From a virus: 64,000 bases of DNA. Made by a program: the position numbers and the translations under genes. Numbering within the stretch: position 1 is the stretch's first letter; each line of letters opens with the position of its first letter. Location: positions 1 through 64,000 of IMG/VR virus record IMGVR_UViG_3300031772_000003; one strand, written 5' to 3'. Below are positions 1-64,000 of this stretch, piece by piece. The notes beneath the pieces were generated by a model. That model was not told the origin of the DNA and searched no databases. It was given only the letters and a program-made list of their open reading frames with translations.

Positions 1-585
1 GAAGCCCTTATGTACAGCCGTGAGGCTGCTGAGGTCGAGGAAGCCCCCTGCTTTGGGGGCGAAGCCCTCGGGTGCAGCCACGAGGCTGCCGAGGTAGAGG
101 AAGCCCCCTGCTTTGGGGGCGAAGCCCTCGGGTGCAGCCACGAGGCTGCCGAGGTAGAGGAAGCCCCCTGCTTGGGGGGCGAAGCCTTCGGGTGCAGCCA
201 CGAGGCTGCTGAGGTCGAGGTTGCCCCCTGCTTGGGGGGCGAAGCCCTCGGGTACAGTGGTGAGACTGCTGAGGTTGAGGTCGCCCCCTGCCTGGGGGGC
301 GAAGCCCTTATGTACAGCCGTGAGGCTGCCGAGGTAGAGGTAGTCCCCTGCTTTGGGGGCAAAGCCCTCGGGTGCAGCCACGAGGCTGCCGAGGTAGAGG
401 AAGCCCCCTGCCTGGGGGGCGAAGCCCTCGGGTGCAGCCACGAGGCTGCGGAGGTCGAGGCTGCCCCCTGCCTGGGGGGCGAAGCCCTCGGGTGCAGCCA
501 CGAGGCTGCTGAGGTTGAGGTTGCCCCCTGCCTGGGGGGCGAAGCCCTCGGGTGCAGCCACGAGGCTGCTGAGGTTGAGGTCGCC
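1..585. repeat. 60-bp coding tandem repeat array (at least 10 units)
   Basis: Each 60-nt line from 1 to 600 is a variant of gaagccctcgggtgcagccacgaggctgcngaggtngaggnngccccctgcntggggggc. Confidence 0.97.
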
Positions 586-924
586 TTTCCATGCGAGGGT
601 CTTGCGGGGCTTCCCCGCACGGGTCAAGAGGACGCTCTTGACCTCAGCGAGGCATTGCCTCGTCGCGCTCGCGGTGTGGGAGTCCGTCCACCAATCGGGC
701 CTGCCGGCATCGAATCGGAACTCGTATTTGTCCCATTCGTAGAGTCCCCCGGTGGGGACGAACTCGACGGGGGTGTAGAAGCGGCTCAAGCCGCCTGTAC
801 CCCCATCCTCCCCAATCCTGTGGGCAGCACGAATGGCGGTGTGGAAGTCCTCCTGTTCGGAGAACAGGACCTTGACCTCCGAGTCATCCACCCTCACGGC
901 TTCGCCGGAACGGAATCGGCACAT
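1..924 (-). CDS. LRR-like tandem-repeat protein, copy 1 (runs off window start)
   Basis: ATG at 924 preceded by AGGAGG; frame stays open to position 1; N-terminal domain nearly identical to that of 8380..9201; at least 10 x 20-aa repeats xLxLxSLxxxPEGFAPxAGG. Missing from the ORF track because its stop lies outside the window. Confidence 0.8.
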   Translation of the reverse strand, partial: MCRFRSGEAVRVDDSEVKVLFSEQEDFHTAIRAAHRIGEDGGTGGLSRFYTPVEFVPTGGLYEWDKYEFRFDAGRPDWWTDSHTASATRQCLAEVKSVLLTRAGKPRKTLAWKGDLNLSSLVAAPEGFAPQAGGNLNLSSLVAAPEGFAPQAGGSLDLRSLVAAPEGFAPQAGGFLYLGSLVAAPEGFAPKAGDYLYLGSLTAVHKGFAPQAGGDLNLSSLTTVPEGFAPQAGGNLDLSSLVAAPEGFAPQAGGFLYLGSLVAAPEGFAPKAGGFLYLGSLVAAPEGFAPKAGGFLDLSSLTAVHKGF

Positions 925-1347
925 TGACAAAACCTCCTGTAATACTCACAACACATAGGCTTGGCTGTAAACGATCCTGCCCAACACCTCACCAACATGG
1001 AACTCATCGGGCGGGAGGCAGCGGTCGTACACAACGGTACAGAAACTACGGCTTCGCTCAGGCAGAGATAGCAGACGGGCCAAGACAGCGGCACCTACGC
1101 GAACCTCAAACCGCATGCAGCCACCCCTACTATCCGCAATTCCGGCCAGCGTAGCGGCGGCCCACAGAGCGTTCAGTAAGGAGTAGTCATGAAGGAACTG
1201 CGGAATGCCCAATGGAGGCGTCGCATCCCACGTCACCCTGCCCTTGTCACCGACAGCCATGTTACTGCTCCTCCCTGTCGCGCTGGGCGACAACCCATGC
1301 CAGATTGATGCCGACCTGTGGAAAGACCATCAGCGTTGCTCCGCTCA

Positions 1348-1890
1348 TCAGAGGGCGAGGGGCTGTTTACGGCCTCCTCGCTCTTGGCCTCGGTGGCCTG
1401 CTGCCTCTCCGCTGCCCCGTCGCGTCGGAAAATAGAACGAGCGCGCTCCTGGACGCCTGGCTGAGGAAGGCAGGGGAGCCTTTTGGCTCGGAGCACGCTC
1501 GTTAGTCTTGCGGTTCATCACGTCCCTCACCCCGTCGAGCGCCGGGGCAGGAGGCAACAAGTCAGCAAATCCATGCTCGACAAGAATAGCAATGAGCTTG
1601 TCCCGATGTGGTCGCAAAGACCGAATATGCCTCCCCGCATTTTGCAGGCGCAGTTGCTGCCGCTCAACCTGACCTGATAGGGGAATGACGCGAGATGTGA
1701 GGTGCTTGATAGTGGCTTGTAGTGAGGTGAAATGTCGTTGAATAGCAGACACGGCTGCCTTGGCCTCATCCCTAGCAAGTAGGGCCTCAGCCAGTGCATG
1801 CCAGACCCGGCAGTTCTCCATCGTCTCCTTGAGTTTGATCCGAACCTCCACAGGATCGGATGGGATGTGACTGCGGGTTTTCTTGGACAC
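1348..1890 (-). CDS. hypothetical coiled-coil protein
   Basis: ORF directly downstream of the primase, AGGAG upstream of the start, helical composition. Confidence 0.5.
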   Translation of the reverse strand: MSKKTRSHIPSDPVEVRIKLKETMENCRVWHALAEALLARDEAKAAVSAIQRHFTSLQATIKHLTSRVIPLSGQVERQQLRLQNAGRHIRSLRPHRDKLIAILVEHGFADLLPPAPALDGVRDVMNRKTNERAPSQKAPLPSSARRPGARSFYFPTRRGSGEAAGHRGQERGGRKQPLAL

Positions 1891-1902
1891 CTGCTTACTC
1901 CT

Positions 1903-2829
1903 CTATCCCAACAGTCGTTTCACGACACTAGCAAAACTCGCAGGCTCGGCGTCCGCGGCCCTCCTGGCGTACTCTCCGGGGGGGAGATTGGCAGGGTCCT
2001 CGGCCCCGACCATTGGCACCACGCGCACGTCCTCACAGATGCCGGTCATGGCATGGGTGACAATGGCAACACTCACCGGCACGTCGCCCTCGATGGCAAC
2101 GTAGATGCGTTGTGGCCTCAAGCGGGCCAGCGCCCTGACTTGGTGGGCCGTGGGGACGTTGCCATAGATCGCCGTGGCGTCGATGCCCACCGCAATGGCC
2201 GAGAACGGACCCTCACAGATATGCACCTCTGGTACAGGAACCATCGAGGCAAGGTAATCCCAGTTGAGGAGGGCACGATCCTTGGCTCCGGTCCCCCAGT
2301 ACTTCGGTACGTGTGTGGGGTCGAGGGATCGGGCCTGCCAGTAAATGACCTCCCCCCCGTAGTAGCAGGGTAGCCAGATACGCTTGCGTTCCCTGCGGTC
2401 ATACATGGCCCTGAGATCGTACCAGCGCCATGCCGATTCGGGAACGCCACGGCCCCGAAGGTATGCTTGGCACTCCATGTCCAGAGGGTAGGTCTCAACA
2501 GGCTCCGGGACCTGGGCCTCAGCAACAACACTATGGGACGCATCGGGTTTGCGGAGACAGCCCCTGAAGCCGCACTTCTGGCACAGGAACTTGCCTGTGT
2601 CCCTGTTAATGTAGAGGTGGCCATCCCTATCACCACCCGGACAGGCGGGGCAGTCCAAGTGCATCTCGCGCCCACCACTGGCGGGCCGGTAATGTCCTGC
2701 CTCAAGAGATTGGTGGAGGGCCCGCCATGCGCGGCGTCGTCCCGATGTTACCCGTGGGGGATGGTACATAGATGTCCTCCTTGACCCTGGCGCGGGCATA
2801 GTCAACACGGCACTTGATCCTGATCCCAC
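1903..2829 (-). CDS. DNA primase (Zn ribbon + TOPRIM); true start probably near 2664
   Basis: CPAC...H...CQKC Zn-binding domain; YLRGRG; WQARS; TOPRIM-like ICEGPFSA; adjacent to the helicase. Confidence 0.88.
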   Translation of the reverse strand: MGSGSSAVLTMPAPGSRRTSMYHPPRVTSGRRRAWRALHQSLEAGHYRPASGGREMHLDCPACPGGDRDGHLYINRDTGKFLCQKCGFRGCLRKPDASHSVVAEAQVPEPVETYPLDMECQAYLRGRGVPESAWRWYDLRAMYDRRERKRIWLPCYYGGEVIYWQARSLDPTHVPKYWGTGAKDRALLNWDYLASMVPVPEVHICEGPFSAIAVGIDATAIYGNVPTAHQVRALARLRPQRIYVAIEGDVPVSVAIVTHAMTGICEDVRVVPMVGAEDPANLPPGEYARRAADAEPASFASVVKRLLG

Positions 2830-4063
2830 TTTCCCCCCGCCGCACCTTGGCGAGCAGGATGTCCAGCATGCCCGCAGCTTTGTCCTCGGGGGTCTGGTTC
2901 AGGACGTACACGTTGTCGGCATTGAACATCTTCTGCCACGACTCCGCGATGCTGCTGGCATTGGCACTCCCGGTCGCATACTCCTGGCGGCGCAACTGGG
3001 ACGCCGTGAGCAGCGCGAACTGCCGCTCTTGGGAAAGTGTGATCAACTGATCGTAGAGGGTGCCGAGGGCGGAGTAGCGGTCATCACCACCGGTCCGCAT
3101 CCGGTCCGCGTAGTCCAGTATGACCACGGAGGGCCTGACACCTACCACGGCCTCTAACTGGACCAAATAGGCTTCGAGGCCACCCACATCGAGGGTGCCG
3201 GGGGCGAAACGCTTGATCGTCAGCCGGCCCGGCGCGATGGGGGTATTGCGTAGTAGCTCCATGATGTCCCGCCCCTGCGCCGCCATCTGCACGATCTCAG
3301 GGATCGTCCAAGTCGTGATCCTGGCCAGATACTTGAGCAACAGATCAATCTCGCCGAGTTCCAGCGAGACATGGGCAACCGTAGCGGCAGTGAGGACGCA
3401 GGATGTGCCGATGTTGCACAATACCGTGGACTTGCCCACACTGGGATCGCCACAGACCACGGTTATCTCTCCAACTCCCAGACCCCCCCAGGACACACGG
3501 TCAATCGTGGGAAACCCGGTGCTGTGCCTACGGGCCGCATTGTAACTCGACTCGGCCAAGCAGCGCTGCAACGACCTCGCGCCCTCTACGGCATCGAGCC
3601 CCACTGACTGATCGGCCCTCGCCGCTATCGCGCCTGATAGGACACGGTACATCTCCTCCACGGGCCTGTCGGATTCAACGCCGCCACTCACGTCAAGAAT
3701 AGCGCGTTTCAGGCCCTGGCGGGCTCCAAAATCAATGACTCGCTCCCTGAGCGTCGGATCGAGGGGCTGCGGGAAATAAATCACGTCCACGACGACGCCT
3801 AACTCGGCCAGGGCCTCTGGGCCCATGCGGCCCCTGCGGCACCTGTCCTGAAGCTCGGCCATGAGTTCAATCTTGTCGGGAACCCGGAATCCGTTGGCCC
3901 GAGCGAGGCACAGGATCGCATCCGCGATCTCACGATGCCAAGGGTTGGAAAAGTAAGCGGGATCGAGGACGAGATGCCGAGAGGGGACGAAACTACGGTC
4001 CTGGACAAGTAGCGAGATAATTCTCAACTGGTAGGCCGCATCATAGGTATAGTTGCCCACCAC
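2702..4063 (-). CDS. dnaB: DnaB-like replicative helicase
   Basis: Walker A GDPSVGKS, SLE motif, Walker B ILDYAD, ASQLRR and KVRRG motifs. Confidence 0.92.
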   Translation of the reverse strand: MVGNYTYDAAYQLRIISLLVQDRSFVPSRHLVLDPAYFSNPWHREIADAILCLARANGFRVPDKIELMAELQDRCRRGRMGPEALAELGVVVDVIYFPQPLDPTLRERVIDFGARQGLKRAILDVSGGVESDRPVEEMYRVLSGAIAARADQSVGLDAVEGARSLQRCLAESSYNAARRHSTGFPTIDRVSWGGLGVGEITVVCGDPSVGKSTVLCNIGTSCVLTAATVAHVSLELGEIDLLLKYLARITTWTIPEIVQMAAQGRDIMELLRNTPIAPGRLTIKRFAPGTLDVGGLEAYLVQLEAVVGVRPSVVILDYADRMRTGGDDRYSALGTLYDQLITLSQERQFALLTASQLRRQEYATGSANASSIAESWQKMFNADNVYVLNQTPEDKAAGMLDILLAKVRRGESGIRIKCRVDYARARVKEDIYVPSPTGNIGTTPRMAGPPPIS

Positions 4064-4082
4064 ACCATGCCCCTAGCGGGTG

Positions 4083-4367
4083 CTACTCTGGACGTGGGAT
4101 AGGGTCGGGATGGGCCGCCGCGATAAACTGCTTGGCGAACTCAAGCAGACCAACCTGCCGCCTCCAGTCAATGGTCGCGGCCTGCGCGAGCGTCTCCATC
4201 ACCCACAACTCGCGGGCGAGGAACGATGCCTGCTTATAGACTTTACGCGGGTCATCATCGGGGCCTACTGCGGCCTCCACACTGACACCCGGAGAGACGG
4301 TCTCGTAGGAGCCCATGTTGATGGTTTGGCGGCACGACACCACGATCTTCGTGACCTGTATCGGCAC
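4083..4367 (-). CDS. hypothetical protein
   Basis: Compact ORF with GGAG upstream; phage-like segment TINMGSYETV. Confidence 0.6.
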   Translation of the reverse strand: MPIQVTKIVVSCRQTINMGSYETVSPGVSVEAAVGPDDDPRKVYKQASFLARELWVMETLAQAATIDWRRQVGLLEFAKQFIAAAHPDPIPRPE

Positions 4368-4382
4368 CTTCGTCCTCTCCTT

Positions 4383-4769
4383 CTACCACAGGAGCCACCG
4401 GCCCAAAGCCCAGAGCCCGACCACACCCCAACAAACCAGATAGGCTATGGCCAGCCCATCCCCTCCCCCAACCGCTGCCACGAATGGGAGGACAAACCCG
4501 AACACAACAAGGGAAGCAGCGAACGCCGCTACGGTGAAACCGACGAGCGCCGGTAGCAGTATGAGCCGCATGAAGGCCGACCATGGGGTCAACCACCGTA
4601 GGCATCGGTCACCGGGGATCGGCTCCGGCACCACACTCGCACCGCTGGTTGGGATGCTGCCCATGTCCGCGGGAGGAACCAGCGAACCGGTGACCCCCCC
4701 TGTACCCTCTGAATCCGTGGCACCCGTAACGCCTTTGGGGCCACCACCATCAAAACCCTTTGCCTGCAT
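4383..4769 (-). CDS. putative membrane protein
   Basis: Two hydrophobic C-terminal segments. Confidence 0.45.
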   Translation of the reverse strand: MQAKGFDGGGPKGVTGATDSEGTGGVTGSLVPPADMGSIPTSGASVVPEPIPGDRCLRWLTPWSAFMRLILLPALVGFTVAAFAASLVVFGFVLPFVAAVGGGDGLAIAYLVCWGVVGLWALGRWLLW

Positions 4770-4770
4770 G

Positions 4771-6231
4771 CTAATCTCCTAGTCCAAACCCGCCGGACCC
4801 AACCCAGCGCTGCACCGCAGCAACAGTCGCCAATGCAGACGGGCCCAGAGGCGCGGAGGAAACGGGCACCCCGTACCGCTCGTAAAGATCGCGCCGCTCC
4901 TGAGCTTGGTTGGCCAGCACGGGATGAGCGGCGTCCCAGATGTCCCAGATACGCAACTGCAACTTCTCCCCCCTCATCCCCCGGCCGATCCTCTGGGGCA
5001 CCGAGAGAGGGGCCCTGCCGGCTCCGGCGATCACTATGTCAGTCGCGCCGGGAACATCGATCGCTTCGTGAATCGCCGTGGTGCCAATGAGGCATTTGCA
5101 ATCCCCGTCCGCCAAGGCTTGGGCGGCCCGGCGGCAGCCCCCCGCGATCTCAACGACGCCACGGGGGGTCAGGGCCAGCAAGGTCTCGCTGCCCATGATC
5201 ATCCACGCCGAGACCCTGCCCATGAGGCGGCGCAGCATCTCCTTGCCGTGCCGGACCTGCTGGACCAGCACCAGGGGCCGGCCGCCCCAGGCACAGATGG
5301 CCTCGATCAACAGGGCCAAAAAGGCGTTGCGGTCATCGGCATCCACGACGCACTCACGATAGAGCCGGGTCCAATCCCACCCAGGCACATCCCTCTGAAG
5401 CAAGTGGGGCCGCAGCATATAGGCTTGGCAGTCGGGGCAGAACTCAGCGAGTTCCTCGCGGGTCCTGGAGTAGATGACCTCGCCTGTGTAGCCCTGCGTC
5501 ACCACGTCCCAGGGGTTGCTCCACGCATCCCGATTGCGGAGGGGGGTAGCGCTGAAACCGTAGCGCCGCGCGATCCACCCCATCCCATCCGCAATGGCGT
5601 ACCAAGTCTCGGCGGTGCCGAGATGGTGGACCTCGTCAAAGACGAGGCAGCCAATATCCTGCAACTCCGCTGCTGAACCCCCCACAAGGCCATTGACGAG
5701 GCTGGCGGCAATGGCAACGACAACAGGGGCCGTGGCCAAGCCCCGGCGCTTGCCCCCGCCCCACATCCCCACAGACTCGAAGCCGCGGTCCCGCGCCCTC
5801 TGGGCCATCTGCTTCATCTGGCCGATGGTAGCTACGACGACGAGGCAGCGGCAGCCTAGCCTGCGAAATAACTCCAGCATGATCTCAGTCTTGCCCGTGC
5901 CAGTAGGGAGGTAGATGATGCCCCGGCCCCACTGTAGGCACGCCTCCACGGCCTCTTGCTGGTACCAACGGAGCGTTACGCCGGTCAACTGCCCCTGTGG
6001 GGCCTCCACGGGCGGGGCAGGGGTAGCGGGGAGTGGAGGTGGGATAAGGGGATTGCGGCGGAACAGCGGCTCCCAGAGGCCGCGCAGGAACGCCGGCACC
6101 GAGCCCCGCGAGACCAGCAGGCACACGTCCTCGTCACGGGTCGAGAAGGTCAGGGCCCTACGGAGAGCCTCCCGTTCCTCCGAGGTCGTTTCAACAGCCT
6201 CGACCCAGAGTCCGTTCTCGCGCAGGATCAT
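4771..6231 (-). CDS. SF2 DEAD/DEAH helicase (UvsW-like)
   Basis: LRWYQQEAV Q-motif, PTGTGKT, DEVH, SATP and QRIGRGMR motifs. Confidence 0.93.
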   Translation of the reverse strand: MILRENGLWVEAVETTSEEREALRRALTFSTRDEDVCLLVSRGSVPAFLRGLWEPLFRRNPLIPPPLPATPAPPVEAPQGQLTGVTLRWYQQEAVEACLQWGRGIIYLPTGTGKTEIMLELFRRLGCRCLVVVATIGQMKQMAQRARDRGFESVGMWGGGKRRGLATAPVVVAIAASLVNGLVGGSAAELQDIGCLVFDEVHHLGTAETWYAIADGMGWIARRYGFSATPLRNRDAWSNPWDVVTQGYTGEVIYSRTREELAEFCPDCQAYMLRPHLLQRDVPGWDWTRLYRECVVDADDRNAFLALLIEAICAWGGRPLVLVQQVRHGKEMLRRLMGRVSAWMIMGSETLLALTPRGVVEIAGGCRRAAQALADGDCKCLIGTTAIHEAIDVPGATDIVIAGAGRAPLSVPQRIGRGMRGEKLQLRIWDIWDAAHPVLANQAQERRDLYERYGVPVSSAPLGPSALATVAAVQRWVGSGGFGLGD

Positions 6232-6639
6232 TCACACCCCCGCATCGGTACGGGACCGGCGGGTAGTAACCGCCCCTCCCTGGGGGCCGTAGTAGATGTC
6301 GGCAAGCCTCATCGCCACATCGAGATCATAGAGGCTCAGTAGCCACGGTGTCTGCTTCGCCTCCATGAGCCTGATCAAGTCATGCTCCAACCACACCCGC
6401 CGTTCCTCCCACGCCAAGCCCTCGCCGCACTCAACACATAATGGGGTCACAGCGCAGTGTTCGCTTACCGGCGTGGCAAGCACGATAGGTGCGGCTCGCT
6501 TCCAAGCATAGCTATCCCCACACCGGAGGCACCGGGGTCCAGGCCACCAGGAGTTACGGAGCCGGAGCGGGACCCAGCGGGCGAGCCAACGCCGGACCCG
6601 CTGGGAATCGGGAAGCGCGATGTAGCGAAGGGGAGTCAC
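6232..6639 (-). CDS. hypothetical protein with CxxC pairs
   Basis: CLRC...CVEC; abuts the helicase start. Confidence 0.55.
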   Translation of the reverse strand: MTPLRYIALPDSQRVRRWLARWVPLRLRNSWWPGPRCLRCGDSYAWKRAAPIVLATPVSEHCAVTPLCVECGEGLAWEERRVWLEHDLIRLMEAKQTPWLLSLYDLDVAMRLADIYYGPQGGAVTTRRSRTDAGV

Positions 6640-6884
6640 CTCCCACTCCTATAGACAACAGCACTACTCAACCTCGGTCCCACAGGATGTTTCCGGTGCA
6701 ACCCTAAGCAACAGGTAGAGCGTCTGCCCCTCAGCCACCTGCTTTAGATCAAACAAACCGGCTTGCTCAGGCACGGCATGAATGACTCCAATGCCTCCTC
6801 TTGGGAAGTAGCCCCCACCCGAGCGAGCAACCTGCCTGGCTGTGTTTTGACCAAGTAGATCACAGGGCCCCCCGGATTCAAGCC

Positions 6885-7103
6885 TCAATGCCCCGCGACG
6901 CGATGCGTGTCCGCATCCAATACATAGCTCTCATTACCCACTGGACAGATTGGGACGCCGTCTGGGAAGTAGCGGGGATCGGCCCCGATCCGCATGAGAT
7001 CAACGGGCCAAACCCCGGTCTCGAAGTACCAGCTCCCGACCTGCGAATTGATGTCAGCCACATACTGGGCGCAGAGATCGCAATTCTTCTGATGCTGTGT
7101 CAT
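6885..7103 (-). CDS. pilin/pseudopilin globular-domain-like small protein lacking the N-terminal prepilin helix
   Basis: C..YVADINSQVGSWYFETGVWP.DL..IGADPRYFPDGVPICPV...Y.LD..THRVAGH resembles the C-terminal part of short prepilin-type proteins (recognised from memory). Confidence 0.5.
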   Translation of the reverse strand: MTQHQKNCDLCAQYVADINSQVGSWYFETGVWPVDLMRIGADPRYFPDGVPICPVGNESYVLDADTHRVAGH

Positions 7104-7492
7104 TCGACAACCCCCTTGACTTTGAGGAGCGCCACGCAGACGGCGACACGTCTGTCCTCGGCAAACCCGTCGGCGCGGCCAAGGATGTTCGATTCCACCG
7201 TCACGCCAAGTGGTCCCTCATGGAAGCCCCAACGCTCGTTGTCCTCTCTCGGCAGTGAGTCGAACACCTCGAAGAAGGCATTCCCATCCCCACCCACGAA
7301 CCGGGGGATGGCTGGCATGCGTTCACAAGTTTGCCTCGTGTCGGCCAGTCTGCGTCCATCGGGATACTGGTAGTGTCCCATGCACCTGGGCAATCCGCAG
7401 CCTATTGCCCCGATCCCAAGGGCCTGAATGATGGGTGCGTCCTGCTTCCGAGCCGGCAGAGCCAGGAACTCTTTCTCGGTCAACTTTGCCAC
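7100..7492 (-). CDS. hypothetical protein
   Basis: Stop overlaps the next start; GGAGGA upstream. Confidence 0.6.
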   Translation of the reverse strand: MAKLTEKEFLALPARKQDAPIIQALGIGAIGCGLPRCMGHYQYPDGRRLADTRQTCERMPAIPRFVGGDGNAFFEVFDSLPREDNERWGFHEGPLGVTVESNILGRADGFAEDRRVAVCVALLKVKGVVE

Positions 7493-7524
7493 TGTAATTC
7501 TCCTCCACCACTATTAGTCGAGGC

Positions 7525-8156
7525 TCAGATGCTCTCCCAGATCATGACACGGTTCTGGGGCGACCAGATGCCTGGGTCCACGAAGTCTTGGTCCGGCGGG
7601 GTCTCGATGTCCACGGGGACGCAGCAGGGTATCCACACCACGGCTCGGTCGGCCGCGGTGATGCGGCGAAGCGTCGTCGCTAGGGATGCGTGGCTATGAA
7701 CCCCCACCACAACGGCCCTGTCGAAGCGAAGCGCCACGTCCTCGACCCTCCGGGGGTAGCAAGTAAGCCGCTCCACCTTCCACTGCTTGTCCCTGAGATT
7801 AGGGTCAATGGAGACGGCCTGCCACACGCTGCGAAATGCGAACAAAGCCGCGGTGCGGGGGGTATGCCCATCCCCCACGACCGCGACGGTCACGCCGCGG
7901 TCACTCAGGGTAAAACGCTCGCGCAGGCATCGGCGCACCGCCATGTACGCGGCGTTGCTCTCCGTCAACTCCTTGACATTGGGAAAAGGCCCCTGATGTG
8001 CAGGTCCGCAAGGTACTTGCAGCCCCATAGGTCAGTGATGTGCCGGACGAATGGTGACAGAGGCACTGTGTAGGACATCCGGTCATTGTGACGCTGCAAA
8101 TCAAGCGTCATGGACTTCGGTACGCGGCTCATCCTAACCCCCATCATAAGCTCCAA
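7525..8156 (-). CDS. conserved hypothetical (possible Rossmann/methyltransferase-like) protein split by a frameshift near 7980
   Basis: ...GLFP in one frame continues as NVKELTES...VGDGHTPRTAALFAFRS...SIDP in the -1 frame. Confidence 0.55.
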
Positions 8157-8184
8157 CTTGTAACCCCCTTAAGGGGGTTACAAG
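8157..8184. repeat. perfect 28-bp palindrome
   Basis: CTTGTAACCCCCTT|AAGGGGGTTACAAG. Confidence 0.9.
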
Positions 8185-8379
8185 AGGACGGAGGCTCCGA
8201 ACTTACTCCATAAGTGCCCAACAGAGCAGGAACACCAAGATGAGACCCCCAAGCAGGGTCAGGAACGGCACCACGACATCCAACAATTCACCCCCCACAC
8301 AATTTGACGAGGATGTAGAGGGCGATGATGCCGGGGAAGCCTGCACAGAGCCACAACGCGAGCTTGCGTCCACCACCTC

Positions 8380-9201
8380 TCACAAGCTGGTCTCCTCAAT
8401 TACTCTCCCCTTCCTCCACACCCCATCCGCCAAGCGGTACTCACGGCAGATAGGGGCAAAGCCCTCGGGTGCAGCCACGAGGCTGCGGAGGTCGAGGCTG
8501 CCCCCTGCTTTGGGGGCGAAGCCTTCGGGGGCAGCCACGAGGCTGCTGAGGTTGAGGCTGCCCCCTGCTTGGGGGGCGAAGCCCTCGGGTACAGTGGTGA
8601 GGCTGCTGAGGTTGAGGCCGCCCCCTGCTTGGGGGGCGAAGCCCTTATGTACAGCCGTGAGGCTGCCGAGGTTGAGGTAGCCCCCTGCTTTGGGGGCGAA
8701 GCCTTCGGGTACAGTGGTGAGGCTGCCGAGGTAGAGGTCGCCCCCTGCCTGGGGGGCGAAGCCCTCGGGTGCAGCCACGAGGCTGCGGAGGTTGAGGTTG
8801 CCCCCTGCCTGGGGGGCGAAGCCCTCGGGTACAGTGGTGAGGCTGCCGAGGTAGAGGTCGCCTTTCCATGCGAGGGTCTTGCGGGGCTTCCCCGCACGGG
8901 TCAAGAGGACGCTCTTGACCTCAGCGAGGCATTGCCTCGCCGCGCTCGCGGTGTGGGAGTCCGTCCACCAATCGGGCCTGCCGGCATCGAATCGGAACTC
9001 GTATTTGTCCCATTCGTAGAGTCCCCCGGTGGGGACGAACTCGACGGGGGTGTAGAAGCGGCTCAAGCCGCCTGTACCCCCATCCTCCCCAATCCTGTGG
9101 GCGGTGCGATTGGCCGTATGGGAGTCCTCCCGTTCGGAGAACAGGACCTTGACCTCCGAGTCATCCACCCTCATGGCTTCGCCGGAACGGAATTGGCACA
9201 T
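8380..9201 (-). CDS. LRR-like tandem-repeat protein, copy 2
   Basis: ATG at 9201 with GAAGGAG; 7 x 20-aa repeats at about 8455-8865; paralog of 1..924. Confidence 0.85.
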   Translation of the reverse strand: MCQFRSGEAMRVDDSEVKVLFSEREDSHTANRTAHRIGEDGGTGGLSRFYTPVEFVPTGGLYEWDKYEFRFDAGRPDWWTDSHTASAARQCLAEVKSVLLTRAGKPRKTLAWKGDLYLGSLTTVPEGFAPQAGGNLNLRSLVAAPEGFAPQAGGDLYLGSLTTVPEGFAPKAGGYLNLGSLTAVHKGFAPQAGGGLNLSSLTTVPEGFAPQAGGSLNLSSLVAAPEGFAPKAGGSLDLRSLVAAPEGFAPICREYRLADGVWRKGRVIEETSL

Positions 9202-9490
9202 GCGAAGAACTCCTTCACTCAAACCACTTCTCGATCCGCTCGTACTCCCTAACAGCCCCAGGAAAACCTGCCGTGCGCCCGATCTCGCACAACAAGTCGT
9301 CGCCATCTTCGTGTGAATTACGTCCCTTCGCCGCTTCACGCATCCGCTTGGCGGCCACCCTGGGAGTCAACACTTTCCGTTTCGACACAAGCCTTCTCCT
9401 TTCCTGTAGCGCCTCCCTTCAATGAACACAACTGCTCTCATGTTCTCCTCACGGAGATCAGCCAGGAGCCGGGCGGCGCTAGCCTCGGCA

Positions 9491-9943
9491 TCACCGCGCG
9501 TGGGGCTCCTGCGAGCCGTATTTGGCAACGAGACGGGCCAATTCGGCTCTCTCCCCGGCCTCGACAGCCTGAGCGTCCTCATGAACGTAGCGCTCGTAGA
9601 CTCGCTCCGCGCGGAGAGCATCCTGGATCGCCCGCTCCACGTCGCTGTAGGCCCACGAGGGGTCGCCCACGGGCTGGTAGTCAAGGGTCTGGCTCAAGAA
9701 CCGGGCCCGGTCCGCGGGGGTCTCGAAGAACTCGGCGTAGAAGCCGCCCTTGTTGTAGTGGGCAACGTGGCCGAAGCAGACGCTGAGCCTTTGGTAAAAC
9801 CACTCATAGAACAGGCTCTTGGGGCAGCCCTTCCGCACGAAGCGCATGAAGTGCGTGGCGAACTTGGCTTTGCCCGCCGCGGTAATCCACTTCGTCGGTG
9901 TGAGCTGCTCGGGACTAAACAGTTCCTGCTTCTCTGCCATCAC
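9491..9943 (-). CDS. conserved hypothetical phage protein
   Basis: RBS and conserved upstream motif; aromatic-rich FYQRLSVCFGHVAHYN...GDPSWAYSDVERAI. Confidence 0.7.
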   Translation of the reverse strand: MMAEKQELFSPEQLTPTKWITAAGKAKFATHFMRFVRKGCPKSLFYEWFYQRLSVCFGHVAHYNKGGFYAEFFETPADRARFLSQTLDYQPVGDPSWAYSDVERAIQDALRAERVYERYVHEDAQAVEAGERAELARLVAKYGSQEPHAR

Positions 9944-9963
9944 AATCTCCTTCCCGCTATCCT

Positions 9964-9980
9964 CCCACCCCTAGAATCAA
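9964..9980 (-). promoter_or_regulatory. conserved upstream motif YTRATTCTAGGGGTGGG, copy 1
   Basis: One of 7 copies, each 13-31 nt upstream of a start codon. Confidence 0.75.
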
Positions 9981-10048
9981 CCCCGTCACCTCTCTACAAG
10001 CCCCAAGGAGGCCCGTAGCAGCCCCATGGCTGCGTCCGGGCCCACCCA

Positions 10049-10294
10049 CTAGGCTTCCGACACCTCCGGTCCCCCCGGAACCGCCTCAGCGGCCTTCATG
10101 CCTTTGAGGATCTGGCTCAGGGCCTTGGGCTCGGACGCATGCGCGACGAAGTGGCCGTGGAGCGCGGCATCGAGCCGCAGATGGAAATGCTTCTCCATGG
10201 CCGACACCGCCCGCTCCGCCACTGCCTTCGCAACGTCCTCGATCTTCATCCCATTCTCCTCTCTGTGGTAAAATCCCACATGGTGCGGGCCCAC
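10049..10294 (-). CDS. hypothetical protein
   Basis: ORF; likely start at MKIEDV after GAGGAG. Confidence 0.55.
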   Translation of the reverse strand: MGPHHVGFYHREENGMKIEDVAKAVAERAVSAMEKHFHLRLDAALHGHFVAHASEPKALSQILKGMKAAEAVPGGPEVSEA

Positions 10295-10309
10295 GCCTTC
10301 ACCATTCTC

Positions 10310-10452
10310 GTCGCTACTCCAGAGTAGCGTCGCTACTCCAGAGTAGCGTCGCTACGGTCCTCTTGAGGACCGGTCCAGAGTAGCGTCGCTACGGTCCTCT
10401 TGAGGACCGGTCCAGAGTAGCGTCGCTACTCAGGAGTAGCGTCGCTACTCCA
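10310..10452. repeat. array of 19-bp palindromic units GCTACTCCAGAGTAGC-GTC, two carrying an 18-bp palindromic insert
   Basis: Five full units plus a partial one overlapping the stop of 10445..10681. Confidence 0.92.
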
Positions 10453-10681
10453 CCACTGCCCTGAAGTAAGGGTCAAAAACCATCCTCTCCCCTACCTCCC
10501 AGCCGTCGGCCAGTTCGACCACGATCCAGCGCGCGATGTCGGACTGGGACAGCTTCACGTCCGCTGGATCTGGGAAGAACTCCATAGAGGCTCTCCGAGC
10601 CGCCGCCCCCGGAGTGGGAAAGTCCCCCTCCACATCCATTTCCACCCGGACCACGAACTCAGCCTTCACTCTATACCTCAT
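10445..10681 (-). CDS. hypothetical protein
   Basis: GAGG RBS and upstream motif. Confidence 0.65.
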   Translation of the reverse strand: MRYRVKAEFVVRVEMDVEGDFPTPGAAARRASMEFFPDPADVKLSQSDIARWIVVELADGWEVGERMVFDPYFRAVVE

Positions 10682-10701
10682 CTCATTCCTCGCTCTCTCC
10701 T

Positions 10702-10718
10702 CCCACCCCTAGAATCAA
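10702..10718 (-). promoter_or_regulatory. conserved upstream motif, copy 2
   Basis: TTGATTCTAGGGGTGGG 20 nt before the ATG at 10681. Confidence 0.75.
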
Positions 10719-11372
10719 GTCAGGGGGAACCGTATTTAGCACCGTGTACGTACCCACCCCCTTTTCTACCGACAGGAGGGGAGGAGGGTACTTATTGTGT
10801 ACTATGTAAGTGTAGCATGAGAGAGAACTCTCATTGCTTCACTCTTATAGGACCCAGGTTCTGGGTAGTACCACTTCCCGTGGAGGTAGACGGGTTCTGT
10901 TCCAATCCACTCGCGTCCATCTCTTACACCTAATAACAAGGCTGGGAGAGGATAGCCGTAGGTTGGTTCAGACGCGATAGTTGCGTGCAGGCTTGGACCG
11001 CTCTGAACCCAACCGCTTGGGGTACGGTTGCTACCGACGCGACTCCGTGAGGAGCCCTGGCAGTGCGGTCCAATGAGATGAAGGGAGTTGCGGATGTCGG
11101 TTGCCCGGTCCGTCTGGGGTGCGGCGGTAAGCCCCGGGCACGGTTTTGAGTCCCGTCTCGCCGGTGACTCACGCTCCACGGTGTGAGGCTTCGAGCGTAG
11201 GAAGCCTGCCTGCACACTATGTCCATGCGTCATTGTCGGACGCATGGGGTTCAATCCAGCCCAGAGCCTGAAACGAGGGTGGGCCAGAACATGGTGAGGG
11301 AAGTGCCACCCCACCCGGAATGGTGAAGGTTCCTCGATTCCCTGGACGGCCTTGGGTGGGGTGGCAGGAGGA

Positions 11373-11439
11373 CCAAAAAAGAAGCTACCCGCATCGAGAG
11401 TGAGCCCGGAGGTCTTTTCTCTGGGGGCGATGCGGGTAG
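11373..11439 (-). terminator. possible intrinsic terminator/attenuator
   Basis: 12-bp inverted repeat CTACCCGCATCG/CGATGCGGGTAG followed on the minus strand by CTTCTTTTTT; the loop is large (31 nt). Confidence 0.45.
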
Positions 11440-11690
11440 GATTGGTTCCGTTCAACTCTTCACCTCCGGGCCTTACTCTGTACCGATTCTACGCATGAGG
11501 CGCGGGGCTCGTACCTGTAGTCGTTTCAACCCGCCTCCCCGGCCAACTCGGCCCGGAGATCCATGTATCTTCTCTACCTTCCTGATCGTGGTCCTGGCCA
11601 GCTTCACCCTCGCCTCGATTGCCTTCTTTTGTGATAGTAGGGCAGCCAGTTTCTCGTTGTTCCACTTCTCGTCAGCTATCCATGACATGG

Positions 11691-12146
11691 TTAGCCCCTC
11701 AGTTCCGGCATGTCGGGCCCACGCTCTAGGTTGCAGCGGCGGCATGCCAGGGTGAAGTTATTGCCATTATTCAGGCCCCCACGGACCAGGGGTACGATGT
11801 GGTCGAGGGTCGAGGTAGCTAGAGTTAGAGGCGCTCCGCACCAGTGGCACCGGGGGTCGAGGCTCAGCAAGTTCTCCCGGACCCGTCTGTAGCTGGCGCT
11901 CCTGATGTCCTGCCGGCCCCTGCAATGGGGGACCCTGTGGGTCGCCGCGACGGCCTTCTTCACGCTGGCCAGGAAGCCTGCCGTGGTGCCGGCCACATAA
12001 GCTGTGGGCCCCCGCTTCGCATCGGGGTAGTATTTGACCAGCAGAGCCCCGCCCCCGATCTGCCAGTGGCCGCCGCCGCTCCGCTGGGGCAGCAGGCCCG
12101 CGCGGGTCACGGCTCTGACGAACTCGGGCCATGCGGGGCGTCTCAT
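11691..12146 (-). CDS. HNH endonuclease
   Basis: CHWCG...TLDHIVPLVRGGLN...NFTLACRRCN. Confidence 0.9.
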   Translation of the reverse strand: MRRPAWPEFVRAVTRAGLLPQRSGGGHWQIGGGALLVKYYPDAKRGPTAYVAGTTAGFLASVKKAVAATHRVPHCRGRQDIRSASYRRVRENLLSLDPRCHWCGAPLTLATSTLDHIVPLVRGGLNNGNNFTLACRRCNLERGPDMPELRG

Positions 12147-13057
12147 TCGTACCGCTCCTCCGGACCTGCGAGGCATACAACCCATTGGCTTGGCCCGTCC
12201 CCGGACTTGGCCCTCTTGATCCTGTAGGTGCGCCCGCAGTCGCAGGCGAAGCAGAGGCGGGGGTAACAACCACCCGTATCGGGTGGCTCCTGCTTCGCGG
12301 CTTGGGGTCGCGGGTCAGCGAAGCGGCGGCGGAGCCTCATGCGTTCCTCCGCGGCCCCAGTGAGGAAGTAAGTGCGCTTGATGTCGTTGGGGTCCGTGAC
12401 CCGAAAGTTCCGCATCCACTCTGGATAGTCCTTGGCGTCTACGACGCCCCCCAGCAGCCCCTCCAACTCCTTCACGCGCTCTTGCAGTTTCGTTATATCG
12501 GCATATGACAGGTTCAAGGAAATGCGGTAGACCGATTCCAGATTCGCTTGCTGGGTGTGGAATGCGTCGCTTCGCTCGCGGCACATATCGTTGTTCGCTG
12601 CTTGCAGGCTGCTGACCCGTTCCGCCAGCTTCTTGATCTCGTCCCGCGCCTCGTCGCGCTCGCCCTCCGCCTTCTTCGCCGCGGCGAAATTGTGTTCCGC
12701 GACTGACTTGTAGCTGCCCCTTTCCTTCCGCGCCTCGTTGCGTTCGCGCTCTACCTTGTCCGCGCGTTGCTGCCATTCGGTAATGGCCTCCCGCCGCGTC
12801 ATGTTGGCCTTCCGCCATTCGGCGTCGTCGCGCTCGGCATTCTCCGCGCGCCGCAGGGCCTTGTCCAACTCTTCCCGGACGCCAGCAAACCGCAACTCTT
12901 CCGATAGGAGAGTTCCGCTGGCCTTAGCCTCCGCCTCGATGCGGTCGGCGAGTCGGCGCAGATGTTTCCCCGCGCCATGTAAGCCCATGAATTCGGGTGA
13001 ACCATCCCAGTTCCGAGCCATGTGCCTCAACCTCGCCATGATCTCAGTGGATGTCAT
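12143..13057 (-). CDS. coiled-coil phage protein
   Basis: AERERDEAR-type heptad repeats; C-terminal CDCG; coupled to both neighbours. Confidence 0.65.
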   Translation of the reverse strand: MTSTEIMARLRHMARNWDGSPEFMGLHGAGKHLRRLADRIEAEAKASGTLLSEELRFAGVREELDKALRRAENAERDDAEWRKANMTRREAITEWQQRADKVERERNEARKERGSYKSVAEHNFAAAKKAEGERDEARDEIKKLAERVSSLQAANNDMCRERSDAFHTQQANLESVYRISLNLSYADITKLQERVKELEGLLGGVVDAKDYPEWMRNFRVTDPNDIKRTYFLTGAAEERMRLRRRFADPRPQAAKQEPPDTGGCYPRLCFACDCGRTYRIKRAKSGDGPSQWVVCLAGPEERYE

Positions 13058-14336
13058 GCGCCGTCTCCTCTCTCTTATCCAAGTGGGTAGGCCCATGGGA
13101 TGTGATACTGATACGGGTGCCGAGCAGCCTGCCAAGGACTTCCGGCAGGGACCCAAGCTCAATGGGTGTGTAAACGGGCCGGACCCCCTGCAACTTCGCG
13201 CCCAGGGCTGCCTGCTCCCCCCTGGATACAGGCAGCGGGAGAGGCTGGTCGTGGGGGGGCTCGTAGCTCTCGCAGAGCTTGGCGTCACGGCCGGCCAGGC
13301 AGTCGAGGCAGGTGAGGGCGACGGCATCCAGGCCCCCATTTGCCTCAATAGCGTACCGGAGTAGTGGGATGTCGAGCCAGCCAAACCGCATCGGTCCCTG
13401 CCAGCGCCCGGTCGTGTTGTGGGTCTCTTTGGGGTGGAATGCGGGGTCCTCGGTCGGGAAGGGCCCTGGGCCGTGCCGCACCATGTAGCCTCGGATGACG
13501 CCCCACTTCACCATCTCGATGGGGTGGGGGATTTCGGCGAGCAGGGTAAGGGCATTCGCCGCCGTGGTTCTGCTCCAAGTGGTGTGGGGGTGGAACCCGT
13601 AGTCCTGATCGATCAGGATGCCCTGCGAGCCCTCGAAGATCACGCAGGAGCCGTTGGGGATGTCCAGTGCGCCGTTACTACAGCATCGTACAATTTCCCT
13701 GCATGCTCCCAGGAAGCTCTTTGTAATGCTTGGGTCCACTAAGAGGCTCAGTGCGTCCTCAACATCGGGATCGGGGGACATAGGGATGAGTGGCTGCATA
13801 CGAAGCCAAGCCATCTTTTGTTCCCGCACTTCGGTGGCCCTATCCTGGAAGCCCGGCGTAGACATGTCCCCTACCCGCAGGCATTCCGTCGGGCGCTCGA
13901 TGGAGTCCCGGACGGCCTCTCCCGCACCCGTGCCGCAGGAGCCGTGCCTGTTGGGCCCCCTGGCTAACTCCCGCAGCCGGTTCTGAGCTTTATGGTAGGG
14001 TGTGACGAGAGGGGCCTGGGGGTGAATGGCCAAGCGGCTGCAAGGATCGCTCACACCTAACTTAATGAGGTGATCGGCCTCACGAAGGATCGCCGGCGGA
14101 TCGACCTGGCAGAAGCGGGACAGGTAGGTCTCCACACCCTCCACGAATGTCCCGCTCCCGAACTGGGAGAACGTATGCTGCCTGCCGTCTGGCAGCACGA
14201 TGTTATGGCCAGCTTGCCCCCCGCCGTTGTGCCTGATGATAAGGCGGGCCCCATCCCGTCGGGTGAGGTACTCGGACAGAGTACCCTTGCCGGCATCGCC
14301 GTATCCCAAGTCCGCAATGACGTGAGCCCTTACCAT
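13044..14336 (-). CDS. purA: adenylosuccinate synthetase-like protein (PurA family)
   Basis: DLGYGDAGKG P-loop, NGGGQAGH, HGSCGTG, FEGSQGILID, HPHTTWSRTT, LTCLD, SHGP. Confidence 0.85.
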   Translation of the reverse strand: MVRAHVIADLGYGDAGKGTLSEYLTRRDGARLIIRHNGGGQAGHNIVLPDGRQHTFSQFGSGTFVEGVETYLSRFCQVDPPAILREADHLIKLGVSDPCSRLAIHPQAPLVTPYHKAQNRLRELARGPNRHGSCGTGAGEAVRDSIERPTECLRVGDMSTPGFQDRATEVREQKMAWLRMQPLIPMSPDPDVEDALSLLVDPSITKSFLGACREIVRCCSNGALDIPNGSCVIFEGSQGILIDQDYGFHPHTTWSRTTAANALTLLAEIPHPIEMVKWGVIRGYMVRHGPGPFPTEDPAFHPKETHNTTGRWQGPMRFGWLDIPLLRYAIEANGGLDAVALTCLDCLAGRDAKLCESYEPPHDQPLPLPVSRGEQAALGAKLQGVRPVYTPIELGSLPEVLGRLLGTRISITSHGPTHLDKREETAHDIH

Positions 14337-14345
14337 GTGGCCCTC

Positions 14346-15284
14346 TCAGTCAGCTTCCAGGTTCAGAGCCCTGATGACAGCCCTGCTGACCGTCGCTGCT
14401 GAGGCGGCGTTGAGGCCGCTGCCCACGAGATCCAGGGCGCTTGTCCCTGGCTTGGCGGTCCCCTCGGACAGGCCCACGATCAGGGCGATGGCCTCGCAAA
14501 TGAGGTCGGGGTCATCGAGTGGGATGATGTTCTGGCCGACGTACCGCGCCCAGTCCGTCTGGATGCTGAGGTCTCCGCTGTGCTGGGCTCCCGATCTCGG
14601 CATCAGGAAGAACACGTTCCACCGCTCCCGAAGCTGCTCGAACACCTTGGTGGTCGGGATGTCGGCCTGGAGGTCGTCCCCGATGACGGAGCGCACCAGC
14701 CGCGCGTACACCGATTCGTAGGGCCGCTCGTCCCCGATGAAGAAGATGTAGCCCTTCTTCTGCCGCTTCTCCCACGCATCCGTAGCGAACCGGGTCTGGG
14801 CGAAGTAGGCCGCGAGTTCGTAGGATTCCGTGTTCTGCCCTCCCCCCATCCGTTCGATGAAGATGCGGCTGATGTCCTCGTCCATTTCGACGCCGCTCTC
14901 GAACTGCCCGACTTGGAGGGGCACGTAGTCGCACGTCGCGTCCCCCACCGCCCCGAAGAAGACCTGGGGGTGCTCGACGTACTTCGAGCCCAGGATCACC
15001 TTCATCAGCTTGCCGAGCTTCGCTTGGAGCGTGATCGGAATGTCGCCCATGCTCCCCGTCACGTCGAAGAACACGGCAATCGGCAGCGACGTTGGGTGGG
15101 CCGCGCTGTCGCGGCTTTCGCGGATTTTGACGCCCTTCGGGTTCATCTTCTCATGAACTTGGGGGAGCGCCCCGCTCTCCTTCACCCGCTTCGTGTAGTC
15201 CGTGGTGAAGCCTTTGACGCCGCTGACGGCCCTGAAGGCGTCCCTGCCCTTGTAACTGTCGTCGCTCCACATCGAGCTACCCAT
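14346..15284 (-). CDS. vWA-domain protein
   Basis: MIDAS-like DVTGSM, GGGQNTESYELA, FFIGDE. Confidence 0.85.
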   Translation of the reverse strand: MGSSMWSDDSYKGRDAFRAVSGVKGFTTDYTKRVKESGALPQVHEKMNPKGVKIRESRDSAAHPTSLPIAVFFDVTGSMGDIPITLQAKLGKLMKVILGSKYVEHPQVFFGAVGDATCDYVPLQVGQFESGVEMDEDISRIFIERMGGGQNTESYELAAYFAQTRFATDAWEKRQKKGYIFFIGDERPYESVYARLVRSVIGDDLQADIPTTKVFEQLRERWNVFFLMPRSGAQHSGDLSIQTDWARYVGQNIIPLDDPDLICEAIALIVGLSEGTAKPGTSALDLVGSGLNAASAATVSRAVIRALNLEAD

Positions 15285-15441
15285 ACCGATCTCCTTTTGG
15301 CCACTATTGAAGTGGCGGTTCCCAAGATCCCCTATGTTGCAATGCATCCTCTACACCATAGTCGAGCCCCCACCAGTTAGCGGTCCTGGTGGGGGCAGGA
15401 GATCATGCCTTGTTGCCCCCGTTGTCTTCCTCCCTGGGGGC

Positions 15442-16341
15442 TTACTCCTCATCCAGGTTCAGCGACCGCACGGGGGCCGCCACGATCATCGCGTCCAGGG
15501 TTGCCTTGACCTCACCGAGGCCAGACCTCACCTTGGTCCGCACGGAGTCATCGCTCCGCAGGATGCCATTGTCCACCCCTGCGAGCAGCCCGCGCGCCTT
15601 CTCGACCAGGGCCTTGAGCTCGGTGTCGTCGGTGATGTTGCGGGCATCGAAGGTGCCCAGGAACTCTTGCCACTTCGGGATCATCGAGTCCCTGAATACC
15701 TTTTTCTTGCCCGTCTCCGAGGAGCCGAGCTTCTCCACGGCGTGGTCCACGAGTTCTGAGAGGTAGGTGCGGAGGACCTGGCGGGCGACCTCGGTGGCCT
15801 CGTCCCACAGGTTCTTGTGCTTCTGCTGCTCGGCCTCGAAGAGGCCCTTGTCCAGCTTTTCCATCGAGCCCGGCACTCTGAAGTCGAGGTAGTACCACTC
15901 GATGGCGAACTTCGACTTCGCCGCCTCGGGGGTGGGGTAGTTGCCGGCCTCGAAGAGCCCGGAGGGGGCGAGACGGCGTTCCGCCTCCTGGATCAATGAG
16001 GGGTACTCGGCGATGAACGCCTCGACCTTGGTTCCGCGCTCCGCCGCGAGCTCGCAGAGCCTGCCTTCTACTTCGCTCTGGAGCGCGATGGGCAGCATGT
16101 AGACGCCCTTGCGGAGGGGCGAGGGCAGGGTCCGCAGCCGCAGGTAGTTGCCGACCGCGGCGTCGAGCTTCATGATGGCCCCGAAGCTCTCGGCTTCGAG
16201 GATCGACTTGTTGGCGCGAACCATCTCCCTGTCGGCCTCGGGTTTGAGCACTTTGCTGTCGGCCTTGCGGTTGATCCCGAGCCTGTGGATCTCGACGCTG
16301 AGGCAGACAACCTTGTCCCGGATCTGCTGCTCGGTGGACAC
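15442..16341 (-). CDS. DUF3150-like protein
   Basis: Helical protein with F...Y..L...A..RL...F....YP pattern, typical next to Ycf46-like AAA clusters; AAGGAG before GTG. Confidence 0.6.
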   Translation of the reverse strand: MSTEQQIRDKVVCLSVEIHRLGINRKADSKVLKPEADREMVRANKSILEAESFGAIMKLDAAVGNYLRLRTLPSPLRKGVYMLPIALQSEVEGRLCELAAERGTKVEAFIAEYPSLIQEAERRLAPSGLFEAGNYPTPEAAKSKFAIEWYYLDFRVPGSMEKLDKGLFEAEQQKHKNLWDEATEVARQVLRTYLSELVDHAVEKLGSSETGKKKVFRDSMIPKWQEFLGTFDARNITDDTELKALVEKARGLLAGVDNGILRSDDSVRTKVRSGLGEVKATLDAMIVAAPVRSLNLDEE

Positions 16342-16343
16342 GG

Positions 16344-16547
16344 CTAACTCCTTACTTGTTGGCTGTGGCTGTGGCTGTGGGCCGCGCGGCCATGTCGGTG
16401 CTCGATCTTCTCCTCGCCTCCGAGCAGGCGGCCCACTTCGGCCAGCAGGCGGTCGGCGGAGGAGTGGTTGGGCGCGGAGATTTTGGATGTGGTCCACTTC
16501 ACTTGTCCATCCTCCAAAATCTCGACTTCCACCACATCAATCCTCAC
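16344..16547 (-). CDS. small DUF2997-like protein
   Basis: IEILEDG-like beta motif (VEVEILEDGQVKW); lies in the AAA cluster; His-rich tail. Confidence 0.5.
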   Translation of the reverse strand: MRIDVVEVEILEDGQVKWTTSKISAPNHSSADRLLAEVGRLLGGEEKIEHRHGRAAHSHSHSQQVRS

Positions 16548-16575
16548 GTTCTTCTCCTTCCTTGTGTTCTCCCCT

Positions 16576-16592
16576 CCCACCCCTAGAATCAA
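16576..16592 (-). promoter_or_regulatory. conserved upstream motif, copy 3
   Basis: TTGATTCTAGGGGTGGG, embedded in a hairpin with upstream CCACCCCCTAG. Confidence 0.75.
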
Positions 16593-16597
16593 GTGAA

Positions 16598-16897
16598 CTA
16601 GGGGGTGGTTACTACGCTTTCATCCTCGATGATCTTGCACGCTGCCGTGATGAATGATTCGACGTCGATGGCAACGATCTTGCCATCACACTCGGCGAGC
16701 AGGGAGCCAACGGGCTGGCTCACGGCCAGGGACAGCGATACTTTCTTGTCGCCCAGTGTCCCCTCTCCGAGACGTTGTCTGAGGATCAGAGCGTTCCCCA
16801 AGTAGACAACCTTGATGGGCACCTCATGCTCCACGGGCTTAGCCTGCTTGACGTTGCTGCTCAAGCGAACTCCACCCTGTACCTGTACACGCATCAC
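16598..16897 (-). CDS. hypothetical protein
   Basis: ORF in the co-oriented block. Confidence 0.55.
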   Translation of the reverse strand: MMRVQVQGGVRLSSNVKQAKPVEHEVPIKVVYLGNALILRQRLGEGTLGDKKVSLSLAVSQPVGSLLAECDGKIVAIDVESFITAACKIIEDESVVTTP

Positions 16898-16918
16898 ACA
16901 CCATCCCTTCTGCCTCGG

Positions 16919-17239
16919 CTACTTCTTGGCCTTGGCGAGGGCGGCGTGGAGCCGGTCGAAGTCCTCTTCCGGGACGGCGACCCACCGCCCCTTGAAGCCA
17001 CGGTCGTCATCGATGAGTGTGTTCCGCTTGAGCCGCGCGGCCTCCACCAACTCGTCGTGCGCGTTGACGGCGCGGACGGCGAGGGCCGCGTTGTCTCGGA
17101 TTTCTGCGTCCGATCTCTCCGTTGTGGAGAAGTCATCGGGCGCGAAGTTAGCGATGTACTCGTGTACACCGTCAACCATCTTGGCGATAAGCCTGGGATT
17201 TGTCTCGTCTACCGCCCACGGTCTCGGTGTCGCTGCCAT
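16919..17239 (-). CDS. hypothetical phage protein
   Basis: TPRPW...NAALAVRAVNAHDELVEA, a common phage motif. Confidence 0.75.
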   Translation of the reverse strand: MAATPRPWAVDETNPRLIAKMVDGVHEYIANFAPDDFSTTERSDAEIRDNAALAVRAVNAHDELVEAARLKRNTLIDDDRGFKGRWVAVPEEDFDRLHAALAKAKK

Positions 17240-17262
17240 GTTTGTTCCTTCTCACCATCCCT

Positions 17263-17279
17263 CCCACCCCTAGAATTAG
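17263..17279 (-). promoter_or_regulatory. conserved upstream motif, copy 4
   Basis: CTAATTCTAGGGGTGGG. Confidence 0.72.
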
Positions 17280-17286
17280 GCGAAGC

Positions 17287-17583
17287 TCACCACGCTTTTG
17301 TGAGTACTCGCTTGCTCCCCCTCGCTTCCTGACGCCACCCATACCGCTGAGTGACGGTCCGGATCGTCTGCTCCGCATAGAGCCTGCGGACCGCATTGGG
17401 CTCGATGTTCTCGGTTGTGAGCTTACCCGCGCCAAACTCGGCCTTGGCACCGCTTTTTCGGGCCGTCATGACTCCATTGCCGAGGGTGATGGTCCACCCA
17501 TCAGCCCCCAGGGCCGCGACGAGGGTGACCGCGTCTGCCTTCTGCCAGTCAACCTGTTGGGTTCGCACTTGATCACACGGCAT
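17287..17583 (-). CDS. DUF1257/Ycf35-like protein
   Basis: L..AL.ADG...VRRLYA.......RYGW pattern, next to the Ycf46-like ATPase. Confidence 0.55.
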   Translation of the reverse strand: MPCDQVRTQQVDWQKADAVTLVAALGADGWTITLGNGVMTARKSGAKAEFGAGKLTTENIEPNAVRRLYAEQTIRTVTQRYGWRQEARGSKRVLTKAW

Positions 17584-17606
17584 CGTTGGTTCTCCAATCC
17601 CCTTCC

Positions 17607-17623
17607 CCCACCCCTAGAATCAG
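17607..17623 (-). promoter_or_regulatory. conserved upstream motif, copy 5
   Basis: CTGATTCTAGGGGTGGG within hairpin CCCCCACC/GGTGGGGG. Confidence 0.75.
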
Positions 17624-17671
17624 GTGGGGGGTGGAGGGATTTCTACGGCATGCTTGGCCCACCGCAGCGGG

Positions 17672-19633
17672 CTAGGCATCGGCCAGGATCGCTCGCTTGC
17701 CCACGGCAGCAGTCTGGGAGCCCTGGTCCGCCCTGTAGGGCCCACTGTAACTGGCGCTGATAAAGGTGCCATCGGCCATCTTGCGGAGCCGCTCGATCTG
17801 CTCGCGGGCCACCCGCGCCACGGGCACGATGTAATTGGCGGCGTCCTTGAGCGTGATCCCGAGGGCGTCGGCGAGGACGCAGCATTGCTTGATCTCGGCA
17901 CCTGTCCAGCCCTCGTCGTTCGGCACCGCGCTCTTGACCCCGTACTTCGGCTTGTAGATGTCCCAGATCACCTTTCGCTCCTCTGCATCCGGGAGGTCGA
18001 AGAAGAAGGTGCCGAAGCAGAACCGCCTCCGAAGTTCGGGCGGCAGAATCGTAAGATTGTTGCAGTTGTGAACGACGAGCCCAGCGGCGACGAACGTGTG
18101 GTTCTCATGGGCGATACTGATGTCGTAGACTTGGCTCGGCGGGAGCGGCGTCACCCGCTTCACACGCAGCCAGTCGAATCCGAGCCAGGTTCTCGCCCTC
18201 GGGTCGTCCACGGCTTCAGGCAATGGCCGTTCGACCCGGCTGCCCCCCCGTGGGGCAGCGAGCCAGTCGCCAACCCCCACTGCCCCAGCGGGGGTGGTTT
18301 CAATGCCTTCTGGGCACCACCGATACAGCAGATGATCGGTCGTACACCGAATTGGGAGTCCCAATGTCTCGATCTCGATCACATTGACGGAGTGGGAGGC
18401 TCGTCGGGCTGAGATTCTAGCCGAGTCCTTCTCACCACTAGGAGCAATGGTGATGACCTCTTCACCCACGGTCAAGTTGGCGATTGGAACAAGCGCCCCG
18501 TCGTTACGCTCCACAAGCGTATCCCCCGTAAGACAGGTTGCTATCGCCAGCACGCGGTCACCGCCGACGGCATCCACGACCTTGAGGGCTTGCCGGATGC
18601 GCCCCTCGCTCTGGCCCACGAACTGGGCCTTCATTCCTCCGAGGTCAAGGGTCACAGTGGGGCAACCGGCCTCGTTGCCTGCGCACTTGGCGACGAGGGA
18701 TTTCGCAGACCCTGGCGGACCAACGAAGATCATCCCTGACACCCCCTTGTCCTGCAACCAAGTGAGGAGGACGCCGAGGTAGTCCTGGGATACCCCCGAG
18801 GTATCGCCCTGAGCCCCTGCGAGGGCCTTCTCGATCTCGTCAATGAACAGGATGCAGCGGGGCGGGTACTTGCCCGCCACGAGCTTCCGCAGGAACTCCT
18901 TGATGTTCGATACGCCGCCCACGTCCCCGAACGTTTCCTTGTCGGCTCTTACGGAGAGGCCAGGGGTCTGGGAGATTAGGCCCCGCTTCCGCTCCCAAAG
19001 GGCGGCGAGGTCGAGCGCGGACTTATTGAGGCTGAGCGCCACGGCCTGCTCCGCCGCAAAGAGGCTCAGGCCCGTGACGGCATCGAGAGCGGCTTCGCGT
19101 AATTTCGCATCGAGCTTGAGGCGGGCCGCATCGAGCAGGGCATCGAGCATCACAGCCAAGCCCTCCCGGTCCGGCAGCGCCTCTTCAATTAGCAGCGTAT
19201 CGTTAGCCAGGGCAGGGAGTTGCGGCACTTGGCTCTCAAGCAGGATCATGATCCTGTTGTTCTGCTTGTAGGCGTCGCGTAGTGCCAGCAGGGCCGCCGT
19301 AACTGCTGCGCCGCTCGATCCCGACTCCGAGAGGCATGATCCGAGACCCTCGGCCACCACGATGGTCTTGGCCGGGGTCTTTGCCGCCAGCAGCAACGCC
19401 TCGACGGGATTGGTCACGACCTCGGGCTGGTTGGTCAGGTCACGCAGGGCCTTGGTCCCAGATGTGTTGAGACCAGCGAATCCGCTGGCAAGGCTCCAGT
19501 GCAGCATCGGAGCCTCACCGTTGAGCCGCTCCCGGAGCCCCTGAAGCGTTGCAGGGATGTCCGGGGACGCCAGGATAATGATTGGGACCCCGCGATTCCT
19601 CGCGCGTCCCAACTTATTCCATGCCTCTTTCAT
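17672..19633 (-). CDS. Ycf46-like AAA+ ATPase containing a mini-intein
   Basis: IDEIEK, GPPGSAKS, FVGQSE, LPPELRRRF, FFFDLPD, GWTGAEI. Confidence 0.9.
   Translation of the reverse strand: MKEAWNKLGRARNRGVPIIILASPDIPATLQGLRERLNGEAPMLHWSLASGFAGLNTSGTKALRDLTNQPEVVTNPVEALLLAAKTPAKTIVVAEGLGSCLSESGSSGAAVTAALLALRDAYKQNNRIMILLESQVPQLPALANDTLLIEEALPDREGLAVMLDALLDAARLKLDAKLREAALDAVTGLSLFAAEQAVALSLNKSALDLAALWERKRGLISQTPGLSVRADKETFGDVGGVSNIKEFLRKLVAGKYPPRCILFIDEIEKALAGAQGDTSGVSQDYLGVLLTWLQDKGVSGMIFVGPPGSAKSLVAKCAGNEAGCPTVTLDLGGMKAQFVGQSEGRIRQALKVVDAVGGDRVLAIATCLTGDTLVERNDGALVPIANLTVGEEVITIAPSGEKDSARISARRASHSVNVIEIETLGLPIRCTTDHLLYRWCPEGIETTPAGAVGVGDWLAAPRGGSRVERPLPEAVDDPRARTWLGFDWLRVKRVTPLPPSQVYDISIAHENHTFVAAGLVVHNCNNLTILPPELRRRFCFGTFFFDLPDAEERKVIWDIYKPKYGVKSAVPNDEGWTGAEIKQCCVLADALGITLKDAANYIVPVARVAREQIERLRKMADGTFISASYSGPYRADQGSQTAAVGKRAILADA
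18065..18535 (-). mobile_element. mini-intein (157 aa) in the AAA ATPase
   Basis: Starts CLTGDT, block B CTTDH, ends VYDISI...FVAAGLVVHN|C. Confidence 0.92.
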
Positions 19634-19661
19634 TTACTGCTCCTTTCATCGCTCCTCTCCC

Positions 19662-19678
19662 CCCACCCCTAGAATCAG
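19662..19678 (-). promoter_or_regulatory. conserved upstream motif, copy 6
   Basis: CTGATTCTAGGGGTGGG within hairpin CCCCACC/GGTGGGG. Confidence 0.75.
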
Positions 19679-19692
19679 GTGGGGAAGACGTG

Positions 19693-20175
19693 CTAGAGTA
19701 AAACGCGAGACATTTCACTTCGGAGTTCTGCGTAAATGCCTTTGACGGCCTTGGAGGGGATACCGAGATGCTCCCCCATCTCGTCGTAGTTAAGTTTGCG
19801 GCTGGAGCGGAGCGTTTCGGTCATGGCCAACTGGGCTAGGGGGCTCAGTCGCTTCCACAGGACCGTATCATCGAAGACGTCGCTGGGGTCTTGGATTGGG
19901 CCTGGGGGGAGTTGGTGGGGATCGGGATGGGGCCGTTGGGTCTTGGCAAGATAGGTCAGCATCGCGTTGTGGGCGTACTTCACGGCCCATGAGATCACAT
20001 TGCAGCCCGCTCCGGGCCGGAAATCATTGAGGCTTCGCAGCACCGCCACGACGCCCTCATGAATGAGATCGTCCCTGTCGGTCTCCGGACCGAAGTGCAT
20101 GCGGCGGGCGAGCCAGCGCGCGATCTTGTAGACCTCTACCGTGGTCACGCTAGCTGCGGTACGCGGGGCGGGCAT
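19693..20175 (-). CDS. sigma70-family sigma factor (regions 2 and 4)
   Basis: DRDDLIHEGVVAVLRSLNDFRP region 2; C-terminal HTH LNYDEMGEHLGIPSKAV. Confidence 0.8.
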   Translation of the reverse strand: MPAPRTAASVTTVEVYKIARWLARRMHFGPETDRDDLIHEGVVAVLRSLNDFRPGAGCNVISWAVKYAHNAMLTYLAKTQRPHPDPHQLPPGPIQDPSDVFDDTVLWKRLSPLAQLAMTETLRSSRKLNYDEMGEHLGIPSKAVKGIYAELRSEMSRVLL

Positions 20176-20181
20176 AGTTAC

Positions 20182-20487
20182 TCAGTTCGCCCGTATGGCG
20201 TTGCCTGGAGTGATATAGTAGGGAATTGCCTCACCATAACTGGGAAGGATGGGGACGCAGAAGGACGCGGCGGCGTCTTTGGCCAACATCTTGTCGCCCG
20301 CGTCAACATCCGGACCGCGCGACCACCCCCAAGTGTTATCCCCCAAGGGATGAAGATTTTCATAGACAGGCTTTGCTGGCCCATCCCATCGCACGATATT
20401 CTCCGGCTCGAAACCATCCTCCTTGTCTCGCGTTAGCCAGAACGCGAGCCTGTGCTTGGGCATGGGATGCTCCTTATTAGGTTTCAA
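20182..20487 (-). CDS. hypothetical protein
   Basis: ORF overlapping the upstream stop. Confidence 0.5.
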   Translation of the reverse strand: MKPNKEHPMPKHRLAFWLTRDKEDGFEPENIVRWDGPAKPVYENLHPLGDNTWGWSRGPDVDAGDKMLAKDAAASFCVPILPSYGEAIPYYITPGNAIRAN

Positions 20488-21310
20488 TGCCCCACCTGAA
20501 AGTCCAGTTATGGTCGGCGTCCTTCACCACCGCCGCTTGGGTCTTGCGGGCCACAAGGGTCCCGTCACCCGTAGCGAGCCCAATTTCGGCGATGGGGAAC
20601 TGGTTCGCTTCGGTGTTGAGCAGATACGCTGTGACTTGGACGAGGTAAGCCGAGGGCCATACGATGCCGGCCCCAATGAGCTTGGTCGGCGTGATCGGCA
20701 TCTGGAGATTGGTCTGGGCCTGGTCTTCGGGGAACGAGCCGGTCCCGAAGATCATGGTGGTGATGAAGCGATTCGTGGAGTCACCGGCAATCAGATGGCA
20801 CACCTGGGTCAGCATCGTATTCAATGTGCTGGGGGAGGTCGAGACGGGGTAGTCAATGGTCCACTCCCATGTCCAGGCAAAGCGGGCGCTCTTGGTCATC
20901 ACGGGGAAGGTGACGCGGGCCACCAATGCCGGTGCGGCGTTGTAAAGGATCAAGCCCGCCTCCCGTACCGCTATGCCATTCGCCTCTGCCGCGAGCAGGG
21001 GCACGGTGAACTTGACGGACCGGGCCGTGGGATACGACACCGATGCGATGAGCTTGGTGTAGGCCGGTGCTCCGAGGGCGATGTCGGCAGCGGTCTCCAC
21101 GGTCCCGTCGGTTCCACAGGACACCCTATCGATCCAACGGTCGGCCACGCCGTCGCCCACAATCAGGTGGGCCTCCTGCTCCCGGAGATTGTCCACGACG
21201 ATGTTGGGGATGTCCAGGAGGACCGTGGCTTCTCCCGTTTCGACGCTGGTGGCCGTGAGCTTGACCCTACCGGTGGGACGCCCGACGCAGAGGTTGGGGA
21301 GGCGATTCAT
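20477..21310 (-). CDS. tail-collar/fibre-attachment-like protein with two tandem domains
   Basis: Twice-repeated motif: EANGIAVREAGL...LVARVTF..MTK and EANQFPIAEIGL...LVARKT...VVK. Confidence 0.7.
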   Translation of the reverse strand: MNRLPNLCVGRPTGRVKLTATSVETGEATVLLDIPNIVVDNLREQEAHLIVGDGVADRWIDRVSCGTDGTVETAADIALGAPAYTKLIASVSYPTARSVKFTVPLLAAEANGIAVREAGLILYNAAPALVARVTFPVMTKSARFAWTWEWTIDYPVSTSPSTLNTMLTQVCHLIAGDSTNRFITTMIFGTGSFPEDQAQTNLQMPITPTKLIGAGIVWPSAYLVQVTAYLLNTEANQFPIAEIGLATGDGTLVARKTQAAVVKDADHNWTFRWGIET

Positions 21311-21318
21311 CACGGGTC

Positions 21319-22143
21319 TCACGAGTTGCTCCTTTCGAGATACGCCAGGGGGGCCTTGAGGCCCCCACAGACCCTGACACAACCACAGTAGTACGCGAGA
21401 TCGAAGCCTTCGACTTGTAGAGGCAAGTCGTGGTGGATGCCAGTTTCTGGGGGGCCGTGCCGTTGGTACGGCCTATGAGTCCATTGCTGCGTCCCACCCT
21501 CGGGATACGCAACGGAGGCACCCTGCCCGAACCCGAGGTGCTGGACCTGTGGGTCGGGCTTGCAGATTTCGTAGTGGCCCAACCCAGCGGCCCAGACAGC
21601 CTCGAAGAAGAGGTCCCCAAAGCCGCGGGGCTCCGGTCCAAAATGGTTGCCGACTCGCTCTACCGCGGCCCTGGGGATCAGTACGTTGGCCTCTCCCCCA
21701 ATCTTAAGTGAGCCGAAGCACCACGGCCCCACAACCACGTAGGACCGGGGCTCCAAGACGCCGTGGAAACTCAGCGTCACGGGGTGCCGGAGGTTCTCGG
21801 TCAGGATATTGAGAGCCGCGAGTCCGTCTTGGATCATGCGGGGCCCGACGAGAATGTCGTCATCGAGCAAGAGGAGGCAATCGGCACCACTAGCTATCAG
21901 GGCCTCGACAGCGTCGTGCCTGCGGATACCGATCCGCTCCTGGGGCGTGCCCGTAGCTGCGGGGGCAAACTCAGCTATGATGTCGGTTCGCCTATGCAGG
22001 AAGTCCGCGATTTTGGGGTCGGTGCTGCCGTCATCCAGCACCGTCACGGAGCAGCCCGTGAGGTTGCTGCGGAGGAGCCTGGGGAGGCACAACTTGAGGT
22101 GGCCGATACGGTTGTGGCTGAGGACATAGATCAGACAAGTCAC
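21319..22143 (-). CDS. glycosyltransferase, GT2 family
   Basis: LSHNR, VLDDGSTD, LLLDDD, VQHLG. Confidence 0.85.
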   Translation of the reverse strand: MTCLIYVLSHNRIGHLKLCLPRLLRSNLTGCSVTVLDDGSTDPKIADFLHRRTDIIAEFAPAATGTPQERIGIRRHDAVEALIASGADCLLLLDDDILVGPRMIQDGLAALNILTENLRHPVTLSFHGVLEPRSYVVVGPWCFGSLKIGGEANVLIPRAAVERVGNHFGPEPRGFGDLFFEAVWAAGLGHYEICKPDPQVQHLGFGQGASVAYPEGGTQQWTHRPYQRHGPPETGIHHDLPLQVEGFDLAYYCGCVRVCGGLKAPLAYLERSNS

Positions 22144-22490
22144 CCCCTGCCCTCCTCATCCGACCCTCTACGGCTTACTTCCGCTATTACGTCTCTGAGT
22201 ACTGCCCGGATCGCTGCCGCCTCATCCTCGGTCCAACCATCCCCTAGCCACCGCGGGTCGTTGATTGCATCAACAGGGTCACGATTTGCTTTTGCTTTGT
22301 TGTCCAGAAGTATACAGGCCCCGTACACCAAGGTATCCGCGTCGCTAAGTGTGGCATACACTATAGGGGTGTAGCATTTGCCACCCATGTAGCGTTTGTT
22401 GCAAATGACCGCTTCCGCCAGCCGCGCAACTACGTCCGTGCTCACGGGTTGGCCAAGTTGGACTAGATCAACAGAGAGGTGCGCGCTCAT
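22140..22490 (-). CDS. hypothetical protein
   Basis: ORF coupled to GT2. Confidence 0.5.
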   Translation of the reverse strand: MSAHLSVDLVQLGQPVSTDVVARLAEAVICNKRYMGGKCYTPIVYATLSDADTLVYGACILLDNKAKANRDPVDAINDPRWLGDGWTEDEAAAIRAVLRDVIAEVSRRGSDEEGRG

Positions 22491-22502
22491 TTTGTTTTGT
22501 TC

Positions 22503-22727
22503 CTAGCTAATGGGCTCACGGCAGTCCAAGCGCCCTGTTTCTACCCGCCGGGCCGCCTCGCGCAGTATTCTGGCGGCACAGTGCCCGCACAAGCCGCCTA
22601 GCGCATTGTTCTTAAGGGTGTTCCTGGCGCGCGCCACTATAAAATCGACGTAACCAGAGAGGGTACTGGCCTGCCAGTCTCCCTCGTTCCAGCAGGCGTT
22701 ACCACACATGAGACAAGTATGAGCCAT
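22503..22727 (-). CDS. small Zn-ribbon-like protein
   Basis: CLMC...CGHC. Confidence 0.5.
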   Translation of the reverse strand: MAHTCLMCGNACWNEGDWQASTLSGYVDFIVARARNTLKNNALGGLCGHCAARILREAARRVETGRLDCREPIS

Positions 22728-22745
22728 TGACAGCGCTCCTGTGTG

Positions 22746-23879
22746 TTACGATTTCGGTGGCTCGCCCCACAAACGGTCCACCTCGGCTAGGATAGTGCAG
22801 GGGTTCAGATTCATGAGTCGAGCGCATCCACGCTCCGTGCATTTCACGGTATAGCCCCACGCGGGACGGCGCGAACACGGGCCCTCGCATACCACGTCCA
22901 TTCCCTCCAGGGCGGTACAGAGGGGGTAGGTGTGGATCGTCGCCACCGACGTGGGCCCGAACAATCCGATGCAGCGGGTCCGCGTCGCCGCTGCGAGATG
23001 GAGGATGGCGCTGTCGACGCATATCGCGCCCCAGCAGTTCGCTAGGACCCATGCCAGAGCGGGCAGGGCGAGCCCGATGACAGGCACGGCTCCATCAGGC
23101 ACGATAAAGTGGGGCTCCACGAGGTCGAGAACTAGGGGCCGGAGGCCACGCGCGAGGAGACCCTGGACCAAGTACTCCGCGTAGGGCCGTGGGTACGTCC
23201 GTTCCAAGGCTGAGGCTCTCAGCGCCACGGCGACCCACGGCTCACGCCCTCTTGAGCAGCCCAAGTGGGTTGAGACGGGCCCACTGTCCTCCCCGAACCT
23301 GAATCCCCATGAGGGGCAGGCGTGGCTCAAGCCCTTGGTCTTAGCGGCGGCGCAGAACAAACCGGCTCTGCCCCGATCGACCGCGGGCAGGGTACAAGCC
23401 AACTCGTAGGCTTCGCCTGGGCACCATAGGTCCACTATGGTCTTGGGCTCGCAACCCCGCAACGGCGCGAGGTAGGGGTAGCGCGTGGAATCAATGGGCC
23501 CGCCGCGCTCTCGCCGGCCCTGTGCCTTGATTTCTTTTACTGTACCGAGCCCGATGAAGTTCTCGACGCCGTAGAGGTGGCGATAGACTTCGGCGTAGTC
23601 CAATGGGGCGAAGACCGTCACGACGCACGCGGGGTCCTCGTGGCGGAGTTGCCGGGCCGCGGCCCCAACGCACAACGAATCGCCTATTGCCCCTCCGTCT
23701 CTGAGGAGACGGTGGAAGCGTCCACGATCAGCGGCGCACAATGGCTTGGGTCCCCCGTCTGCCAACCATACGGTTGTTTCTGGGCCGTGGGATCGGGGTA
23801 GATTCGAGCCAGTAACTCCGGGCCCACCTCGGACATGATCCATAGGGCCATGCGGACGTACCGCCACATCAGGGCGCAA
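22746..23879 (-). CDS. glycosyltransferase, GT9 (heptosyltransferase-like); start uncertain
   Basis: GAIGDSL, VDSAILHLAAA, IGLFGPT. Confidence 0.85.
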   Translation of the reverse strand: MRPDVAVRPHGPMDHVRGGPGVTGSNLPRSHGPETTVWLADGGPKPLCAADRGRFHRLLRDGGAIGDSLCVGAAARQLRHEDPACVVTVFAPLDYAEVYRHLYGVENFIGLGTVKEIKAQGRRERGGPIDSTRYPYLAPLRGCEPKTIVDLWCPGEAYELACTLPAVDRGRAGLFCAAAKTKGLSHACPSWGFRFGEDSGPVSTHLGCSRGREPWVAVALRASALERTYPRPYAEYLVQGLLARGLRPLVLDLVEPHFIVPDGAVPVIGLALPALAWVLANCWGAICVDSAILHLAAATRTRCIGLFGPTSVATIHTYPLCTALEGMDVVCEGPCSRRPAWGYTVKCTERGCARLMNLNPCTILAEVDRLWGEPPKS

Positions 23880-26125
23880 CCGGCGTCATAGGGCTGGGTC
23901 ATCGAGCCGTACTCCGCGAGAGAGGCATGACGGCACCCGCCGCCACAGGCCCACCTGGCCGCGCACTTCATGCATATCTCAGATCGATAGGATCGATTCT
24001 CGCACCACGGCAGACGAGCTACCTCATCGATCCCACCGCGGTCGAGATGGCCGATCTCTGAGGGGGTCTCACGATGGCAGTTATGTACGAAGACACCTGC
24101 TGCCAGAGCGAAATTATGGTACTTCTCTACTTCAAGACAGTACACATCCGCCCTACCGGCGGGGGCGACTGAAACAACCCGGTGGTTGGTCGGGGCAGTA
24201 ACATAGTGGTCCGTCTGGCGCTGGTGGTTCCCGCAGCAGCCCGCATTGGTAAACGCCCTACTACAAACGGGACAGGCAGTACTTTTGACCGCGTACCACC
24301 TAAGTCGGGCTAGATGCTCGCCACTGTGGAGATGGATGTACCGACCATTGGTGGGATCATGCGATGCCCTGCTTGTTGCTACTGCTAACCTACCCCTCCA
24401 TCGGGTCTTGTTCTTCTGAATCCCGGCGAGGGCGTAATTGATGTTCTCACGGTTGATGGGTTCCATCTTCTTACGGAAATCTTGGCTTTGCCATTGGTCT
24501 GCTATGCTGTACCCACCCTCATCTAGGTGTCGTTTTCTGTGTTCCGAGTGAGTTAGTGCATCCAAGTTGTCGGGGTCGTTGTTTCTACTATTCCCATCTT
24601 TGTGGTGGACAACCTTCCTTTTAGGGAGTGGGCCGTGGATGGCCTCCCAGACCATCTGGTGGGTTGATAACCGCGCCCCACCTGGGTGGTACAGGCTCTC
24701 ATAGAATGCTACATGACCGCCGTGGCTTTTATGCCTAGCTGTGAGACCTTTGTAGAGGGGCATCAGGGACGCACCCGAAGCTAGTTGGTCAGCCCTGCAA
24801 TACGTCCCATCTCGGAGCATGAAAGGATGGTCAGGGGTACAACGGACCACCTCTCGGTTGTCCAGTGTCACAGCAAGAAGTTCTTGGTCTTTGGCTACCA
24901 GGTGGGCCGTGGCTCTTCCTGGAACCACTTTGTCCCCATCATAAGAGTACACCCAAAGGGGCTTTGGGTGCGCCACTAGGTCAGCAATTGGCTGATCCAT
25001 TCCGTTGAGCAGGGACACCTTAGTGTCCCCCGCGAAGCAGGCAAAAATCTCGCCGTCAGGGGCCACACTAACTACCCCACTGCCTGCGCCGCACTCAGTT
25101 GGACTGTGCTGTGTCCACAATAGACGGGTCAGGAATACCTCCATGCCGTGCAGTCGGGGCCTCTTGCCCGCTCGCAGACGCTCCACGGCCCAGTCCGCCA
25201 CGGACATGTACTCCTCGTCCAAGCCCTCGATGTCTGCAGCAGTGAGGTTGAGAGCAGCCCGCTTGCGGTCGACGCACCGGGTCTCAGAGAGGCAGATCGG
25301 CTCCACGGAGACCCCCTGGGCATAGCCCTGGTCGCAGAGATCGTTGAGATGAGCCACCCGCTCCAGGACATGAGTGGAGCCGTTATAGAAGGTGGAGCGG
25401 AGCGTTATGGCACCGGCCCGTGCGGCCTTGAGCCCGTCCAATGCGGCCCTCACGAGCCCGTAGCTGCCGCTCCCGTTGATCATGGGGCGAGCCGCATCGT
25501 GGAGAGGCTGGGGGCCGTCCAGCGAGACAATGAGGCTGAAACCATGCTCAACAAGCCACCTTGCCTTTGCTTCACTAAGGAGGACCGCATTGGTGGTGAC
25601 GTGCAGAGAGGGCTTGAGCGGAGCGGCATAGCCCTCCACGAATATCGCCGCTTCCTTGAGCGTCTCCCATGCCATCAGAGGCTCGCCGCCGAAGAAGCTG
25701 ACATGGACACCCATGCCCTGGGGCATATGCCCACAGGGCCTGGCAAGGAGGCGTGTGATCGCGGCCTTGGCCGTGGTGATGGACATGACCTTGACCGGAG
25801 AGTCAGGATAGTCATGGGTGAAGCAGTAAAGGCAAGAAAGGCAGCAAGCGTGCGTTAGTTCCAGCACGACCATACCGGGCTGTCGGGCCGTGTAGGGATC
25901 GAACTGGGGCCGTTTGTCCAGTAGGGGCACCGCCTCCTCGGGTGTATCGGTTTGGAACACCGCCAGCGAGTTGGTGTCGAGGGCGAAGTGCCGGTCCCGG
26001 ACTTGGATGCGGGCCGCCTCGGGCTTGGCGTCGTACCACTTAGTCCTGTTAAGCTTGATCTCGGCGTTGAGCTTACGCAACAGGGGTCTCCTGACTTTCC
26101 CGTCCAATTCCAAGGGCCAGCCCAT
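23684..26125 (-). CDS. radical SAM/SPASM-domain maturase-like enzyme with an HNH intein
   Basis: CCLSCLYC, FFGGEPL, TTNAVLL, VSLDG; SPASM CGAG...C|H...CMKC...CGGGC...C. Confidence 0.92.
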   Translation of the reverse strand: MGWPLELDGKVRRPLLRKLNAEIKLNRTKWYDAKPEAARIQVRDRHFALDTNSLAVFQTDTPEEAVPLLDKRPQFDPYTARQPGMVVLELTHACCLSCLYCFTHDYPDSPVKVMSITTAKAAITRLLARPCGHMPQGMGVHVSFFGGEPLMAWETLKEAAIFVEGYAAPLKPSLHVTTNAVLLSEAKARWLVEHGFSLIVSLDGPQPLHDAARPMINGSGSYGLVRAALDGLKAARAGAITLRSTFYNGSTHVLERVAHLNDLCDQGYAQGVSVEPICLSETRCVDRKRAALNLTAADIEGLDEEYMSVADWAVERLRAGKRPRLHGMEVFLTRLLWTQHSPTECGAGSGVVSVAPDGEIFACFAGDTKVSLLNGMDQPIADLVAHPKPLWVYSYDGDKVVPGRATAHLVAKDQELLAVTLDNREVVRCTPDHPFMLRDGTYCRADQLASGASLMPLYKGLTARHKSHGGHVAFYESLYHPGGARLSTHQMVWEAIHGPLPKRKVVHHKDGNSRNNDPDNLDALTHSEHRKRHLDEGGYSIADQWQSQDFRKKMEPINRENINYALAGIQKNKTRWRGRLAVATSRASHDPTNGRYIHLHSGEHLARLRWYAVKSTACPVCSRAFTNAGCCGNHQRQTDHYVTAPTNHRVVSVAPAGRADVYCLEVEKYHNFALAAGVFVHNCHRETPSEIGHLDRGGIDEVARLPWCENRSYRSEICMKCAARWACGGGCRHASLAEYGSMTQPYDAGCALMWRYVRMALWIMSEVGPELLARIYPDPTAQKQPYGWQTGDPSHCAPLIVDASTVSSETEGQ
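24080..25039 (-). mobile_element. intein with HNH homing endonuclease (320 aa)
   Basis: CFAGDT start, CTPDH, VVHHKDGNSRNNDPDNL HNH, ends HNFALAAGVFVHN|C. Confidence 0.95.
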
Positions 26126-26495
26126 CGAGGCTGCGGGCAATCTTTGAGATGAGGTTTCCGGCGATTTGGGCGCAACGGCTCGCCTCTTCAGGGGTCGTGC
26201 ATTCGCCGTGAATGATGATCTGCCCGGAAACTGTGGCGGCCATGCTCGGATTGCCGCTCGCGGACGCCTCAAAGGTGTGCTTGGATGTGCTGCCTTGGCT
26301 GATGTAAAGGACTTCGTAGTCGGTCCCGTTCATTTGTCGTCCCCCTCGTTCTGCTTCTGCATCCCATTCTGGATGAGTCGGCCCAGAGGCCCCACGACCA
26401 ACTCGGTCCCGTCTACCAGTCTGGCGTAGTAGCCTGTATCCACCAGTGCGGTGGTGTTGTAGCCCAAGAGAACAAGTTCCTGTGGGGCGACGCCC

Positions 26496-27320
26496 CTACG
26501 GGGTTTTCTGTTCCTGTTTCTCATCCAATCCCCCTCGCATCGCTCGATAAACAACCTCTGGGGTAGTCATCTGAATCGGGTTTACCCGAGTGCAGTACTG
26601 AAAGTCCGCAGCATGAACTGGCGGAATCTCCGCCGCTTCGCGCCCGATGGCCTCCCCCAGTGATCTATAGTCGTAGCAGGGTAGGGGACACGCAGCATTG
26701 CACCTGTAAATCGTGAGCCCAGCGGCCCGGAGGTGGGGGGCCAACTCGGCCATTCGTACCCCGGTATCCGTGTAGAGCCTCTGGTTCCGCTCGACATCCT
26801 CGGCTTTCATTGGATTGCCGTGGGCATACTGCCGCTCCGCGCTGATCTCAAGATCGACTCCGACGAGGTAGAGCCTGCGGAAGCCGAGGCGGTACGCCAG
26901 TTGCAGCGCGACGAAGAATGTATTCTTCCAGTGGACGTACTCGGACCGGGGGGCCAGCAGGCCCGGTATGTCGAACGCGGGTGAGGTGTCGTAAAAGAGG
27001 GTGCTGGGGTGCTCGCACGAGCACTTGCCCATGATCACGTCCCGGTAGCACTTGATCGGGAGGCACTTCACGACACGGGGGTTGGCCAGGATGCCAGGGG
27101 GGAACCCTGCGGGGCTATCCAAGGTGACCCACCACTGCGGCCAGTCGTAGGTGGCAATGGCGGAGTTCACGGCTATGACGGGGAGGCGGGATACCCGGAG
27201 AGCGTCGAGGGGCTCGCGCTTGAGACTTGGACCGGGACAGACGAGGAACCCGGCCCCTGACTGGGTATCGTAGAGGTCCACGGGCTTGTATCTGCCGTCA
27301 GGCCAACACCGCCAGAGCAT
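26496..27320 (-). CDS. Maf/DUF115-like (glycosyltransferase-like) protein
   Basis: LVCPGPSL, IAVN, ALQLAYRLGFRRLYLVGVD. Confidence 0.7.
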   Translation of the reverse strand: MLWRCWPDGRYKPVDLYDTQSGAGFLVCPGPSLKREPLDALRVSRLPVIAVNSAIATYDWPQWWVTLDSPAGFPPGILANPRVVKCLPIKCYRDVIMGKCSCEHPSTLFYDTSPAFDIPGLLAPRSEYVHWKNTFFVALQLAYRLGFRRLYLVGVDLEISAERQYAHGNPMKAEDVERNQRLYTDTGVRMAELAPHLRAAGLTIYRCNAACPLPCYDYRSLGEAIGREAAEIPPVHAADFQYCTRVNPIQMTTPEVVYRAMRGGLDEKQEQKTP

Positions 27321-27360
27321 CGGGTTCCCTACCCGTGGGGATGGGTTACGGAAAGATAGT

Positions 27361-27391
27361 GTGGCCGGGCCGATACCCTCGACCCGGCCAC
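27361..27391 (-). terminator. strong GC hairpin after the tRNA-like element
   Basis: GTGGCCGGGTCGA-GGGTA-TCGGCCCGGCCAC; weak U tract. Confidence 0.5.
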
Positions 27392-27399
27392 GAGGTGCA

Positions 27400-27650
27400 T
27401 AAGGGGAGCGATGCTCCCACAGTACGCAGGGGGACGCGCTGATTCTCGCTGGGCTTGTAAGGTTGAGCTTGTGGCACCCACAGTCTTGCCGTTGGACGAC
27501 GCCCGCTGGGGCTTAGTTCTGGAGCGGGCAGCAGGAGTCGAACCTGCATTGTGAGCATTCGCAAGTGCCAGCATCTGCGTCCTCTGAGCCTTCTAGGCAG
27601 GCCCCTGACATCCAGCTTCAACCTACACCTGAGTCTGAAGCTAGCCTAGT
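27400..27650 (-). ncRNA. structured RNA with a circularly permuted tRNA-Gly-like domain
   Basis: 3' half (T-arm GCAGG-TTCGACT-CCTGC, TGCCCGC-T-CCA; 27556-27520) precedes the 5' half (GCGGGCG-TC-D arm-GTGGG; 27506-27477), joined by a 13-nt linker. Confidence 0.8.
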
Positions 27651-28400
27651 TCAGTTCCCCAGCGGAAGATCACCGAGCACATACTTGAAGATGCCTGCGG
27701 CGATCTTCTCGGTGGCATGGGTGGCCGCATTGGCGGCGGCAAGCGCGGTCTTGACGGCCTCGCGGAGTTTGTCCAGGCGACCGAGCATGCCTGACTTCTC
27801 GGCGTTGGAGATGGCACCCGACCAGATGCGCGTGGTGAACGTCCCGACCTGCACGTCCTCTGCCCAAGTGTTCACTTGGGCGGGGTGGTGATCGGTCGCG
27901 GGCACCACGACTTGGCTCTTGGGCACCTTCGCCGTGCGGTATTGCTCCACGGGCAGGGAGACCCGCACACCTGGGCCGATGTCGCTGGCGGTCCATGCTA
28001 CCTTGCTCTCGATAACGGGCGCGGCGGCGATGATCTCACGCAGTTCAGCGAGCCTCTTGTCGAGTTGCAGGAGTGCCGTTCCGGGTATATTCTCGATGCT
28101 GAGACCGTCGCAGTGGATGCCGGCTTTCGCCGTCGTGTTCGTCACATCGACTTGATAGCCCGCATCGATCAGTGGGCCTGCGGCTGCGATGAACTCAGCG
28201 ATGTCGCTGCCCACCGTTGCGGCCATTTCCTCACGCTGGTCGGGGAGCTTCTCCCCATCCTCTCGCATGGGCCTGTACGTTTTCTCGACGCCTCTGTAAC
28301 GGTGATCTTCTCCGAAGCGCCGCTTGACTACCTCGGCCGCGGTTTGTGCCGCACGCTTCCTCTCGGGAATCACTGCCAACACCTCGTGCAACTGACCCAT
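27651..28400 (-). CDS. conserved coiled-coil protein (DUF7873-like, from memory)
   Basis: QLHEVLAV, G.EKTYRP..EDGEKLP, ALLQLDKRL, RTAKVP, ATDHHPAQV...EDVQVG...WSGA; AGGAG RBS. Confidence 0.75.
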   Translation of the reverse strand: MGQLHEVLAVIPERKRAAQTAAEVVKRRFGEDHRYRGVEKTYRPMREDGEKLPDQREEMAATVGSDIAEFIAAAGPLIDAGYQVDVTNTTAKAGIHCDGLSIENIPGTALLQLDKRLAELREIIAAAPVIESKVAWTASDIGPGVRVSLPVEQYRTAKVPKSQVVVPATDHHPAQVNTWAEDVQVGTFTTRIWSGAISNAEKSGMLGRLDKLREAVKTALAAANAATHATEKIAAGIFKYVLGDLPLGN

Positions 28401-28500
28401 CACTTCGCTCCTGCTAACCGGTTTGCCTGACACTGGTGGGGGGCGTCACGAGCACCCACGCCATTACCATAGTCGTTTGGAGCAAGCACCAGAGCACAAA

Positions 28501-28773
28501 CTACTCCTCATCAGCCTCTTCGTCTTGGTCGTTGTCTTCCTGAAGAAAGTCGAGATGATTCTCAATCTCCTGCCACCACGCCGAGAAGACCCGCTCGAAA
28601 TCATCCCGAAGGTCGACGTCGACCTTGCCATCATTGTCGATCTCATCCCCGATGTCGATGGCACTGGGGACTGTGATCCGAACCCCGCTGACCACCACCT
28701 CCTTATCATCGAGGAGTTGGAGGAACTGGCAGGGGCTCAACTCGATGTCCTTGATCTTGTCCTTTGGGGTCAT
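28501..28773 (-). CDS. small acidic hypothetical protein
   Basis: D/E-rich; AGGAG upstream. Confidence 0.65.
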   Translation of the reverse strand: MTPKDKIKDIELSPCQFLQLLDDKEVVVSGVRITVPSAIDIGDEIDNDGKVDVDLRDDFERVFSAWWQEIENHLDFLQEDNDQDEEADEE

Positions 28774-28776
28774 CTA

Positions 28777-29706
28777 TCATTCTCCTTTGCCTGCTGCGGT
28801 TCGGAGCGCACTGAGCCGTGACAGCAAATCCTCGGATCGCGGGGCGCGCCAGCCAATGGCCCCTGCACCCCCTGTCCGCACATTGTTCAGAGACCAGTCG
28901 TCACCATCCGCGCCATTATTGAGTACGAACCAGATGTAGTCGGGGCCAACAACCCACCAGGAACCTCCACCATAGATGGTCTGCGTGTCAAACCACCTCT
29001 CCCCTTCTGGGGAGTTACTACCCTCTGGCCTCTCGCCACGCTCCCTAACTTCTTGCTCCAGGGCTCGAAGCGTCGTGGATCGTACCGTGGCGGCATCCCT
29101 ACGCTGCCGCTGAGCGTCCTCCTGTGCTCTTAGGGGAGTCATCTCGTCCTCAGTTGCAGCCCTCGCGGTGGCCCAGTAGGCGTAGCCACTTTGGTCCCCA
29201 ACCCCAAAACTCATCCCGTCCTCCCTGTAGTAACGCTGGCCGGTAGTGACGACGGTGACATACTCCGGCCCAGTATCATCGTAGGCACTACGTAGTAAGA
29301 AACACTTCTTGCAGTACGGCTTAGGTTGGATGCCGGGCCGTTTGCCCATTTCGCTTGGTTCAGTCATCCCCCACTCATGTTCGCCCTTCTTGCATGGGCG
29401 TCGATCGGGGTTGCGCACGGTTTGGCCGACATCCCAACCTGCGTCCCCATAGCCGCTGCCCCCACTCAACCTATACGGGCCCTCTACTGTGGCAGATTGG
29501 GGCTGAGCTCGGGGGGCCACTGAGGAGGGCGCGGGTTCGACTTGGGGTTCGGGGCAGCGGATATGGCTGGCCCGCTTGCCCGGCTCCCAGTTGATCTTGT
29601 CGCCGATGTTGATGTCGCCACCACAGCGGGGGCATCGCCCAGGGTATCGTGCGGACATCTCCCGCTCCAGCAGCCTGTCCACTGCCTTTTTGGTCAAATC
29701 GTCCAT
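28777..29706 (-). CDS. Zn-ribbon protein with MDDLTKKAVDRLLE leader
   Basis: ARYPGRCPRCG..I..GDKI.W...H..C domain; paralogous N-terminus with 29840..30544. Confidence 0.75.
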   Translation of the reverse strand: MDDLTKKAVDRLLEREMSARYPGRCPRCGGDINIGDKINWEPGKRASHIRCPEPQVEPAPSSVAPRAQPQSATVEGPYRLSGGSGYGDAGWDVGQTVRNPDRRPCKKGEHEWGMTEPSEMGKRPGIQPKPYCKKCFLLRSAYDDTGPEYVTVVTTGQRYYREDGMSFGVGDQSGYAYWATARAATEDEMTPLRAQEDAQRQRRDAATVRSTTLRALEQEVRERGERPEGSNSPEGERWFDTQTIYGGGSWWVVGPDYIWFVLNNGADGDDWSLNNVRTGGAGAIGWRAPRSEDLLSRLSALRTAAGKGE

Positions 29707-30618
29707 CGCCTGCTCCTAGAAAGCCCCCACAGCGAGCAACGGTGGCCCGCAGGGGCGTCCGTGGGCCTCAAGTGGACCTCGTCCTTGATCTTGTCCTTCT
29801 TCGTCACGGGTACTCTCCTTTTTTTTGCCACGGGGGGTATTAGAATGCGATCAGCCGCGAGATTGCCCTGTTCCCGCACAGGATACGCGAGCCTGATTCA
29901 TCGTAGGCCCCCCACCCCTGCCTGATCGTCAGGGGAAGCGTTCCTGGTTTCGCACCGGCGACATGGGCGCAGAGTGGCTCCGCTTCATCGTCCACAAACC
30001 AACCCGGGTTCCCACCCATCCAGCCTCGCGCCTCCCAGCGCTTCCGGCAGCGGACACAGCGGACCGTGAATCGATCACTCGGCAAAGGGCGCGCGATCCG
30101 GGCGATGTCCTCGATGGCGGCCCCCAGGTAGACCCAGGAGTCACACTGGGCCCAATCCTCGTCCTGGTGGTGGCCACCTACAATGGCCTCACCCGAGCGC
30201 AGGATGGTCAACTCCTCCCACCCCCCGCTTGCGAGCATGGTCGCCAGGACATCCTGTGGGTTATCCAGGTCAACCTGCTTCCGCACCGTGGGTTGCGGGA
30301 AAACGGGCCGCGAGGCGGTTGAGGTCCGAGGCTCCTCAGCCTCGCCGGGCTCAGCCGAGTCGTCCACGTCCGGCTCGTCCGGTGGGTCGCAGCATGCAGC
30401 GTGCCTGGCCTTCTGTCCAGGTTCCCAGACAATAGCGTCTCCAACCTCGATGTAGTCGCCACACTCGGGGCAGCGACTGGCGTACTTTGCCTGCATGCGG
30501 CGTTCGAGGAGCCTGCCCACTGCCTTTTTGGTCAAATCGTCCATCGCCTGCTCCTAGAAAGCCCCCACAGCGAGCAACGGTGGCCCGCAGGGGCGTCCGT
30601 GGGCCTCAAGTGGACCTC
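29679..30618. repeat. 102-bp perfect direct repeat (29679-29780 and 30517-30618)
   Basis: Identical 5' leader and first codons of two paralogous genes. Confidence 0.95.
29840..30544 (-). CDS. Zn-ribbon protein with MDDLTKKAVGRLLE leader
   Basis: AKYASRCPECG..I..GD.I.W...H..C; second CVRC. Confidence 0.75.
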   Translation of the reverse strand: MDDLTKKAVGRLLERRMQAKYASRCPECGDYIEVGDAIVWEPGQKARHAACCDPPDEPDVDDSAEPGEAEEPRTSTASRPVFPQPTVRKQVDLDNPQDVLATMLASGGWEELTILRSGEAIVGGHHQDEDWAQCDSWVYLGAAIEDIARIARPLPSDRFTVRCVRCRKRWEARGWMGGNPGWFVDDEAEPLCAHVAGAKPGTLPLTIRQGWGAYDESGSRILCGNRAISRLIAF

Positions 30619-30657
30619 TGCTACCTCACGGGGGCCGCGAGGCCCGTGTACGGCCTT

Positions 30658-30686
30658 AGTATAGCACACCAGCCTGTGGGGGTCAA
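30658..30686 (-). promoter_or_regulatory. sigma70-type promoter
   Basis: TTGACC-17 nt-TATACT with extended TG(n), intergenic. Confidence 0.75.
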
Positions 30687-30687
30687 G

Positions 30688-31350
30688 CTACTTGTCCTGT
30701 TTCTCAGACTCCTTGACCCCATCCCTCCCGGCAGCCGTGAGGGGAGGCAGGTACTTGATGAGCAGCTTGAAGGTCACAGGCTCGTCAGCCTTGACTCGTG
30801 ACGGTTTGGTAATACAGAGGCAGTACTTGCCGGGGCCTCTGTCAATCTTGGTCACGGTGACTTGGCCTCTCACCTCGTAGCTCACCACGCCCGCCATGGC
30901 GGGAGGCTGGGGGAGGGTCTTTGAGCGAAAGTCGCCATCATCCTTCCATGCGGGCTCGTCTGGTATGCCGTTGAGCGTGATGTCCACGATGGGATGTCCC
31001 GACCTACGCCATTCCATCCCTGAACGGGACAAGTGCAATTCGACGTGATCTCCGCGCAGGGTCGCCACGATCAACAAGCTCTTGGCTTCCCTCTTGGGGG
31101 CTATGGTGCGGTACTGCTTCGTCACGGCGAGGCGGGACTCGATGTCCGCGATGAGAGCCTTGTCGTCCTGGACCTTCGCCTTGGTCAGGAGCGACTCCAG
31201 CCCGTTGGCATAGTCCCGGTCCAACTCCCGGAGTTGGCCCGGGAGAGGGAGTTCCGCGGGTACTCCTGCTGGCTGGGCCCGCAGGGCAGAAATGAGTCCC
31301 AGTAGGATAGTGAGGCACAGCAGTTTACGCATCTCATTCCCCTTCGCCAT
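30688..31350 (-). CDS. putative exported protein
   Basis: Signal-peptide-like MRKLLCLTILLGLISALRA. Confidence 0.65.
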   Translation of the reverse strand: MAKGNEMRKLLCLTILLGLISALRAQPAGVPAELPLPGQLRELDRDYANGLESLLTKAKVQDDKALIADIESRLAVTKQYRTIAPKREAKSLLIVATLRGDHVELHLSRSGMEWRRSGHPIVDITLNGIPDEPAWKDDGDFRSKTLPQPPAMAGVVSYEVRGQVTVTKIDRGPGKYCLCITKPSRVKADEPVTFKLLIKYLPPLTAAGRDGVKESEKQDK

Positions 31351-31363
31351 AGTATTCTCTCCT

Positions 31364-31380
31364 CCCACCCCTAGAATCAA
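31364..31380 (-). promoter_or_regulatory. conserved upstream motif, copy 7
   Basis: TTGATTCTAGGGGTGGG; its TGA is the stop codon of the radical SAM gene. Confidence 0.75.
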
Positions 31381-32180
31381 GTCGGGCCGTATCTGGTTAG
31401 GGCCGGTGGGCCGGTGGCCTCAAACTTAGCCAAGGCTCGCTCCCATGAGGGAGAGACTTGTGGATGTGCCAGGCTCTGTATCGCAGGCTCAATCCCATTG
31501 TATACCCCGCAGAGTGGGCAAGCCTCCTGTAGGATAGCTTCCAGATGCTCTGGGGTCACTTGCCGCAGCACTTTGACCCCCCAGTCTCCGCCGAATACCC
31601 TATCAATTGCGGCGGCTGGGGCACAGGGATAGAAGCCTGCGTAGTTGAGCCCGAAACCGCACTTCCCGGAGGCATAGCAGCCGCGACAATGATGTTTAGT
31701 TGGCCATGATGGTCTGTCACACGGGGCCAATGTAACCGCAAAGTGCTGTTCGGTGGGGCCGTTGATCTTTTGCGTATTCCGAACACCTACACTGGGGCAC
31801 TGTTCCCTTAGCCACTCAATCTCCTGTTCCACCTTCTGGCCCACCCCGCGCGTCACGACCAGTATGTCAACATGATCGGGTGACCGGGCTTGGTAGGCTA
31901 CTGTTTCTGCAACGATGGCATGGAGTTGTGGGTGGAGCGTCGGTTCCCCTCCCATGAGAGCTATTCGCTGCCACAAGTGTCCGGACTGCTCGGACTCGTG
32001 CAGAGCATACTTTAGCTGCTCCACATCCATATCGGCCTCATGGCCAGCCCGCGCAAGTCCTGTGATGCGGTTGCAGTCGACGCAGTTATGTCCACACACA
32101 TAGGTAATATCGATCTCAAGGCGGTGGGGGTTAAGCCAAGCCTGCGTAGAGTATGGAATCATTGTAAGACTCCCAACCAC
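31377..32180 (-). CDS. radical SAM protein
   Basis: CGHNCVDC, MGGEPTLHP, C-terminal Cys cluster (CG...YPC...CPLCG). Confidence 0.88.
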   Translation of the reverse strand: MVGSLTMIPYSTQAWLNPHRLEIDITYVCGHNCVDCNRITGLARAGHEADMDVEQLKYALHESEQSGHLWQRIALMGGEPTLHPQLHAIVAETVAYQARSPDHVDILVVTRGVGQKVEQEIEWLREQCPSVGVRNTQKINGPTEQHFAVTLAPCDRPSWPTKHHCRGCYASGKCGFGLNYAGFYPCAPAAAIDRVFGGDWGVKVLRQVTPEHLEAILQEACPLCGVYNGIEPAIQSLAHPQVSPSWERALAKFEATGPPALTRYGPT

Positions 32181-33220
32181 GCGGTCCGAAACACATCCAA
32201 TCCCATCTCCCGCATCGCTTTAGCTCTGGCAGCCTGCCCCATGGCTACACGCTCCTTTGGGTTATCCCGCAGCCACTTGAGCCTATCTATGAATTGCTGT
32301 CGGTCACCATATGGTACGAGGAAGCCCGTTATCCCGTCCTCGACTTGCTCCACGTTGCCTCCGCGGGCCTCAGAGACCACGGGGATGGCCGCGGCCATCA
32401 TCTCAGCTATCGCCAGGGAATAACCCTCCACGAAATGCTCTGCATTCCTGTAAATCGCGCAGTCCATCTGCTGTAAATAGCCAAACCTGGCCGTGATCGA
32501 TGGGGGTACGAAGGAGACCTTGCCTAGAAGCCCCCTGGCCCTGAACTGTTCTTTGGGGGTATCTCCCACAATGATCCCCCGAGTGGCCGTTGATATGACA
32601 GACTCGAATATCTCTGCGAGGTCACTGGGGTACTTCTCGGGCAGATCACTGCCGTAACGTCCAATGACGCATGACCCGAGCCGTGCAGGATCATCCTGGG
32701 CAAGCTTAGTGGCTGTGATTGAGCCCACATCGACACAGCCATGTATGAGCGTTGCTTTGTCCCGAAGGGGGGGCGGGAGGGTCTGCAGTCCCGCAGCACA
32801 GACACAAACATGGTTGTGCATGCCAGCTACCCAACCCGGCCTGGGGTTGTGGTAAACCGCTGTGTACTTGGGCCCAGGAGTAGAAAGCCTTGATGGGATA
32901 CGGCTCAAGTCGTTCCACGCATGGTTGACTACGGCATCGGGCCGAAGACTCGCCACATGAGCACAGACACAGTGGTCCCTGGCTTGGTACACCTTAGCTC
33001 CTGCTTGAAGCAGGGCTTGGCGCATGGTCTCATCGGTCCAGTTGCTGTCGATGATGATATGGTGGTCCCACTCATAGAGTGCCCTTACCATGTGGGCGAC
33101 GTAACTCTCGGCTCCACCGATGACTAGGAATTGAAGGTAATGGAGGCAGATACCACCGGTTCCCCGTTGAGTGGAGCGCTCCCGCCACGATTCATCCCAT
33201 TGGGGCCAGGGGGCATTCAC
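32159..33220 (-). CDS. glycosyltransferase, GT4 family
   Basis: GGAESY; EGYSLAIAEMMAAAIPVV...GGNVEQVEDGITGFLV. Confidence 0.92.
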   Translation of the reverse strand: MNAPWPQWDESWRERSTQRGTGGICLHYLQFLVIGGAESYVAHMVRALYEWDHHIIIDSNWTDETMRQALLQAGAKVYQARDHCVCAHVASLRPDAVVNHAWNDLSRIPSRLSTPGPKYTAVYHNPRPGWVAGMHNHVCVCAAGLQTLPPPLRDKATLIHGCVDVGSITATKLAQDDPARLGSCVIGRYGSDLPEKYPSDLAEIFESVISTATRGIIVGDTPKEQFRARGLLGKVSFVPPSITARFGYLQQMDCAIYRNAEHFVEGYSLAIAEMMAAAIPVVSEARGGNVEQVEDGITGFLVPYGDRQQFIDRLKWLRDNPKERVAMGQAARAKAMREMGLDVFRTAWLGVLQ

Positions 33221-35395
33221 CTACCATCTCCTCGCAGTCTCGGCATACCAACTCCCCATTTCCACATCCAAGACAAAATCGAAATACTTGAGGTACTGTG
33301 GGATCACGGCGTCGATGGAGTAGAGCCTGATGGCCCGCTCTCGTATGTAGATGGGGTCAAGCTCGGGGACATGGAGGAGGGCGTAACTGAACTCCGACAT
33401 GGTACGGCACCGGAAACCGGTCTTGCCGGGCTCGACTACCTCACTGAAGCTCCCCCAGTCTGTGGATATTACCGGCACCCCTGCCATTTGGCTCTCCGCA
33501 GCCACGAGACAGAACGGTTCCTGGTAGATTGATGGGGTGAAAACAGCGATGGCATTTGCGATCACCTTAGCTTTTTCTGCCCCTACGAGCCCATCATGGT
33601 ATGCCCTAAGCTTAACTTTGTGCTTGTCACAGACCTGTTGGGCAATGTACTCGCCTTTATCGACGTTGTTGCGCCCAATGAACAGGGCGTAATCCCCGGT
33701 TTTGTGTTCCGCTGGTGGGTAGTCACTGGGATCGAGGAAGTGGGGAATCACGGTGTCGAACCACTTGTAGCGCTCCGTTCGTCCGGGGTCTGTGGCATAA
33801 AGGATGGTCTGCTGGGCATAGCTTGGAAAGACCTTGTACGTGGCCCAGACCGAGGGGTAACCGGCCAGCACCTCGATGATAGGTGGCATGGCATAGGAGT
33901 GGACCCCTGCATGGGCCCAACCGTAAGTGGACGCCGCGATCTGCCGCCAGTTTTGGGCGTGGCTTACACCCATTGCGAACGCCGCGGAAAGCCGCTTGGT
34001 GTACTCCTCATGCCATTCATTGTTCCATGCCCATGTGCTTGCTGTTGGCAATCCGAGGCTCACGAATTGCCCCCCCTCCGGCACTTTAGATCCCTCAATG
34101 CCGTAGTAGGAGTAGGGAACGTGGGCGCGGGAGAGGAGGCGGCAGAACAGGGCGGCGCAAGCAAGTTGGGCGTCACTGGGGGCCGCCAGGATGTCCAGTG
34201 GAAGCGTAGGGTGCCCAAAAACATGGACGGATAGTGGAGGGGTTGCGGTTAGATGTGTAGTTACGGATATGCTACCCGAGATTTCACTTCTGCCTCCTTG
34301 CTGGTACGCAATGGGGGGTTGGGTTGCATATTTCTCTACTCCCACAAGCCTGCACAAACAAGCATCGTTGATGGCTCTGGGCTGGGCCTCCTCCCATTCC
34401 CGCAGCACGGCCTCGTATGCTCCCTGGAACACGATGTAGGCAATACCACCCATAAAGCCCTGCCCCTTGATGAGATGGGTGGAATACTGCTGCTGATTGC
34501 CGCGATTGAAACCACCGAGGTAAAGCAGACCAGCCGTTGCTGGGGCCTCTGCGAGGGCCTGGGGGATTACGGCCACGGCCTCTGGGGTGAAAGCCGCGTC
34601 GTCCTCCAACACCAGGACCGCGGGGTATCCTCGGCGCTGAGCTTCACGGACGACCCCGATGTGGGAGAGCAAACAACCGTACATCCCAGCCCTGGTTGCT
34701 CCACCCTGCCGGGGTGGATCGAAGCCAGAGGGTACATCGGCATCCTCGATGATGATGCCTGGGAAGCGCTCCAAGGTGAGGAGCGGCCCTACGGTATCTC
34801 GAACCCTGGCTAGGAAGGAATCTTTACGGTCGGGGCTGCGAGCAAGATTGATGTAGAACGCTGGTAGGGGACATCGGACCCCACACTTCGGCAGCTTCCC
34901 ATGAGGATAAAGCCAGATGAGCGAATTGCGGCGCTCAAACTGCAGGCCAGTCTCGGTGACGGTCTTTATAACCCCCACGAACCCTAAGATGTAATCATGG
35001 AATACAGCAACGCCACCGGGGGCCACAAGCGCCGTCCACCTCTCGTAGTCGGCTTTGCAGGCAGCATAGTGGTGGTCGGCATCGATGAGAAGGAGGGCAA
35101 TCGGCCCTGTGGGAAGCGGAACTTCCTGAGTCTTGCCGCAAAGTGCTTGGATATTGTGGTAGGGGGCCGTGGTGTCTTGGAACTCCATGAGTTGGTTGGG
35201 TCTCTCTATATTATCAAATGTGTCCACTGCGATGATGATGCGCTCAGGGGCGGTCTGGGCCAGCATGACCGTGGTTCGCCCAAGGAAGCAACCCAACTCC
35301 ACGATGCACCCTGGGATGTCCTTTACCCCCTCCACGAGTTGGAGAAGTTGCTCGATCTCATCGGGGGCCAAGCTCCACATCACGTCATCTGCCAC
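33221..35395 (-). CDS. trifunctional SAM-methyltransferase + GT25-like + GT4 glycosyltransferase
   Basis: VELGCFLGRT/IDADH/FHDY (MTase); YINLARSPDR/GCLLSH/VLEDDA (GT25); EPFCLVAAESQMAGVPVI (GT4). Confidence 0.9.
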   Translation of the reverse strand: MADDVMWSLAPDEIEQLLQLVEGVKDIPGCIVELGCFLGRTTVMLAQTAPERIIIAVDTFDNIERPNQLMEFQDTTAPYHNIQALCGKTQEVPLPTGPIALLLIDADHHYAACKADYERWTALVAPGGVAVFHDYILGFVGVIKTVTETGLQFERRNSLIWLYPHGKLPKCGVRCPLPAFYINLARSPDRKDSFLARVRDTVGPLLTLERFPGIIIEDADVPSGFDPPRQGGATRAGMYGCLLSHIGVVREAQRRGYPAVLVLEDDAAFTPEAVAVIPQALAEAPATAGLLYLGGFNRGNQQQYSTHLIKGQGFMGGIAYIVFQGAYEAVLREWEEAQPRAINDACLCRLVGVEKYATQPPIAYQQGGRSEISGSISVTTHLTATPPLSVHVFGHPTLPLDILAAPSDAQLACAALFCRLLSRAHVPYSYYGIEGSKVPEGGQFVSLGLPTASTWAWNNEWHEEYTKRLSAAFAMGVSHAQNWRQIAASTYGWAHAGVHSYAMPPIIEVLAGYPSVWATYKVFPSYAQQTILYATDPGRTERYKWFDTVIPHFLDPSDYPPAEHKTGDYALFIGRNNVDKGEYIAQQVCDKHKVKLRAYHDGLVGAEKAKVIANAIAVFTPSIYQEPFCLVAAESQMAGVPVISTDWGSFSEVVEPGKTGFRCRTMSEFSYALLHVPELDPIYIRERAIRLYSIDAVIPQYLKYFDFVLDVEMGSWYAETARRW

Positions 35396-35433
35396 GACAT
35401 GTCTCCTCTACATTCCCTCTAACAGTCGTTGCC

Positions 35434-37053
35434 TCACTTGGCACCATGTTCTCGGAACGAAGCCCAAAAGTCCAAGTAACGCTGGGCCTCTTTGGGTGTG
35501 TATTCTACAAACCTGCCCTCTGCTCCCAAACGGACGCCGCAGAGAAGAACAAGTAGGGCTGGCCGGCTTGCGGCTGCGCCCCACGCGAGAGTGATCTCGC
35601 CTCCACGGACTTCACACCCTGGGATTCCGTCACACCACTCCGTAGGCTGGACACTCACGACTCGGATCGTCCCAGGCACACATGCTTCTACGAAGAGAGG
35701 GTCAATGGCTGCCCGCACCGAACCGCTCGGGACCGTCATGACCTCCATGAACCGCGACTCCGGCATCTCCATAGGGGTCAAAGCGCGCAACCGCCCACCG
35801 AGCCGCATTACATAAGGACCCTTATCACCCTTTGGACCACTAGGCCCGGATGGGCCGGATGGACCGGAGGGTCCGCTAGGACCCGAGGGTCCTGACAAAC
35901 CGGAGGGTCCGCTGGGACCCGATGGGCCGGATGGACCGGAGGGTCCGCTAGGACCCGAGGGTCCTGACAAACCGGAGGGTCCGCTAGGACCCGAGGGTCC
36001 TGACAAACCGGAGGGTCCGCTAGGACCCGAAGGCCCGGATGGACCCTCGGGTCCTGACAAACCGGAGGGTCCGCTAGGACCCTCCGGCCCGGCTGGGCCG
36101 GATGGGCCGGGTGGCCCAACCTGCTTCCCTACCGCCTCGCAGCTTATTTGGCATGTCTGCGCTTGGCAGGCCCATACTTGGCATGCGTTCTCACAGGCAA
36201 AAGTGCATGATGCGGCTTGGCATGCGGCTTCGCACACGGCTTGGCATCGGATGATGCACTGGGTCTGGCACGTCTGCTCCACTATGGTCTGACAGACCAA
36301 CTGGCAGAATGCACCCTCGCAACCCAACTGACAGTATCCCTGGCAGTTGGCTTGGCATGCAGTAATACAATCGATGGTCACGGCTAGGGTAGTGAGGATT
36401 GGCCCATGTGTGTCGGTGAAGCTGCCCGAGACAGAACTGCCCAACAGCGTCTCGGTCGGGACCGGGATCGTCGTCGGCAACTCGCTAAGCCACTGCCAGC
36501 ACCGCAGAATGACGTGGATGGGCCGGACCGATTCGATGGCCGTGACTTTTTCCCTGGCATCGGCGACGGGCAGGTACGCGGGGAGGCCCGCGACCATCCT
36601 GTAAAGATCGAAACGGGCGGCGCGCAGTGTATGGGCGTAGTCCAGAGTGCGGGAGTAGTCCCCATCCTCGTGGAGCGTAGTCTTGTAGAGTTCCCATGCC
36701 TTGATGCGGTCGTTGAGGCTCCACAAGAACGTCTTGTCCCAGGAGGGGTGCGTCCCCTTGATCTTGTAGAAGTAGGTCACGTTCTTGAGGAACCAGCGGC
36801 GGAAATCCTCCGCCTTCTCACTACCTGTGAGGGCTCCGATGAGGTAGGAGAGGTAGAGGATGTACTTGGCATCGCAGTAGTCGGGGTCGAAACACTTGAG
36901 CAGGAGTTGGCCGATCTCTGTGTTTGTAGTCTCAAACTCGGTCTGGATCGCGTCGAGGACGCGCTCCAGGTTGCCGGTTTCCCCAAAGCCGCCAGCCGCA
37001 AATTTGTCTCTGGCACGGATCACTTCAGGCAAAAGGCGATATAGACTAACCAC
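35434..37053 (-). CDS. baseplate/tail protein (gpI-like N-domain) + CxxxC array + collagen-like segment
   Basis: [24 protein letters not shown] domain; 18 Cys in 77 aa; GPS/GLS triplets. Confidence 0.8.
35815..36117. repeat. collagen-like Gly-X-Y coding repeats (Ser-rich)
   Basis: About 33 consecutive G-X-Y triplets, mostly GPS. Confidence 0.95.
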
Positions 37054-37071
37054 GACTCTGTACCCCTACAG

Positions 37072-38022
37072 TTACGGAAATACGGGCGTGGTTTGGGTCA
37101 TTTTTTGACATGTGAGTTGACACGATTGGTTACACGTAGAAGTGCAGGACGCTTCGCACCCAGTCATACACCCCCCGGGGGCTCCGGTGCATGCGATTTG
37201 GCACGATACGGTGCAAGCACCCGTGGTGCAGGAGATCATGCAATAATTCGTGCAATTCCCCTGACATGAACACTGACAGAACCCCACGCAGGTCGTCGTG
37301 ATCTCCAAGCCACGGGCCCCACAAGCATCGGGGAACACGGGATCGAACCAGATACCGGCGTCGTTGGGGCTGGTGGCCGTGTCCACGAACGAGCCGCTCA
37401 CGCTCTGTATATCCAGGGGATCGCCGGCGTAATCCGTGTCCGAGGGGACGGGCACCGTAGTCGTAGGGACCTCCGTGGTTCCACCAGGCTTCCGGATGAG
37501 GACGTGGATGGGCCTGAAGGGCTCGGCCACGCCTCCAACGTCCACGCCCTGGTCCCCAGTGGTCATGCTGGGGGTACGGACATCGACCCTGGCCGCCTTT
37601 ATGGTGTGGGCGTAATCGGTGTAGAGCGAGTAGTCGCTCTCCTCATGCAGCTTGGTCTTCCAGAGTTCCCAGGGGAAGTGGTTGATGAAGCCGTGGCACC
37701 TGAGCATCGCCTCCCAGGACGGGCGAGTGGCCTTGATGTGCCACAACAACCCGATAGTCTTGAGGAAGACTCGGCGCTTCGCCGTGGACCAAGTCTTGCT
37801 CGTGCCGAGCCCGAGCAGCTGGCCCATCAAGGCAATGTAGGTGGGGTCAACGGTATCAGGGTCGCGTAAGGTCTTAAGATCCGTGATCTCGGTGGTTGTG
37901 GCTTCTAGTTCCTGCTCCAGCGACTCCACGATCTTCTGGAGTGTACCGATGCTCTCCCCACCCCGCGCCGCGGCGTCGTAGGTCCTCACGACCTCGGGCA
38001 GGAGCCGGTAGAGACCTAACAC
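37072..38022 (-). CDS. baseplate/tail protein (gpI-like paralog) with C-terminal CxxxC array
   Basis: [25 protein letters not shown]; 16 Cys in the final ~70 aa. Confidence 0.8.
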   Translation of the reverse strand: MLGLYRLLPEVVRTYDAAARGGESIGTLQKIVESLEQELEATTTEITDLKTLRDPDTVDPTYIALMGQLLGLGTSKTWSTAKRRVFLKTIGLLWHIKATRPSWEAMLRCHGFINHFPWELWKTKLHEESDYSLYTDYAHTIKAARVDVRTPSMTTGDQGVDVGGVAEPFRPIHVLIRKPGGTTEVPTTTVPVPSDTDYAGDPLDIQSVSGSFVDTATSPNDAGIWFDPVFPDACGARGLEITTTCVGFCQCSCQGNCTNYCMISCTTGACTVSCQIACTGAPGGCMTGCEASCTSTCNQSCQLTCQKMTQTTPVFP

Positions 38023-38031
38023 GAGCGGCTC

Positions 38032-40686
38032 CTACGTTGCAGCGGCGATGGTGGTAACGGCGATGGTGCCGGGGACCAGAAGCTGATCGGGGCCCAGTGG
38101 CACGTCCTCCGATGGGGTGCGGAGCAACTGCCTGTAGGTGCTGTAGATTTTCGTTCCCGCGGCGGGCACGACGGCGAAGGTGAACTTATAGGCCCCTGTA
38201 TCGTAGTTGATGTAATTCGTACCCGGGGCTACGTCCCCGATCAAGACGCCGTAGCCGTCGTCCACGACGGTTTGCGAGCCCGTCGTGAAGGCGATGCCAC
38301 CAATGGCCAGGATGTCATCGTGGGGGACGATGGGTGGGAACTTGACGGAGCCCTCGACCTCACCCGTGGTCCCATCCATGACTGCCTCCTGCCCGCCCCG
38401 CTGGTAATCGATGAGGTGGCGGAACTCCGCGTTGACCGTTTCGCCCAGCGCTGGGGCACCCGAGAACGTCACATCCACGGCACCCGTCTCGTAATCGATG
38501 GTGTTGGCCCCAGCGGGATCGACGCTCCCGACCAGGAGGCCGTCGCCGTCATCAATGACTACCAAGGTCCCAGCGTCGATCCTCACGGTTCCGGGGATGA
38601 TCGTGAGGTAACGGGTGATGGGGGGGGTGAATGGGAAATTAGTGGCCACGCCGTCACCCGTGGCCACGGTGGACTCAGTTTTGACCGAGGCGGTCATGAC
38701 GTTGATCAATCCATGAGCGACGCCGGCGCTGTCCTGAATCGCGTTGTAGGCCCTGGACAGGTGGAAGTCATCGCCGGGCTCGTAGTCATCGAGCAGGTTC
38801 CTGACTGCCACAGCGACGTTAGTGGAAACCTCGGTGGCGGCGAAGTCGCTCATCAACTGGACCTCGATGCTGAGATCGAGGTAGACGATGATGCCGTCGA
38901 CCACCTCTACGTCGGTACAAATGACCCGGATCGCGCCCTGTCCGTTGTTCATGAAGTAGTTGTACAGCGCGGCCTTGAGGCCCGCGGACGGAGCCACGAT
39001 GGCTCCGGCGTAATCACGGGCCCAAATCGCGGCGCAAACCATATTGTACTCCGGGACCTCCTGCTTCAACCAGCACGACACGAATGCAGGGGCCCCGTAC
39101 ACGGGGTCGCGGAACGCATTGGCCAGGGCATTGAAGTCCGCCCGGGTCACGGCCCTGCCGTTGGCACTGACCCACGGCGGAATCCAGCGGCGGGCATGCT
39201 CTAGGGTCTCCCGGTCGAGCCCGCCGCTGCCCGGCTCCTCGTTCAGGAGATCCATTGGGATCGCCTGGGGCGGCGCGACGCCGTCGAGCCAGCCCGTGAC
39301 CGCGGTGTCGATGGCCCCGATGGGGACGTTGCCGACGAGACCGCCGCCTACACGGTAGGACACGGTGATCGCGGCCCCGTTGGGAGGCAGAGCACCACAA
39401 TCGCCGTCCCCGAATTGGATGTAGCCGTAGTCGTCGTCGTCATAGTCAATGGCGTAGACCTTAGCGGTCCCGTCGCTATAGATCAGCGACTCCACTTCGG
39501 TCCAGTCCACCCCCGCAACCCTTACGACCAGCGAGCCGTCTACGACCTCGGGCACGGTGAGCTTGAACTTCTGCCACGCCGCTCCATCGGAGGTGAAAGC
39601 ATCGGCCTGATCGAGACCCTCCACAAAGGTCAGTAAGGCCGTGAGGTCACCTGCGGGTATCCGCTGGTCCACGACGGTACGGAACGTCACGTCCCCCGTG
39701 GCTGATACCGTGGTGCCGCTGGGCAAAATCGTGTCGTTGGTCTGGACCGACCCGATCGTGGCCTTCACGCGCACTGCCGCCGCTGAGGCGGGCCGGAGCT
39801 TATACCCGACGAGCTTGCCGAGATTGACGATGCTCTCGCGGTGCTGCAATGTGGGGAGGAAGCCTTCGTTGGCGGTGTAGTCGAGGAAATAGCTTAACTG
39901 ATCTGTGCAGTTGTGCAGGAAACACCCCACCGAGAGGCCAAAGTTATGGGGCCCCTCAAGGATGCTGATGTCATATACATCCTCACGCTCTTGGAGTGCC
40001 CGCACAGAAACGATTTTGTGGTTAGCTTGGGCGAGTCGGGCCTTCACAGTGTCCTTCGAGCAAGACAACTGCCGGCTGATCTCTGGAACCGACAGTCCCT
40101 CCTGGCGAAGCCTGATCACGTCTGCTGGCAGGTGGTGGACAATTTCAGACCTCTCCCCAGGAGCGCAGAGGTTATGGGTTCCGACCCACCGCCCTGTTGC
40201 AGGGTTCTTGGTCTGTTCATAACCACGACCAGACTGCCGCCGGTACAGGGGCATCAGGCTGTCCCCCTGCTGAAGTTCGCAGGCTGGTTTATAGGTGCTG
40301 TCACGCATGAGCCACAGGTGGTTAGGTGTGCAGCGGACAGACTTCCCATTGTCAAGAGTGACCTCGACAAGTTCTGCGTCCTGCCGCGTTAGTTTGGCCT
40401 CCGCCAAAGCAGGGACGATATTCTGGCTTTGCTCATCTGCGGCATAGACCCAGAATGGCTCTCGACCTACTAGGTCCTTGATCTCTGCCTCTGCCCCATC
40501 AAGCAGAGGAATCTTTGTCTCCCCTACTACGCAATAGGCAGTGAGCTCTAGCAACGCCATGCCGATGCTGGAGGCGTACAGATCCTGCCAATCACTCGGG
40601 AACCGCGCCTTGATGTGGGAGATGAGCAGGGCCCGAATCGTTGAATAGTCCCTACCCGTGTAGTTGATCGCTGGCAATTGTGCCAT
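38032..40686 (-). CDS. baseplate wedge protein (gp6/baseplate J-like) with intein
   Basis: INYTGRDYSTIR, GDG..G..PP, YRVGGG..GN, RAVTRADF. Confidence 0.92.
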   Translation of the reverse strand: MAQLPAINYTGRDYSTIRALLISHIKARFPSDWQDLYASSIGMALLELTAYCVVGETKIPLLDGAEAEIKDLVGREPFWVYAADEQSQNIVPALAEAKLTRQDAELVEVTLDNGKSVRCTPNHLWLMRDSTYKPACELQQGDSLMPLYRRQSGRGYEQTKNPATGRWVGTHNLCAPGERSEIVHHLPADVIRLRQEGLSVPEISRQLSCSKDTVKARLAQANHKIVSVRALQEREDVYDISILEGPHNFGLSVGCFLHNCTDQLSYFLDYTANEGFLPTLQHRESIVNLGKLVGYKLRPASAAAVRVKATIGSVQTNDTILPSGTTVSATGDVTFRTVVDQRIPAGDLTALLTFVEGLDQADAFTSDGAAWQKFKLTVPEVVDGSLVVRVAGVDWTEVESLIYSDGTAKVYAIDYDDDDYGYIQFGDGDCGALPPNGAAITVSYRVGGGLVGNVPIGAIDTAVTGWLDGVAPPQAIPMDLLNEEPGSGGLDRETLEHARRWIPPWVSANGRAVTRADFNALANAFRDPVYGAPAFVSCWLKQEVPEYNMVCAAIWARDYAGAIVAPSAGLKAALYNYFMNNGQGAIRVICTDVEVVDGIIVYLDLSIEVQLMSDFAATEVSTNVAVAVRNLLDDYEPGDDFHLSRAYNAIQDSAGVAHGLINVMTASVKTESTVATGDGVATNFPFTPPITRYLTIIPGTVRIDAGTLVVIDDGDGLLVGSVDPAGANTIDYETGAVDVTFSGAPALGETVNAEFRHLIDYQRGGQEAVMDGTTGEVEGSVKFPPIVPHDDILAIGGIAFTTGSQTVVDDGYGVLIGDVAPGTNYINYDTGAYKFTFAVVPAAGTKIYSTYRQLLRTPSEDVPLGPDQLLVPGTIAVTTIAAAT
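39910..40533 (-). mobile_element. intein (208 aa) with degenerate HNH remnant/HTH
   Basis: CVVGET start, CTPNH, ends VYDISI..PHNFGLSVGCFLHN|C. Confidence 0.93.
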
Positions 40687-41114
40687 CAGGGTGTTCCTCC
40701 TTGCGCGTAGTAGCTGGGGCTCAACGCGATGTCCACGACATCCACCGCGTCTGCCATTGGGTCCTTCACGTTCTTCGTGATGACTTGGATGTTGAGTTGG
40801 TCCCCATCCCTGACGGCCTTCAGGTCGACAAAGGCGATCCGGGGATCGGGCACGTCGTACTCGTTGGTCTCGTAGGTCATTATGGCCTGCTGGACCTCCG
40901 TGCGCGCCGCCGCAACGAGCCGGGCGTCGTTGGGCTCATGGACCATGTCCGGAAGCGACGTGCCGAAGTCCGGCCTCATGCGGCGCTCGCGCTTCCGGGT
41001 CAGCAAGATCCAGAAGACGCTGCTGCGCAGTACCTCTTTGTCGTCTTTGGATGAGACGAGGGTCTGGACCGCGGGGCCCCACGGCAACGACATGCCGCAC
41101 CATATTCGAGGCAT
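40686..41114 (-). CDS. baseplate gp25-like sheath initiator
   Basis: ILLTRKRERRMRPDFGT.L...VHEP. Confidence 0.9.
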   Translation of the reverse strand: MPRIWCGMSLPWGPAVQTLVSSKDDKEVLRSSVFWILLTRKRERRMRPDFGTSLPDMVHEPNDARLVAAARTEVQQAIMTYETNEYDVPDPRIAFVDLKAVRDGDQLNIQVITKNVKDPMADAVDVVDIALSPSYYAQGGTP

Positions 41115-41116
41115 AA

Positions 41117-41857
41117 CTAAGCTCCTGTAGGATGCGTGTCGAACCCGTGGGCCTCGGGGGCGTAGCCCTCGATCTTGGTGTCACTCTCCAACTTGGCGAG
41201 TGTGGCCCCCTTGCCCGTCAGTGTCGCTGCCGCGTCCAGAACGATGTCCGTGCCCGTGAGGGTCAGCGACTCCTGGGCCTCGATCACGATGTCCTTGCCT
41301 TTCAGGGTCAGGGTCTTGTCTTCGCTCCCGACGATGACTTCCCAGTCTTTGCCCCACAGCTTCACATGCTTCTGGTCTTTGTTGAACTCCAAGTAGTATT
41401 TGTCCTTCTCCCATACCAGTTCCAGCTTCTTCTCGTGGAGGCGCAGCCACACCCCCTCGACGCCGGGCACGGGGAAGCGGAGGCACCAAATCTTGGGGTA
41501 GGGCTCGCCCATGTCGCTGATGCACTCCTGGCCTAGTTCCGGTGTCCCGTCCTTCTCGCCGAAACACTGCCCGATCCAGATGGGGCTGTTGGGATCGCCC
41601 TGCTCGAACTCGACCCAGACTTCTGTGCCCACGGCAGGGACGGCGAAGAAACCGTAGGCAGTACCATCAGATCTGCCGCCCCCAACGGCAAAGCAAGGCC
41701 AAGCCCAGGGAAGCTCATCATCCTTCACGTCCTTGCCGTAGACCTGATCGACACGGGCCCTGATGCGGCCCATGTGGGGGTGCTTCGTTTCGCTGTCGTT
41801 GTTCTTGACGACGATGCCACGATAAGGGCCGTAGTAGCGCCCGGGGCTCTCGGTCAT
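41117..41857 (-). CDS. baseplate central spike (gp5/VgrG OB-fold)
   Basis: YRGIV...GRIRARV...LPWAWPC...VPAVGTEVWVEFEQGDPNSPIWIG. Confidence 0.92.
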   Translation of the reverse strand: MTESPGRYYGPYRGIVVKNNDSETKHPHMGRIRARVDQVYGKDVKDDELPWAWPCFAVGGGRSDGTAYGFFAVPAVGTEVWVEFEQGDPNSPIWIGQCFGEKDGTPELGQECISDMGEPYPKIWCLRFPVPGVEGVWLRLHEKKLELVWEKDKYYLEFNKDQKHVKLWGKDWEVIVGSEDKTLTLKGKDIVIEAQESLTLTGTDIVLDAAATLTGKGATLAKLESDTKIEGYAPEAHGFDTHPTGA

Positions 41858-42963
41858 GACATGGTCCTCCGCTCCAGGTACAGTACGGTCTTGTAGCTCG
41901 TGGGCCTAATGAGGTGGCGGATTGCGTAGACGAAATAGCGGCCCCCCAAGAAGTGATCACGGCCCTGCGAATCCTTGACCTCCAGCGACACTATGGATGC
42001 GACTTCCGCCTCGGGAAGGGGCAGGACCCGCAGGGCCACTCTGAAGAGGCCGTGGAGTTCGCGGCTCCACGTCGATTTCGCTCGGTTCCCCACGTCTTGG
42101 TTGCGGAACGCATCGGGGTGTGGCTCGACCACGGAGAGAACCGTTGACGGTTTGTCCGGGGCGGGCAGGGTCCTGCTGGCCAAGTGGGTGTAGGTCACGG
42201 AGTTGTCATCGGCCTTCCAGAATACTGGCACCTTCTTGAGGGGATCGAATCCTCGGGCGGCGGTGGACAGCGACCCGTCCAAGGGGAGATAGAGCCGGCG
42301 GTAATCGATGCGAAGCGCGGCGACATCCGTGGGATTCTGCTGGCCCGTTGTAGGGGCGAGCCGGAACGTATAAGCAGCCTCACCTAGTTCCGGGGGCTTG
42401 AATACGAGGGTATCCCCATTGGAGACGTAGAGGTAGAAATCGGCGCGGCCTGTGGCCGACACGGCTCGCGGAAGGAGTTCGTGCCGCAGGAATGCTCCAT
42501 CATCCAGGGTACAGGTGTAGAGCGTCCACTTCCCCTCCGTTTCCTCCACGTCGGGCTTGAGATTAGCATTCTTGGCAATCTTGCGGACCATCTCAGCGAT
42601 GGTCGTGTCCACGAAGGCGCGCTCGGAGCAGGTTTCTCGGAGCCTGATTCCGGTGTCCGTGGCTTGGACACTGGCCCGTAATGAGCCGTAGCGGTAGTGG
42701 AACCTGCCACCATTCACGAGTACGGTCCGCCACTGCCCCCAATGGTCTTGGTTGCCGGCGGTGTAGCCCCACCGCAGTTTGCATGGGGTCTTCGCCCCAT
42801 CTTGGATCACGCCGTCCCAGCCTTCCCACCGGTCCGTCGTGGTCGAGAGGGCCCAAGCGGCGCAGCCGTAGACGCTCTCGAAGTAGGTGAAACTGTGGAA
42901 GCCCTTTTCCACTTCGAGGTCTTCGCCGCCGGCCATGAGTGTGACGCGGGGACTAATGATCAT
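41854..42963 (-). CDS. baseplate hub protein (gp27/gpD-like)
   Basis: Position between the LysM-like gene and the spike; LRWGY, TIAEMVRKIA, GRYFVYAIRH. Confidence 0.75.
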   Translation of the reverse strand: MIISPRVTLMAGGEDLEVEKGFHSFTYFESVYGCAAWALSTTTDRWEGWDGVIQDGAKTPCKLRWGYTAGNQDHWGQWRTVLVNGGRFHYRYGSLRASVQATDTGIRLRETCSERAFVDTTIAEMVRKIAKNANLKPDVEETEGKWTLYTCTLDDGAFLRHELLPRAVSATGRADFYLYVSNGDTLVFKPPELGEAAYTFRLAPTTGQQNPTDVAALRIDYRRLYLPLDGSLSTAARGFDPLKKVPVFWKADDNSVTYTHLASRTLPAPDKPSTVLSVVEPHPDAFRNQDVGNRAKSTWSRELHGLFRVALRVLPLPEAEVASIVSLEVKDSQGRDHFLGGRYFVYAIRHLIRPTSYKTVLYLERRTMS

Positions 42964-43316
42964 CGCTCGGGCAGGCCGCGGACGAAGGCCGCAGCCACCT
43001 CCTTGGGATCGGGGATTAAGAGCGTTTGCCCCACCGCGAGGTCGGTGAGGGGGTTCTTGATCCCGTTGATTCTCGCAATGACCCACCACATCGTGCAGTC
43101 CCGGTAGTGGTCCCACGCGATGAGGTCGATGCAGCCGATGTCGCTTTGGCGCACGACATGGCGCTTCGCCCCCGTGAGCCTGATCTGGGGGATCTTCCAG
43201 AGCCCGAGGCATTGCCGCCCCGGGGCGATGCGGGTATCGGTGTGGAGCTTGGTCAAGGCGTAGCGGCCCGCATTGGCCCTAACCGACTCCAGTGTGGGAT
43301 CGTTGAGTTCTGCCAT
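42960..43316 (-). CDS. baseplate wedge gp53/LysM-like protein
   Basis: IDLIAWDHY...WWVIARINGIKNP..DL.VGQTLLIP. Confidence 0.88.
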   Translation of the reverse strand: MAELNDPTLESVRANAGRYALTKLHTDTRIAPGRQCLGLWKIPQIRLTGAKRHVVRQSDIGCIDLIAWDHYRDCTMWWVIARINGIKNPLTDLAVGQTLLIPDPKEVAAAFVRGLPER

Positions 43317-43326
43317 ACCATTCTCC

Positions 43327-43917
43327 TCACCCGCCAGCAGCACGCGCGGTGCTGGATGGGCTACTTGTGAATCCGGGGTGCTCTCCGAACTTCCAGGGCC
43401 TGCACGGCAGCCTGGAAGCATCCGCGGCAGCATCCGCGTCCCGTCCGTAATGCGGGGTTAGCACGAGGGTAACCGTGGCCCGCAGCGGCATGCCGGTAAT
43501 GATGTCCCATGGGTACTCGAACTTGACTTTGATGGTCTTGACGATGTTGTCTCTGGAGAACCAACATACACCACCGCTACCCTCCACGCGCATGTTTACG
43601 ATCCCCACCTGCTTCATCCCCCTCACAGGGAGAGCCAAATCGTACAGGCACTCGATGATCTGGATCAGGTGTTGGGGTTCGGAGATCGACTCCGACGCCC
43701 CAACGGCGAGTTTAAGCTCCAGGGTGATGTCATCGACATGACCACCTTGGTACAGAACCTGCACATAGTGGGTCGAGCGGATACCTTCCACCGACTCGAG
43801 CTTATTCTCATATCCATCCTCGAACCCATCCTGGAGGGCGAAGACCAGGTACGGTTCCCCAATTGGGCCTCCAATCGCGGAGAGGCGGATCGTGGCGGGG
43901 GCGGATGGCTTCTCCAT
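43327..43917 (-). CDS. tail tube initiator-like protein
   Basis: Follows the tape measure gene; GMPLRATVTL motif. Confidence 0.65.
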   Translation of the reverse strand: MEKPSAPATIRLSAIGGPIGEPYLVFALQDGFEDGYENKLESVEGIRSTHYVQVLYQGGHVDDITLELKLAVGASESISEPQHLIQIIECLYDLALPVRGMKQVGIVNMRVEGSGGVCWFSRDNIVKTIKVKFEYPWDIITGMPLRATVTLVLTPHYGRDADAAADASRLPCRPWKFGEHPGFTSSPSSTARAAGG

Positions 43918-46046
43918 TAAGCGAAAGTCCCCAAATGGATGAGGTGGCTGGACACGTCCGCCTCCTCCTCATCCTGCTGAGTGATACGGGTAGCGTACTT
44001 GTCGATCTTGCTGCCGATCCCGCTGAGTACGCGCGTCACGGGATCGATGGCATCCCCCATAGCCTGGGCAACAAGCGTTGGTTTGGCCATGGTGGGCATA
44101 GCCGCTGCTCTAGGCACAGCGAGGATGCTGGGTTTCCCAGCAGGCCCCGCGGGCCCTGCCTCTCCATGCGCACCGCCTCCCTTTGGAAAGGAAATCACGG
44201 GCGGGGGGGCGGGAGAGACTGGGGTTAGGGAATGGCCTGCCTCCCGTCCTGGAGCAGAGGAGACAGGGGTGCTACCTCGCGCAGCACCTGCTTCTCTGGG
44301 GGGCCCGGGCAGAAGGACAGGACTAAAGAGGCCCCTTAACCCCGCCGCAACGGTCCTACCTGGTGCAGCAAGCCAGGACATTGCTTCCCCAGCCGCACGA
44401 ATTGCCCCAGCCAAGTTTTCCCATGCGGCGGCAAGTGCTTGAACCAATGGGACCAGTGGAGTGAGAAGGCGCTGCAGCTTTGGGTTGATGAGGCGCAGCA
44501 AGCCGCCGAATGCCGCTACGAGTCCCACTAGTGCCGTGATAAGCAGTCCGATCGCCCCAATGAAGGCGAAGATCGGGTTGGCCCACATCGCCACATTGAG
44601 CAGCCATTGAACCGCTGTCCATATAAGGATTCCTGCTGCGATTAGCGTTAGGATAGGCGGCATATACTTCAGGATTGCGACGAACGCTGCTAAGATTCCG
44701 AGACTGGCCCATATCGGGTTGGCCCACATCGCTGTGTTGAGCAGCCACTGTGCCGCCACCAATACGATGAATCCACCTACGACAAGTTTCAGGGCCAACG
44801 GCAACTTGCTCAGAAACATCAGGAAAGCCAGCCCGACCACGGCGGCGCGCCACCACGGGCTTGCTGCCGTCGCCGTATTAAGGGCCCACTGCGCCGTTGC
44901 TAGAAAGAGGAGTCCCGTAGCAACGGCAGGGATGACACCCTTGCCTCGGATGAGCCAATCAATCACCCCACTAAGCCACGTCACCATGGGCCTGAGAGCG
45001 TTCACCACGGGCAGGAGAGCATCGTGAAGCGCCGGGATCAAAGTATAGATCAATGGACGCAACGCATTGACGAGAGTCAGCAGCGCATCTTGAAGGGGTA
45101 TGAATAAAGGCATGATGGCATTCTTGAGAACGGTGAACACAGGCATCAGGGCCTCTGCGAGCAAGCGCATCGGAGCTATTGTTTGGAGCAGCGGCATGAG
45201 ACCTGTTTTGAGAGCAGTTAGCCAACCAAGTTCCTTTGGTGCGCCAGCACCGGGACCCGCCACTACTGGTGCGCCAGCACCGGGACCCGCCACTACTGGT
45301 GCGCCAGCACCGGGACCCGCCACTACTGGTGCGCCAGCACCGGGACCCGCCACTATGGGCTCGCGGGGCATCTCTGCCTCCAGTAGTCCCCTGATCTTTA
45401 CCTGTTTCTCTTTCTTGCTCAGTCCCGCCATCGAGGTATCGAATGCCTGCTGCACGGCAGGAAGCATTGCCCGGTTCATTATGCCGAGGAGGGCCATTGC
45501 GTAATCAGGTCCCGCCTGAACCGCGCTTTCGATAAGTACGGCCCGCATGCTGGCGCTGAGGTTTTCGGGGCCAACCTCATACACCATGTCACCCACCTTC
45601 GCCATGAAATCCCTGACCCCCATGTCGGCGAGGTGCCGGGTCAAGTCACGGGCCGTATGTCCCGTGGCAAGTATGGCCTCTTGAGCCAGCATGAGATCGC
45701 GGGCCAACTCCTTGGGGGATGACCCGGCGGCGAATGCTTCTATCTTGACCCGCCCCATTGTGTCTACGACCCGATCTAACTCCGAGGTCATGGCTCCCAC
45801 ATAGGCAGGCCCCCTGCGCGTAAGTCCCTGCCAGAAACCTTGCCCGAAGTTCTGGGCTGCCGCTGTGAGGGTCTTGAAGGTCGTTGTGATATGGCCCGTT
45901 GCAGGAGGGAGACTGAGGGCGGCCTGCTGCATCGCCCACATGCCGGCCTCGAAACCGCGGGACATGGTCCTGATGGGAGCGGAGACGTTGTCCCGGAGCG
46001 CCGCGATCCATTGGAAGACGCGGGTAGTTGTCCCTGGAGCGGCCAT
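43917..46046 (-). CDS. tape measure protein
   Basis: Position; repeated QWLLNxAMWANP motifs. Confidence 0.85.
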   Translation of the reverse strand: MAAPGTTTRVFQWIAALRDNVSAPIRTMSRGFEAGMWAMQQAALSLPPATGHITTTFKTLTAAAQNFGQGFWQGLTRRGPAYVGAMTSELDRVVDTMGRVKIEAFAAGSSPKELARDLMLAQEAILATGHTARDLTRHLADMGVRDFMAKVGDMVYEVGPENLSASMRAVLIESAVQAGPDYAMALLGIMNRAMLPAVQQAFDTSMAGLSKKEKQVKIRGLLEAEMPREPIVAGPGAGAPVVAGPGAGAPVVAGPGAGAPVVAGPGAGAPKELGWLTALKTGLMPLLQTIAPMRLLAEALMPVFTVLKNAIMPLFIPLQDALLTLVNALRPLIYTLIPALHDALLPVVNALRPMVTWLSGVIDWLIRGKGVIPAVATGLLFLATAQWALNTATAASPWWRAAVVGLAFLMFLSKLPLALKLVVGGFIVLVAAQWLLNTAMWANPIWASLGILAAFVAILKYMPPILTLIAAGILIWTAVQWLLNVAMWANPIFAFIGAIGLLITALVGLVAAFGGLLRLINPKLQRLLTPLVPLVQALAAAWENLAGAIRAAGEAMSWLAAPGRTVAAGLRGLFSPVLLPGPPREAGAARGSTPVSSAPGREAGHSLTPVSPAPPPVISFPKGGGAHGEAGPAGPAGKPSILAVPRAAAMPTMAKPTLVAQAMGDAIDPVTRVLSGIGSKIDKYATRITQQDEEEADVSSHLIHLGTFA
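45238..45355. repeat. 30-bp tandem repeat x4 (PVVAGPGAGA) within the tape measure gene
   Basis: ggtgcgccagcaccgggacccgccactact repeated. Confidence 0.95.
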
Positions 46047-46055
46047 TGGAGTGCC

Positions 46056-46247
46056 TCAACTGATACGGGCCCGGCCCAGCAGACCTTGGGGCAGCGCACC
46101 GCCCTCATCGCCTTGGCCCCGCTGTTCCATCTCCACGTTCTCATTGAGGCACCGCACGTGGCGCTGCCTCTCCGTGGGACTCATCCGGCCCGATGCGTCG
46201 AGCCCGACGCCGCCGTGCCTGGAAAGGATTAGCTGTTCTTTGGTCAC
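46056..46247 (-). CDS. gp51-like small baseplate/tail assembly protein (possibly a frameshift extension of the upstream gene)
   Basis: L..HGG......MSPTER....L pattern; frame open from about 46327. Confidence 0.6.
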   Translation of the reverse strand: MTKEQLILSRHGGVGLDASGRMSPTERQRHVRCLNENVEMEQRGQGDEGGALPQGLLGRARIS

Positions 46248-46287
46248 GTTATCCAGGCGCTCGCGGGCGGCTTGCTGGTCCTCGGCG

Positions 46288-47079
46288 CTATCCCCCGGGG
46301 TGAGATCGTGGACAAAAGAACTCGTCCGTCAGGGGCACCTCCGCTCGCCACTCGAATCCGCATGTGGGACACACCGCTTGGAGAGCCAAGTCGACGCCGC
46401 AGTGGTTGGCATCAATGGTCTGCTGGAGCACCCGGGAATCCCTGCCATGTAGGGGTGGGCGCTCCAGGAATCTCTGGGCTTTGACCCCGTCGACTTTCTC
46501 ACCGTCGATACTGGCGATAGTGAGGGAGAGGGAGTAGAGGTACGACGGATCGCCATTGTCGGCCTCATTGGCATTGATGCTGCCGCGCTGCCTCATGAAG
46601 CGGCGGACCGCGATCTCATCGGTCCCGCGCAGGTGCCGAAGCTCCAACTCCCTGCCGCATACGGGGAGCTTGACCTTGAAGGTCTCGGCGTCCTCATCGG
46701 TGAGTTCCCTGACTTCGAGATCGCGTTTGAGATCGGCCCGATGCGTCGATGTCTTGCCGCATTGCCGGCACTGGAGCGGGAATTGGTACTCGGGCCATAA
46801 GGTGATGCAGCGCAGGGCCAGCAGCATGAACGCCTTGTCCCCGACCAGATACTGATCGAGGGGCAGGGTGTGGGTGAGCAGGCACGCATTGAGGACGCGG
46901 TCGACGACCTCCTCCCGGTTCCTACGGGTGGTGAGGAGCAGTTTCTCCTCGTCCGTGGACCACGGCCTGACCCAGACCTTGCCCTCGGGGATGGCCCCGG
47001 CGTAGAACCGCCCGCCGCTGGGGAGTGTGATTTCCTCGCTCCCAGCCGGGGGTGCCTCAACCCTGGTTTCGTCCGACAT
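46288..47079 (-). CDS. baseplate hub assembly chaperone (T4 gp26-like)
   Basis: ITLPSGGRFY, EEKLL, CRQCG, CPTCG, C-terminal EFF. Confidence 0.85.
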   Translation of the reverse strand: MSDETRVEAPPAGSEEITLPSGGRFYAGAIPEGKVWVRPWSTDEEKLLLTTRRNREEVVDRVLNACLLTHTLPLDQYLVGDKAFMLLALRCITLWPEYQFPLQCRQCGKTSTHRADLKRDLEVRELTDEDAETFKVKLPVCGRELELRHLRGTDEIAVRRFMRQRGSINANEADNGDPSYLYSLSLTIASIDGEKVDGVKAQRFLERPPLHGRDSRVLQQTIDANHCGVDLALQAVCPTCGFEWRAEVPLTDEFFCPRSHPGG

Positions 47080-47126
47080 CTGCTACCTCCTCAGTTGCCT
47101 CCCTGTAGTTCCTACTACTCTATCCA

Positions 47127-47690
47127 TCAGGCTGGGTAGGCCGATACCCAATTACTCTCGGCCCTATAGAACCGGTCACACTGAATCGTCAACTCCATGG
47201 TCATCGCCGCCGCGGTGGTCATGTCACCCTTACCGGGAGAGAACTTCATGGGCCACACCCCCCGGAGGGTCCACGGACGCCAGTTGGCCCCCGCCGGCCC
47301 CATCTTGAGCAGGGTTGCCGAGTCAACCTTGTAGTCCTTGGCCAGTCCCATGTTGCCCGTGGTTGGATCGTAGACCTTCTTGACCCAATCCCAGATGATC
47401 TGCTCAGCACTTTCCTCGTCAAGGAAGTCATAGAGGGTGATCTCGATGGGCTCCGTCTTGTGCCGGCCTGCAACGAACACGACCTCATTGACGAACTCGA
47501 TGGGGATTGCCTCGACGTTGAGGGCGGGGAATGCCAGCACCCGAACGGCGCGGCAGAGGATTTCCTCTGATATTCGTTCCCCCACGCCCTTGGGGTTGAG
47601 GCGAAGCATGAATTGGTTGGTGCGCTGGGGCTCATATCTCCCATCAGCGGCTGCGATGAAGCTGGCAGAGGTGTTGCTTACGACAGGCAT
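47127..47690 (-). CDS. tail tube protein (gp19-like)
   Basis: YEPQRTNQF, W...VYDPTTGNMGLAKDYK, WTLRGVWP. Confidence 0.9.
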   Translation of the reverse strand: MPVVSNTSASFIAAADGRYEPQRTNQFMLRLNPKGVGERISEEILCRAVRVLAFPALNVEAIPIEFVNEVVFVAGRHKTEPIEITLYDFLDEESAEQIIWDWVKKVYDPTTGNMGLAKDYKVDSATLLKMGPAGANWRPWTLRGVWPMKFSPGKGDMTTAAAMTMELTIQCDRFYRAESNWVSAYPA

Positions 47691-47716
47691 TGCGGCTCTC
47701 CTTGAGAAGTAGGACT

Positions 47717-49252
47717 TTACTGGATACCCGCGAACTCCTCGAACTGGGCCGCGGCACTGAGCAGCACGTAGTTGACGATGATCTTCTCGGCCCCCTTCTG
47801 AGGCTTGATCAGGACGTTGCCGATCATCTCGGAGCGGTCCCTGGCATCGGGGGTGTTGGTGGTCTCGTCGCAGATGACCCGGTAGTCCTCGATGCCACGC
47901 CGGCGCAAGATCATCTCACAGACAGGCTCTACCATGCGGATGAACCGCAGCCAGGTGAACCTGTCATCTGGTTCATGAACGAGATACCTGACCGAGGTGG
48001 CGATGGACTTTTCGAGGTACAGGAGCATGCGGCGGACGTTCACGCGATCCAGGGCAGTCGAGGCCCTGGCGAGTGTCTGCTGGCCCCACACCGCGGGACC
48101 AATCCCTGTGAAGTTGACGATGGGATTGACGCAGTTGCCCCCGCCGAGCATGTAATCCCGGTCGCCTTGGTTCGGTGAGTACCGCACGTCCAGCACGTCG
48201 GTGAGCATGCCGCGATTGAGGCCCGCTGGATTGAACCAGGGATCAGCGATATAGTCGGTATAAGCATACACGCCCGCTACGTGCCCGCTCGGCGGAATCC
48301 ACACGTCGGCATCGGCGTAGCCGTCGTGGACTTGAACCCAGGGGTGATAGGTCGCGGCGTAGCTGCTGTTGAGGGCTACGGCTGGACCGCCAGCGTACAC
48401 GCCGTTGTGCCAGTCCACCACCTCCTGGACCGTGAGGTAGTCTGGCGGATCGATCAGGGACATGCAATCGGCACGGGTAGCCGCAATGTCAATGAGTTCC
48501 GTGACCACACTGGGATCGCTCTGGCCCGGTGCGGCGAGGAGATTGATGTCGATGGTCTCGGACTGCCGGAAGATTTGGAGGCCCGTGGGTGGAATGAGTG
48601 GGGGGCTGCCGCCGGCCCCGATGATCTCCGAGGCGCTGACACCGGCCCCATCATCTCCGCCCACGAGTGCGTAGGTGCCGGTCCGGAGCGTCGTTTTCGT
48701 GGTGTCGGGCGCGACCGAGACGTAAGAGCTACCCGGGTACTTGTACGTGGTGTCCCCGTTGATCCACTTGCCGACGTAGTTGCGGTCACTCACGTAAGCG
48801 GCACCAACCCTGATCTGATCGTAGACCTCGGCCACGGCCCCTTGGTCCGTGATCACGATGCGGTAGGCCCCCGATACCACGGATGCCGAGATGACGATCT
48901 GCACCGTGTTGGCCCACGACCCCGAAGTGTCCGCGGTAAAGGCCAAGGCGGTGCCGGTGAGGCCGGCATCCTGCACCACGACCGAAGCGGCGGCGTCGTA
49001 GTGGGCAACCCTGACGACCTTCAGTTGCGTGCCCTTTCGGAGGTAGCGGATCGCGGAGAGGCCGCCGAGATGGGCCAGCGAGGGCTTGCCGAAGGTCCGG
49101 ACGTAGCTGGGCTCATCGGTGATCAGCGTCATCGCGTTCACCGGACCCTTCGCAGCCGTAGTGACGATGCCAAAGCTGGACGTAGAGAGCATGCGGACGT
49201 AGTTGCTGTAGTCCAGCTCGCGCCAGTACGCACCAGGGGAGAGAACGATCAT
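47717..49252 (-). CDS. tail sheath protein
   Basis: SPGAYWRELD, PWFNPAGLNRG, VWGQQTL, LDRVNVRR, VICDETTNTP. Confidence 0.96.
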   Translation of the reverse strand: MIVLSPGAYWRELDYSNYVRMLSTSSFGIVTTAAKGPVNAMTLITDEPSYVRTFGKPSLAHLGGLSAIRYLRKGTQLKVVRVAHYDAAASVVVQDAGLTGTALAFTADTSGSWANTVQIVISASVVSGAYRIVITDQGAVAEVYDQIRVGAAYVSDRNYVGKWINGDTTYKYPGSSYVSVAPDTTKTTLRTGTYALVGGDDGAGVSASEIIGAGGSPPLIPPTGLQIFRQSETIDINLLAAPGQSDPSVVTELIDIAATRADCMSLIDPPDYLTVQEVVDWHNGVYAGGPAVALNSSYAATYHPWVQVHDGYADADVWIPPSGHVAGVYAYTDYIADPWFNPAGLNRGMLTDVLDVRYSPNQGDRDYMLGGGNCVNPIVNFTGIGPAVWGQQTLARASTALDRVNVRRMLLYLEKSIATSVRYLVHEPDDRFTWLRFIRMVEPVCEMILRRRGIEDYRVICDETTNTPDARDRSEMIGNVLIKPQKGAEKIIVNYVLLSAAAQFEEFAGIQ

Positions 49253-49266
49253 GTGAAGCTCCTAAG

Positions 49267-50001
49267 CTACGGTCCTGGAGTAACGACGGTAGTGGTTTCA
49301 GTCACTTCAACGGTCTCGAACAGGCCGCCCTCCTCACCAGCGGCGGTAAGTTCGTGGACCGGTATCGTGATCTTCTCGACAATCGGCACCTCGACCTGCG
49401 GACGCGCGATCCACCCTTCCATCTGGAACGACAGCATCCATCGCAACTGCCGCTGGTCCGTGGGGTGTTCCAACACCGAAAGGTCACGATTCTCCATCAG
49501 TTGCGTGAAGACGCGCAGCGTCCCGTAGGGGAAGGGATGCTCTACCCGAATGAAGGTGCTCCAGCCCTCGGTCATGGCCAGCAGAAGCTGGTTTGCTAGG
49601 GCTTGTAGCTCCTCCAGGTTTCGGCCCCAGAGATCGACTTGGTACGTCAGGTTCACGGCTTGGGGCCACGGGGCTCCGATGTAACGGTTGGTGTCGACGT
49701 TGCGATAGAGCCGGGAGTGGCCGCAGATCGCGTATCGGGTATGGTCGAGGGCCAAGCCCGTTCTGGAAATCGAGCCCCAAGGCAAGGGATAGACGAGGCC
49801 CTGTATCGGATGGGCCTGATGATCGGGGAGGGGTTTCCGGGTCCTGCCCGCCAGCTTTTTCTCCAACGCTGCAAAGGCCCGCTCCGGCGTCGCAAAGACG
49901 TACTCGATGGGCTTGCCGTCGTGCAGGGTGTGGGCCCGGACCCAGTCCACGAAGGCTTTGCCATAGTTGCGGTAGAGTTGGACGCCGGTGTCAAGCGACA
50001 C
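49267..50001 (-). CDS. tail terminator/sheath stabiliser (gp15-like)
   Basis: FATPERAF, PQAVNLTYQVDLW, MEGW; directly upstream of the sheath gene. Confidence 0.72.
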   Translation of the reverse strand: MSLDTGVQLYRNYGKAFVDWVRAHTLHDGKPIEYVFATPERAFAALEKKLAGRTRKPLPDHQAHPIQGLVYPLPWGSISRTGLALDHTRYAICGHSRLYRNVDTNRYIGAPWPQAVNLTYQVDLWGRNLEELQALANQLLLAMTEGWSTFIRVEHPFPYGTLRVFTQLMENRDLSVLEHPTDQRQLRWMLSFQMEGWIARPQVEVPIVEKITIPVHELTAAGEEGGLFETVEVTETTTVVTPGP

Positions 50002-50329
50002 TGTTACGCTCCAAGGAGGCCACGGCCTCATCTAGGTCCAGCAAGCCGCGCTCGCAGGCCCCCACGGCCTCCCCTCGGGTCCAAGGCTCGCGGAGGGTGA
50101 GGGCCTCAAATATGGCACGGAAGCGGCCTAGACGCTCGCAGGCACGCTTCCGGCTCTTCACGCGGCCTCCGGGCCTCATGAGGAGCCGGCTCAACGCCTT
50201 GGCGTGTGCGCGGGCCTCTAGGACCGTTGCGGGAGCCGCGAGACCCAGAGCTTCTCGGCAGGTCCCACCTGACAGATTCCGGACCCATCGGGCGTAAGCG
50301 GCAAGCACACTTGTGGCTGCGGCGCTCAT
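49991..50329 (-). CDS. hypothetical protein
   Basis: Coupled ORF in the morphogenesis block. Confidence 0.5.
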   Translation of the reverse strand: MSAAATSVLAAYARWVRNLSGGTCREALGLAAPATVLEARAHAKALSRLLMRPGGRVKSRKRACERLGRFRAIFEALTLREPWTRGEAVGACERGLLDLDEAVASLERNSVA

Positions 50330-50787
50330 GCGTGTGCCCTCCGCTCGATCCGTTGCGCCACGGATTCCGCCACGGCCCTAGCCAAGCCATCAATGGCCGC
50401 TCCAACCCTGCTTAGGGGACCCCTAGCGGGGACCGTAGAGGTGCCGTACTCCAGGGCCTCGATGATCTCGGGCGGAACGCCGAGCCGACCCATCCTATCG
50501 GCATCCAGAATCACGGCATAACTGCCGTCCTCATCACCGGGCTCGACTCGTATGGAACTCGTGATCGCGGCCGCGGTCTGGGGCAGATGGGCCAAGGCGG
50601 GCCACGCCAGAATGGCGTCGGGGCTGGGCAGCCAGCCCATGAGGGCGAACCGAACCTCCTCGCGGAGGGCCTCGGCGATGGTGAGGCAGGTATCGCGGGG
50701 CAGGGCCCCGCGGGCCGCCTCCACCTCACCCATGAGGTCGTGGAGAATCGCACCGGCGTCAATGCTTGGCACCGAAATAGACAGCAC
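50326..50787 (-). CDS. tail completion/neck protein (HK97 gp10-like)
   Basis: LEYGTSTVPAR motif. Confidence 0.6.
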   Translation of the reverse strand: MLSISVPSIDAGAILHDLMGEVEAARGALPRDTCLTIAEALREEVRFALMGWLPSPDAILAWPALAHLPQTAAAITSSIRVEPGDEDGSYAVILDADRMGRLGVPPEIIEALEYGTSTVPARGPLSRVGAAIDGLARAVAESVAQRIERRAHA

Positions 50788-50902
50788 TGGCAGGCTCCAC
50801 GGGGCCCTGACCGGGGTAAACCGGCGGCTCGCGCCTTGGGTCCCGACACGGTACTATGCGGACGGTTCTATGGATATTCTACTGTGGGGGGAGAGGAGGC
50901 CA

Positions 50903-51415
50903 TTAGGGCTGTTGGTACGCTTCCAGTGGCTCGCGGTAGCGGGTGCCGCGAATGTCGTACCACAGCGGCACGTCGGTGTTGGCGAAGCGGGTGGCGCAAA
51001 TGACGCTCAACACGTCGTAGACACACTCGGAGAAACGGAAGCGGTCCCCCGCCGCCGCGATGATCGTGGCCGCTAAGGTGTTGGGGTTTTGGGTCGCTAG
51101 GCCCGCTTGGACGAGGCTGAGGACGCTGACCTTCAGCGTCACATCACGGGTCTCCTCCACCCCGTACTTGGTGAGGGGCCTGGCTTCGGCATCGGGTGCG
51201 GGGGCTGCCCGAACCTGATGGGGCGCGGGCCTGCCATCCACACCGTCGGTGAAGACCTTCTCGGCCTCGCGGGCCTCCGCGAACACGTCGTCCACGGCCT
51301 CCGCCGACGTGACCTGCCGCCAGTACGTGATGAGTGGGTAGTGGCGGTTGCAGTAGTCCCTCATGCGGCGTTGGATATTGGCGAGATCGCGGAGGGTTGG
51401 CCACTGGGTCTGCAT
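50903..51415 (-). CDS. neck/head-closure protein (gp14-like)
   Basis: VDDVFAE, LTKYGVE, GDRFRF..CVYDV. Confidence 0.65.
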   Translation of the reverse strand: MQTQWPTLRDLANIQRRMRDYCNRHYPLITYWRQVTSAEAVDDVFAEAREAEKVFTDGVDGRPAPHQVRAAPAPDAEARPLTKYGVEETRDVTLKVSVLSLVQAGLATQNPNTLAATIIAAAGDRFRFSECVYDVLSVICATRFANTDVPLWYDIRGTRYREPLEAYQQP

Positions 51416-51560
51416 CACTTGGCTCCAAGTGGCTTTACGGCTTCCTGGGGCTTGGCGGGGGTGGTATAACCTGATTTGGAAGCCAGGGCTCCTGCCGCTA
51501 CGGATGCCGCCGCGGCCCACAACACCAAGGGGAGACACAGATGACGCATGGTAAACCTCC

Positions 51561-51815
51561 TCACCTCCCCATATGCTGGGCCTCCGGGGCACTGCTGGCC
51601 GACACCCCGGCGTCCCTCTTTTCCATCTGCCGCCGCCGCTCCCGGGCCAACTCGTTGAGACTGATGCCCTCGCGCGCCGCCCACGCCACGACCGCGGGTG
51701 GGAACTTCGCTATGATGAGCAACTCCGCGACCTTTGCCACGCGGTCTACAGTTGTCTCGGTCGGCCACGAGCAACCCGCAAGGATGCAGGTGACGAGGAT
51801 AGCGGCGACGCGCAT
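51561..51815 (-). CDS. small lipoprotein
   Basis: Signal peptide with LAGC lipobox. Confidence 0.6.
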   Translation of the reverse strand: MRVAAILVTCILAGCSWPTETTVDRVAKVAELLIIAKFPPAVVAWAAREGISLNELARERRRQMEKRDAGVSASSAPEAQHMGR

Positions 51816-51816
51816 G

Positions 51817-51993
51817 CTAATCTCCCGTTTCGTCCCACATGTTCGATACCGAATCGCTGATCGTCAGGTTCGAGTTCCAGCGGGCGTAGCGGATGATTAC
51901 CCGCACGACGATCAGGCACAGCAAACCACGCACTATCCCATAGAGGAGCCAGAGGCCAGCGCCGGCGAGTAGTGCGTAGAGCAGCCAGTTCAT
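51817..51993 (-). CDS. small membrane protein (58 aa)
   Basis: MNWLLYALLAGAGLWLLYGIVRGLLCLIVV..., translated by hand; below the ORF-track cutoff. Confidence 0.5.
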   Translation of the reverse strand: MNWLLYALLAGAGLWLLYGIVRGLLCLIVVRVIIRYARWNSNLTISDSVSNMWDETGD

Positions 51994-52203
51994 CTTCTCA
52001 CCTGCCCCACAAGAGCCGCAGCACCTCCCTCATGGGATTGGAAGCCCTGCCGCAGTGAGAGCGGCCTTGGCGTCGCTCGCCTTCCCATTCAGGTCTTGGC
52101 GGAACTTCGCCACGTAGAACTTGAGGAGCTTTTGTGAATACTCCACGTCCGAGATCGTGCCGGCGGCGTGCCCTTTGACCAAAGGGGCGAGGATGATAAA
52201 TGG

Positions 52204-52491
52204 TCAGGTCGAGCCGTTATGAACGCCGTCCCAAGTGACCTCGGTGTAGTAGCGGTGGAGGATGTCGAGCGTCCGCCAATCGGGGCCGGCGAGGAACGGC
52301 TTGCAGAAGTCGATGTCGGCTTGGGTCTGGTTCGGCACTCCAACGCTGGAGCACCCGCCCACGTTAATCGGAACCTCGAAGCCGTCGATGACGGTCCTCG
52401 GCCTGCGAACCATGCCCGGCCCGCACGATACCAGGGCCACGGTCAACGCGACGACGGCCTTCTTCGCCCACGACACGTTGCGCATCGGCAC
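52204..52491 (-). CDS. putative lipoprotein
   Basis: AGGAGG RBS; hydrophobic leader ending ALVSC. Confidence 0.55.
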   Translation of the reverse strand: MPMRNVSWAKKAVVALTVALVSCGPGMVRRPRTVIDGFEVPINVGGCSSVGVPNQTQADIDFCKPFLAGPDWRTLDILHRYYTEVTWDGVHNGST

Positions 52492-52512
52492 GCCTCCTAT
52501 GCCAAAAAAAAG

Positions 52513-53223
52513 TTACATCACCAGCGGCCCTTGGATGCGGCTCAACCGCTTGATCGTCGCCTCGGCTTCCGCGATCAGTTTAGCCGAATCCGTTGCAAGT
52601 TGTGCCGCATTCGTGGCCAACTGGCCCCCGGGGGCAGGCACCATCGGGAACTTGCCCCTGATCTCGGACAGGATGCCCTTGGCATAGCCAAGGACGGCCT
52701 TCTTCAGGACATCGACGTACTGCACCTTGCCTTTCTCGAAGTCGCCGGCATCGAGGGGAACGGCGACGATGTAGGCGATGTCGAAAGGCCCGCCCCAGCA
52801 GTCCACGAAGACCTTCCTGCTCGTCCCGTCGTAGGTCCAGCCGGGCTCCCTGCCCCTCACGCGCTGGTACAGCTTATACTGGCTGCGGTAGAAGTACCAA
52901 TCGCCCACCGGCATCCTCGGCCAAACCATCCTGAACATGAGCTCGAAGATGTTCATTTCCGAGTATTCACGAAGCTCCTGGGGCATCAGGAACTTCATGG
53001 TGAGGATGCCCCTGTCGGTGGGGTTGAGTTGGATCACCACCGATCCAACTTGGCTGCGCAAGACCCGAAGTTCGCGGCCAGAGGTGTAGTGGTTGAAGAG
53101 GTCGAGGGCGTCCTGGACCGATGTGGTGAGGTGGGTCTCGGTAAGCTCGACCTCAACCTCTGGGGCACCTAACCTGGCCTTGATCCAGTCCTTGAGCGTC
53201 GTCGTGAAAGTTTCGGCGGACAT
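52513..53223 (-). CDS. neck protein (gp13-like)
   Basis: LKDWIKARLGAPEVEVEL, AKGILSEIRGKF...PGGQL. Confidence 0.85.
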   Translation of the reverse strand: MSAETFTTTLKDWIKARLGAPEVEVELTETHLTTSVQDALDLFNHYTSGRELRVLRSQVGSVVIQLNPTDRGILTMKFLMPQELREYSEMNIFELMFRMVWPRMPVGDWYFYRSQYKLYQRVRGREPGWTYDGTSRKVFVDCWGGPFDIAYIVAVPLDAGDFEKGKVQYVDVLKKAVLGYAKGILSEIRGKFPMVPAPGGQLATNAAQLATDSAKLIAEAEATIKRLSRIQGPLVM

Positions 53224-53255
53224 CGCAGGCTCCTCACCTCTATTCTACACCCAGA

Positions 53256-54395
53256 CTAGGAGAGAGTAAGGGGGCCTGGGGGAGGAATAACGAACTTGGA
53301 GCCGTCCCAGTACTTCCTGTGGCGCATCAGTTGGGAGAGAGACGGGCCAGCCACGCCACCGCTTTGCTCGGTGCCCCAGGTCAACTCGTTGTCGGCCTGG
53401 GTGACGTTCGCATACTCGAAGGCGAGCCAGGCGGCGGAGCGGGCGATACCCACGCTCAGGTGCATCTCGTCCAACCGGCCGTCCAGCCAATTGTTCGCTC
53501 CACCCGCATAGTGATTACCGAACAGTCGGTAGGTATTAGATGAGTTCAGGGCGTCAACCGACGTTGTGCTGTATGCTACCTCAATTCCGTCTTTATAAAC
53601 GGATTTTCGGCCATCGGAGACGCTATATCGAGCTGCAACGTGGTGCCACGCGCCCGTGCCCATCGTGTAAGCAACATCGTTATTCCGCGTGCCATTATTA
53701 CCAGTCGATGTGTCGCGCGTGTAGAAGGCTGTTTGAGTAAGTGAAAATGCCCAGTAATCATTACTGCTATAACTCATAAGATGGGATGTGGAACTTGGGG
53801 TGCTGTCAGCATATGCCCATGCCGAGAATGTGATTTCTGACGCGCCATCGATCACGTTCGGCGCAGTGAAGGCGTCCGTGTTGCTGTCGATATCTACGGC
53901 GCTTCCGATCTTGCCAGTCAATCCATAGGCGGGGGTGTTCACCTCCGCCGCTGTGTTCCCGTTGGCGGTGGAATCCGCGAGTGGCGTTGAGGCATCAGAA
54001 CAATGCCAGACGCCCTTGAAGTTGGCATCCCACACGCCTGATGCCGGTGAATAGGCCGTGTCGCCGGCCTTCTCATAGTAGACGCGCACGACGGTCTTGG
54101 TTCCACTGGCCGCGATGCTTGGGATTTTCACCCAGATGGAGGCTGTGACGTTGGACCCTGCACCACCGCTCCACGCCTCGATCTCGCTCGGTATTTCCGT
54201 TTGCGTTGCCGTCTCGTAGAAGTGCACGTCCGCGCCTGTCGCCAGGCAGTTCTTGAACACGACATCGAGCGTCGTGGCGTCGCCGTTTGTGTGCGCACTA
54301 TCGATTGGAAACAGCGCGGGGAAGTCCGTCAATCCGGCTGCCGGGTAGTCAATGGTGACTTCCATGTAGTGCGCGTAGCCACTTGGGTAGGCCAT
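53256..54395 (-). CDS. DUF2341 + LamG-like virion decoration/adhesion protein
   Basis: LTDFP, IWVKIP, VWDANFKGVWH, WHHVAA, YKDG, GRLDEMHLS..ARSAAW. Confidence 0.85.
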   Translation of the reverse strand: MAYPSGYAHYMEVTIDYPAAGLTDFPALFPIDSAHTNGDATTLDVVFKNCLATGADVHFYETATQTEIPSEIEAWSGGAGSNVTASIWVKIPSIAASGTKTVVRVYYEKAGDTAYSPASGVWDANFKGVWHCSDASTPLADSTANGNTAAEVNTPAYGLTGKIGSAVDIDSNTDAFTAPNVIDGASEITFSAWAYADSTPSSTSHLMSYSSNDYWAFSLTQTAFYTRDTSTGNNGTRNNDVAYTMGTGAWHHVAARYSVSDGRKSVYKDGIEVAYSTTSVDALNSSNTYRLFGNHYAGGANNWLDGRLDEMHLSVGIARSAAWLAFEYANVTQADNELTWGTEQSGGVAGPSLSQLMRHRKYWDGSKFVIPPPGPLTLS

Positions 54396-54408
54396 GCCTC
54401 AATCCCAT

Positions 54409-54657
54409 TCAGGCAAGATAGGCGGCACAGGCGTTGTAGAGCGCCGTGACCTTCGCCTTGAGCGAGTCGAGCTTGTCCACGTCTGCCTGGTCATACTCGC
54501 CCGTTGCGACACCGGCGATCATGATCAAGCGCGCCTGATTCAGTTCGAGCGCCTTGTTGGCGATGACAACGGCGCTACTCGAAATCTGGCTGAGGCGCCC
54601 CATGATTTCCTCGGCCATTTTCCTTCTGGTTACTTCCACAAATGCGTCACGGGCCAT
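54409..54657 (-). CDS. hypothetical protein
   Basis: AGGAG RBS; helical. Confidence 0.6.
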   Translation of the reverse strand: MARDAFVEVTRRKMAEEIMGRLSQISSSAVVIANKALELNQARLIMIAGVATGEYDQADVDKLDSLKAKVTALYNACAAYLA

Positions 54658-54813
54658 TGCAGTCTCCTTTCAAGCCGCGTGCGGTGCGGCGTAATGGGCC
54701 GGGGCAGAGGATGGCCCGCGGAGCATCCCTTTGTGGGCCGGGCCTTTGGCAGTGTGCCAACCGCGCATTCCCCACCCCTATTCGTTTCACCACTGGGTGA
54801 AGTCCATGTTCCA

Positions 54814-55536
54814 CTACTTAGGTGGCTCCGGCAGCGCCTCATGCTGCTCCTCGGTCAAGCCATGCTTGGCGTAGAGGTGGCCGATGAGGCCGTTGGTGTT
54901 CTTGAACCGCTTCTCCACGCCCTGCTGGGCGCAGACTTTACATAGGGGGAGATTCGCGGGCATTGTGGCTGGGATGACCGCCCCCATGCTTGGTGTCGGC
55001 ACCTGCTCGAAGGCAGGGGCTTGCGGAGGAGCGCTGGGGGCAGGAGGTGTGGGTGGTGCAGCCGCCACAACGCGCGGCGGCACCGAGACGTGGTTGGGGT
55101 GGGCCCGGGCGACATGAGCGTCATGGAGGGCCAATTGGCCTGTTCGGTGGATCTGGCAGACCCGGCAAATGTAGATCCCGCGCCTTCGTTCGTAGGTGTC
55201 GGTTTCTTCCTCGATGGGAGCGAGGGGCTGGGAGGGTGGAGGGCGAGCTACTGGGGGGCTCGCTCTTGGTTGTACCGGGGCCGTGGGGCGGGGTGGTGAG
55301 GGTGCGGGGTGAGTGGTGCTGCGGGGCGCGAGGTAATGAGGCGGCAACATCGGCTGCGCGGGGACCGGTGGAGTTCCGGGTCGATCCGGCACCACGACTC
55401 GGCTCAAGAAATCGGGCCCGACGTGGCGGCTCCACCACGGATCGGGAGAATAGCCCCCGGGTGGGAACGCCACTTGTGCCCCCGCCCTGCTCAGGAATAA
55501 GGGGTGGGGATGAAGGTTCTGGTAAATGACGGCCAT
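54814..55536 (-). CDS. Pro-rich protein with two C2H2-like Zn fingers
   Basis: CRVC...H..H...H and CKVC...FKN.NGLIGHLYAKH. Confidence 0.7.
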   Translation of the reverse strand: MAVIYQNLHPHPLFLSRAGAQVAFPPGGYSPDPWWSRHVGPDFLSRVVVPDRPGTPPVPAQPMLPPHYLAPRSTTHPAPSPPRPTAPVQPRASPPVARPPPSQPLAPIEEETDTYERRRGIYICRVCQIHRTGQLALHDAHVARAHPNHVSVPPRVVAAAPPTPPAPSAPPQAPAFEQVPTPSMGAVIPATMPANLPLCKVCAQQGVEKRFKNTNGLIGHLYAKHGLTEEQHEALPEPPK

Positions 55537-55580
55537 TGCGTCCTCCTCGTTGTCGAGATACCTCCGGCACTCATGTGCAA

Positions 55581-55614
55581 GCGGGACGCCCAGGACTCGG
55601 CCTGAGCGTCCCGC
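55581..55614 (-). terminator. hairpin downstream of the capsid gene
   Basis: gcgggacgcccagg/cctgagcgtcccgc inverted repeat. Confidence 0.55.
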
Positions 55615-55620
55615 CTGGGT

Positions 55621-55681
55621 GCTACTCCAAAGTAGCGGTGCTACTCCAAAGTAGTGGTGCTACTCCAAAGTAGCGGTGCTA
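55621..55681. repeat. 3 x 19-bp palindromic units GCTACTCCAAAGTAGC-GGT
   Basis: Same family as the array at 10310-10452. Confidence 0.9.
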
Positions 55682-55734
55682 TGCCACGAACGCGGGTCTA
55701 TGTACCTGAGCGGCGATTCTCGTCAAGCCCCTGC

Positions 55735-57201
55735 TCATGGTATGAAGGCCCCACCGGTTTGGATCACGATGCCGCGGATGTACATGTTGGCGTTGACGGG
55801 CTTCCTCGCGGCCCTGTACGCCATGCCCTTGCGGGCCAGAAGGTCATCGAGGATCACGGTGTTCGTGATGTACAGGGGCAGATAGGGGGCCCAAATGTAG
55901 CCGGTATCATTGAAGCCGCTGCCCTTGTAGCCCATCAAGAACTCGTTGCGGCTCGTCTCGCCGCCGTCGTTGCCGAAGCTGGGATCGCGGTAGATCGTCA
56001 GGTCCTCGACGGTGCCGATCTTGCGGACACCGGCCTCGTTGGAGGCACCGGCACCGCTCGACTTGAACCTGTTGAGGGTCTGGAGGATCTCGCAGAACCC
56101 AGGCCCGCCGACGACCCAGTTGGGCGTGACGCGCTGCGTCCGCTCATTGACGGCGATCTGGCCCTGAACCAGTGCGTCGTAGAGGCTTTCCTTGTGCCAA
56201 ATCCACGGCACGCCAAGCGGGGGAGTGCGGTCCCACGAGATGAGGCCGCTGGCCGCGATGGTCCGGAGGTGGCGGATGATCTCGTAGTTGACTTCCTTGG
56301 CGATCTCATTTCTCATGAAACTGACCGCCTCCATCTCCAACTTGAGGCCGTGGTACGCCTCGAAATCCTGGGCCGCTTCGATGCTGTACCTGCAACGCAG
56401 AGCCCATTTCCTGGCGGTCAGGGCCGCCGTGGTCATCTGGAGATCGATCTCGGGGGTATTGGCTTGGCCCTCGGAATTGAACTCGTAGTTGGCCACGACC
56501 GCGGTGCCCGCGTCAGGGGCGGTGGCGAACAGGAGGTCGTAGGCACCGGTCGCATAGTCAACGGTGTTGACCCCGAGGGGATCGACGGAGCCGATGAGGT
56601 GGCCATTGCCGTCATCCACGACTCTCCGGGTGCCGTCCCCGATGACGACGGTGGTGCCCCTCACCGGAACCAGGGCGAGGTTGCCGGTGAAGTGCGTTGC
56701 GGCACCGGTCCCGACCCCCCGCGGCTCATCCTTCACGCGCTCGCCGGTGTAGGTATACTCGGTCGAGGGGCCGCGCCGCACGTCGGACATCTTCGTGCCG
56801 CGCTGAATGCGGCCCTTGGTCGTGCCGTAGATGGGCTCGAAGAAGAACACGAGGCCGGTCGGGGCGTCGAGGGCTTGGACCGTCACCAACTCGGCGGCGA
56901 CGAGGTTGGCCATGTAAGCCCTGATGATCGGGAAGACGAACTTCTCGAAGCTGCCGACGCTGACGCTCGAAGTCGCCTCCTTGAGCTTGCGGATGTGACG
57001 CAGCGTGTTCTCGTACAAGCGTGCGAGATTGCAGCGCTTGTCCTCGTCCGCGATGCCCGCCAAGCAGTCGAGGATCTCGTCTCGGGCCTTGATGTCCCTG
57101 CCGGGCCGTTTCTTCCACGACTCCACGAGTTGGAAATCGGCGGCCCGCCGAGCCTCCCAACCCGCTTGAATATCGAGAATCGGGTTGTCCAGAGCGTCCA
57201 T
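55735..57201 (-). CDS. major capsid protein (T4 gp23-like)
   Basis: VQALDAPTGLVFF, YSIEAAQD..AYHG..E, LMGYKG..DTGYIWAPYLP; predicted maturation site LKE|A. Confidence 0.97.
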   Translation of the reverse strand: MDALDNPILDIQAGWEARRAADFQLVESWKKRPGRDIKARDEILDCLAGIADEDKRCNLARLYENTLRHIRKLKEATSSVSVGSFEKFVFPIIRAYMANLVAAELVTVQALDAPTGLVFFFEPIYGTTKGRIQRGTKMSDVRRGPSTEYTYTGERVKDEPRGVGTGAATHFTGNLALVPVRGTTVVIGDGTRRVVDDGNGHLIGSVDPLGVNTVDYATGAYDLLFATAPDAGTAVVANYEFNSEGQANTPEIDLQMTTAALTARKWALRCRYSIEAAQDFEAYHGLKLEMEAVSFMRNEIAKEVNYEIIRHLRTIAASGLISWDRTPPLGVPWIWHKESLYDALVQGQIAVNERTQRVTPNWVVGGPGFCEILQTLNRFKSSGAGASNEAGVRKIGTVEDLTIYRDPSFGNDGGETSRNEFLMGYKGSGFNDTGYIWAPYLPLYITNTVILDDLLARKGMAYRAARKPVNANMYIRGIVIQTGGAFIP

Positions 57202-57334
57202 GAAAGAACCTCCAGTGGTGCTGCTCCGGGGCAGCTACGTTTGACAGATCGTATCCGATCCGCTACGTCCATCCGCCGAAGGTCCTCCCCCAATGGGGGG
57301 AAGCTCCACAGGACTGACGCCTACGGAATCTCAC

Positions 57335-58861
57335 TCACTTGCCTTCGAGGCTAGACATGGCCTCCATGAGGGTCGGCACCCTGGCGGGCTTCACCTCTTC
57401 CACGACGGTCTTCGGCCCCTCTTTGGGGGCCTCCTTGGGATCAACGGCCTCCTTGATCGGCTTGGGGGCCGGCTTCGGGTCCGCTACGGGGGCGGGCTCG
57501 GGTGTCTCGGTGGGGGCCGGTGCCTCGTCTTCCATGAGCCTGGCCCGCAGCGCCCGCAGGAGGCGCAGCGACTCCGCGTACTTCGCCTCGGCGAGCCGAG
57601 CCCTCCGCTGCCACTTCACAGCGTCGGTGCGGAAATCCTCCGCGACGCGCTTCAGAGTGTCATAACGCTTCCCGCCCGCTCTGGCCTTGAGCTCATCGTT
57701 CTCGGCCTTGAGGGCCGCGACGCGCTCCGCAAGATGCACGGCGACCTCCGCGCCTGTTGCCGTCCCTGCCATTGCCGATCTCCTTGTCTCAGATTTGTGA
57801 CCGTCACCTACACTATACGCGCGAGCCTTGGAGCTCGGTTCCGGGGCTTTCGCTTCTACAAGCTTGGGGGCGGGGGGCTGTTTCGACTCCTTCGTCGGCT
57901 CTGCTTCCGCAGCCTCCTTCTCTTTGTGGGTCTTAGCGGCCTTATCCTCCTCCGGTTCTTTCTTGCCGCCGCCCACGAGGTCCGAGACTTTGCCGGCGAC
58001 GACCTTGCCGAGGGCCAGCAAACCCCCCCGCAGCTTCGAGCCATTGGGGCTATTGTCCGCGCCCAATCTGTCGAGAATGGTCATGACGCGGCTCAGAAGA
58101 TCGGCGAGAGGCCCAGCGGCCTTGCCGGTGTTGATCACGTCCTCAAGCTCGCGCACCAGGGCCTCAGCGGCGGTCACGGTCTCGGGGTCGACACCGTTGC
58201 CGCCTGGAGGCAGGGATCGCTCTTCAGGGGTTGGGGGCTCACCCGCGATCTCGATACCGCCCGCGGCGGGGATCTCACCGGCCTGCTCGCGGAGCCTATG
58301 GAGCGCTGCCATGACCGACTGGTCCGTCACGTAATCCCAAGTGGTGAGTTGGAAGTCGTCCTTCACGTCCTCGCAACCGTCGCCGCCGGGCATCGTTTCG
58401 CCGTCACCCCGTGAAGAGCATCCTACAGCGCATCCGCACCTGAGAAACTCCTCCAGCGTCAAGCCCTCATGGGTACGGAATACCAGGATGTCGCCCACGA
58501 CATAGTCACCGGGCTCGACCCCGGATTTGTGGCCGGGACCAACTGCCTCGATATGCACGGCCTCGATGAGGTGGCTGCCCTTGGAGAGGTCAGAGGTCCC
58601 GCTCGCGGGATGCTCCAACTGGCCAATGACGCGGCGCTCCGCGAGCCGACGCATAAAGGGGCTATCGGCCTTGAAGTTGTTCTCCCATACGCTGCGGCCA
58701 TAGCGCCGCTTATTGGCGTTGGGCTTGCCCACGGCTTGGAGGATCTGGTTCTTGAGCCGGAGCCTGGGAACGCCGTCGCCGAAGGCGGAGCGATCCCACT
58801 CCATCTGGACCGGCTTAGCGAAGAATGGGGCAGTACGCTCGGTAATTATTCCGCGTGGCAT
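57335..58861 (-). CDS. prohead protease (T4 gp21-like) fused to a scaffold-like domain
   Basis: NANKRRY, GQLEHP, SH, GCSSRGDG, WDYVTDQS; C-terminal coiled coil. Confidence 0.92.
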   Translation of the reverse strand: MPRGIITERTAPFFAKPVQMEWDRSAFGDGVPRLRLKNQILQAVGKPNANKRRYGRSVWENNFKADSPFMRRLAERRVIGQLEHPASGTSDLSKGSHLIEAVHIEAVGPGHKSGVEPGDYVVGDILVFRTHEGLTLEEFLRCGCAVGCSSRGDGETMPGGDGCEDVKDDFQLTTWDYVTDQSVMAALHRLREQAGEIPAAGGIEIAGEPPTPEERSLPPGGNGVDPETVTAAEALVRELEDVINTGKAAGPLADLLSRVMTILDRLGADNSPNGSKLRGGLLALGKVVAGKVSDLVGGGKKEPEEDKAAKTHKEKEAAEAEPTKESKQPPAPKLVEAKAPEPSSKARAYSVGDGHKSETRRSAMAGTATGAEVAVHLAERVAALKAENDELKARAGGKRYDTLKRVAEDFRTDAVKWQRRARLAEAKYAESLRLLRALRARLMEDEAPAPTETPEPAPVADPKPAPKPIKEAVDPKEAPKEGPKTVVEEVKPARVPTLMEAMSSLEGK

Positions 58862-59111
58862 TCGGCAGGTCCTCCGGTGAGATCCACTCGTGCGTATGCT
58901 CCTGGGGATCATACGCCACGGTGTAGAAGTTCCAAACATAGTCTACTGTGAAACCGGGATCGACGTTTCCAAGACTCCACAGCCAAGCCACGAGATCGTC
59001 GGGCACAAGGTCGTAGCTCGACCCGTCGGGGAGCCAGACCGTGATGGCCCTGCCGCCGTGCCTACGGGTGAGGTACAGCGTCCCCGACAGCGCCACGTCT
59101 CGGGGCGGCAT
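58815..59111 (-). CDS. hypothetical protein
   Basis: Globular C-terminal part of ORF 58815..59480. Confidence 0.55.
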   Translation of the reverse strand: MPPRDVALSGTLYLTRRHGGRAITVWLPDGSSYDLVPDDLVAWLWSLGNVDPGFTVDYVWNFYTVAYDPQEHTHEWISPEDLPNATRNNYRAYCPILR

Positions 59112-59823
59112 GATCGGGATCGGTGCCAAAGACCGCCTCCTCGTACAAGGCTGTGAGAGCCGCGGCTTCATCCACCCTTCCCATCTTCGGCTCCCTGCAC
59201 TTGGGGCACACCGGGGTCTGGCCGATTGGAGCGAGGACGGTGGTGCCGCAGTTGGGGCAGACCCACCGCTTCTGATTCGATACCGCATTGGCGTTGGGTA
59301 TGGGTGCGACCTCGGCCACAGCGGCCTCACAGAGAGCCTCCGGGGGCATGCCTGCGAGGAGCAGATCGAACGATTCGAGGCCAAGCCGCTTCTTGACGAC
59401 GCCCATGATGTAGGCCCACTTATCCCCAACCTTGGCCTTCTTCTGTGCAGGCAGGCCATCGTACCGTTTCGCCGTCTCATCCCAATACCGCTTCACCACG
59501 GGCAGGGACTTACCCGCATCCTTGGCGAGGCTGCGGACGTTGGCGGGGGGGCTGAGGCCCTTGCGCTTCTTCTTGGCTTCACTGGGCCCAGCAGGCTCTA
59601 GTTCCCTATCGAGGGCGGAGCAGCGCCAATCCACCCCATTGAGTACCACATCGACACAGTTGAAATTGCCCCCACGTCCTCTGACTGGGGGTACATCGAC
59701 CGCTCCTATGATACCTGCCATACCCGCAGGGAGAATCACGGATGGCCGCCCCGCGTACCCAGAGTAGTAGGGTACACGATCTATTCGCAGCCGAACGCGA
59801 TCTCCGACTCTGAACTTACTCAT
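59062..59823 (-). CDS. multi-module putative head-associated protein
   Basis: KFRVGDRV module, basic helical module and a CPNC/CPKC Zn ribbon. Confidence 0.6.
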   Translation of the reverse strand: MSKFRVGDRVRLRIDRVPYYSGYAGRPSVILPAGMAGIIGAVDVPPVRGRGGNFNCVDVVLNGVDWRCSALDRELEPAGPSEAKKKRKGLSPPANVRSLAKDAGKSLPVVKRYWDETAKRYDGLPAQKKAKVGDKWAYIMGVVKKRLGLESFDLLLAGMPPEALCEAAVAEVAPIPNANAVSNQKRWVCPNCGTTVLAPIGQTPVCPKCREPKMGRVDEAAALTALYEEAVFGTDPDHAAPRRGAVGDAVPHP

Positions 59824-59830
59824 TCGTTCC

Positions 59831-60223
59831 TCACGACCCCACAATACCTTCGCGGGGGTGTTCGGGGTACTGGACACGGGTGATCCATACGTTCCCCGTT
59901 GCCTCCGCGGGGGTGCCGGGCATGGCGGTTCCCGTTGCCACCTCAATGCCTACGTACTTCCGGGCCGAGGTGGTGAGAATGGCTACGCGGGCATGCCCCA
60001 CAAGCGTCATTTGGAGCAGACCTGATGCGGCAGTTGTGGAGAATGGTAGGTCATCCCATGTCCCCGTTGCTCCCGTGTCACTATCGCCAAGGGCGAATGT
60101 GACAGGCGTAGCGTCTTTGTTCTGAATGAACAGGGCGACCCCACTGACATCGAATGGGTAGTCATAAGGCCAGATGTAGTCACCATGGACGTGGATGAGT
60201 TCACGAGAAGTTGGCAGATTCAT
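59831..60223 (-). CDS. hypothetical virion protein
   Basis: GAGG RBS; beta-rich; truncated paralog at 61036..61200. Confidence 0.7.
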   Translation of the reverse strand: MNLPTSRELIHVHGDYIWPYDYPFDVSGVALFIQNKDATPVTFALGDSDTGATGTWDDLPFSTTAASGLLQMTLVGHARVAILTTSARKYVGIEVATGTAMPGTPAEATGNVWITRVQYPEHPREGIVGS

Positions 60224-60231
60224 CGGTTACC

Positions 60232-61023
60232 TCACTGTTCGTAAGTATTAGACCAAAGCTCCTGTCCATCAGGACCGGAGACTCGAATGAGCGCACTGGA
60301 CCCATCCTCTGAGCCGATGACATCAATCTCAAGGCAGTCCGCCACACCACCCCTATCACGGGCTTTCACCCGAATAGTCATCTGTCCCGACCTGCTTCTA
60401 GGTCCTGTAGCAGCCTTACGCTGCCCATCTACGTCTACAGTGACCCAAGCTGGGCGGACAAACTGGATTTCTGTGAGAGGCTCTTGTTCATCAAGCCCCG
60501 TCTCTTGATCCTTATCTGTCACCCTGAGCATAGGGGGGCGTTTGATACAGAGGACATGATCAACGGCTTCTTCGATAGGGTCATGACGCATTGACATTCC
60601 CTCTTTGGGTTTTCTACCGAACGGGTGAATGAAGTCCCTACTGGCGGGGCAGGGGATGTCACTTGCATGGTACTTGGCGTGCGGGGGTGCCATGCCCCAC
60701 TTATTGAGGTGGATCGTCTGCCCGCACTCCGGGCACTTGATCCATTCCCCGTCAGCGCTCCGGCGCTCCATGGCTTCTTCGATGGGGTCTTTACGGCTTT
60801 GCATTGGACTAGACTCCCCGACACCACGGCGTCTCCCTGCCTTACTGGGGCGGGAGAACACGAGTAAGTCCGGCGACGACTGCTCTATTTTCCACCCCGC
60901 TGCTTGGAGCCGCTCCGCTTCATCGAAGCCCTGTGACGTTCGGAGGTCAACCCTGCGATACTCGTAATCGCCGGGCATCCTGGGATAGCTGGGGTCCATT
61001 TCTTCAATTGGGTCACGAGGCAT
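60232..61023 (-). CDS. putative internal head protein with three DPIEE-led modules
   Basis: MPRDPIEE / RKDPIEEA / RHDPIEEAVDHVL; last module is a paralog of 61197..61538. Confidence 0.7.
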   Translation of the reverse strand: MPRDPIEEMDPSYPRMPGDYEYRRVDLRTSQGFDEAERLQAAGWKIEQSSPDLLVFSRPSKAGRRRGVGESSPMQSRKDPIEEAMERRSADGEWIKCPECGQTIHLNKWGMAPPHAKYHASDIPCPASRDFIHPFGRKPKEGMSMRHDPIEEAVDHVLCIKRPPMLRVTDKDQETGLDEQEPLTEIQFVRPAWVTVDVDGQRKAATGPRSRSGQMTIRVKARDRGGVADCLEIDVIGSEDGSSALIRVSGPDGQELWSNTYEQ

Positions 61024-61035
61024 CCGAAAGACTCC

Positions 61036-61200
61036 CTAATCAAAGTACTTACTAACCACATTGCCAAGAGCGAAGGTGACGGGAGTAGCATCCTTGTTCT
61101 GAATGAACAAGGCAACCCCACTGGCATCGAATGGATAATCATAAGGCCAGATGTGGCTGCCGTGGACGTGGACTTGATCACGAAGGGTTGGCTGGTTCAT
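61036..61200 (-). pseudogene. truncated duplicate of 59831..60223
   Basis: Shares HVHG..IWPYDYPFD.SGVALFIQNKDATPVTFALG, then stops after 54 aa. Confidence 0.75.
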
Positions 61201-61538
61201 TGCTCGTAAGTCTCCGACCAAATGACATTGTTGTCGGGCCCGACGACTTGGACCTCGGTCGTCTCCCTGTCGGCGTTGACGAAGACGTTGAGGCACTGCT
61301 CGATCTGGCCGCGGTTGCGGACCTGAAGACTGATGCCCATTTCGCCCTCGCGCCCTCCGGGACCCGTGGCGCATCTTTGGACCCCATCGGCGACGACGGT
61401 AACCCATGCGGGCCTCACCGCCTCGTCAAGTGGCCCAAGTCCCGTCTCCTGATCCCCCTCACGGACACGGAGCATGTGGGGGCTTCGGATACCCAGCACA
61501 CGGTCAACGGCTTCCTCAATCCAGTCACGCTTTGACAT
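61197..61538 (-). CDS. putative internal head protein
   Basis: DWIEEAVDRVL leader; RPAWVTV..DG...ATGP..R.G.M.I domain. Confidence 0.7.
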   Translation of the reverse strand: MSKRDWIEEAVDRVLGIRSPHMLRVREGDQETGLGPLDEAVRPAWVTVVADGVQRCATGPGGREGEMGISLQVRNRGQIEQCLNVFVNADRETTEVQVVGPDNNVIWSETYEQ

Positions 61539-61556
61539 TGCTCTCTCTCTCTTCGG

Positions 61557-63455
61557 TTACCGGAAGTACTTGGCGATGACGGTCCCGATCTTCGCCACGT
61601 CCGTGGGCTCAGGGGTCGGCATTGGAGGCATCGGCTCGGGGGCCGGTTCCCTATGGGGGGGTGGGGCCACCGGGCTGGGCGGCATCGGGGGCATAGGCGG
61701 CATCGCCTCGTCCTCAATCTCCTCCTCCCCCTTCGGGGGAGGAGAGCCCGCGGCTAGAGCAGCGGGGAGTGAATCGGAGAGGTCGGACTCGAATCCCTCG
61801 TCCGCGGCGGCCTGAAGCGCCTTGGACAAGGCGTCGAGCTTCAGCACGATCTCCTCGCCCTTCTTGGTCGTGATCTTCAATGCCCCTGCATCCTGGAGGC
61901 CGCCCACGAGTTTGCCAAGATCGCCCTTGAGCCCAAGCTCCTCATGGGCAGACTGGAGTTTGGTGTTGAAGTCAGCAAAGGAGCCGCACCATGTCTTGGT
62001 CTCGGCTTCTACTAGCCCCTCGCCCAGGTGACGGACGGTGACGATGCACCAACGGAGGGGGCCACGTATTAGACCAACAACCGTCTCTCCTCGGGATACG
62101 ACCGTAGTGCCCCATGCACCCCCCGCAGATTTGGTTTGAAACCCCTTATCCCGAAGGGCGTCAATCGCATCCTCCACGTCCAAGTGGACCTTGAAGTAGT
62201 CACTGCCGCCCTCGTGGATTTCAACTCCCATTCCCTGGAACAAGTACCGAGCGGACTTGAGCGAATCCACCTGCCCCGCTGAAACCGGGAGTGCCTCGTT
62301 GCAGGACTCAGTGATGGCGGGACCCCAGAGGTCATCGGCATTGCAGGCAGCCGCGGCGTTGCAGATGGAGCATTGGGATTCCGTAATCCCCTGCCGCTCG
62401 ACCCACCTGCCGAGCTTGTGGCCGTGCGCCGCAGCAACAGCCTCAGCAACGGAGAGGAGAGATTCGGTGAGGGGGTTATCAGCAGCATGGGACACCACCG
62501 CCTCACCCGTATGTTTCAGCGGGATTCCTTGTGCCTGTTTGTTACGGCATTGGTTGCAGAGCCCTTTGCCAGCGCATACGAGGCAACCCGGCACCCCACA
62601 AGTACTGCCACAACCGGGGCAGCCCCGCTTGCGCTCAGTCAGCCTTCCCTCCGGCACCGTGACGTTGCAGAAGTAGCAGTAGTTCGTGGGATCGAGGGGG
62701 CCGCTGCACGTGGGGCAGAGCCGTGCCGCTTTGGATTCGCGGCGCAGTGGCCGTGGGGGGCCCAACCGATCGGGACCAATCTGTGTGGTGATGAGGCGCA
62801 GGATCGCAATGGTCGCCGCCTTGGGGTCCATGCGGCCCTCGGCCACGGCATGGACGATGGGGCCGATCTTGTCCTCCATAGGGCCGTCTTCAGTGAGCCT
62901 GTTGTCCGGGACGTCTTCCTTGCAGAGGATGCAGCGGTTGGCGACCATCGGGGACTTGCAGTTGGGGCAGAGGTGGGCGGCCTGGGACTCTCCAAGGAGC
63001 CTGCCCACGGCCTGCTCCAAGTCCTCGCCCCGCTCCACGGCGGCGATGGCCTCGGCCACAATGCCCTCGGCGCTCTCATCGAGGGGTACGACATCGGTGC
63101 TGCTGCACCGCGCGCACTTCCCGGCTTCACCCAACCACTTGGCCCCACACTTCTGGCAGCCTGCAGCCAACGGGGGCTTCGCCCCGACCGGAGCCGGGGG
63201 CGAGGAGGGGAGACCCCCGGCTGCCGGTGGGGCCGGGGCCACGGGCCCCGTCGGTGGACGGCCTGGGACGCGGGGCCGAGGGGGCCTGCCTGCACCCTCG
63301 GGCTCCTCGGCACCCGCCTCTGGCGGTGCGAGTATGGCGGTGAGGTTGAACTTGGTCCCGCACTTGGGGCACACCAGAGTCGCCGCCTCCGTGAGGTCGA
63401 AGGCGTCGAATGGGGACGCGACGTTGCAGTGCGGGCAGGCCACGGCTGGACTCAT
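61557..63455 (-). CDS. multi-Zn-ribbon polyprotein-like head protein
   Basis: At least 5 Cys-cluster modules separated by (L/I)xE sites; Pro-rich linkers. Confidence 0.7.
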   Translation of the reverse strand: MSPAVACPHCNVASPFDAFDLTEAATLVCPKCGTKFNLTAILAPPEAGAEEPEGAGRPPRPRVPGRPPTGPVAPAPPAAGGLPSSPPAPVGAKPPLAAGCQKCGAKWLGEAGKCARCSSTDVVPLDESAEGIVAEAIAAVERGEDLEQAVGRLLGESQAAHLCPNCKSPMVANRCILCKEDVPDNRLTEDGPMEDKIGPIVHAVAEGRMDPKAATIAILRLITTQIGPDRLGPPRPLRRESKAARLCPTCSGPLDPTNYCYFCNVTVPEGRLTERKRGCPGCGSTCGVPGCLVCAGKGLCNQCRNKQAQGIPLKHTGEAVVSHAADNPLTESLLSVAEAVAAAHGHKLGRWVERQGITESQCSICNAAAACNADDLWGPAITESCNEALPVSAGQVDSLKSARYLFQGMGVEIHEGGSDYFKVHLDVEDAIDALRDKGFQTKSAGGAWGTTVVSRGETVVGLIRGPLRWCIVTVRHLGEGLVEAETKTWCGSFADFNTKLQSAHEELGLKGDLGKLVGGLQDAGALKITTKKGEEIVLKLDALSKALQAAADEGFESDLSDSLPAALAAGSPPPKGEEEIEDEAMPPMPPMPPSPVAPPPHREPAPEPMPPMPTPEPTDVAKIGTVIAKYFR

Positions 63456-63465
63456 CAGCAAACTC

Positions 63466-63699
63466 CTAGCTTTCCCACTGACTCGATGGGCCGTAGGGCA
63501 GGGCCTCACGGGCATGAATGAGGTTGGAGCGGAACTCTCGCATTGCCATTGACATCGTGCTGTCACCCGCCGCGGTCTCGTAGACGTAGGTGCGGTCGAT
63601 CAAGAATGAGAGGGTACGGCGGACGCATGCCAAGTCCTCATCGGGTACATCCGCTTCACTGAGCAGATGATCCACGGCTTCCTCGATGAGGTCTCGCAT
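63466..63699 (-). CDS. small putative internal head protein
   Basis: MRDLIEEAVDHLLSEA leader; AGGAG RBS. Confidence 0.6.
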   Translation of the reverse strand: MRDLIEEAVDHLLSEADVPDEDLACVRRTLSFLIDRTYVYETAAGDSTMSMAMREFRSNLIHAREALPYGPSSQWES

Positions 63700-64000
63700 C
63701 AGATCACTCCTGGCTCGGCGTCGCCGGCCATCGGCACCTCGATGTCCACGAGCCCCATAGGCTCCACGGCCTGGGGAACATTGGATGTCTTGGTCAGGGT
63801 CAGGGCCCACCCCGTCTTTTCCTCCCCACCGGTCTGGGCCGCCTGGACATCGAAGCCTCTGGTCTTAGCATACTGGGAGAGGGTGTCAAGGACGCTTTGT
63901 GACACATCGGGGTAGAAGTAGAGGACGATGACGGAGTTATCGACGCTGAGGTCAGCCCCCGCATATTGGGGCAGGACGCGGAGGCCGTTGATATGCAGCA
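63699..64000 (-). CDS. hypothetical protein (5' end outside window)
   Basis: Frame open from 63699 to the window end. Confidence 0.6.
   Translation of the reverse strand, partial: LHINGLRVLPQYAGADLSVDNSVIVLYFYPDVSQSVLDTLSQYAKTRGFDVQAAQTGGEEKTGWALTLTKTSNVPQAVEPMGLVDIEVPMAGDAEPGVI

Follow-up and report, generated by a model that had tools for sequence, protein, structure and literature searches.

Cysteine arrays on two phage baseplate proteins as probable substrates of a linked radical SAM/SPASM enzyme

Radical SAM/SPASM enzymes have been described together with cysteine-rich substrates in several systems. QhpD (TIGR03906) links Cys to Asp or Glu in QhpC, a subunit of quinohemoprotein amine dehydrogenase that is retained in the larger assembly. 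Among the ranthipeptides (NF047865), PapB acts on PapA, the freyrasin precursor with six tandem CxxxD motifs, and links Cys to Asp or Glu at i+1 to i+7 (PMC12373016). The SCIFF peptide, about 45 aa long with six Cys, is paired with the maturase ScfB/CteB (TIGR03973/TIGR03974; structures 5WGG and 5WHY). A CXXX-repeat system defined in silico (TIGR04114/TIGR04115) joins tandem CXXX repeats to a dedicated maturase, and we found no characterisation of it in the literature. In cnidarian minicollagens, which belong to a tough extracellular structure, a CxxxC-type Cys-rich module is found directly beside a short collagen triple helix; there, disulfides are reshuffled without a dedicated enzyme of the radical SAM kind.

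The phage locus described here likewise has tandem short Cys motifs and a radical SAM/SPASM enzyme, with the motifs on virion proteins. It was analysed in a window of 64,000 nucleotides (positions 1 to 64,000 of IMG/VR record IMGVR_UViG_3300031772_000003) from a phage genome of 164 kb, and the arrays, enzymes and neighbouring genes of the locus all lie on the minus strand. The sequencing run that contains this DNA is labelled as a sediment metagenome, the sole clue to its habitat.

Cysteine arrays on two gpI-like baseplate proteins

The array genes and their baseplate context are as follows.
35434..37053, minus strand: gpI-like paralogue, 539 aa, with baseplate anchor domain, Cys array, collagen-like (GPS)n stalk and C-terminal globular domain
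35815..36117, minus strand: collagen-like Gly-Pro-Ser repeat, residues 313-413 of the 539-aa protein
36139..36369, minus strand: Cys array 2, 18 Cys, residues 229-305 of the 539-aa protein, abutting the collagen stretch N-terminally
37072..38022, minus strand: gpI-like baseplate protein, 316 aa, with N-terminal Tail_P2_I-like domain and C-terminal Cys array
37108..37290, minus strand: Cys array 1, 16 Cys, residues 245-305 of the 316-aa protein
38032..40686, minus strand: baseplate J protein with an HNH-type intein at 39910-40533
40686..41857, minus strand: baseplate W/gp25 (40686-41114) and spike gpV (41117-41857)

A preliminary description had placed arrays of 18 and 16 Cys on two adjacent paralogous baseplate proteins, and its coordinates proved exact. 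Each protein contains 12 CxxxC pairs; its shuffled controls (2000 per protein) average about 1 and never exceed 4-5. The two proteins are paralogues that share 38% identity and an N-terminal gpI-like domain. The window proteins scored below the cut-offs of both TIGR02242 (51.9 bits) and PF09684 (20.6 bits), the 316-aa protein with 22 and 13.5 bits. Its homologues pass PF09684 (L008, 27.8 bits; P0002-P0004 carry the domain), and its gene comes after the V, W/gp25 and J baseplate genes, which is the synteny of gpI. The 539-aa protein matched Collagen (E 1.2e-14) and tail fibre PHROGs, from which it is predicted to be a fibre fused to its own baseplate anchor.

The Cys spacings of array 2 are 4,4,4,4,5,4,8,4,4,4,4,5,4,4,5,5,4. 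At the DNA level the Cys arrays are hardly periodic, and the adjoining collagen stretch is built of tandem repeats of 36/72 bp. Most Cys of the window arrays are followed by Gln; among 506 four-residue units of the clade, Q takes this place in 40%, with E in 39% and T in 9%, and positions +2 and +3 are rich in Ser and Thr, giving a repeat unit of C-[Q/E/T]-x-x(-x). When the whole genome was searched with the TIGR04114 CXXX-repeat model, array 1 gave the sole match (37108-37161), at 8.7 bits against a 20-bit cut-off, and neither protein had an NCBIfam match to the SCIFF precursor model at E <= 0.1.

The radical SAM/SPASM enzyme and its neighbours

The enzyme gene runs from an ATG at 26125 to a stop at 23684, about 10 kb downstream of the array genes, with about 9 kb of other genes in between.
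21319..22143, minus strand: GT2-like protein (weak Pfam match), kept downstream of GT9 in relatives
22746..23741, minus strand: GT9-family glycosyltransferase, 331 aa (PF01075, E 2.7e-9; probable start TTG 23741, longest ORF start 23879)
23684..24079, minus strand: radical SAM/SPASM enzyme C-extein, with CX2CX5CX3C and the final Cys
24080..25039, minus strand: HNH-type intein, residues 363-682, ahead of a conserved SPASM Cys (Intein_splicing, E 2.6e-14; HNH_3, E 2.2e-15)
25040..26125, minus strand: radical SAM/SPASM enzyme N-extein, residues 1-362 (cluster motif CX3CX2C, residues 94-101; first Cys of the SPASM motif, C345)
26496..27320, minus strand: MptE-like or sialyltransferase-like protein (phrog_4603, E 4e-10; weak PF01973 and WaaZ matches)
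31377..32180, minus strand: small radical SAM protein, 267 aa, with CX3CX2C (Radical_SAM, E 2.6e-5)
32159..33220, minus strand: GT1/GT4 glycosyltransferase
33221..35395, minus strand: methyltransferase, GT25 and GT1/GT4 fusion protein, between the array genes and the enzyme

Both radical SAM genes named in the preliminary description were recovered with their cluster motifs. In the SPASM enzyme, C94, C98 and C101 are present and invariant across alignment A2. The seven-Cys SPASM domain is complete only when the intein is conceptually removed, reading C345-x12-G-x4-C683, then CMKCAARWACGGGC, then the final Cys. The junctions are GEIFA|C...VHN|CHRE: the intein starts with CFAGDTK, which supplies Cys1, and its end reads VHN|C, with the C-terminal His-Asn and the +1 Cys; the site of insertion in the enzyme is conserved. 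The joined exteins match the family consensus GxIFACHR, and the C-extein shares 38-47% identity with the C-termini of intein-free relatives.

The best NCBIfam matches of the window enzyme were QhpD (1.2e-47), nif11-type (5e-44), SCIFF maturase (2e-41) and PapB (2e-36), and the enzymes adjoining arrays in other lineages returned the same set. All scores lie below the equivalog cut-offs: 163/453 bits for QhpD (TIGR03906), 142/425 for the SCIFF maturase (TIGR03974) and 126/340 for PapB (NF047865). This shortfall arises in part because the intein splits the HMM match; intein-free relatives fall below the cut-off too (for example L009, 199 vs 340 bits). In the HMM search proposed in the preliminary description, the SCIFF maturase was thus among the enzyme's sub-cut-off matches, and the SCIFF and CXXX-repeat precursor models stayed below threshold on the arrays. 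An AlphaFold model of the N-extein (pLDDT 76.8) had CteB (5WHY/5WGG) as its best structural match, with a Foldseek E of 4e-16 and a Z of 23.0 over 287 aligned residues at rmsd 6.4 (model residues 34-362), followed by anSME structures at Z about 20.9. No PqqD-family Pfam match indicating an RRE was found in the window enzyme at E <= 0.01. Ahead of the barrel, the model has one helix and four short strands, and residues 34-85 align with the N-terminal domain of CteB, the phage domain being shorter. By HMM profile and predicted fold, the enzyme groups with the Cys-thioether-forming peptide and protein maturases, apart from the non-peptide radical SAM families with which it might have clustered.

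The neighbourhood is rich in glycosyltransferase genes. GT9 stands after the enzyme in L001, L009-L012 and L016 (L017 stops short of the site) and is fused to the enzyme in L013, L018/L242 and G005; by these comparisons it is the enzyme's conserved partner. This partner did not figure in the preliminary description. The GT2-like protein was recovered by tblastn at 28-36% identity in L002, L009, L010, L012 and L016. No homologue of the methyltransferase/GT25/GT1-GT4 fusion was found in the related loci, and it belongs to a phage-specific insertion that separates the arrays from the enzyme. The second radical SAM protein has no SPASM match and no counterpart in the related loci; it falls in an Atlas cluster of viral radical SAM proteins that has GT47 fusions among its structural neighbours, and it probably serves the glycosylation branch rather than being another cross-linker.

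Arrays and enzyme occur together across phage loci

In the closest relatives (L001-L003) the gene order is baseplate J, gpI-Cys, gpI-Cys paralogue, radical SAM/SPASM enzyme and GT9, with the enzyme immediately behind the arrays. Arrays or mini-arrays were found in 12 of 13 IMG/VR loci with gpI-like homologues, and a single protein has as many as 108 Cys; in L013 there are mini-arrays only, in the gpI paralogue. The enzyme (33-40% identity) was present in all eight gpI-homologue loci with sufficient downstream DNA, and GT9 in all seven that reach beyond the enzyme gene. Synteny conserved inside a single phage clade partly reflects shared ancestry.

A homology-free DNA scan with the pattern (C[EQ]xx)x5 gave at least 17 genuine array loci (16 records) among the matches listed, and the C-[E/Q]-x-x arrays were on unrelated carriers, among them a tail protein and a Hoc-like Ig protein. 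In fifteen of these 17 loci the record also holds a radical SAM/SPASM gene, which almost always adjoins the array; in the remaining two, the contig ends at the array gene. Hence, among the matches listed, no genuine array was in a record shown to be without the enzyme. In-locus radical SAM/SPASM matches among the listed loci numbered 9/17 for genuine arrays vs 0/102 for artefacts (910 kb), with a Fisher p of 5e-9 computed on 9/18 vs 0/101. In the reverse test, which started from 80 viral loci with homologues of the enzyme, at least 59 proved to have a Cys array within 8 kb. For the 12 closest homologues the array was present in 11, and the twelfth has no upstream DNA. Similarity to the window enzyme correlated with the E/Q richness of the arrays (Spearman 0.51, uncorrected for relatedness). 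In one viral array locus, L120, the enzyme is a true member of TIGR04115, clearing the 350-bit cut-off with 486 bits. The co-occurrence that the preliminary description proposed to test thus held both in the gpI clade and on unrelated carriers.

A putative thioether ladder and its alternatives

Because the pairing of array and enzyme recurs adjacently in many unrelated phages, the virion proteins are probably stapled by the enzyme. We consider it likely, on comparative sequence grounds, that the radical SAM/SPASM enzyme encoded by the phage takes the arrays as substrates and ladders them with thioethers. Intein splicing would restore the Cys of the auxiliary cluster, and with it the enzyme. 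In a reaction like that of QhpD, CteB or PapB, an auxiliary [4Fe-4S] cluster would hold the Cys thiol while the 5'-deoxyadenosyl radical takes a hydrogen off a side-chain carbon of a nearby acceptor, and the thioether would then form. Each C-[Q/E/T]-x-x(-x) unit would offer one thiol donor and one candidate acceptor, at i+1 or in a neighbouring unit. The product may be a row of small rings, that is, a covalently laddered, redox-insensitive segment, with the baseplate anchor on one side and, on the other, the distal part of the protein, which in the 539-aa protein is the collagen-like fibre. GT9, the constant and sometimes fused companion of the maturase in the clade, probably adds sugar to the array proteins. 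As had been noted before, the surroundings of the enzyme contain no credible stand-alone ORF for a small Cys-rich precursor, which counts for this reading. The proposal that a domain of structural proteins is the thioether substrate, with stapling of baseplate or fibre, is supported by these comparisons, while the usefulness of thioethers in an anoxic cytoplasm is speculation. We found no publication on enzyme-linked Cys ladders of phage tail proteins.

Some observations weigh against thioether formation. The window arrays are dominated by Gln after Cys, whereas PapB accepts solely acidic acceptors, and therefore a different acceptor specificity must be assumed. In addition, no equivalog cut-off is reached by the enzyme, the SCIFF and CXXX precursor models remain below threshold, and in this phage some 9 kb of other genes stand between arrays and enzyme. 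The enzyme might modify the arrays to a different product, such as formylglycine formed from Cys as by anSME, another radical modification, or Cys, Ser or Thr primed for glycosylation by GT9. The rank of anSME as second-best structural match, the conserved and sometimes fused GT9, and the Ser and Thr at +2 and +3 would fit such a product. Yet every one of the top HMM and structural matches forms Cys thioethers, the model for the sulfatase maturase scores far lower on the window enzyme (70 bits vs 126-163), and direct reading of the arrays found no anSME target motif (C/S-x-P/A-x-R), which makes a product other than the ladder unlikely.

Slightly more doubtful still is that the arrays are structural alone, as metal-thiolate or disulfide knots comparable to the CxxxC helices found in copper storage proteins or to the Cys-rich domains at the flanks of cnidarian minicollagens, and that the enzyme targets, for example, a sugar or a host protein. 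One array does abut a collagen-like helix, as in minicollagens, and glycosyltransferases fill the neighbourhood. However, this leaves unexplained why the enzyme lies beside arrays on many unrelated carriers and is absent from control loci, and why 79% of Cys are followed by E or Q; a mean of 4.16 residues per Cys would keep 18 Cys off a single helix face, and the enzyme's relatives are all peptide or protein maturases. Cleavage and release of the arrays as free ranthipeptide-like products, with the tail-protein domain as a giant leader, would suit the array at the extreme C-terminus of the 316-aa protein and a composition like that of SCIFF and CXXX-repeat peptides, but is highly improbable given that in the 539-aa protein and many relatives conserved structural domains stand on both sides of the array, and that the conserved module has no protease or exporter gene.

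The thioether-ladder reading can be set beside the known systems. For the phage enzymes adjoining arrays, PapB ranks first or close to first among the HMM matches. Unlike PapA, a leader-bearing small peptide, the phage substrate would be a domain of 316- and 539-aa virion proteins, with C-[Q/E/T]-x-x as its unit and as many as 18 Cys in this phage and over 100 in relatives; the enzyme scores below the PapB equivalog cut-off and its acceptor would often be Gln or Thr. CteB is the top structural match, with an alignment that reaches into its longer N-terminal domain, and CQxSCQxxC-like sequence occurs in both SCIFF and the phage arrays, whereas the phage carriers far exceed the SCIFF peptide in length. 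QhpD is the best HMM match of the window enzyme, but QhpC is non-viral and has three bridges in one small subunit, with no repeat ladder. The likeness of minicollagens to the array and collagen stretch is an analogy only. The CXXX-repeat system shares both tandem repeats and a radical SAM/SPASM maturase; with the window enzyme at 40.8/350 bits and the best repeat at 8.7/20 bits, the phage system is a sister arrangement to it rather than a member.

Cysteine arrays on two baseplate proteins

The viral record is 163.7 kb long, with the window as its first 64 kb, a completeness of 92% (CheckV) and a G+C content of ~62%, and the sequencing run containing it bears the label "sediment metagenome". 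The region of interest is a late operon on the minus strand, in which gpV, W/gp25, J and two gpI-like paralogues follow in order.

Features of the baseplate operon
41117-41857, minus strand: spike gpV
40686-41114, minus strand: baseplate W/gp25
38032-40686, minus strand: baseplate J, with an HNH-type intein inside at 39910-40533
37072-38022, minus strand: gpI-like protein of 316 aa, with the Cys array forming its C-terminus
35434-37053, minus strand: gpI-like paralogue of 539 aa, with the Cys array, then a collagen-like stretch, then a C-terminal globular domain
35815-36117, minus strand: collagen-like (Gly-Pro-Ser)n stretch of the 539-aa protein

An N-terminal gpI-like domain is common to both paralogues (38% identity), and each continues from it into a Cys array. 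Because array, collagen-like stretch and globular domain follow one another behind the gpI-like domain, the 539-aa protein is a fibre fused to its own baseplate anchor. The preliminary description had counted 18 Cys in the array of the 539-aa protein (36139-36369) and 16 in that of the 316-aa protein (37108-37290), and both counts and coordinates proved exact. The Cys spacing is nearly always 4 and now and then 5, and each protein contains 12 CxxxC pairs, versus ~1 (at most 4-5) in 2000 shuffles. Unlike the DNA of the collagen stretch, that of the arrays is hardly periodic, indicating that the arrays are maintained as protein features. In the gpI clade (506 four-residue units) the residue after Cys is Q in 40%, E in 39% and T in 9%, and in the window arrays Q in 43%, T in 17% and E in 13%; the remaining two positions of the unit hold variable, small residues. 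Isolated array segments gave no Pfam or NCBIfam match. For the 316-aa protein, AlphaFold working from an alignment of 14 sequences gave a low-quality model (mean pLDDT 43.6), with the array region at 25-47 and nominally helical. As a separate observation, a 739-aa protein of record IMGVR_UViG_3300037067_011134 (loci L037/L150) carries 151 Cys, followed mostly by Thr and not E/Q (CTSGCTDGC...), and the radical SAM/SPASM enzyme beside it is 32% identical to that of the window.

The radical SAM/SPASM enzyme and its glycosyltransferase partner

The ORF at 23684-26125 on the minus strand encodes a radical SAM/SPASM protein, split by an HNH-type intein (24080-25039) directly before the second SPASM Cys. 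Conceptual joining of the exteins gave GEIFA-CHRE, matching the family consensus GxIFACHR, and C-x12-G-x4-C, then CX2CX5CX3C, with the final Cys regained. The top NCBIfam matches were QhpD (1.2e-47), nif11-type maturase (4.8e-44), SCIFF maturase (1.9e-41) and PapB (1.8e-36), all short of their curated cut-offs, to which the splitting of the match by the intein contributes. All four form Cys thioether cross-links. When the N-extein was modelled with AlphaFold (pLDDT 76.8), the nearest structure was the SCIFF maturase CteB (Foldseek E 4e-16, Z 23.0, residues 34-362), followed by the sulfatase maturase anSME (Z ~20.9). The 85-residue N-terminal extension of the enzyme aligns to part of the CteB N-terminal domain, yet is shorter, and is without a PqqD-type Pfam match. 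The best HMM and structural matches thus agree with the earlier placement of the enzyme among thioether-forming maturases, though the HMM matches all lie under cut-off. Homologues in GenBank phages were only distant (≤32% identity) and came from uncultured gut phages, so that no cultured phage model was identified there.

Inteins recur in this genome, with at least four of HNH type: those in baseplate J and the enzyme, and two outside the window (~155.7-157.8 kb of the same phage's record). In the relatives L001 and L017 they occupy different sites of the same genes; the L001 enzyme, of the L001-L003 group, has a LAGLIDADG intein within the CX3CX2C motif, and L001 baseplate J has two inteins. 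In some of the phage enzymes the C-terminus is a short tail rich in Cys (L001 12891-15290; L016 13508-15025; L012 15589-17127), e.g. SCGCQMSCQTEQ.

A gene for a GT9-family glycosyltransferase (22746-23741) probably starts with TTG at 23741 and shares ~58 nt with the 3' end of the enzyme gene. Three other phages (L013, L018/L242, G005) have the enzyme fused to GT9 in a single ORF of 778-881 aa. Against sequences of solved structures, the only match to GT9 was a marginal one, to a heptosyltransferase (E 0.78). The conservation of GT9 beside the enzyme, at times as a fusion, implies that the same array proteins would also be glycosylated, as a second step. The second radical SAM gene of the preliminary description was found again at 31377-32180; it has only the CX3CX2C motif and matches no SPASM model. 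The end of a GT1 gene runs into it, and related loci lack it. The small protein that it encodes falls into a cluster of mostly viral members, among whose structural neighbours are fusions of radical SAM with GT47, and we place it, with low confidence, in a glycan branch of a phage-specific insertion.

Several other genes of the region were recorded. Inside the phage-specific insertion, 28777-29706 and 29840-30544 encode a paralogous pair with a common N-terminal zinc-ribbon-like segment (phrog_1581). The MptE-like or sialyltransferase-like protein at 26496-27320 has a 29%-identical paralogue at 138135-138842 of the full record, and homologues near the enzyme in L013 and L018. Downstream of GT2, and in relatives too, the conserved module ends with small phrog_5417-type proteins (20477-21382; L002 9747-10665), which in the window phage are duplicated inside one 301-aa ORF.

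Linkage of arrays and enzyme across viral loci

The enzyme had been described as lying ~10 kb downstream of the array genes; the separation is ~9 kb. The intervening stretch, which holds glycosyltransferases, the small radical SAM gene, a DUF7873 protein and others, is not present in relatives, and the closest relatives on long contigs (L001-L003) place the enzyme right after the arrays, in the order baseplate J, gpI-Cys (361 aa, 23 Cys), gpI-Cys paralogue (593 aa, 39 Cys), rSAM/SPASM and GT9. As a single query the 316-aa protein gave no match in viral_contigs or GenBank phages; an alignment query was required, and with it 13 loci with gpI-like homologues were obtained from IMG/VR. C-[E/Q]-x-x arrays or mini-arrays were present in 12 of the 13, with up to 108 Cys per protein (L013: mini-arrays only, in the paralogue). 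The enzyme was found in all eight loci with sufficient downstream DNA (33-40% identity), and GT9 in 7/7 reaching beyond the enzyme gene; L017 ends before there. Most metagenome contigs are too short to be informative. For the relative lacking long arrays (L004/L234), which is on a 123-kb contig, the absence of array and enzyme together was seen in partial loci (L004, L244).

Independently of homology, the viral collection was scanned for DNA able to encode (C-[E/Q]-x-x)x5-C, which yielded at least 119 loci. Among the matches listed, 102 of 119 were out-of-frame readings of 12-bp tandem repeats; these were discarded and reused as a control, and none of the 102 (910 kb) had an enzyme homologue. 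Genuine non-repetitive arrays within long ORFs occurred in at least 17 loci (16 records), on otherwise unrelated carriers, among them a tail protein, a Hoc-like protein with an Ig domain and several large family-less proteins. Nine genuine array loci among the matches listed had the enzyme within the short fetched locus (Fisher p = 5e-9, calculated on 9/18 vs 0/101), and whole-record searches found it for the others listed except L097/L007 and G003, whose contigs both stop at the array gene; G003 was rejected as a counter-example for this reason. G001, G004 and G006, where the first protein search gave an absent or weak enzyme, were likewise rejected, since a more divergent rSAM/SPASM gene immediately abuts the array gene; the two genes are also neighbours in G002 and G005. 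The expected co-occurrence therefore holds on unrelated carriers, with no genuine array among the matches listed in a record shown to be without the enzyme.

In the reverse direction, at least 59 of 80 viral loci with enzyme homologues have a Cys array within 8 kb, a lower bound because true arrays of L148 and L192 were lost to the filters. Arrays accompany 11 of the 12 closest enzyme homologues, and the twelfth is without upstream sequence. Enzymes next to arrays in other lineages likewise belong to the PapB/SCIFF/QhpD/nif11 group, and that of L120 is a true member of TIGR04115, the in-silico CXXX-repeat maturase family. Similarity to the window enzyme tracks array E/Q richness (Spearman 0.51, relatedness ignored), and more distant enzymes accompany Ser/Gly-rich arrays. 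The arrays may be purely structural, forming metal or disulfide knots in the manner of minicollagen Cys-rich domains, but this leaves unexplained why arrays on unrelated carriers almost always neighbour an enzyme of this class, and why E/Q is preferred after Cys.

Proposed thioether ladder and comparison with known systems

The acceptor is Asp/Glu for QhpD, Thr for CteB and Asn in an NxxC motif for NxxcB. PapB joins a Cys thiol to the carbon beside the carboxylate of Asp/Glu at i+1 to i+7 (PMC12373016). Each repeat unit of the arrays provides a thiol as candidate donor and a Glu, Gln or Thr as candidate acceptor, so that the repeat fits the needs of a processive thioether former. We infer that such an enzyme would lay a ladder of small thioether rings along the array, which would become a non-reducible, protease-resistant link from baseplate anchor to fibre. 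The same array substrate may instead undergo other chemistry, formylglycine-type or tied to glycosylation. Since many arrays are internal, they are unlikely to be released as free peptides. We give roughly even chances to the full thioether reading, in which virion structural proteins are genuine ranthipeptide-type radical SAM substrates in many phage lineages, with tens to >100 thioether bridges per chain, plus partnered or fused GT9 glycosylation in this clade, making a covalently laddered, redox-proof baseplate-fibre junction.

Radical SAM thioether chemistry is known so far from small secreted peptides and one enzyme subunit (QhpC). If true, our reading would add an enzymatic cross-linking chemistry so far described in no virus and no structural protein, give RiPP enzymes a new biological role in stapling large virus-particle proteins, and amount to a new means to stabilise extracellular assemblies made in a reducing cytoplasm. 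Our full-text literature search found no paper in which radical SAM enzymes modify phage structural proteins, nor any on these arrays, in keeping with the preliminary description, which knew of no such case; the phage radical SAM maturase named in a recent cyanophage paper is listed there only under antibiotic synthesis (PMC12801897). The reading could account for the commonness of radical SAM/SPASM genes in uncultured phages, often annotated as auxiliary or antibiotic-synthesis genes, and with their very long, leader-less repeat substrates the phage enzymes could serve as tools for putting non-reducible cross-links into proteins. Among defined systems, the CXXX-repeat family, itself uncharacterised, comes closest. 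Of the family models suggested at the outset, that of the SCIFF maturase is among the best matches of the window enzyme, and the CXXX-repeat cut-offs are failed by enzyme and arrays alike. The proposed chemistry and the enzyme class are known; the substrate type and the biological setting would be new.

What the first reader, a model, noticed from the sequence alone, without database searches (positions are those of the whole stretch)
27361..28400. Circularly permuted tRNA-Gly-like RNA fused to the 3' UTR of a conserved coiled-coil gene
Seen (minus strand, starting at the stop codon at 27651): a tract with A every 6 nt (CTAGCT TCAGAC TCAGGT GTAGGT TGAAGC); then a tRNA 3' half CTCAC-AAT-GCAGG-TTCGACT-CCTGC-TGCCCGC-T-CCA (27556-27520); a 13-nt linker; and only then the matching 5' half GCGGGCG-TC-GTCCAACGGCAAGAC-T-GTGGG (27506-27477). 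The halves form a full 7-bp acceptor stem, T arm, D arm and anticodon stem (GTGGG/CTCAC). There is no anticodon loop: the helix continues as long-range pairs (TGGCAC/GTGCCA, GCTG/CAGC, GGACGC/GCGTCC), and 27626-27614 can pair with 27469-27457 as a pseudoknot. Known: G1-C72, C2-G71, G3-C70 and U73 are bacterial tRNA-Gly identity elements, and two-piece tmRNAs use this permuted layout but carry Ala identity (G3-U70). Inference: RNase P plus 3' trimming would give a two-piece RNA in which the upstream mRNA itself ends in a possibly glycylatable CCA, and the encoded protein may bind the hexamer tract. This would be a protein + tRNA-mimic module that standard tRNA scanners miss.
Basis: partly seen in the sequence, partly recalled or inferred. 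Interest (0 to 1): 0.88.

Follow-up and report, generated by a model that had tools for sequence, protein, structure and literature searches.

The report
tRNA-mimic RNA beside DUF7873 gene
A phage gene of unknown function (DUF7873) is followed by a folded RNA whose core is a back-to-front tRNA look-alike with no anticodon loop; the same gene-RNA pair recurs in many phages and bacteria, resembles the Ro60-bound YrlA 'Y RNAs' but travels without Ro60, and so probably marks an undescribed RNA-protein particle.

Summary
On the minus strand, 27555-27477 holds a T arm, a 3' acceptor strand, U-CCA, a 13-nt loop, the matching 5' acceptor strand, a D arm and a 5-bp 'anticodon' stem with no loop. It lies between the DUF7873 gene (28400-27651) and a terminator hairpin (27391-27361). 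A covariance model of this core finds it right after the DUF7873 gene in 156 of 161 related loci and 7 of 8 cultured phages. The stems covary, the universal tRNA tertiary bases are invariant, and a family-wide 6-nt periodic tract precedes the first element. The topology is that of YrlA Y RNAs, whose M. smegmatis member is known to be cut by RNase P and given CCA. But Ro60/TROVE is absent from this virus and from 4 of 5 bacterial genomes tested, the flanking 'handle' differs from that of rsr-linked RNAs in the same genome, and Rfam's YrlA model scores 19 bits (cut-off 69). Glycine identity is not conserved (discriminator A 89, T 88, G 36, C 4; encoded CCA in 79 of 223). The tmRNA comparison fails. 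Best reading: a Ro60-independent, YrlA-like RNA working with a DUF7873 dimer; binding and processing are inferred. This scan noted the same module before on other DNA (112 notes, at least 69 genomes).

The parts
27651..28400 (-). DUF7873 protein gene (249 aa; ATG 28400-28398, TGA 27653-27651)
   Evidence: Pfam PF25283, 210 bits against a cut-off of 27. AF2 model mean pLDDT 86. 2534 family representatives at 50% identity. Homodimer predicted: ipSAE 0.76, best control 0.02.
27614..27644 (-). Domain-1 remnant: 6-nt periodic tract (27644-27615) folded as a hairpin (stem 27642-27636 with 27620-27614)
   Evidence: Sequence and MFE fold. Across 146 unique loci the region between the stop codon and the first element has same-base frequency 0.336 at lag 6 and 0.320 at lag 12, against about 0.265 at other lags, with no lag-3 signal. 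In most relatives this domain also encloses a proximal tRNA-like element, which the window lacks.
27586..27604 (-). Small hairpin between the two domains
   Evidence: MFE and centroid fold only; not tested in relatives.
27557..27582 (-). 5' strands of the outer helices enclosing the core (27582-27577, 27572-27569, 27570-27565) and a 9-nt bulge containing CGAATG
   Evidence: Sequence and MFE fold. Equivalent helices P0, P1 and P2 in 35 non-redundant relatives are 92.6%, 91.9% and 93.4% paired, against 13-52% with slid partners. Register in the window is not testable.
27477..27555 (-). Permuted tRNA-like core: anticodon-like stem (27555-27551 with 27481-27477), T arm 27547-27531, acceptor stem (27530-27524 with 27506-27500) closed by U-CCA plus a 13-nt linker (27523-27507), D arm 27497-27483
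   Evidence: R1 59.8 bits, E 3e-19. Rfam YrlA aligns end to end at 19.4 bits. ARAGORN cloverleaf on rejoined halves. U8, A14, G19, A21, G53, T54, T55, C56, A58 and C61 are invariant and G18 is kept in at least 90% of 58 aligned elements.
27431..27476 (-). 3' strands of the outer helices (27477-27472, 27451-27448, 27437-27432) with a 20-nt bulge (27471-27452) resembling the family's conserved 3' internal-loop motif
   Evidence: Family motif seen.
27403..27420 (-). Short hairpin before the terminator
   Evidence: MFE fold only.
27361..27391 (-). Terminator-like hairpin (13-bp stem, 10 G-C pairs) ending the gene + RNA unit
   Evidence: No sigma-70-like promoter was found between the gene and the RNA.

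Best explanation
The stretch 27650-27355 (minus strand) encodes a structured non-coding RNA of about 300 nt. It is co-transcribed with, or made just after, the DUF7873 gene, and the two are inherited together as a module. The RNA is built like a YrlA-class Y RNA. Its core is a tRNA mimic (T arm, 7-bp acceptor stem closed by a loop, D arm, anticodon stem without a loop) with all the bases that hold a tRNA in its L shape. The core sits on a long irregular helix with conserved internal loops, which acts as the 'handle'. Shown here: the anatomy, its covariation, the near-universal linkage to DUF7873, and the absence of Ro60 linkage. Inferred: a DUF7873 dimer binds the handle and/or the 6-nt periodic tract, making a Ro60-independent particle that presents one or two tRNA-like heads to tRNA-recognising factors. 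By analogy with M. smegmatis YrlA, RNase P probably cuts 5' of 27506 and the 3' end is trimmed to the encoded CCA at 27520, leaving a nicked two-piece RNA. The likely role lies in tRNA or RNA surveillance, or in phage-host conflict over tRNAs, for example as a decoy or adaptor that anticodon nucleases cannot cut.
For: Anatomy in the window. Linkage: element after the gene in 156 of 161 loci, with two or more in 89, and in 7 of 8 cultured phages. No other neighbouring protein is conserved, and bacterial neighbours are unrelated housekeeping genes. Structure without pre-selection: acceptor stem 7/7 in 208 of 223 unique elements and T stem 5/5 in 220. D stem 97.9% paired and outer helices 92-93% paired, against 13-64% with slid partners. 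Anticodon-like stem perfect in 47% against 8% with shuffled flanks. Tertiary bases invariant or nearly so. Not tandem-tRNA junctions. Same design as Y RNAs: R1 finds two tandem elements just upstream of the rsr/TROVE gene in a genome that also has the DUF7873 module, and Rfam YrlA gives sub-threshold hits on distal elements (34.9 bits, E 2.6e-4). Ro60-independent: no TROVE in this virus; none in 4 of 5 bacterial genomes, and on another contig in the fifth; more than 100 kb away in 2 of 5 jumbo phages and absent from the other 3. Protein-specific handle: rsr-linked and DUF7873-linked RNAs of one genome have different flanking motifs. One transcription unit: no promoter-like site, and a terminator after the RNA. 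Dimer: ipSAE 0.76, best control 0.02, runs agree in at least 97% of contacts, partner pLDDT 91; that mark was reached by 20 of 30 proteins solved as pairs and 1 of 23 solved as single chains. Processing precedent: PMC4201824. Decoy idea for YrlA: PMC7790460.
Against: Adjacency alone does not show that the protein binds the RNA. The protein has no recognisable RNA-binding domain or solved relative. The window's copy is atypical: one tRNA-like element, not two, and its handle motifs are rearranged relative to the family consensus. The closest relative is too diverged to test the window's own helices. My loci were the best-scoring relatives. One of 8 cultured phages (Microcoleus) and 5 of 161 loci gave no downstream hit; in one of those five (L096) the hits lie upstream of the gene. 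An earlier checked note of this scan doubted that the pairing holds in far relatives. Some DUF7873 phages do carry TROVE elsewhere, so cooperation with Ro60 is not excluded everywhere.
Confidence: 0.55

Rival explanations
1. It is an ordinary YrlA Y RNA that works with a Ro60/Rsr protein encoded elsewhere, by the host for phages. DUF7873 is merely a neighbour or an accessory factor.
For: Same topology as YrlA, with full-length sub-threshold alignments to RF02553. R1 also detects the rsr-linked RNAs. The window carries CGAATG just 5' of the core, close to the Ro-binding GNCGAAN0-1G motif. Two of 5 jumbo phages with DUF7873 have a TROVE gene.
Against: Four of 5 bacterial genomes with the module have no TROVE gene, and neither does this virus. 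Where both exist they are unlinked, whereas YrlA is defined by lying within 4 kb of rsr on the same strand. In one genome the flanks of rsr-linked and DUF7873-linked RNAs differ. No locus reaches RF02553's gathering score.
Confidence: 0.08
2. It is a cis-acting 3' element of the DUF7873 mRNA: a tRNA-like structure that sets the mRNA 3' end through RNase P and protects it from exonucleases. No separate RNA-protein particle exists.
For: It lies immediately downstream on the same strand in almost all of the loci with an element, with no promoter-like site between and a terminator after. Mature tRNA-like ends resist bacterial exonucleases (discussion in PMC4201824).
Against: A conserved two-domain RNA of 300-400 nt, with two tRNA mimics in most loci, covarying outer helices, conserved internal-loop motifs and a 6-nt periodic tract, is far more than end protection needs. 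The tRNA tertiary bases are kept invariant. Nothing excludes this rival outright, and it could co-exist with a trans role.
Confidence: 0.12
3. It is a permuted or split gene for a real decoding tRNA (as in some algae) or a two-piece tmRNA. It matures by cutting and rejoining and is then aminoacylated, with glycine in this window.
For: The 3' half lies before the 5' half, the acceptor stem is 7 bp, and U73-CCA is encoded in the window. Rejoined halves give a cloverleaf.
Against: There is no anticodon loop in any member; the stem continues into covarying helices. Discriminator and acceptor sequences are not conserved. ARAGORN, which models permuted tmRNA, finds none in 163 loci or in the whole virus. 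The window has G3-C70, not the G3-U70 of tmRNA, and no Rfam tmRNA family reaches its gathering score in the window. No tag reading frame was looked for directly.
Confidence: 0.02
4. The gene-RNA pair is a conflict module of another kind, such as a toxin held in check by its own RNA (type III toxin-antitoxin-like). The tRNA shape would be incidental to stability.
For: It is a stand-alone two-part module in variable contexts, in phages and chromosomes alike. The protein has invariant His, Glu and Asp residues that could be catalytic.
Against: No PADLOC or NCBIfam match. The RNA is not a tandem array of short repeats, and it follows rather than precedes the gene, unlike known type III systems (from established knowledge). 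The invariant tRNA tertiary bases argue that the tRNA shape itself is under selection.
Confidence: 0.08

Closest known systems
YrlA-class bacterial and phage Y RNAs bound by Ro60/Rsr (Rfam RF02553; Chen et al. 2014, PMC4201824; Wang et al. 2018, bioRxiv 10.1101/312249)
   Same: A circularly permuted tRNA mimic: T arm, acceptor stem closed by a loop, D arm, and an anticodon stem continued into a handle. The tRNA tertiary bases are kept. It often occurs as two tandem RNAs next to the partner gene. The M. smegmatis member has a 7-bp acceptor stem, is cut by RNase P and ends in CCA. R1 detects both kinds of RNA.
   Different: No linked Ro60/TROVE gene, and often none in the genome. The constant partner is DUF7873. 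The handle motifs differ. The GNCGAAN0-1G motif is not matched exactly. RF02553 scores 19-35 bits against a cut-off of 69. A 6-nt periodic domain is present. The RNA lies 3' of its partner gene.
Two-piece (circularly permuted) tmRNA with SmpB
   Same: The gene order places the 3' acceptor piece before the 5' piece. An intervening segment is removed by tRNA-processing enzymes. There is no anticodon arm, and a dedicated protein partner exists (from established knowledge).
   Different: No match from ARAGORN's tmRNA models or, at gathering score, from Rfam's tmRNA families. G3-C70 in the window, and no conserved alanine identity. The partner is not SmpB.
Permuted tRNA genes of the red alga Cyanidioschyzon merolae (recalled from memory, not read here)
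   Same: The 3' half is encoded upstream of the 5' half.
   Different: Those mature through a circular intermediate into normal tRNAs with anticodon loops. Here no anticodon loop exists in any member.
AcrIIIA1, a phage protein-RNA anti-CRISPR complex (PMC11662646)
   Same: A phage protein that works together with tRNA-derived RNA.
   Different: AcrIIIA1 binds fragments of host tRNAs and tmRNA, not a dedicated phage-encoded mimic. The proteins are unrelated.

Membership tests
YrlA / Y RNA-like (RF02553) | tRNA-like domain: T arm, acceptor-like stem closed by a loop, D arm, enclosed by a stem | tested here: met
   The features are as defined in PMC4201824 and 10.1101/312249.
YrlA / Y RNA-like (RF02553) | Encoded within about 4 kb of an rsr (Ro60/TROVE) gene on the same strand | tested here: not met
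   No TROVE match in the 163.7 kb virus record, which is 92% complete. None in 4 of 5 bacterial genomes carrying the module, and unlinked in the others.
YrlA / Y RNA-like (RF02553) | GNCGAAN0-1G motif near the 5' end (presumed Ro60 contact) | tested here: inconclusive
   The window has TGCGAATG at 27562-27555. It matches the motif except for the leading G (T instead) and lies directly before the core. Relatives carry an AUCGA-type loop instead.
YrlA / Y RNA-like (RF02553) | Reaches Rfam's gathering score (69 bits) | tested here: not met
   19.4 bits in the window. No gathering-level hit in 20 relatives. Best 34.9 bits. Rfam's model also missed the rsr-linked RNAs in L167, so this is a weak criterion.
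YrlA / Y RNA-like (RF02553) | Bound by Rsr/Ro60 | not testable with these tools
   Needs immunoprecipitation.
Two-piece tmRNA | Permuted order with the acceptor piece before the coding piece | tested here: met
   Layout.
Two-piece tmRNA | G3-U70 alanine identity, and recognition by tmRNA models (which include the tag reading frame) | tested here: not met
   G3-C70 and U73. ARAGORN with its tmRNA models finds none. No Rfam tmRNA family at gathering score. A tag reading frame was not looked for directly.
Canonical or permuted decoding tRNA | Anticodon loop | tested here: not met
   The stem continues into outer helices. ARAGORN finds nothing when the halves are joined directly.
Bacterial tRNA-Gly identity | U73 with G1-C72, C2-G71 and G3-C70, conserved among homologs | tested here: not met
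   Present in the window but not conserved: discriminator A 89, T 88, G 36, C 4, and acceptor sequences vary freely.
Pfam DUF7873 (PF25283) | Profile match above the gathering score over the full length | tested here: met
   210.3 bits against 27, profile positions 1-242 of 244.

The most novel reading that the evidence does not exclude
DUF7873 and its one- or two-headed tRNA-mimic RNA form a new, widespread Ro60-independent ribonucleoprotein class. A symmetric protein dimer grips a handle and a 6-nt periodic tract. RNase P and 3' trimming open the acceptor loop to give a nicked RNA with a free CCA end. The particle engages tRNA-handling machinery (synthetases, CCA-adding enzyme, anticodon nucleases, EF-Tu or the ribosome), for instance as a phage decoy against tRNA-targeting defences.
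Probability: 0.3. Interest if true: 0.8.

Novelty: new variant of a known kind. Interest (0 to 1): 0.7.

Why it matters
Y RNAs have so far been defined by their partner, Ro60. Here the same tRNA-mimic design is tied instead to one uncharacterised protein family. That family has about 2500 representatives at 50% identity. It occurs in actinobacteria, planctomycetes, cyanobacteria, Chloroflexota and many phages, including cultured Gordonia, Arthrobacter, Rhizobium, Vibrio and Klebsiella phages, where the gene often sits inside tRNA gene arrays. If the pair is a particle, tRNA mimicry is a reusable module that different proteins have adopted. That would give DUF7873 a testable function, and several hundred unannotated bases (or spurious small ORFs) in many phage genomes would gain an annotation. 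It would also provide tractable systems for asking what tRNA-like heads are for, which is still open for YrlA itself.

Tried and rejected
- Protein fold. Foldseek against the PDB gave no match at E <= 0.001. Its top rows were Cas7 subunits of Cascade, at probability <= 0.30 and TM about 0.15. That was tempting given the 6-nt period, but VIA-align over 48,161 chains gave only generic helical matches (best Z 9.0, to a de novo design) and no Cas7, so I dropped the lead.
- Other protein searches. A profile search of PDB sequences found nothing. PADLOC, NCBIfam and PHROGs gave no hit for the protein. The ESM Atlas found only its own family, plus weak (TM <= 0.47) unnamed phage and Bacillota clusters.
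- A conserved second protein. All-against-all clustering of ORFs within 2.5 kb found none.
- Tandem-tRNA junction artefact. Excluded with ARAGORN.
Not better than shuffles. At the corresponding places the closest relative shows similar (direct-repeat) sequence, not complementary sequence.
- Closer relatives, to test the window's own helices. The 46%-identical homolog's RNA is too diverged, and DNA for two others could not be fetched.
- Nucleotide search of cultured phages with the locus. No match.
- Public RNA reads.
Neither is held in the library, so whether a Ro-independent tRNA-like RNA with another partner is already in print remains unverified.
- Full-text searches. 'DUF7873' is in no paper. 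Searches for permuted or tRNA-like phage RNAs found no description of this module.
Full report
WHAT IS THERE. On the minus strand the window holds a 249-codon gene (28400-27651) that is a full-length member of Pfam DUF7873 (210 bits, cut-off 27). About 300 nt without a credible ORF follow, ending in a 13-bp terminator-like hairpin at 27391-27361. No sigma-70-like promoter lies between the gene and that hairpin. The order is: anticodon-like strand 27555-27551, T arm 27547-27531, 3' acceptor strand 27530-27524, U73, CCA 27522-27520, a 13-nt linker, 5' acceptor strand 27506-27500, D arm 27497-27483, and the partner strand 27481-27477. ARAGORN and Rfam at gathering score see nothing. When the halves are rejoined around a short loop, ARAGORN draws a normal cloverleaf. 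The window belongs to a 163.7 kb virus record, 92% complete. That record has no canonical tRNA or tmRNA gene and only this one strong copy of the element, so the element is not a scar of a tRNA cluster.

IS IT MORE THAN CHANCE? I collected relatives of the protein: 338 viral and at least 595 prokaryotic matches, keeping the best 80 of each. A strict pattern scan already found the permuted layout after the gene in 70 of 161 loci, with acceptor stems of quite different sequence. A covariance model built from 58 such cores (R1) then found full-length hits directly downstream of the gene in 156 of 161 loci, 89 of them with two or more, after removing hits that overlap ARAGORN tRNAs. The same holds in 7 of 8 cultured phages tested: Gordonia Ronaldo and GodonK, Klebsiella KpLz-2_45, Arthrobacter Mimi, Rhizobium RHph_Y65, Vibrio D474 and Pseudanabaena PA-SR01, but not the Microcoleus phage. 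In those genomes the RNA lies in an unannotated gap or under very small 'hypothetical' ORFs.

Among 223 unique elements not pre-selected for pairing, the acceptor stem is 7/7 in 208 and the T stem 5/5 in 220. The D stem, which I never selected for, is 97.9% paired in an alignment that was not fitted to any structure. The anticodon-like stem is perfect in 47% of elements, against 8% with shuffled flanks. U8, A14, G19, A21, G53, T54, T55, C56, A58 and C61 are invariant, and G18 is kept in at least 90%. These are the bases that lock a tRNA into its L shape.

THE WHOLE RNA. In most loci the RNA has two domains. The proximal tRNA-like element (usually A73, D arm starting GCCC) sits in a long interrupted helix whose strands carry short repeats with a 6-nt period. 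The distal one (usually U or G73) is enclosed by three nested helices, P0 to P2, around a conserved asymmetric internal loop. P0, P1 and P2 are 92.6%, 91.9% and 93.4% paired, against 13-52% for slid partners, with 84 compensatory cells in P2 alone.

The 6-nt period is family-wide. Between the stop codon and the first element, same-base frequency is 0.336 at lag 6 and 0.320 at lag 12, against about 0.265 elsewhere. There is no lag-3 or lag-9 signal, unlike the coding control.

The window's copy is a reduced form. Domain 1 is only a hairpin carrying the periodic tract (27644-27614). The single tRNA-like element has the distal-class features (U73, D arm starting GTCC). Their order differs from the consensus, however, and the nearest relative (46% protein identity) is too diverged to test them base by base. 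The proposed pseudoknot is not supported.

WHAT IS IT LIKE? Rfam's YrlA model aligns end to end with the window's core but scores only 19.4 bits (cut-off 69). It reaches 34.9 and 27.8 bits on two distal elements. YrlA RNAs are the tRNA-mimicking Y RNAs bound by the bacterial Ro60 orthologue Rsr. Wang et al. describe them as circularly permuted tRNAs with closed acceptor stems. Chen et al. showed that the M. smegmatis member, which has a 7-bp acceptor stem like this one, is cut by RNase P in vitro and in vivo and acquires a CCA end, giving a two-piece RNA. They also showed that two such RNAs lie in tandem beside rsr.

IS IT A YrlA? YrlA is defined by linkage to rsr within 4 kb on the same strand and by a 5' GNCGAAN0-1G motif. 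TROVE is absent from this virus and from 4 of 5 bacterial genomes carrying the module. It lies on another contig in the fifth, and more than 100 kb away in the 2 of 5 jumbo phages that have one. In the one genome with both systems, R1 finds two tandem elements 95-312 nt upstream of the rsr ORF, which Rfam's own model misses. Their flanks share one pair of motifs, while the DUF7873-linked RNA of the same genome has another. I read this as a shared tRNA-like module with partner-specific handles. The window's TGCGAATG before the core is one base short of the Ro motif, so that test is inconclusive.

THE PROTEIN. The AF2 model is confident (mean pLDDT 86): a helical bundle with beta hairpins, one of which carries the invariant T-x-x-H-P-A-Q motif. 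It has no convincing solved relative and no defence-system or NCBI family name. All top 150 family members are single-domain proteins of 244-275 aa. Two copies are predicted to form a large symmetric dimer: ipSAE 0.76 against 0.02 for the best control, at least 97% contact agreement between runs, partner pLDDT 91. The same mark was reached by 20 of 30 proteins solved as pairs and 1 of 23 solved as single chains. This supports dimerisation but does not show it. A two-fold particle would fit the two-headed RNA, but that is my inference.

MECHANISM AND CONFIDENCE. Shown: the anatomy, the covariation, the linkage to DUF7873 and the independence from Ro60 genes. Inferred: that DUF7873 binds the RNA; that RNase P and 3' trimming open the acceptor loop; and that the tRNA-like heads recruit or distract tRNA-recognising factors. 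The placement of the gene inside tRNA arrays in many phages, together with Hughes et al.'s suggestion that YrlA's tRNA-like domain could competitively inhibit an anticodon nuclease, makes a role in tRNA-centred conflict attractive. But the chromosomal copies in actinobacteria sit among housekeeping genes, so a general RNA-surveillance role is equally open. Glycine charging is unlikely to be the point: discriminators (A 89, T 88, G 36, C 4) and acceptor sequences vary, and CCA is encoded in only 79 of 223 elements, the rest looking like CCA-less tRNA genes.

NOVELTY. I found no paper that mentions DUF7873 or describes this pairing, and the RNA is not in Rfam 15. An earlier checked note of this scan names Burroughs and Aravind 2016 as the nearest idea in print, but that paper is not held here and I could not verify it. 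The scan has flagged the same module on other DNA many times (112 notes, at least 69 genomes). My analysis was done independently and agrees with those follow-ups. I rate it a new variant of a known kind: a YrlA-type tRNA mimic with a different, uncharacterised partner.

Noticed in passing
window 23684-26272 (-): An 862-aa radical SAM protein appears to be interrupted by an intein carrying an HNH endonuclease (Radical_SAM 138-285, Intein_splicing 420-731, HNH_3 537-579).
   Followed up: no
window 28777-35395 (-): Upstream of the DUF7873 gene lies a run of glycosyltransferase, methyltransferase and a second radical SAM gene. The gene downstream of the RNA (26496-27320) weakly resembles sialyltransferase/MptE-like proteins. 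None of these neighbours is conserved in other DUF7873 loci.
   Followed up: partly
L164:1262-1680, L165:1909-2330 and L166:1285-1650: Contigs of the closest relative are identical across the RNA, except that L164 and L165 carry a canonical-looking tRNA directly after it, which L166 lacks: an insertion/deletion polymorphism of a tRNA gene at the RNA's 3' edge. A canonical tRNA within about 100 nt after the element is common in phage loci.
   Followed up: partly
L167:6161-6378 (-): Two tandem permuted tRNA-like elements just upstream of an rsr/TROVE gene in an actinobacterial genome are found by my model (47.4 and 23.2 bits) but not by Rfam's YrlA model at E <= 0.01. RF02553 seems to miss actinobacterial Y RNAs.
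   Followed up: partly
L168:2229-2698; L174:2431-2526: Small 'hypothetical protein' ORFs annotated after the DUF7873 gene overlap the RNA in Gordonia phage Ronaldo (gp125; gp124 lies in the stretch before the first hit) and Vibrio phage D474. They are probably not genes.
   Followed up: partly
G000:C1:124233-124340 (-), outside the window: A weak second hit of the permuted-core model in the same virus (16.3 bits, E 6.5e-4).
   Followed up: no
L115:4014-4831; L096:2110-2385: Unusual arrangements. A Ktedonobacterales contig has four elements about 900-1700 nt after the gene, and in one Planctomycetota genome the two elements lie upstream of the gene, not downstream.
   Followed up: no
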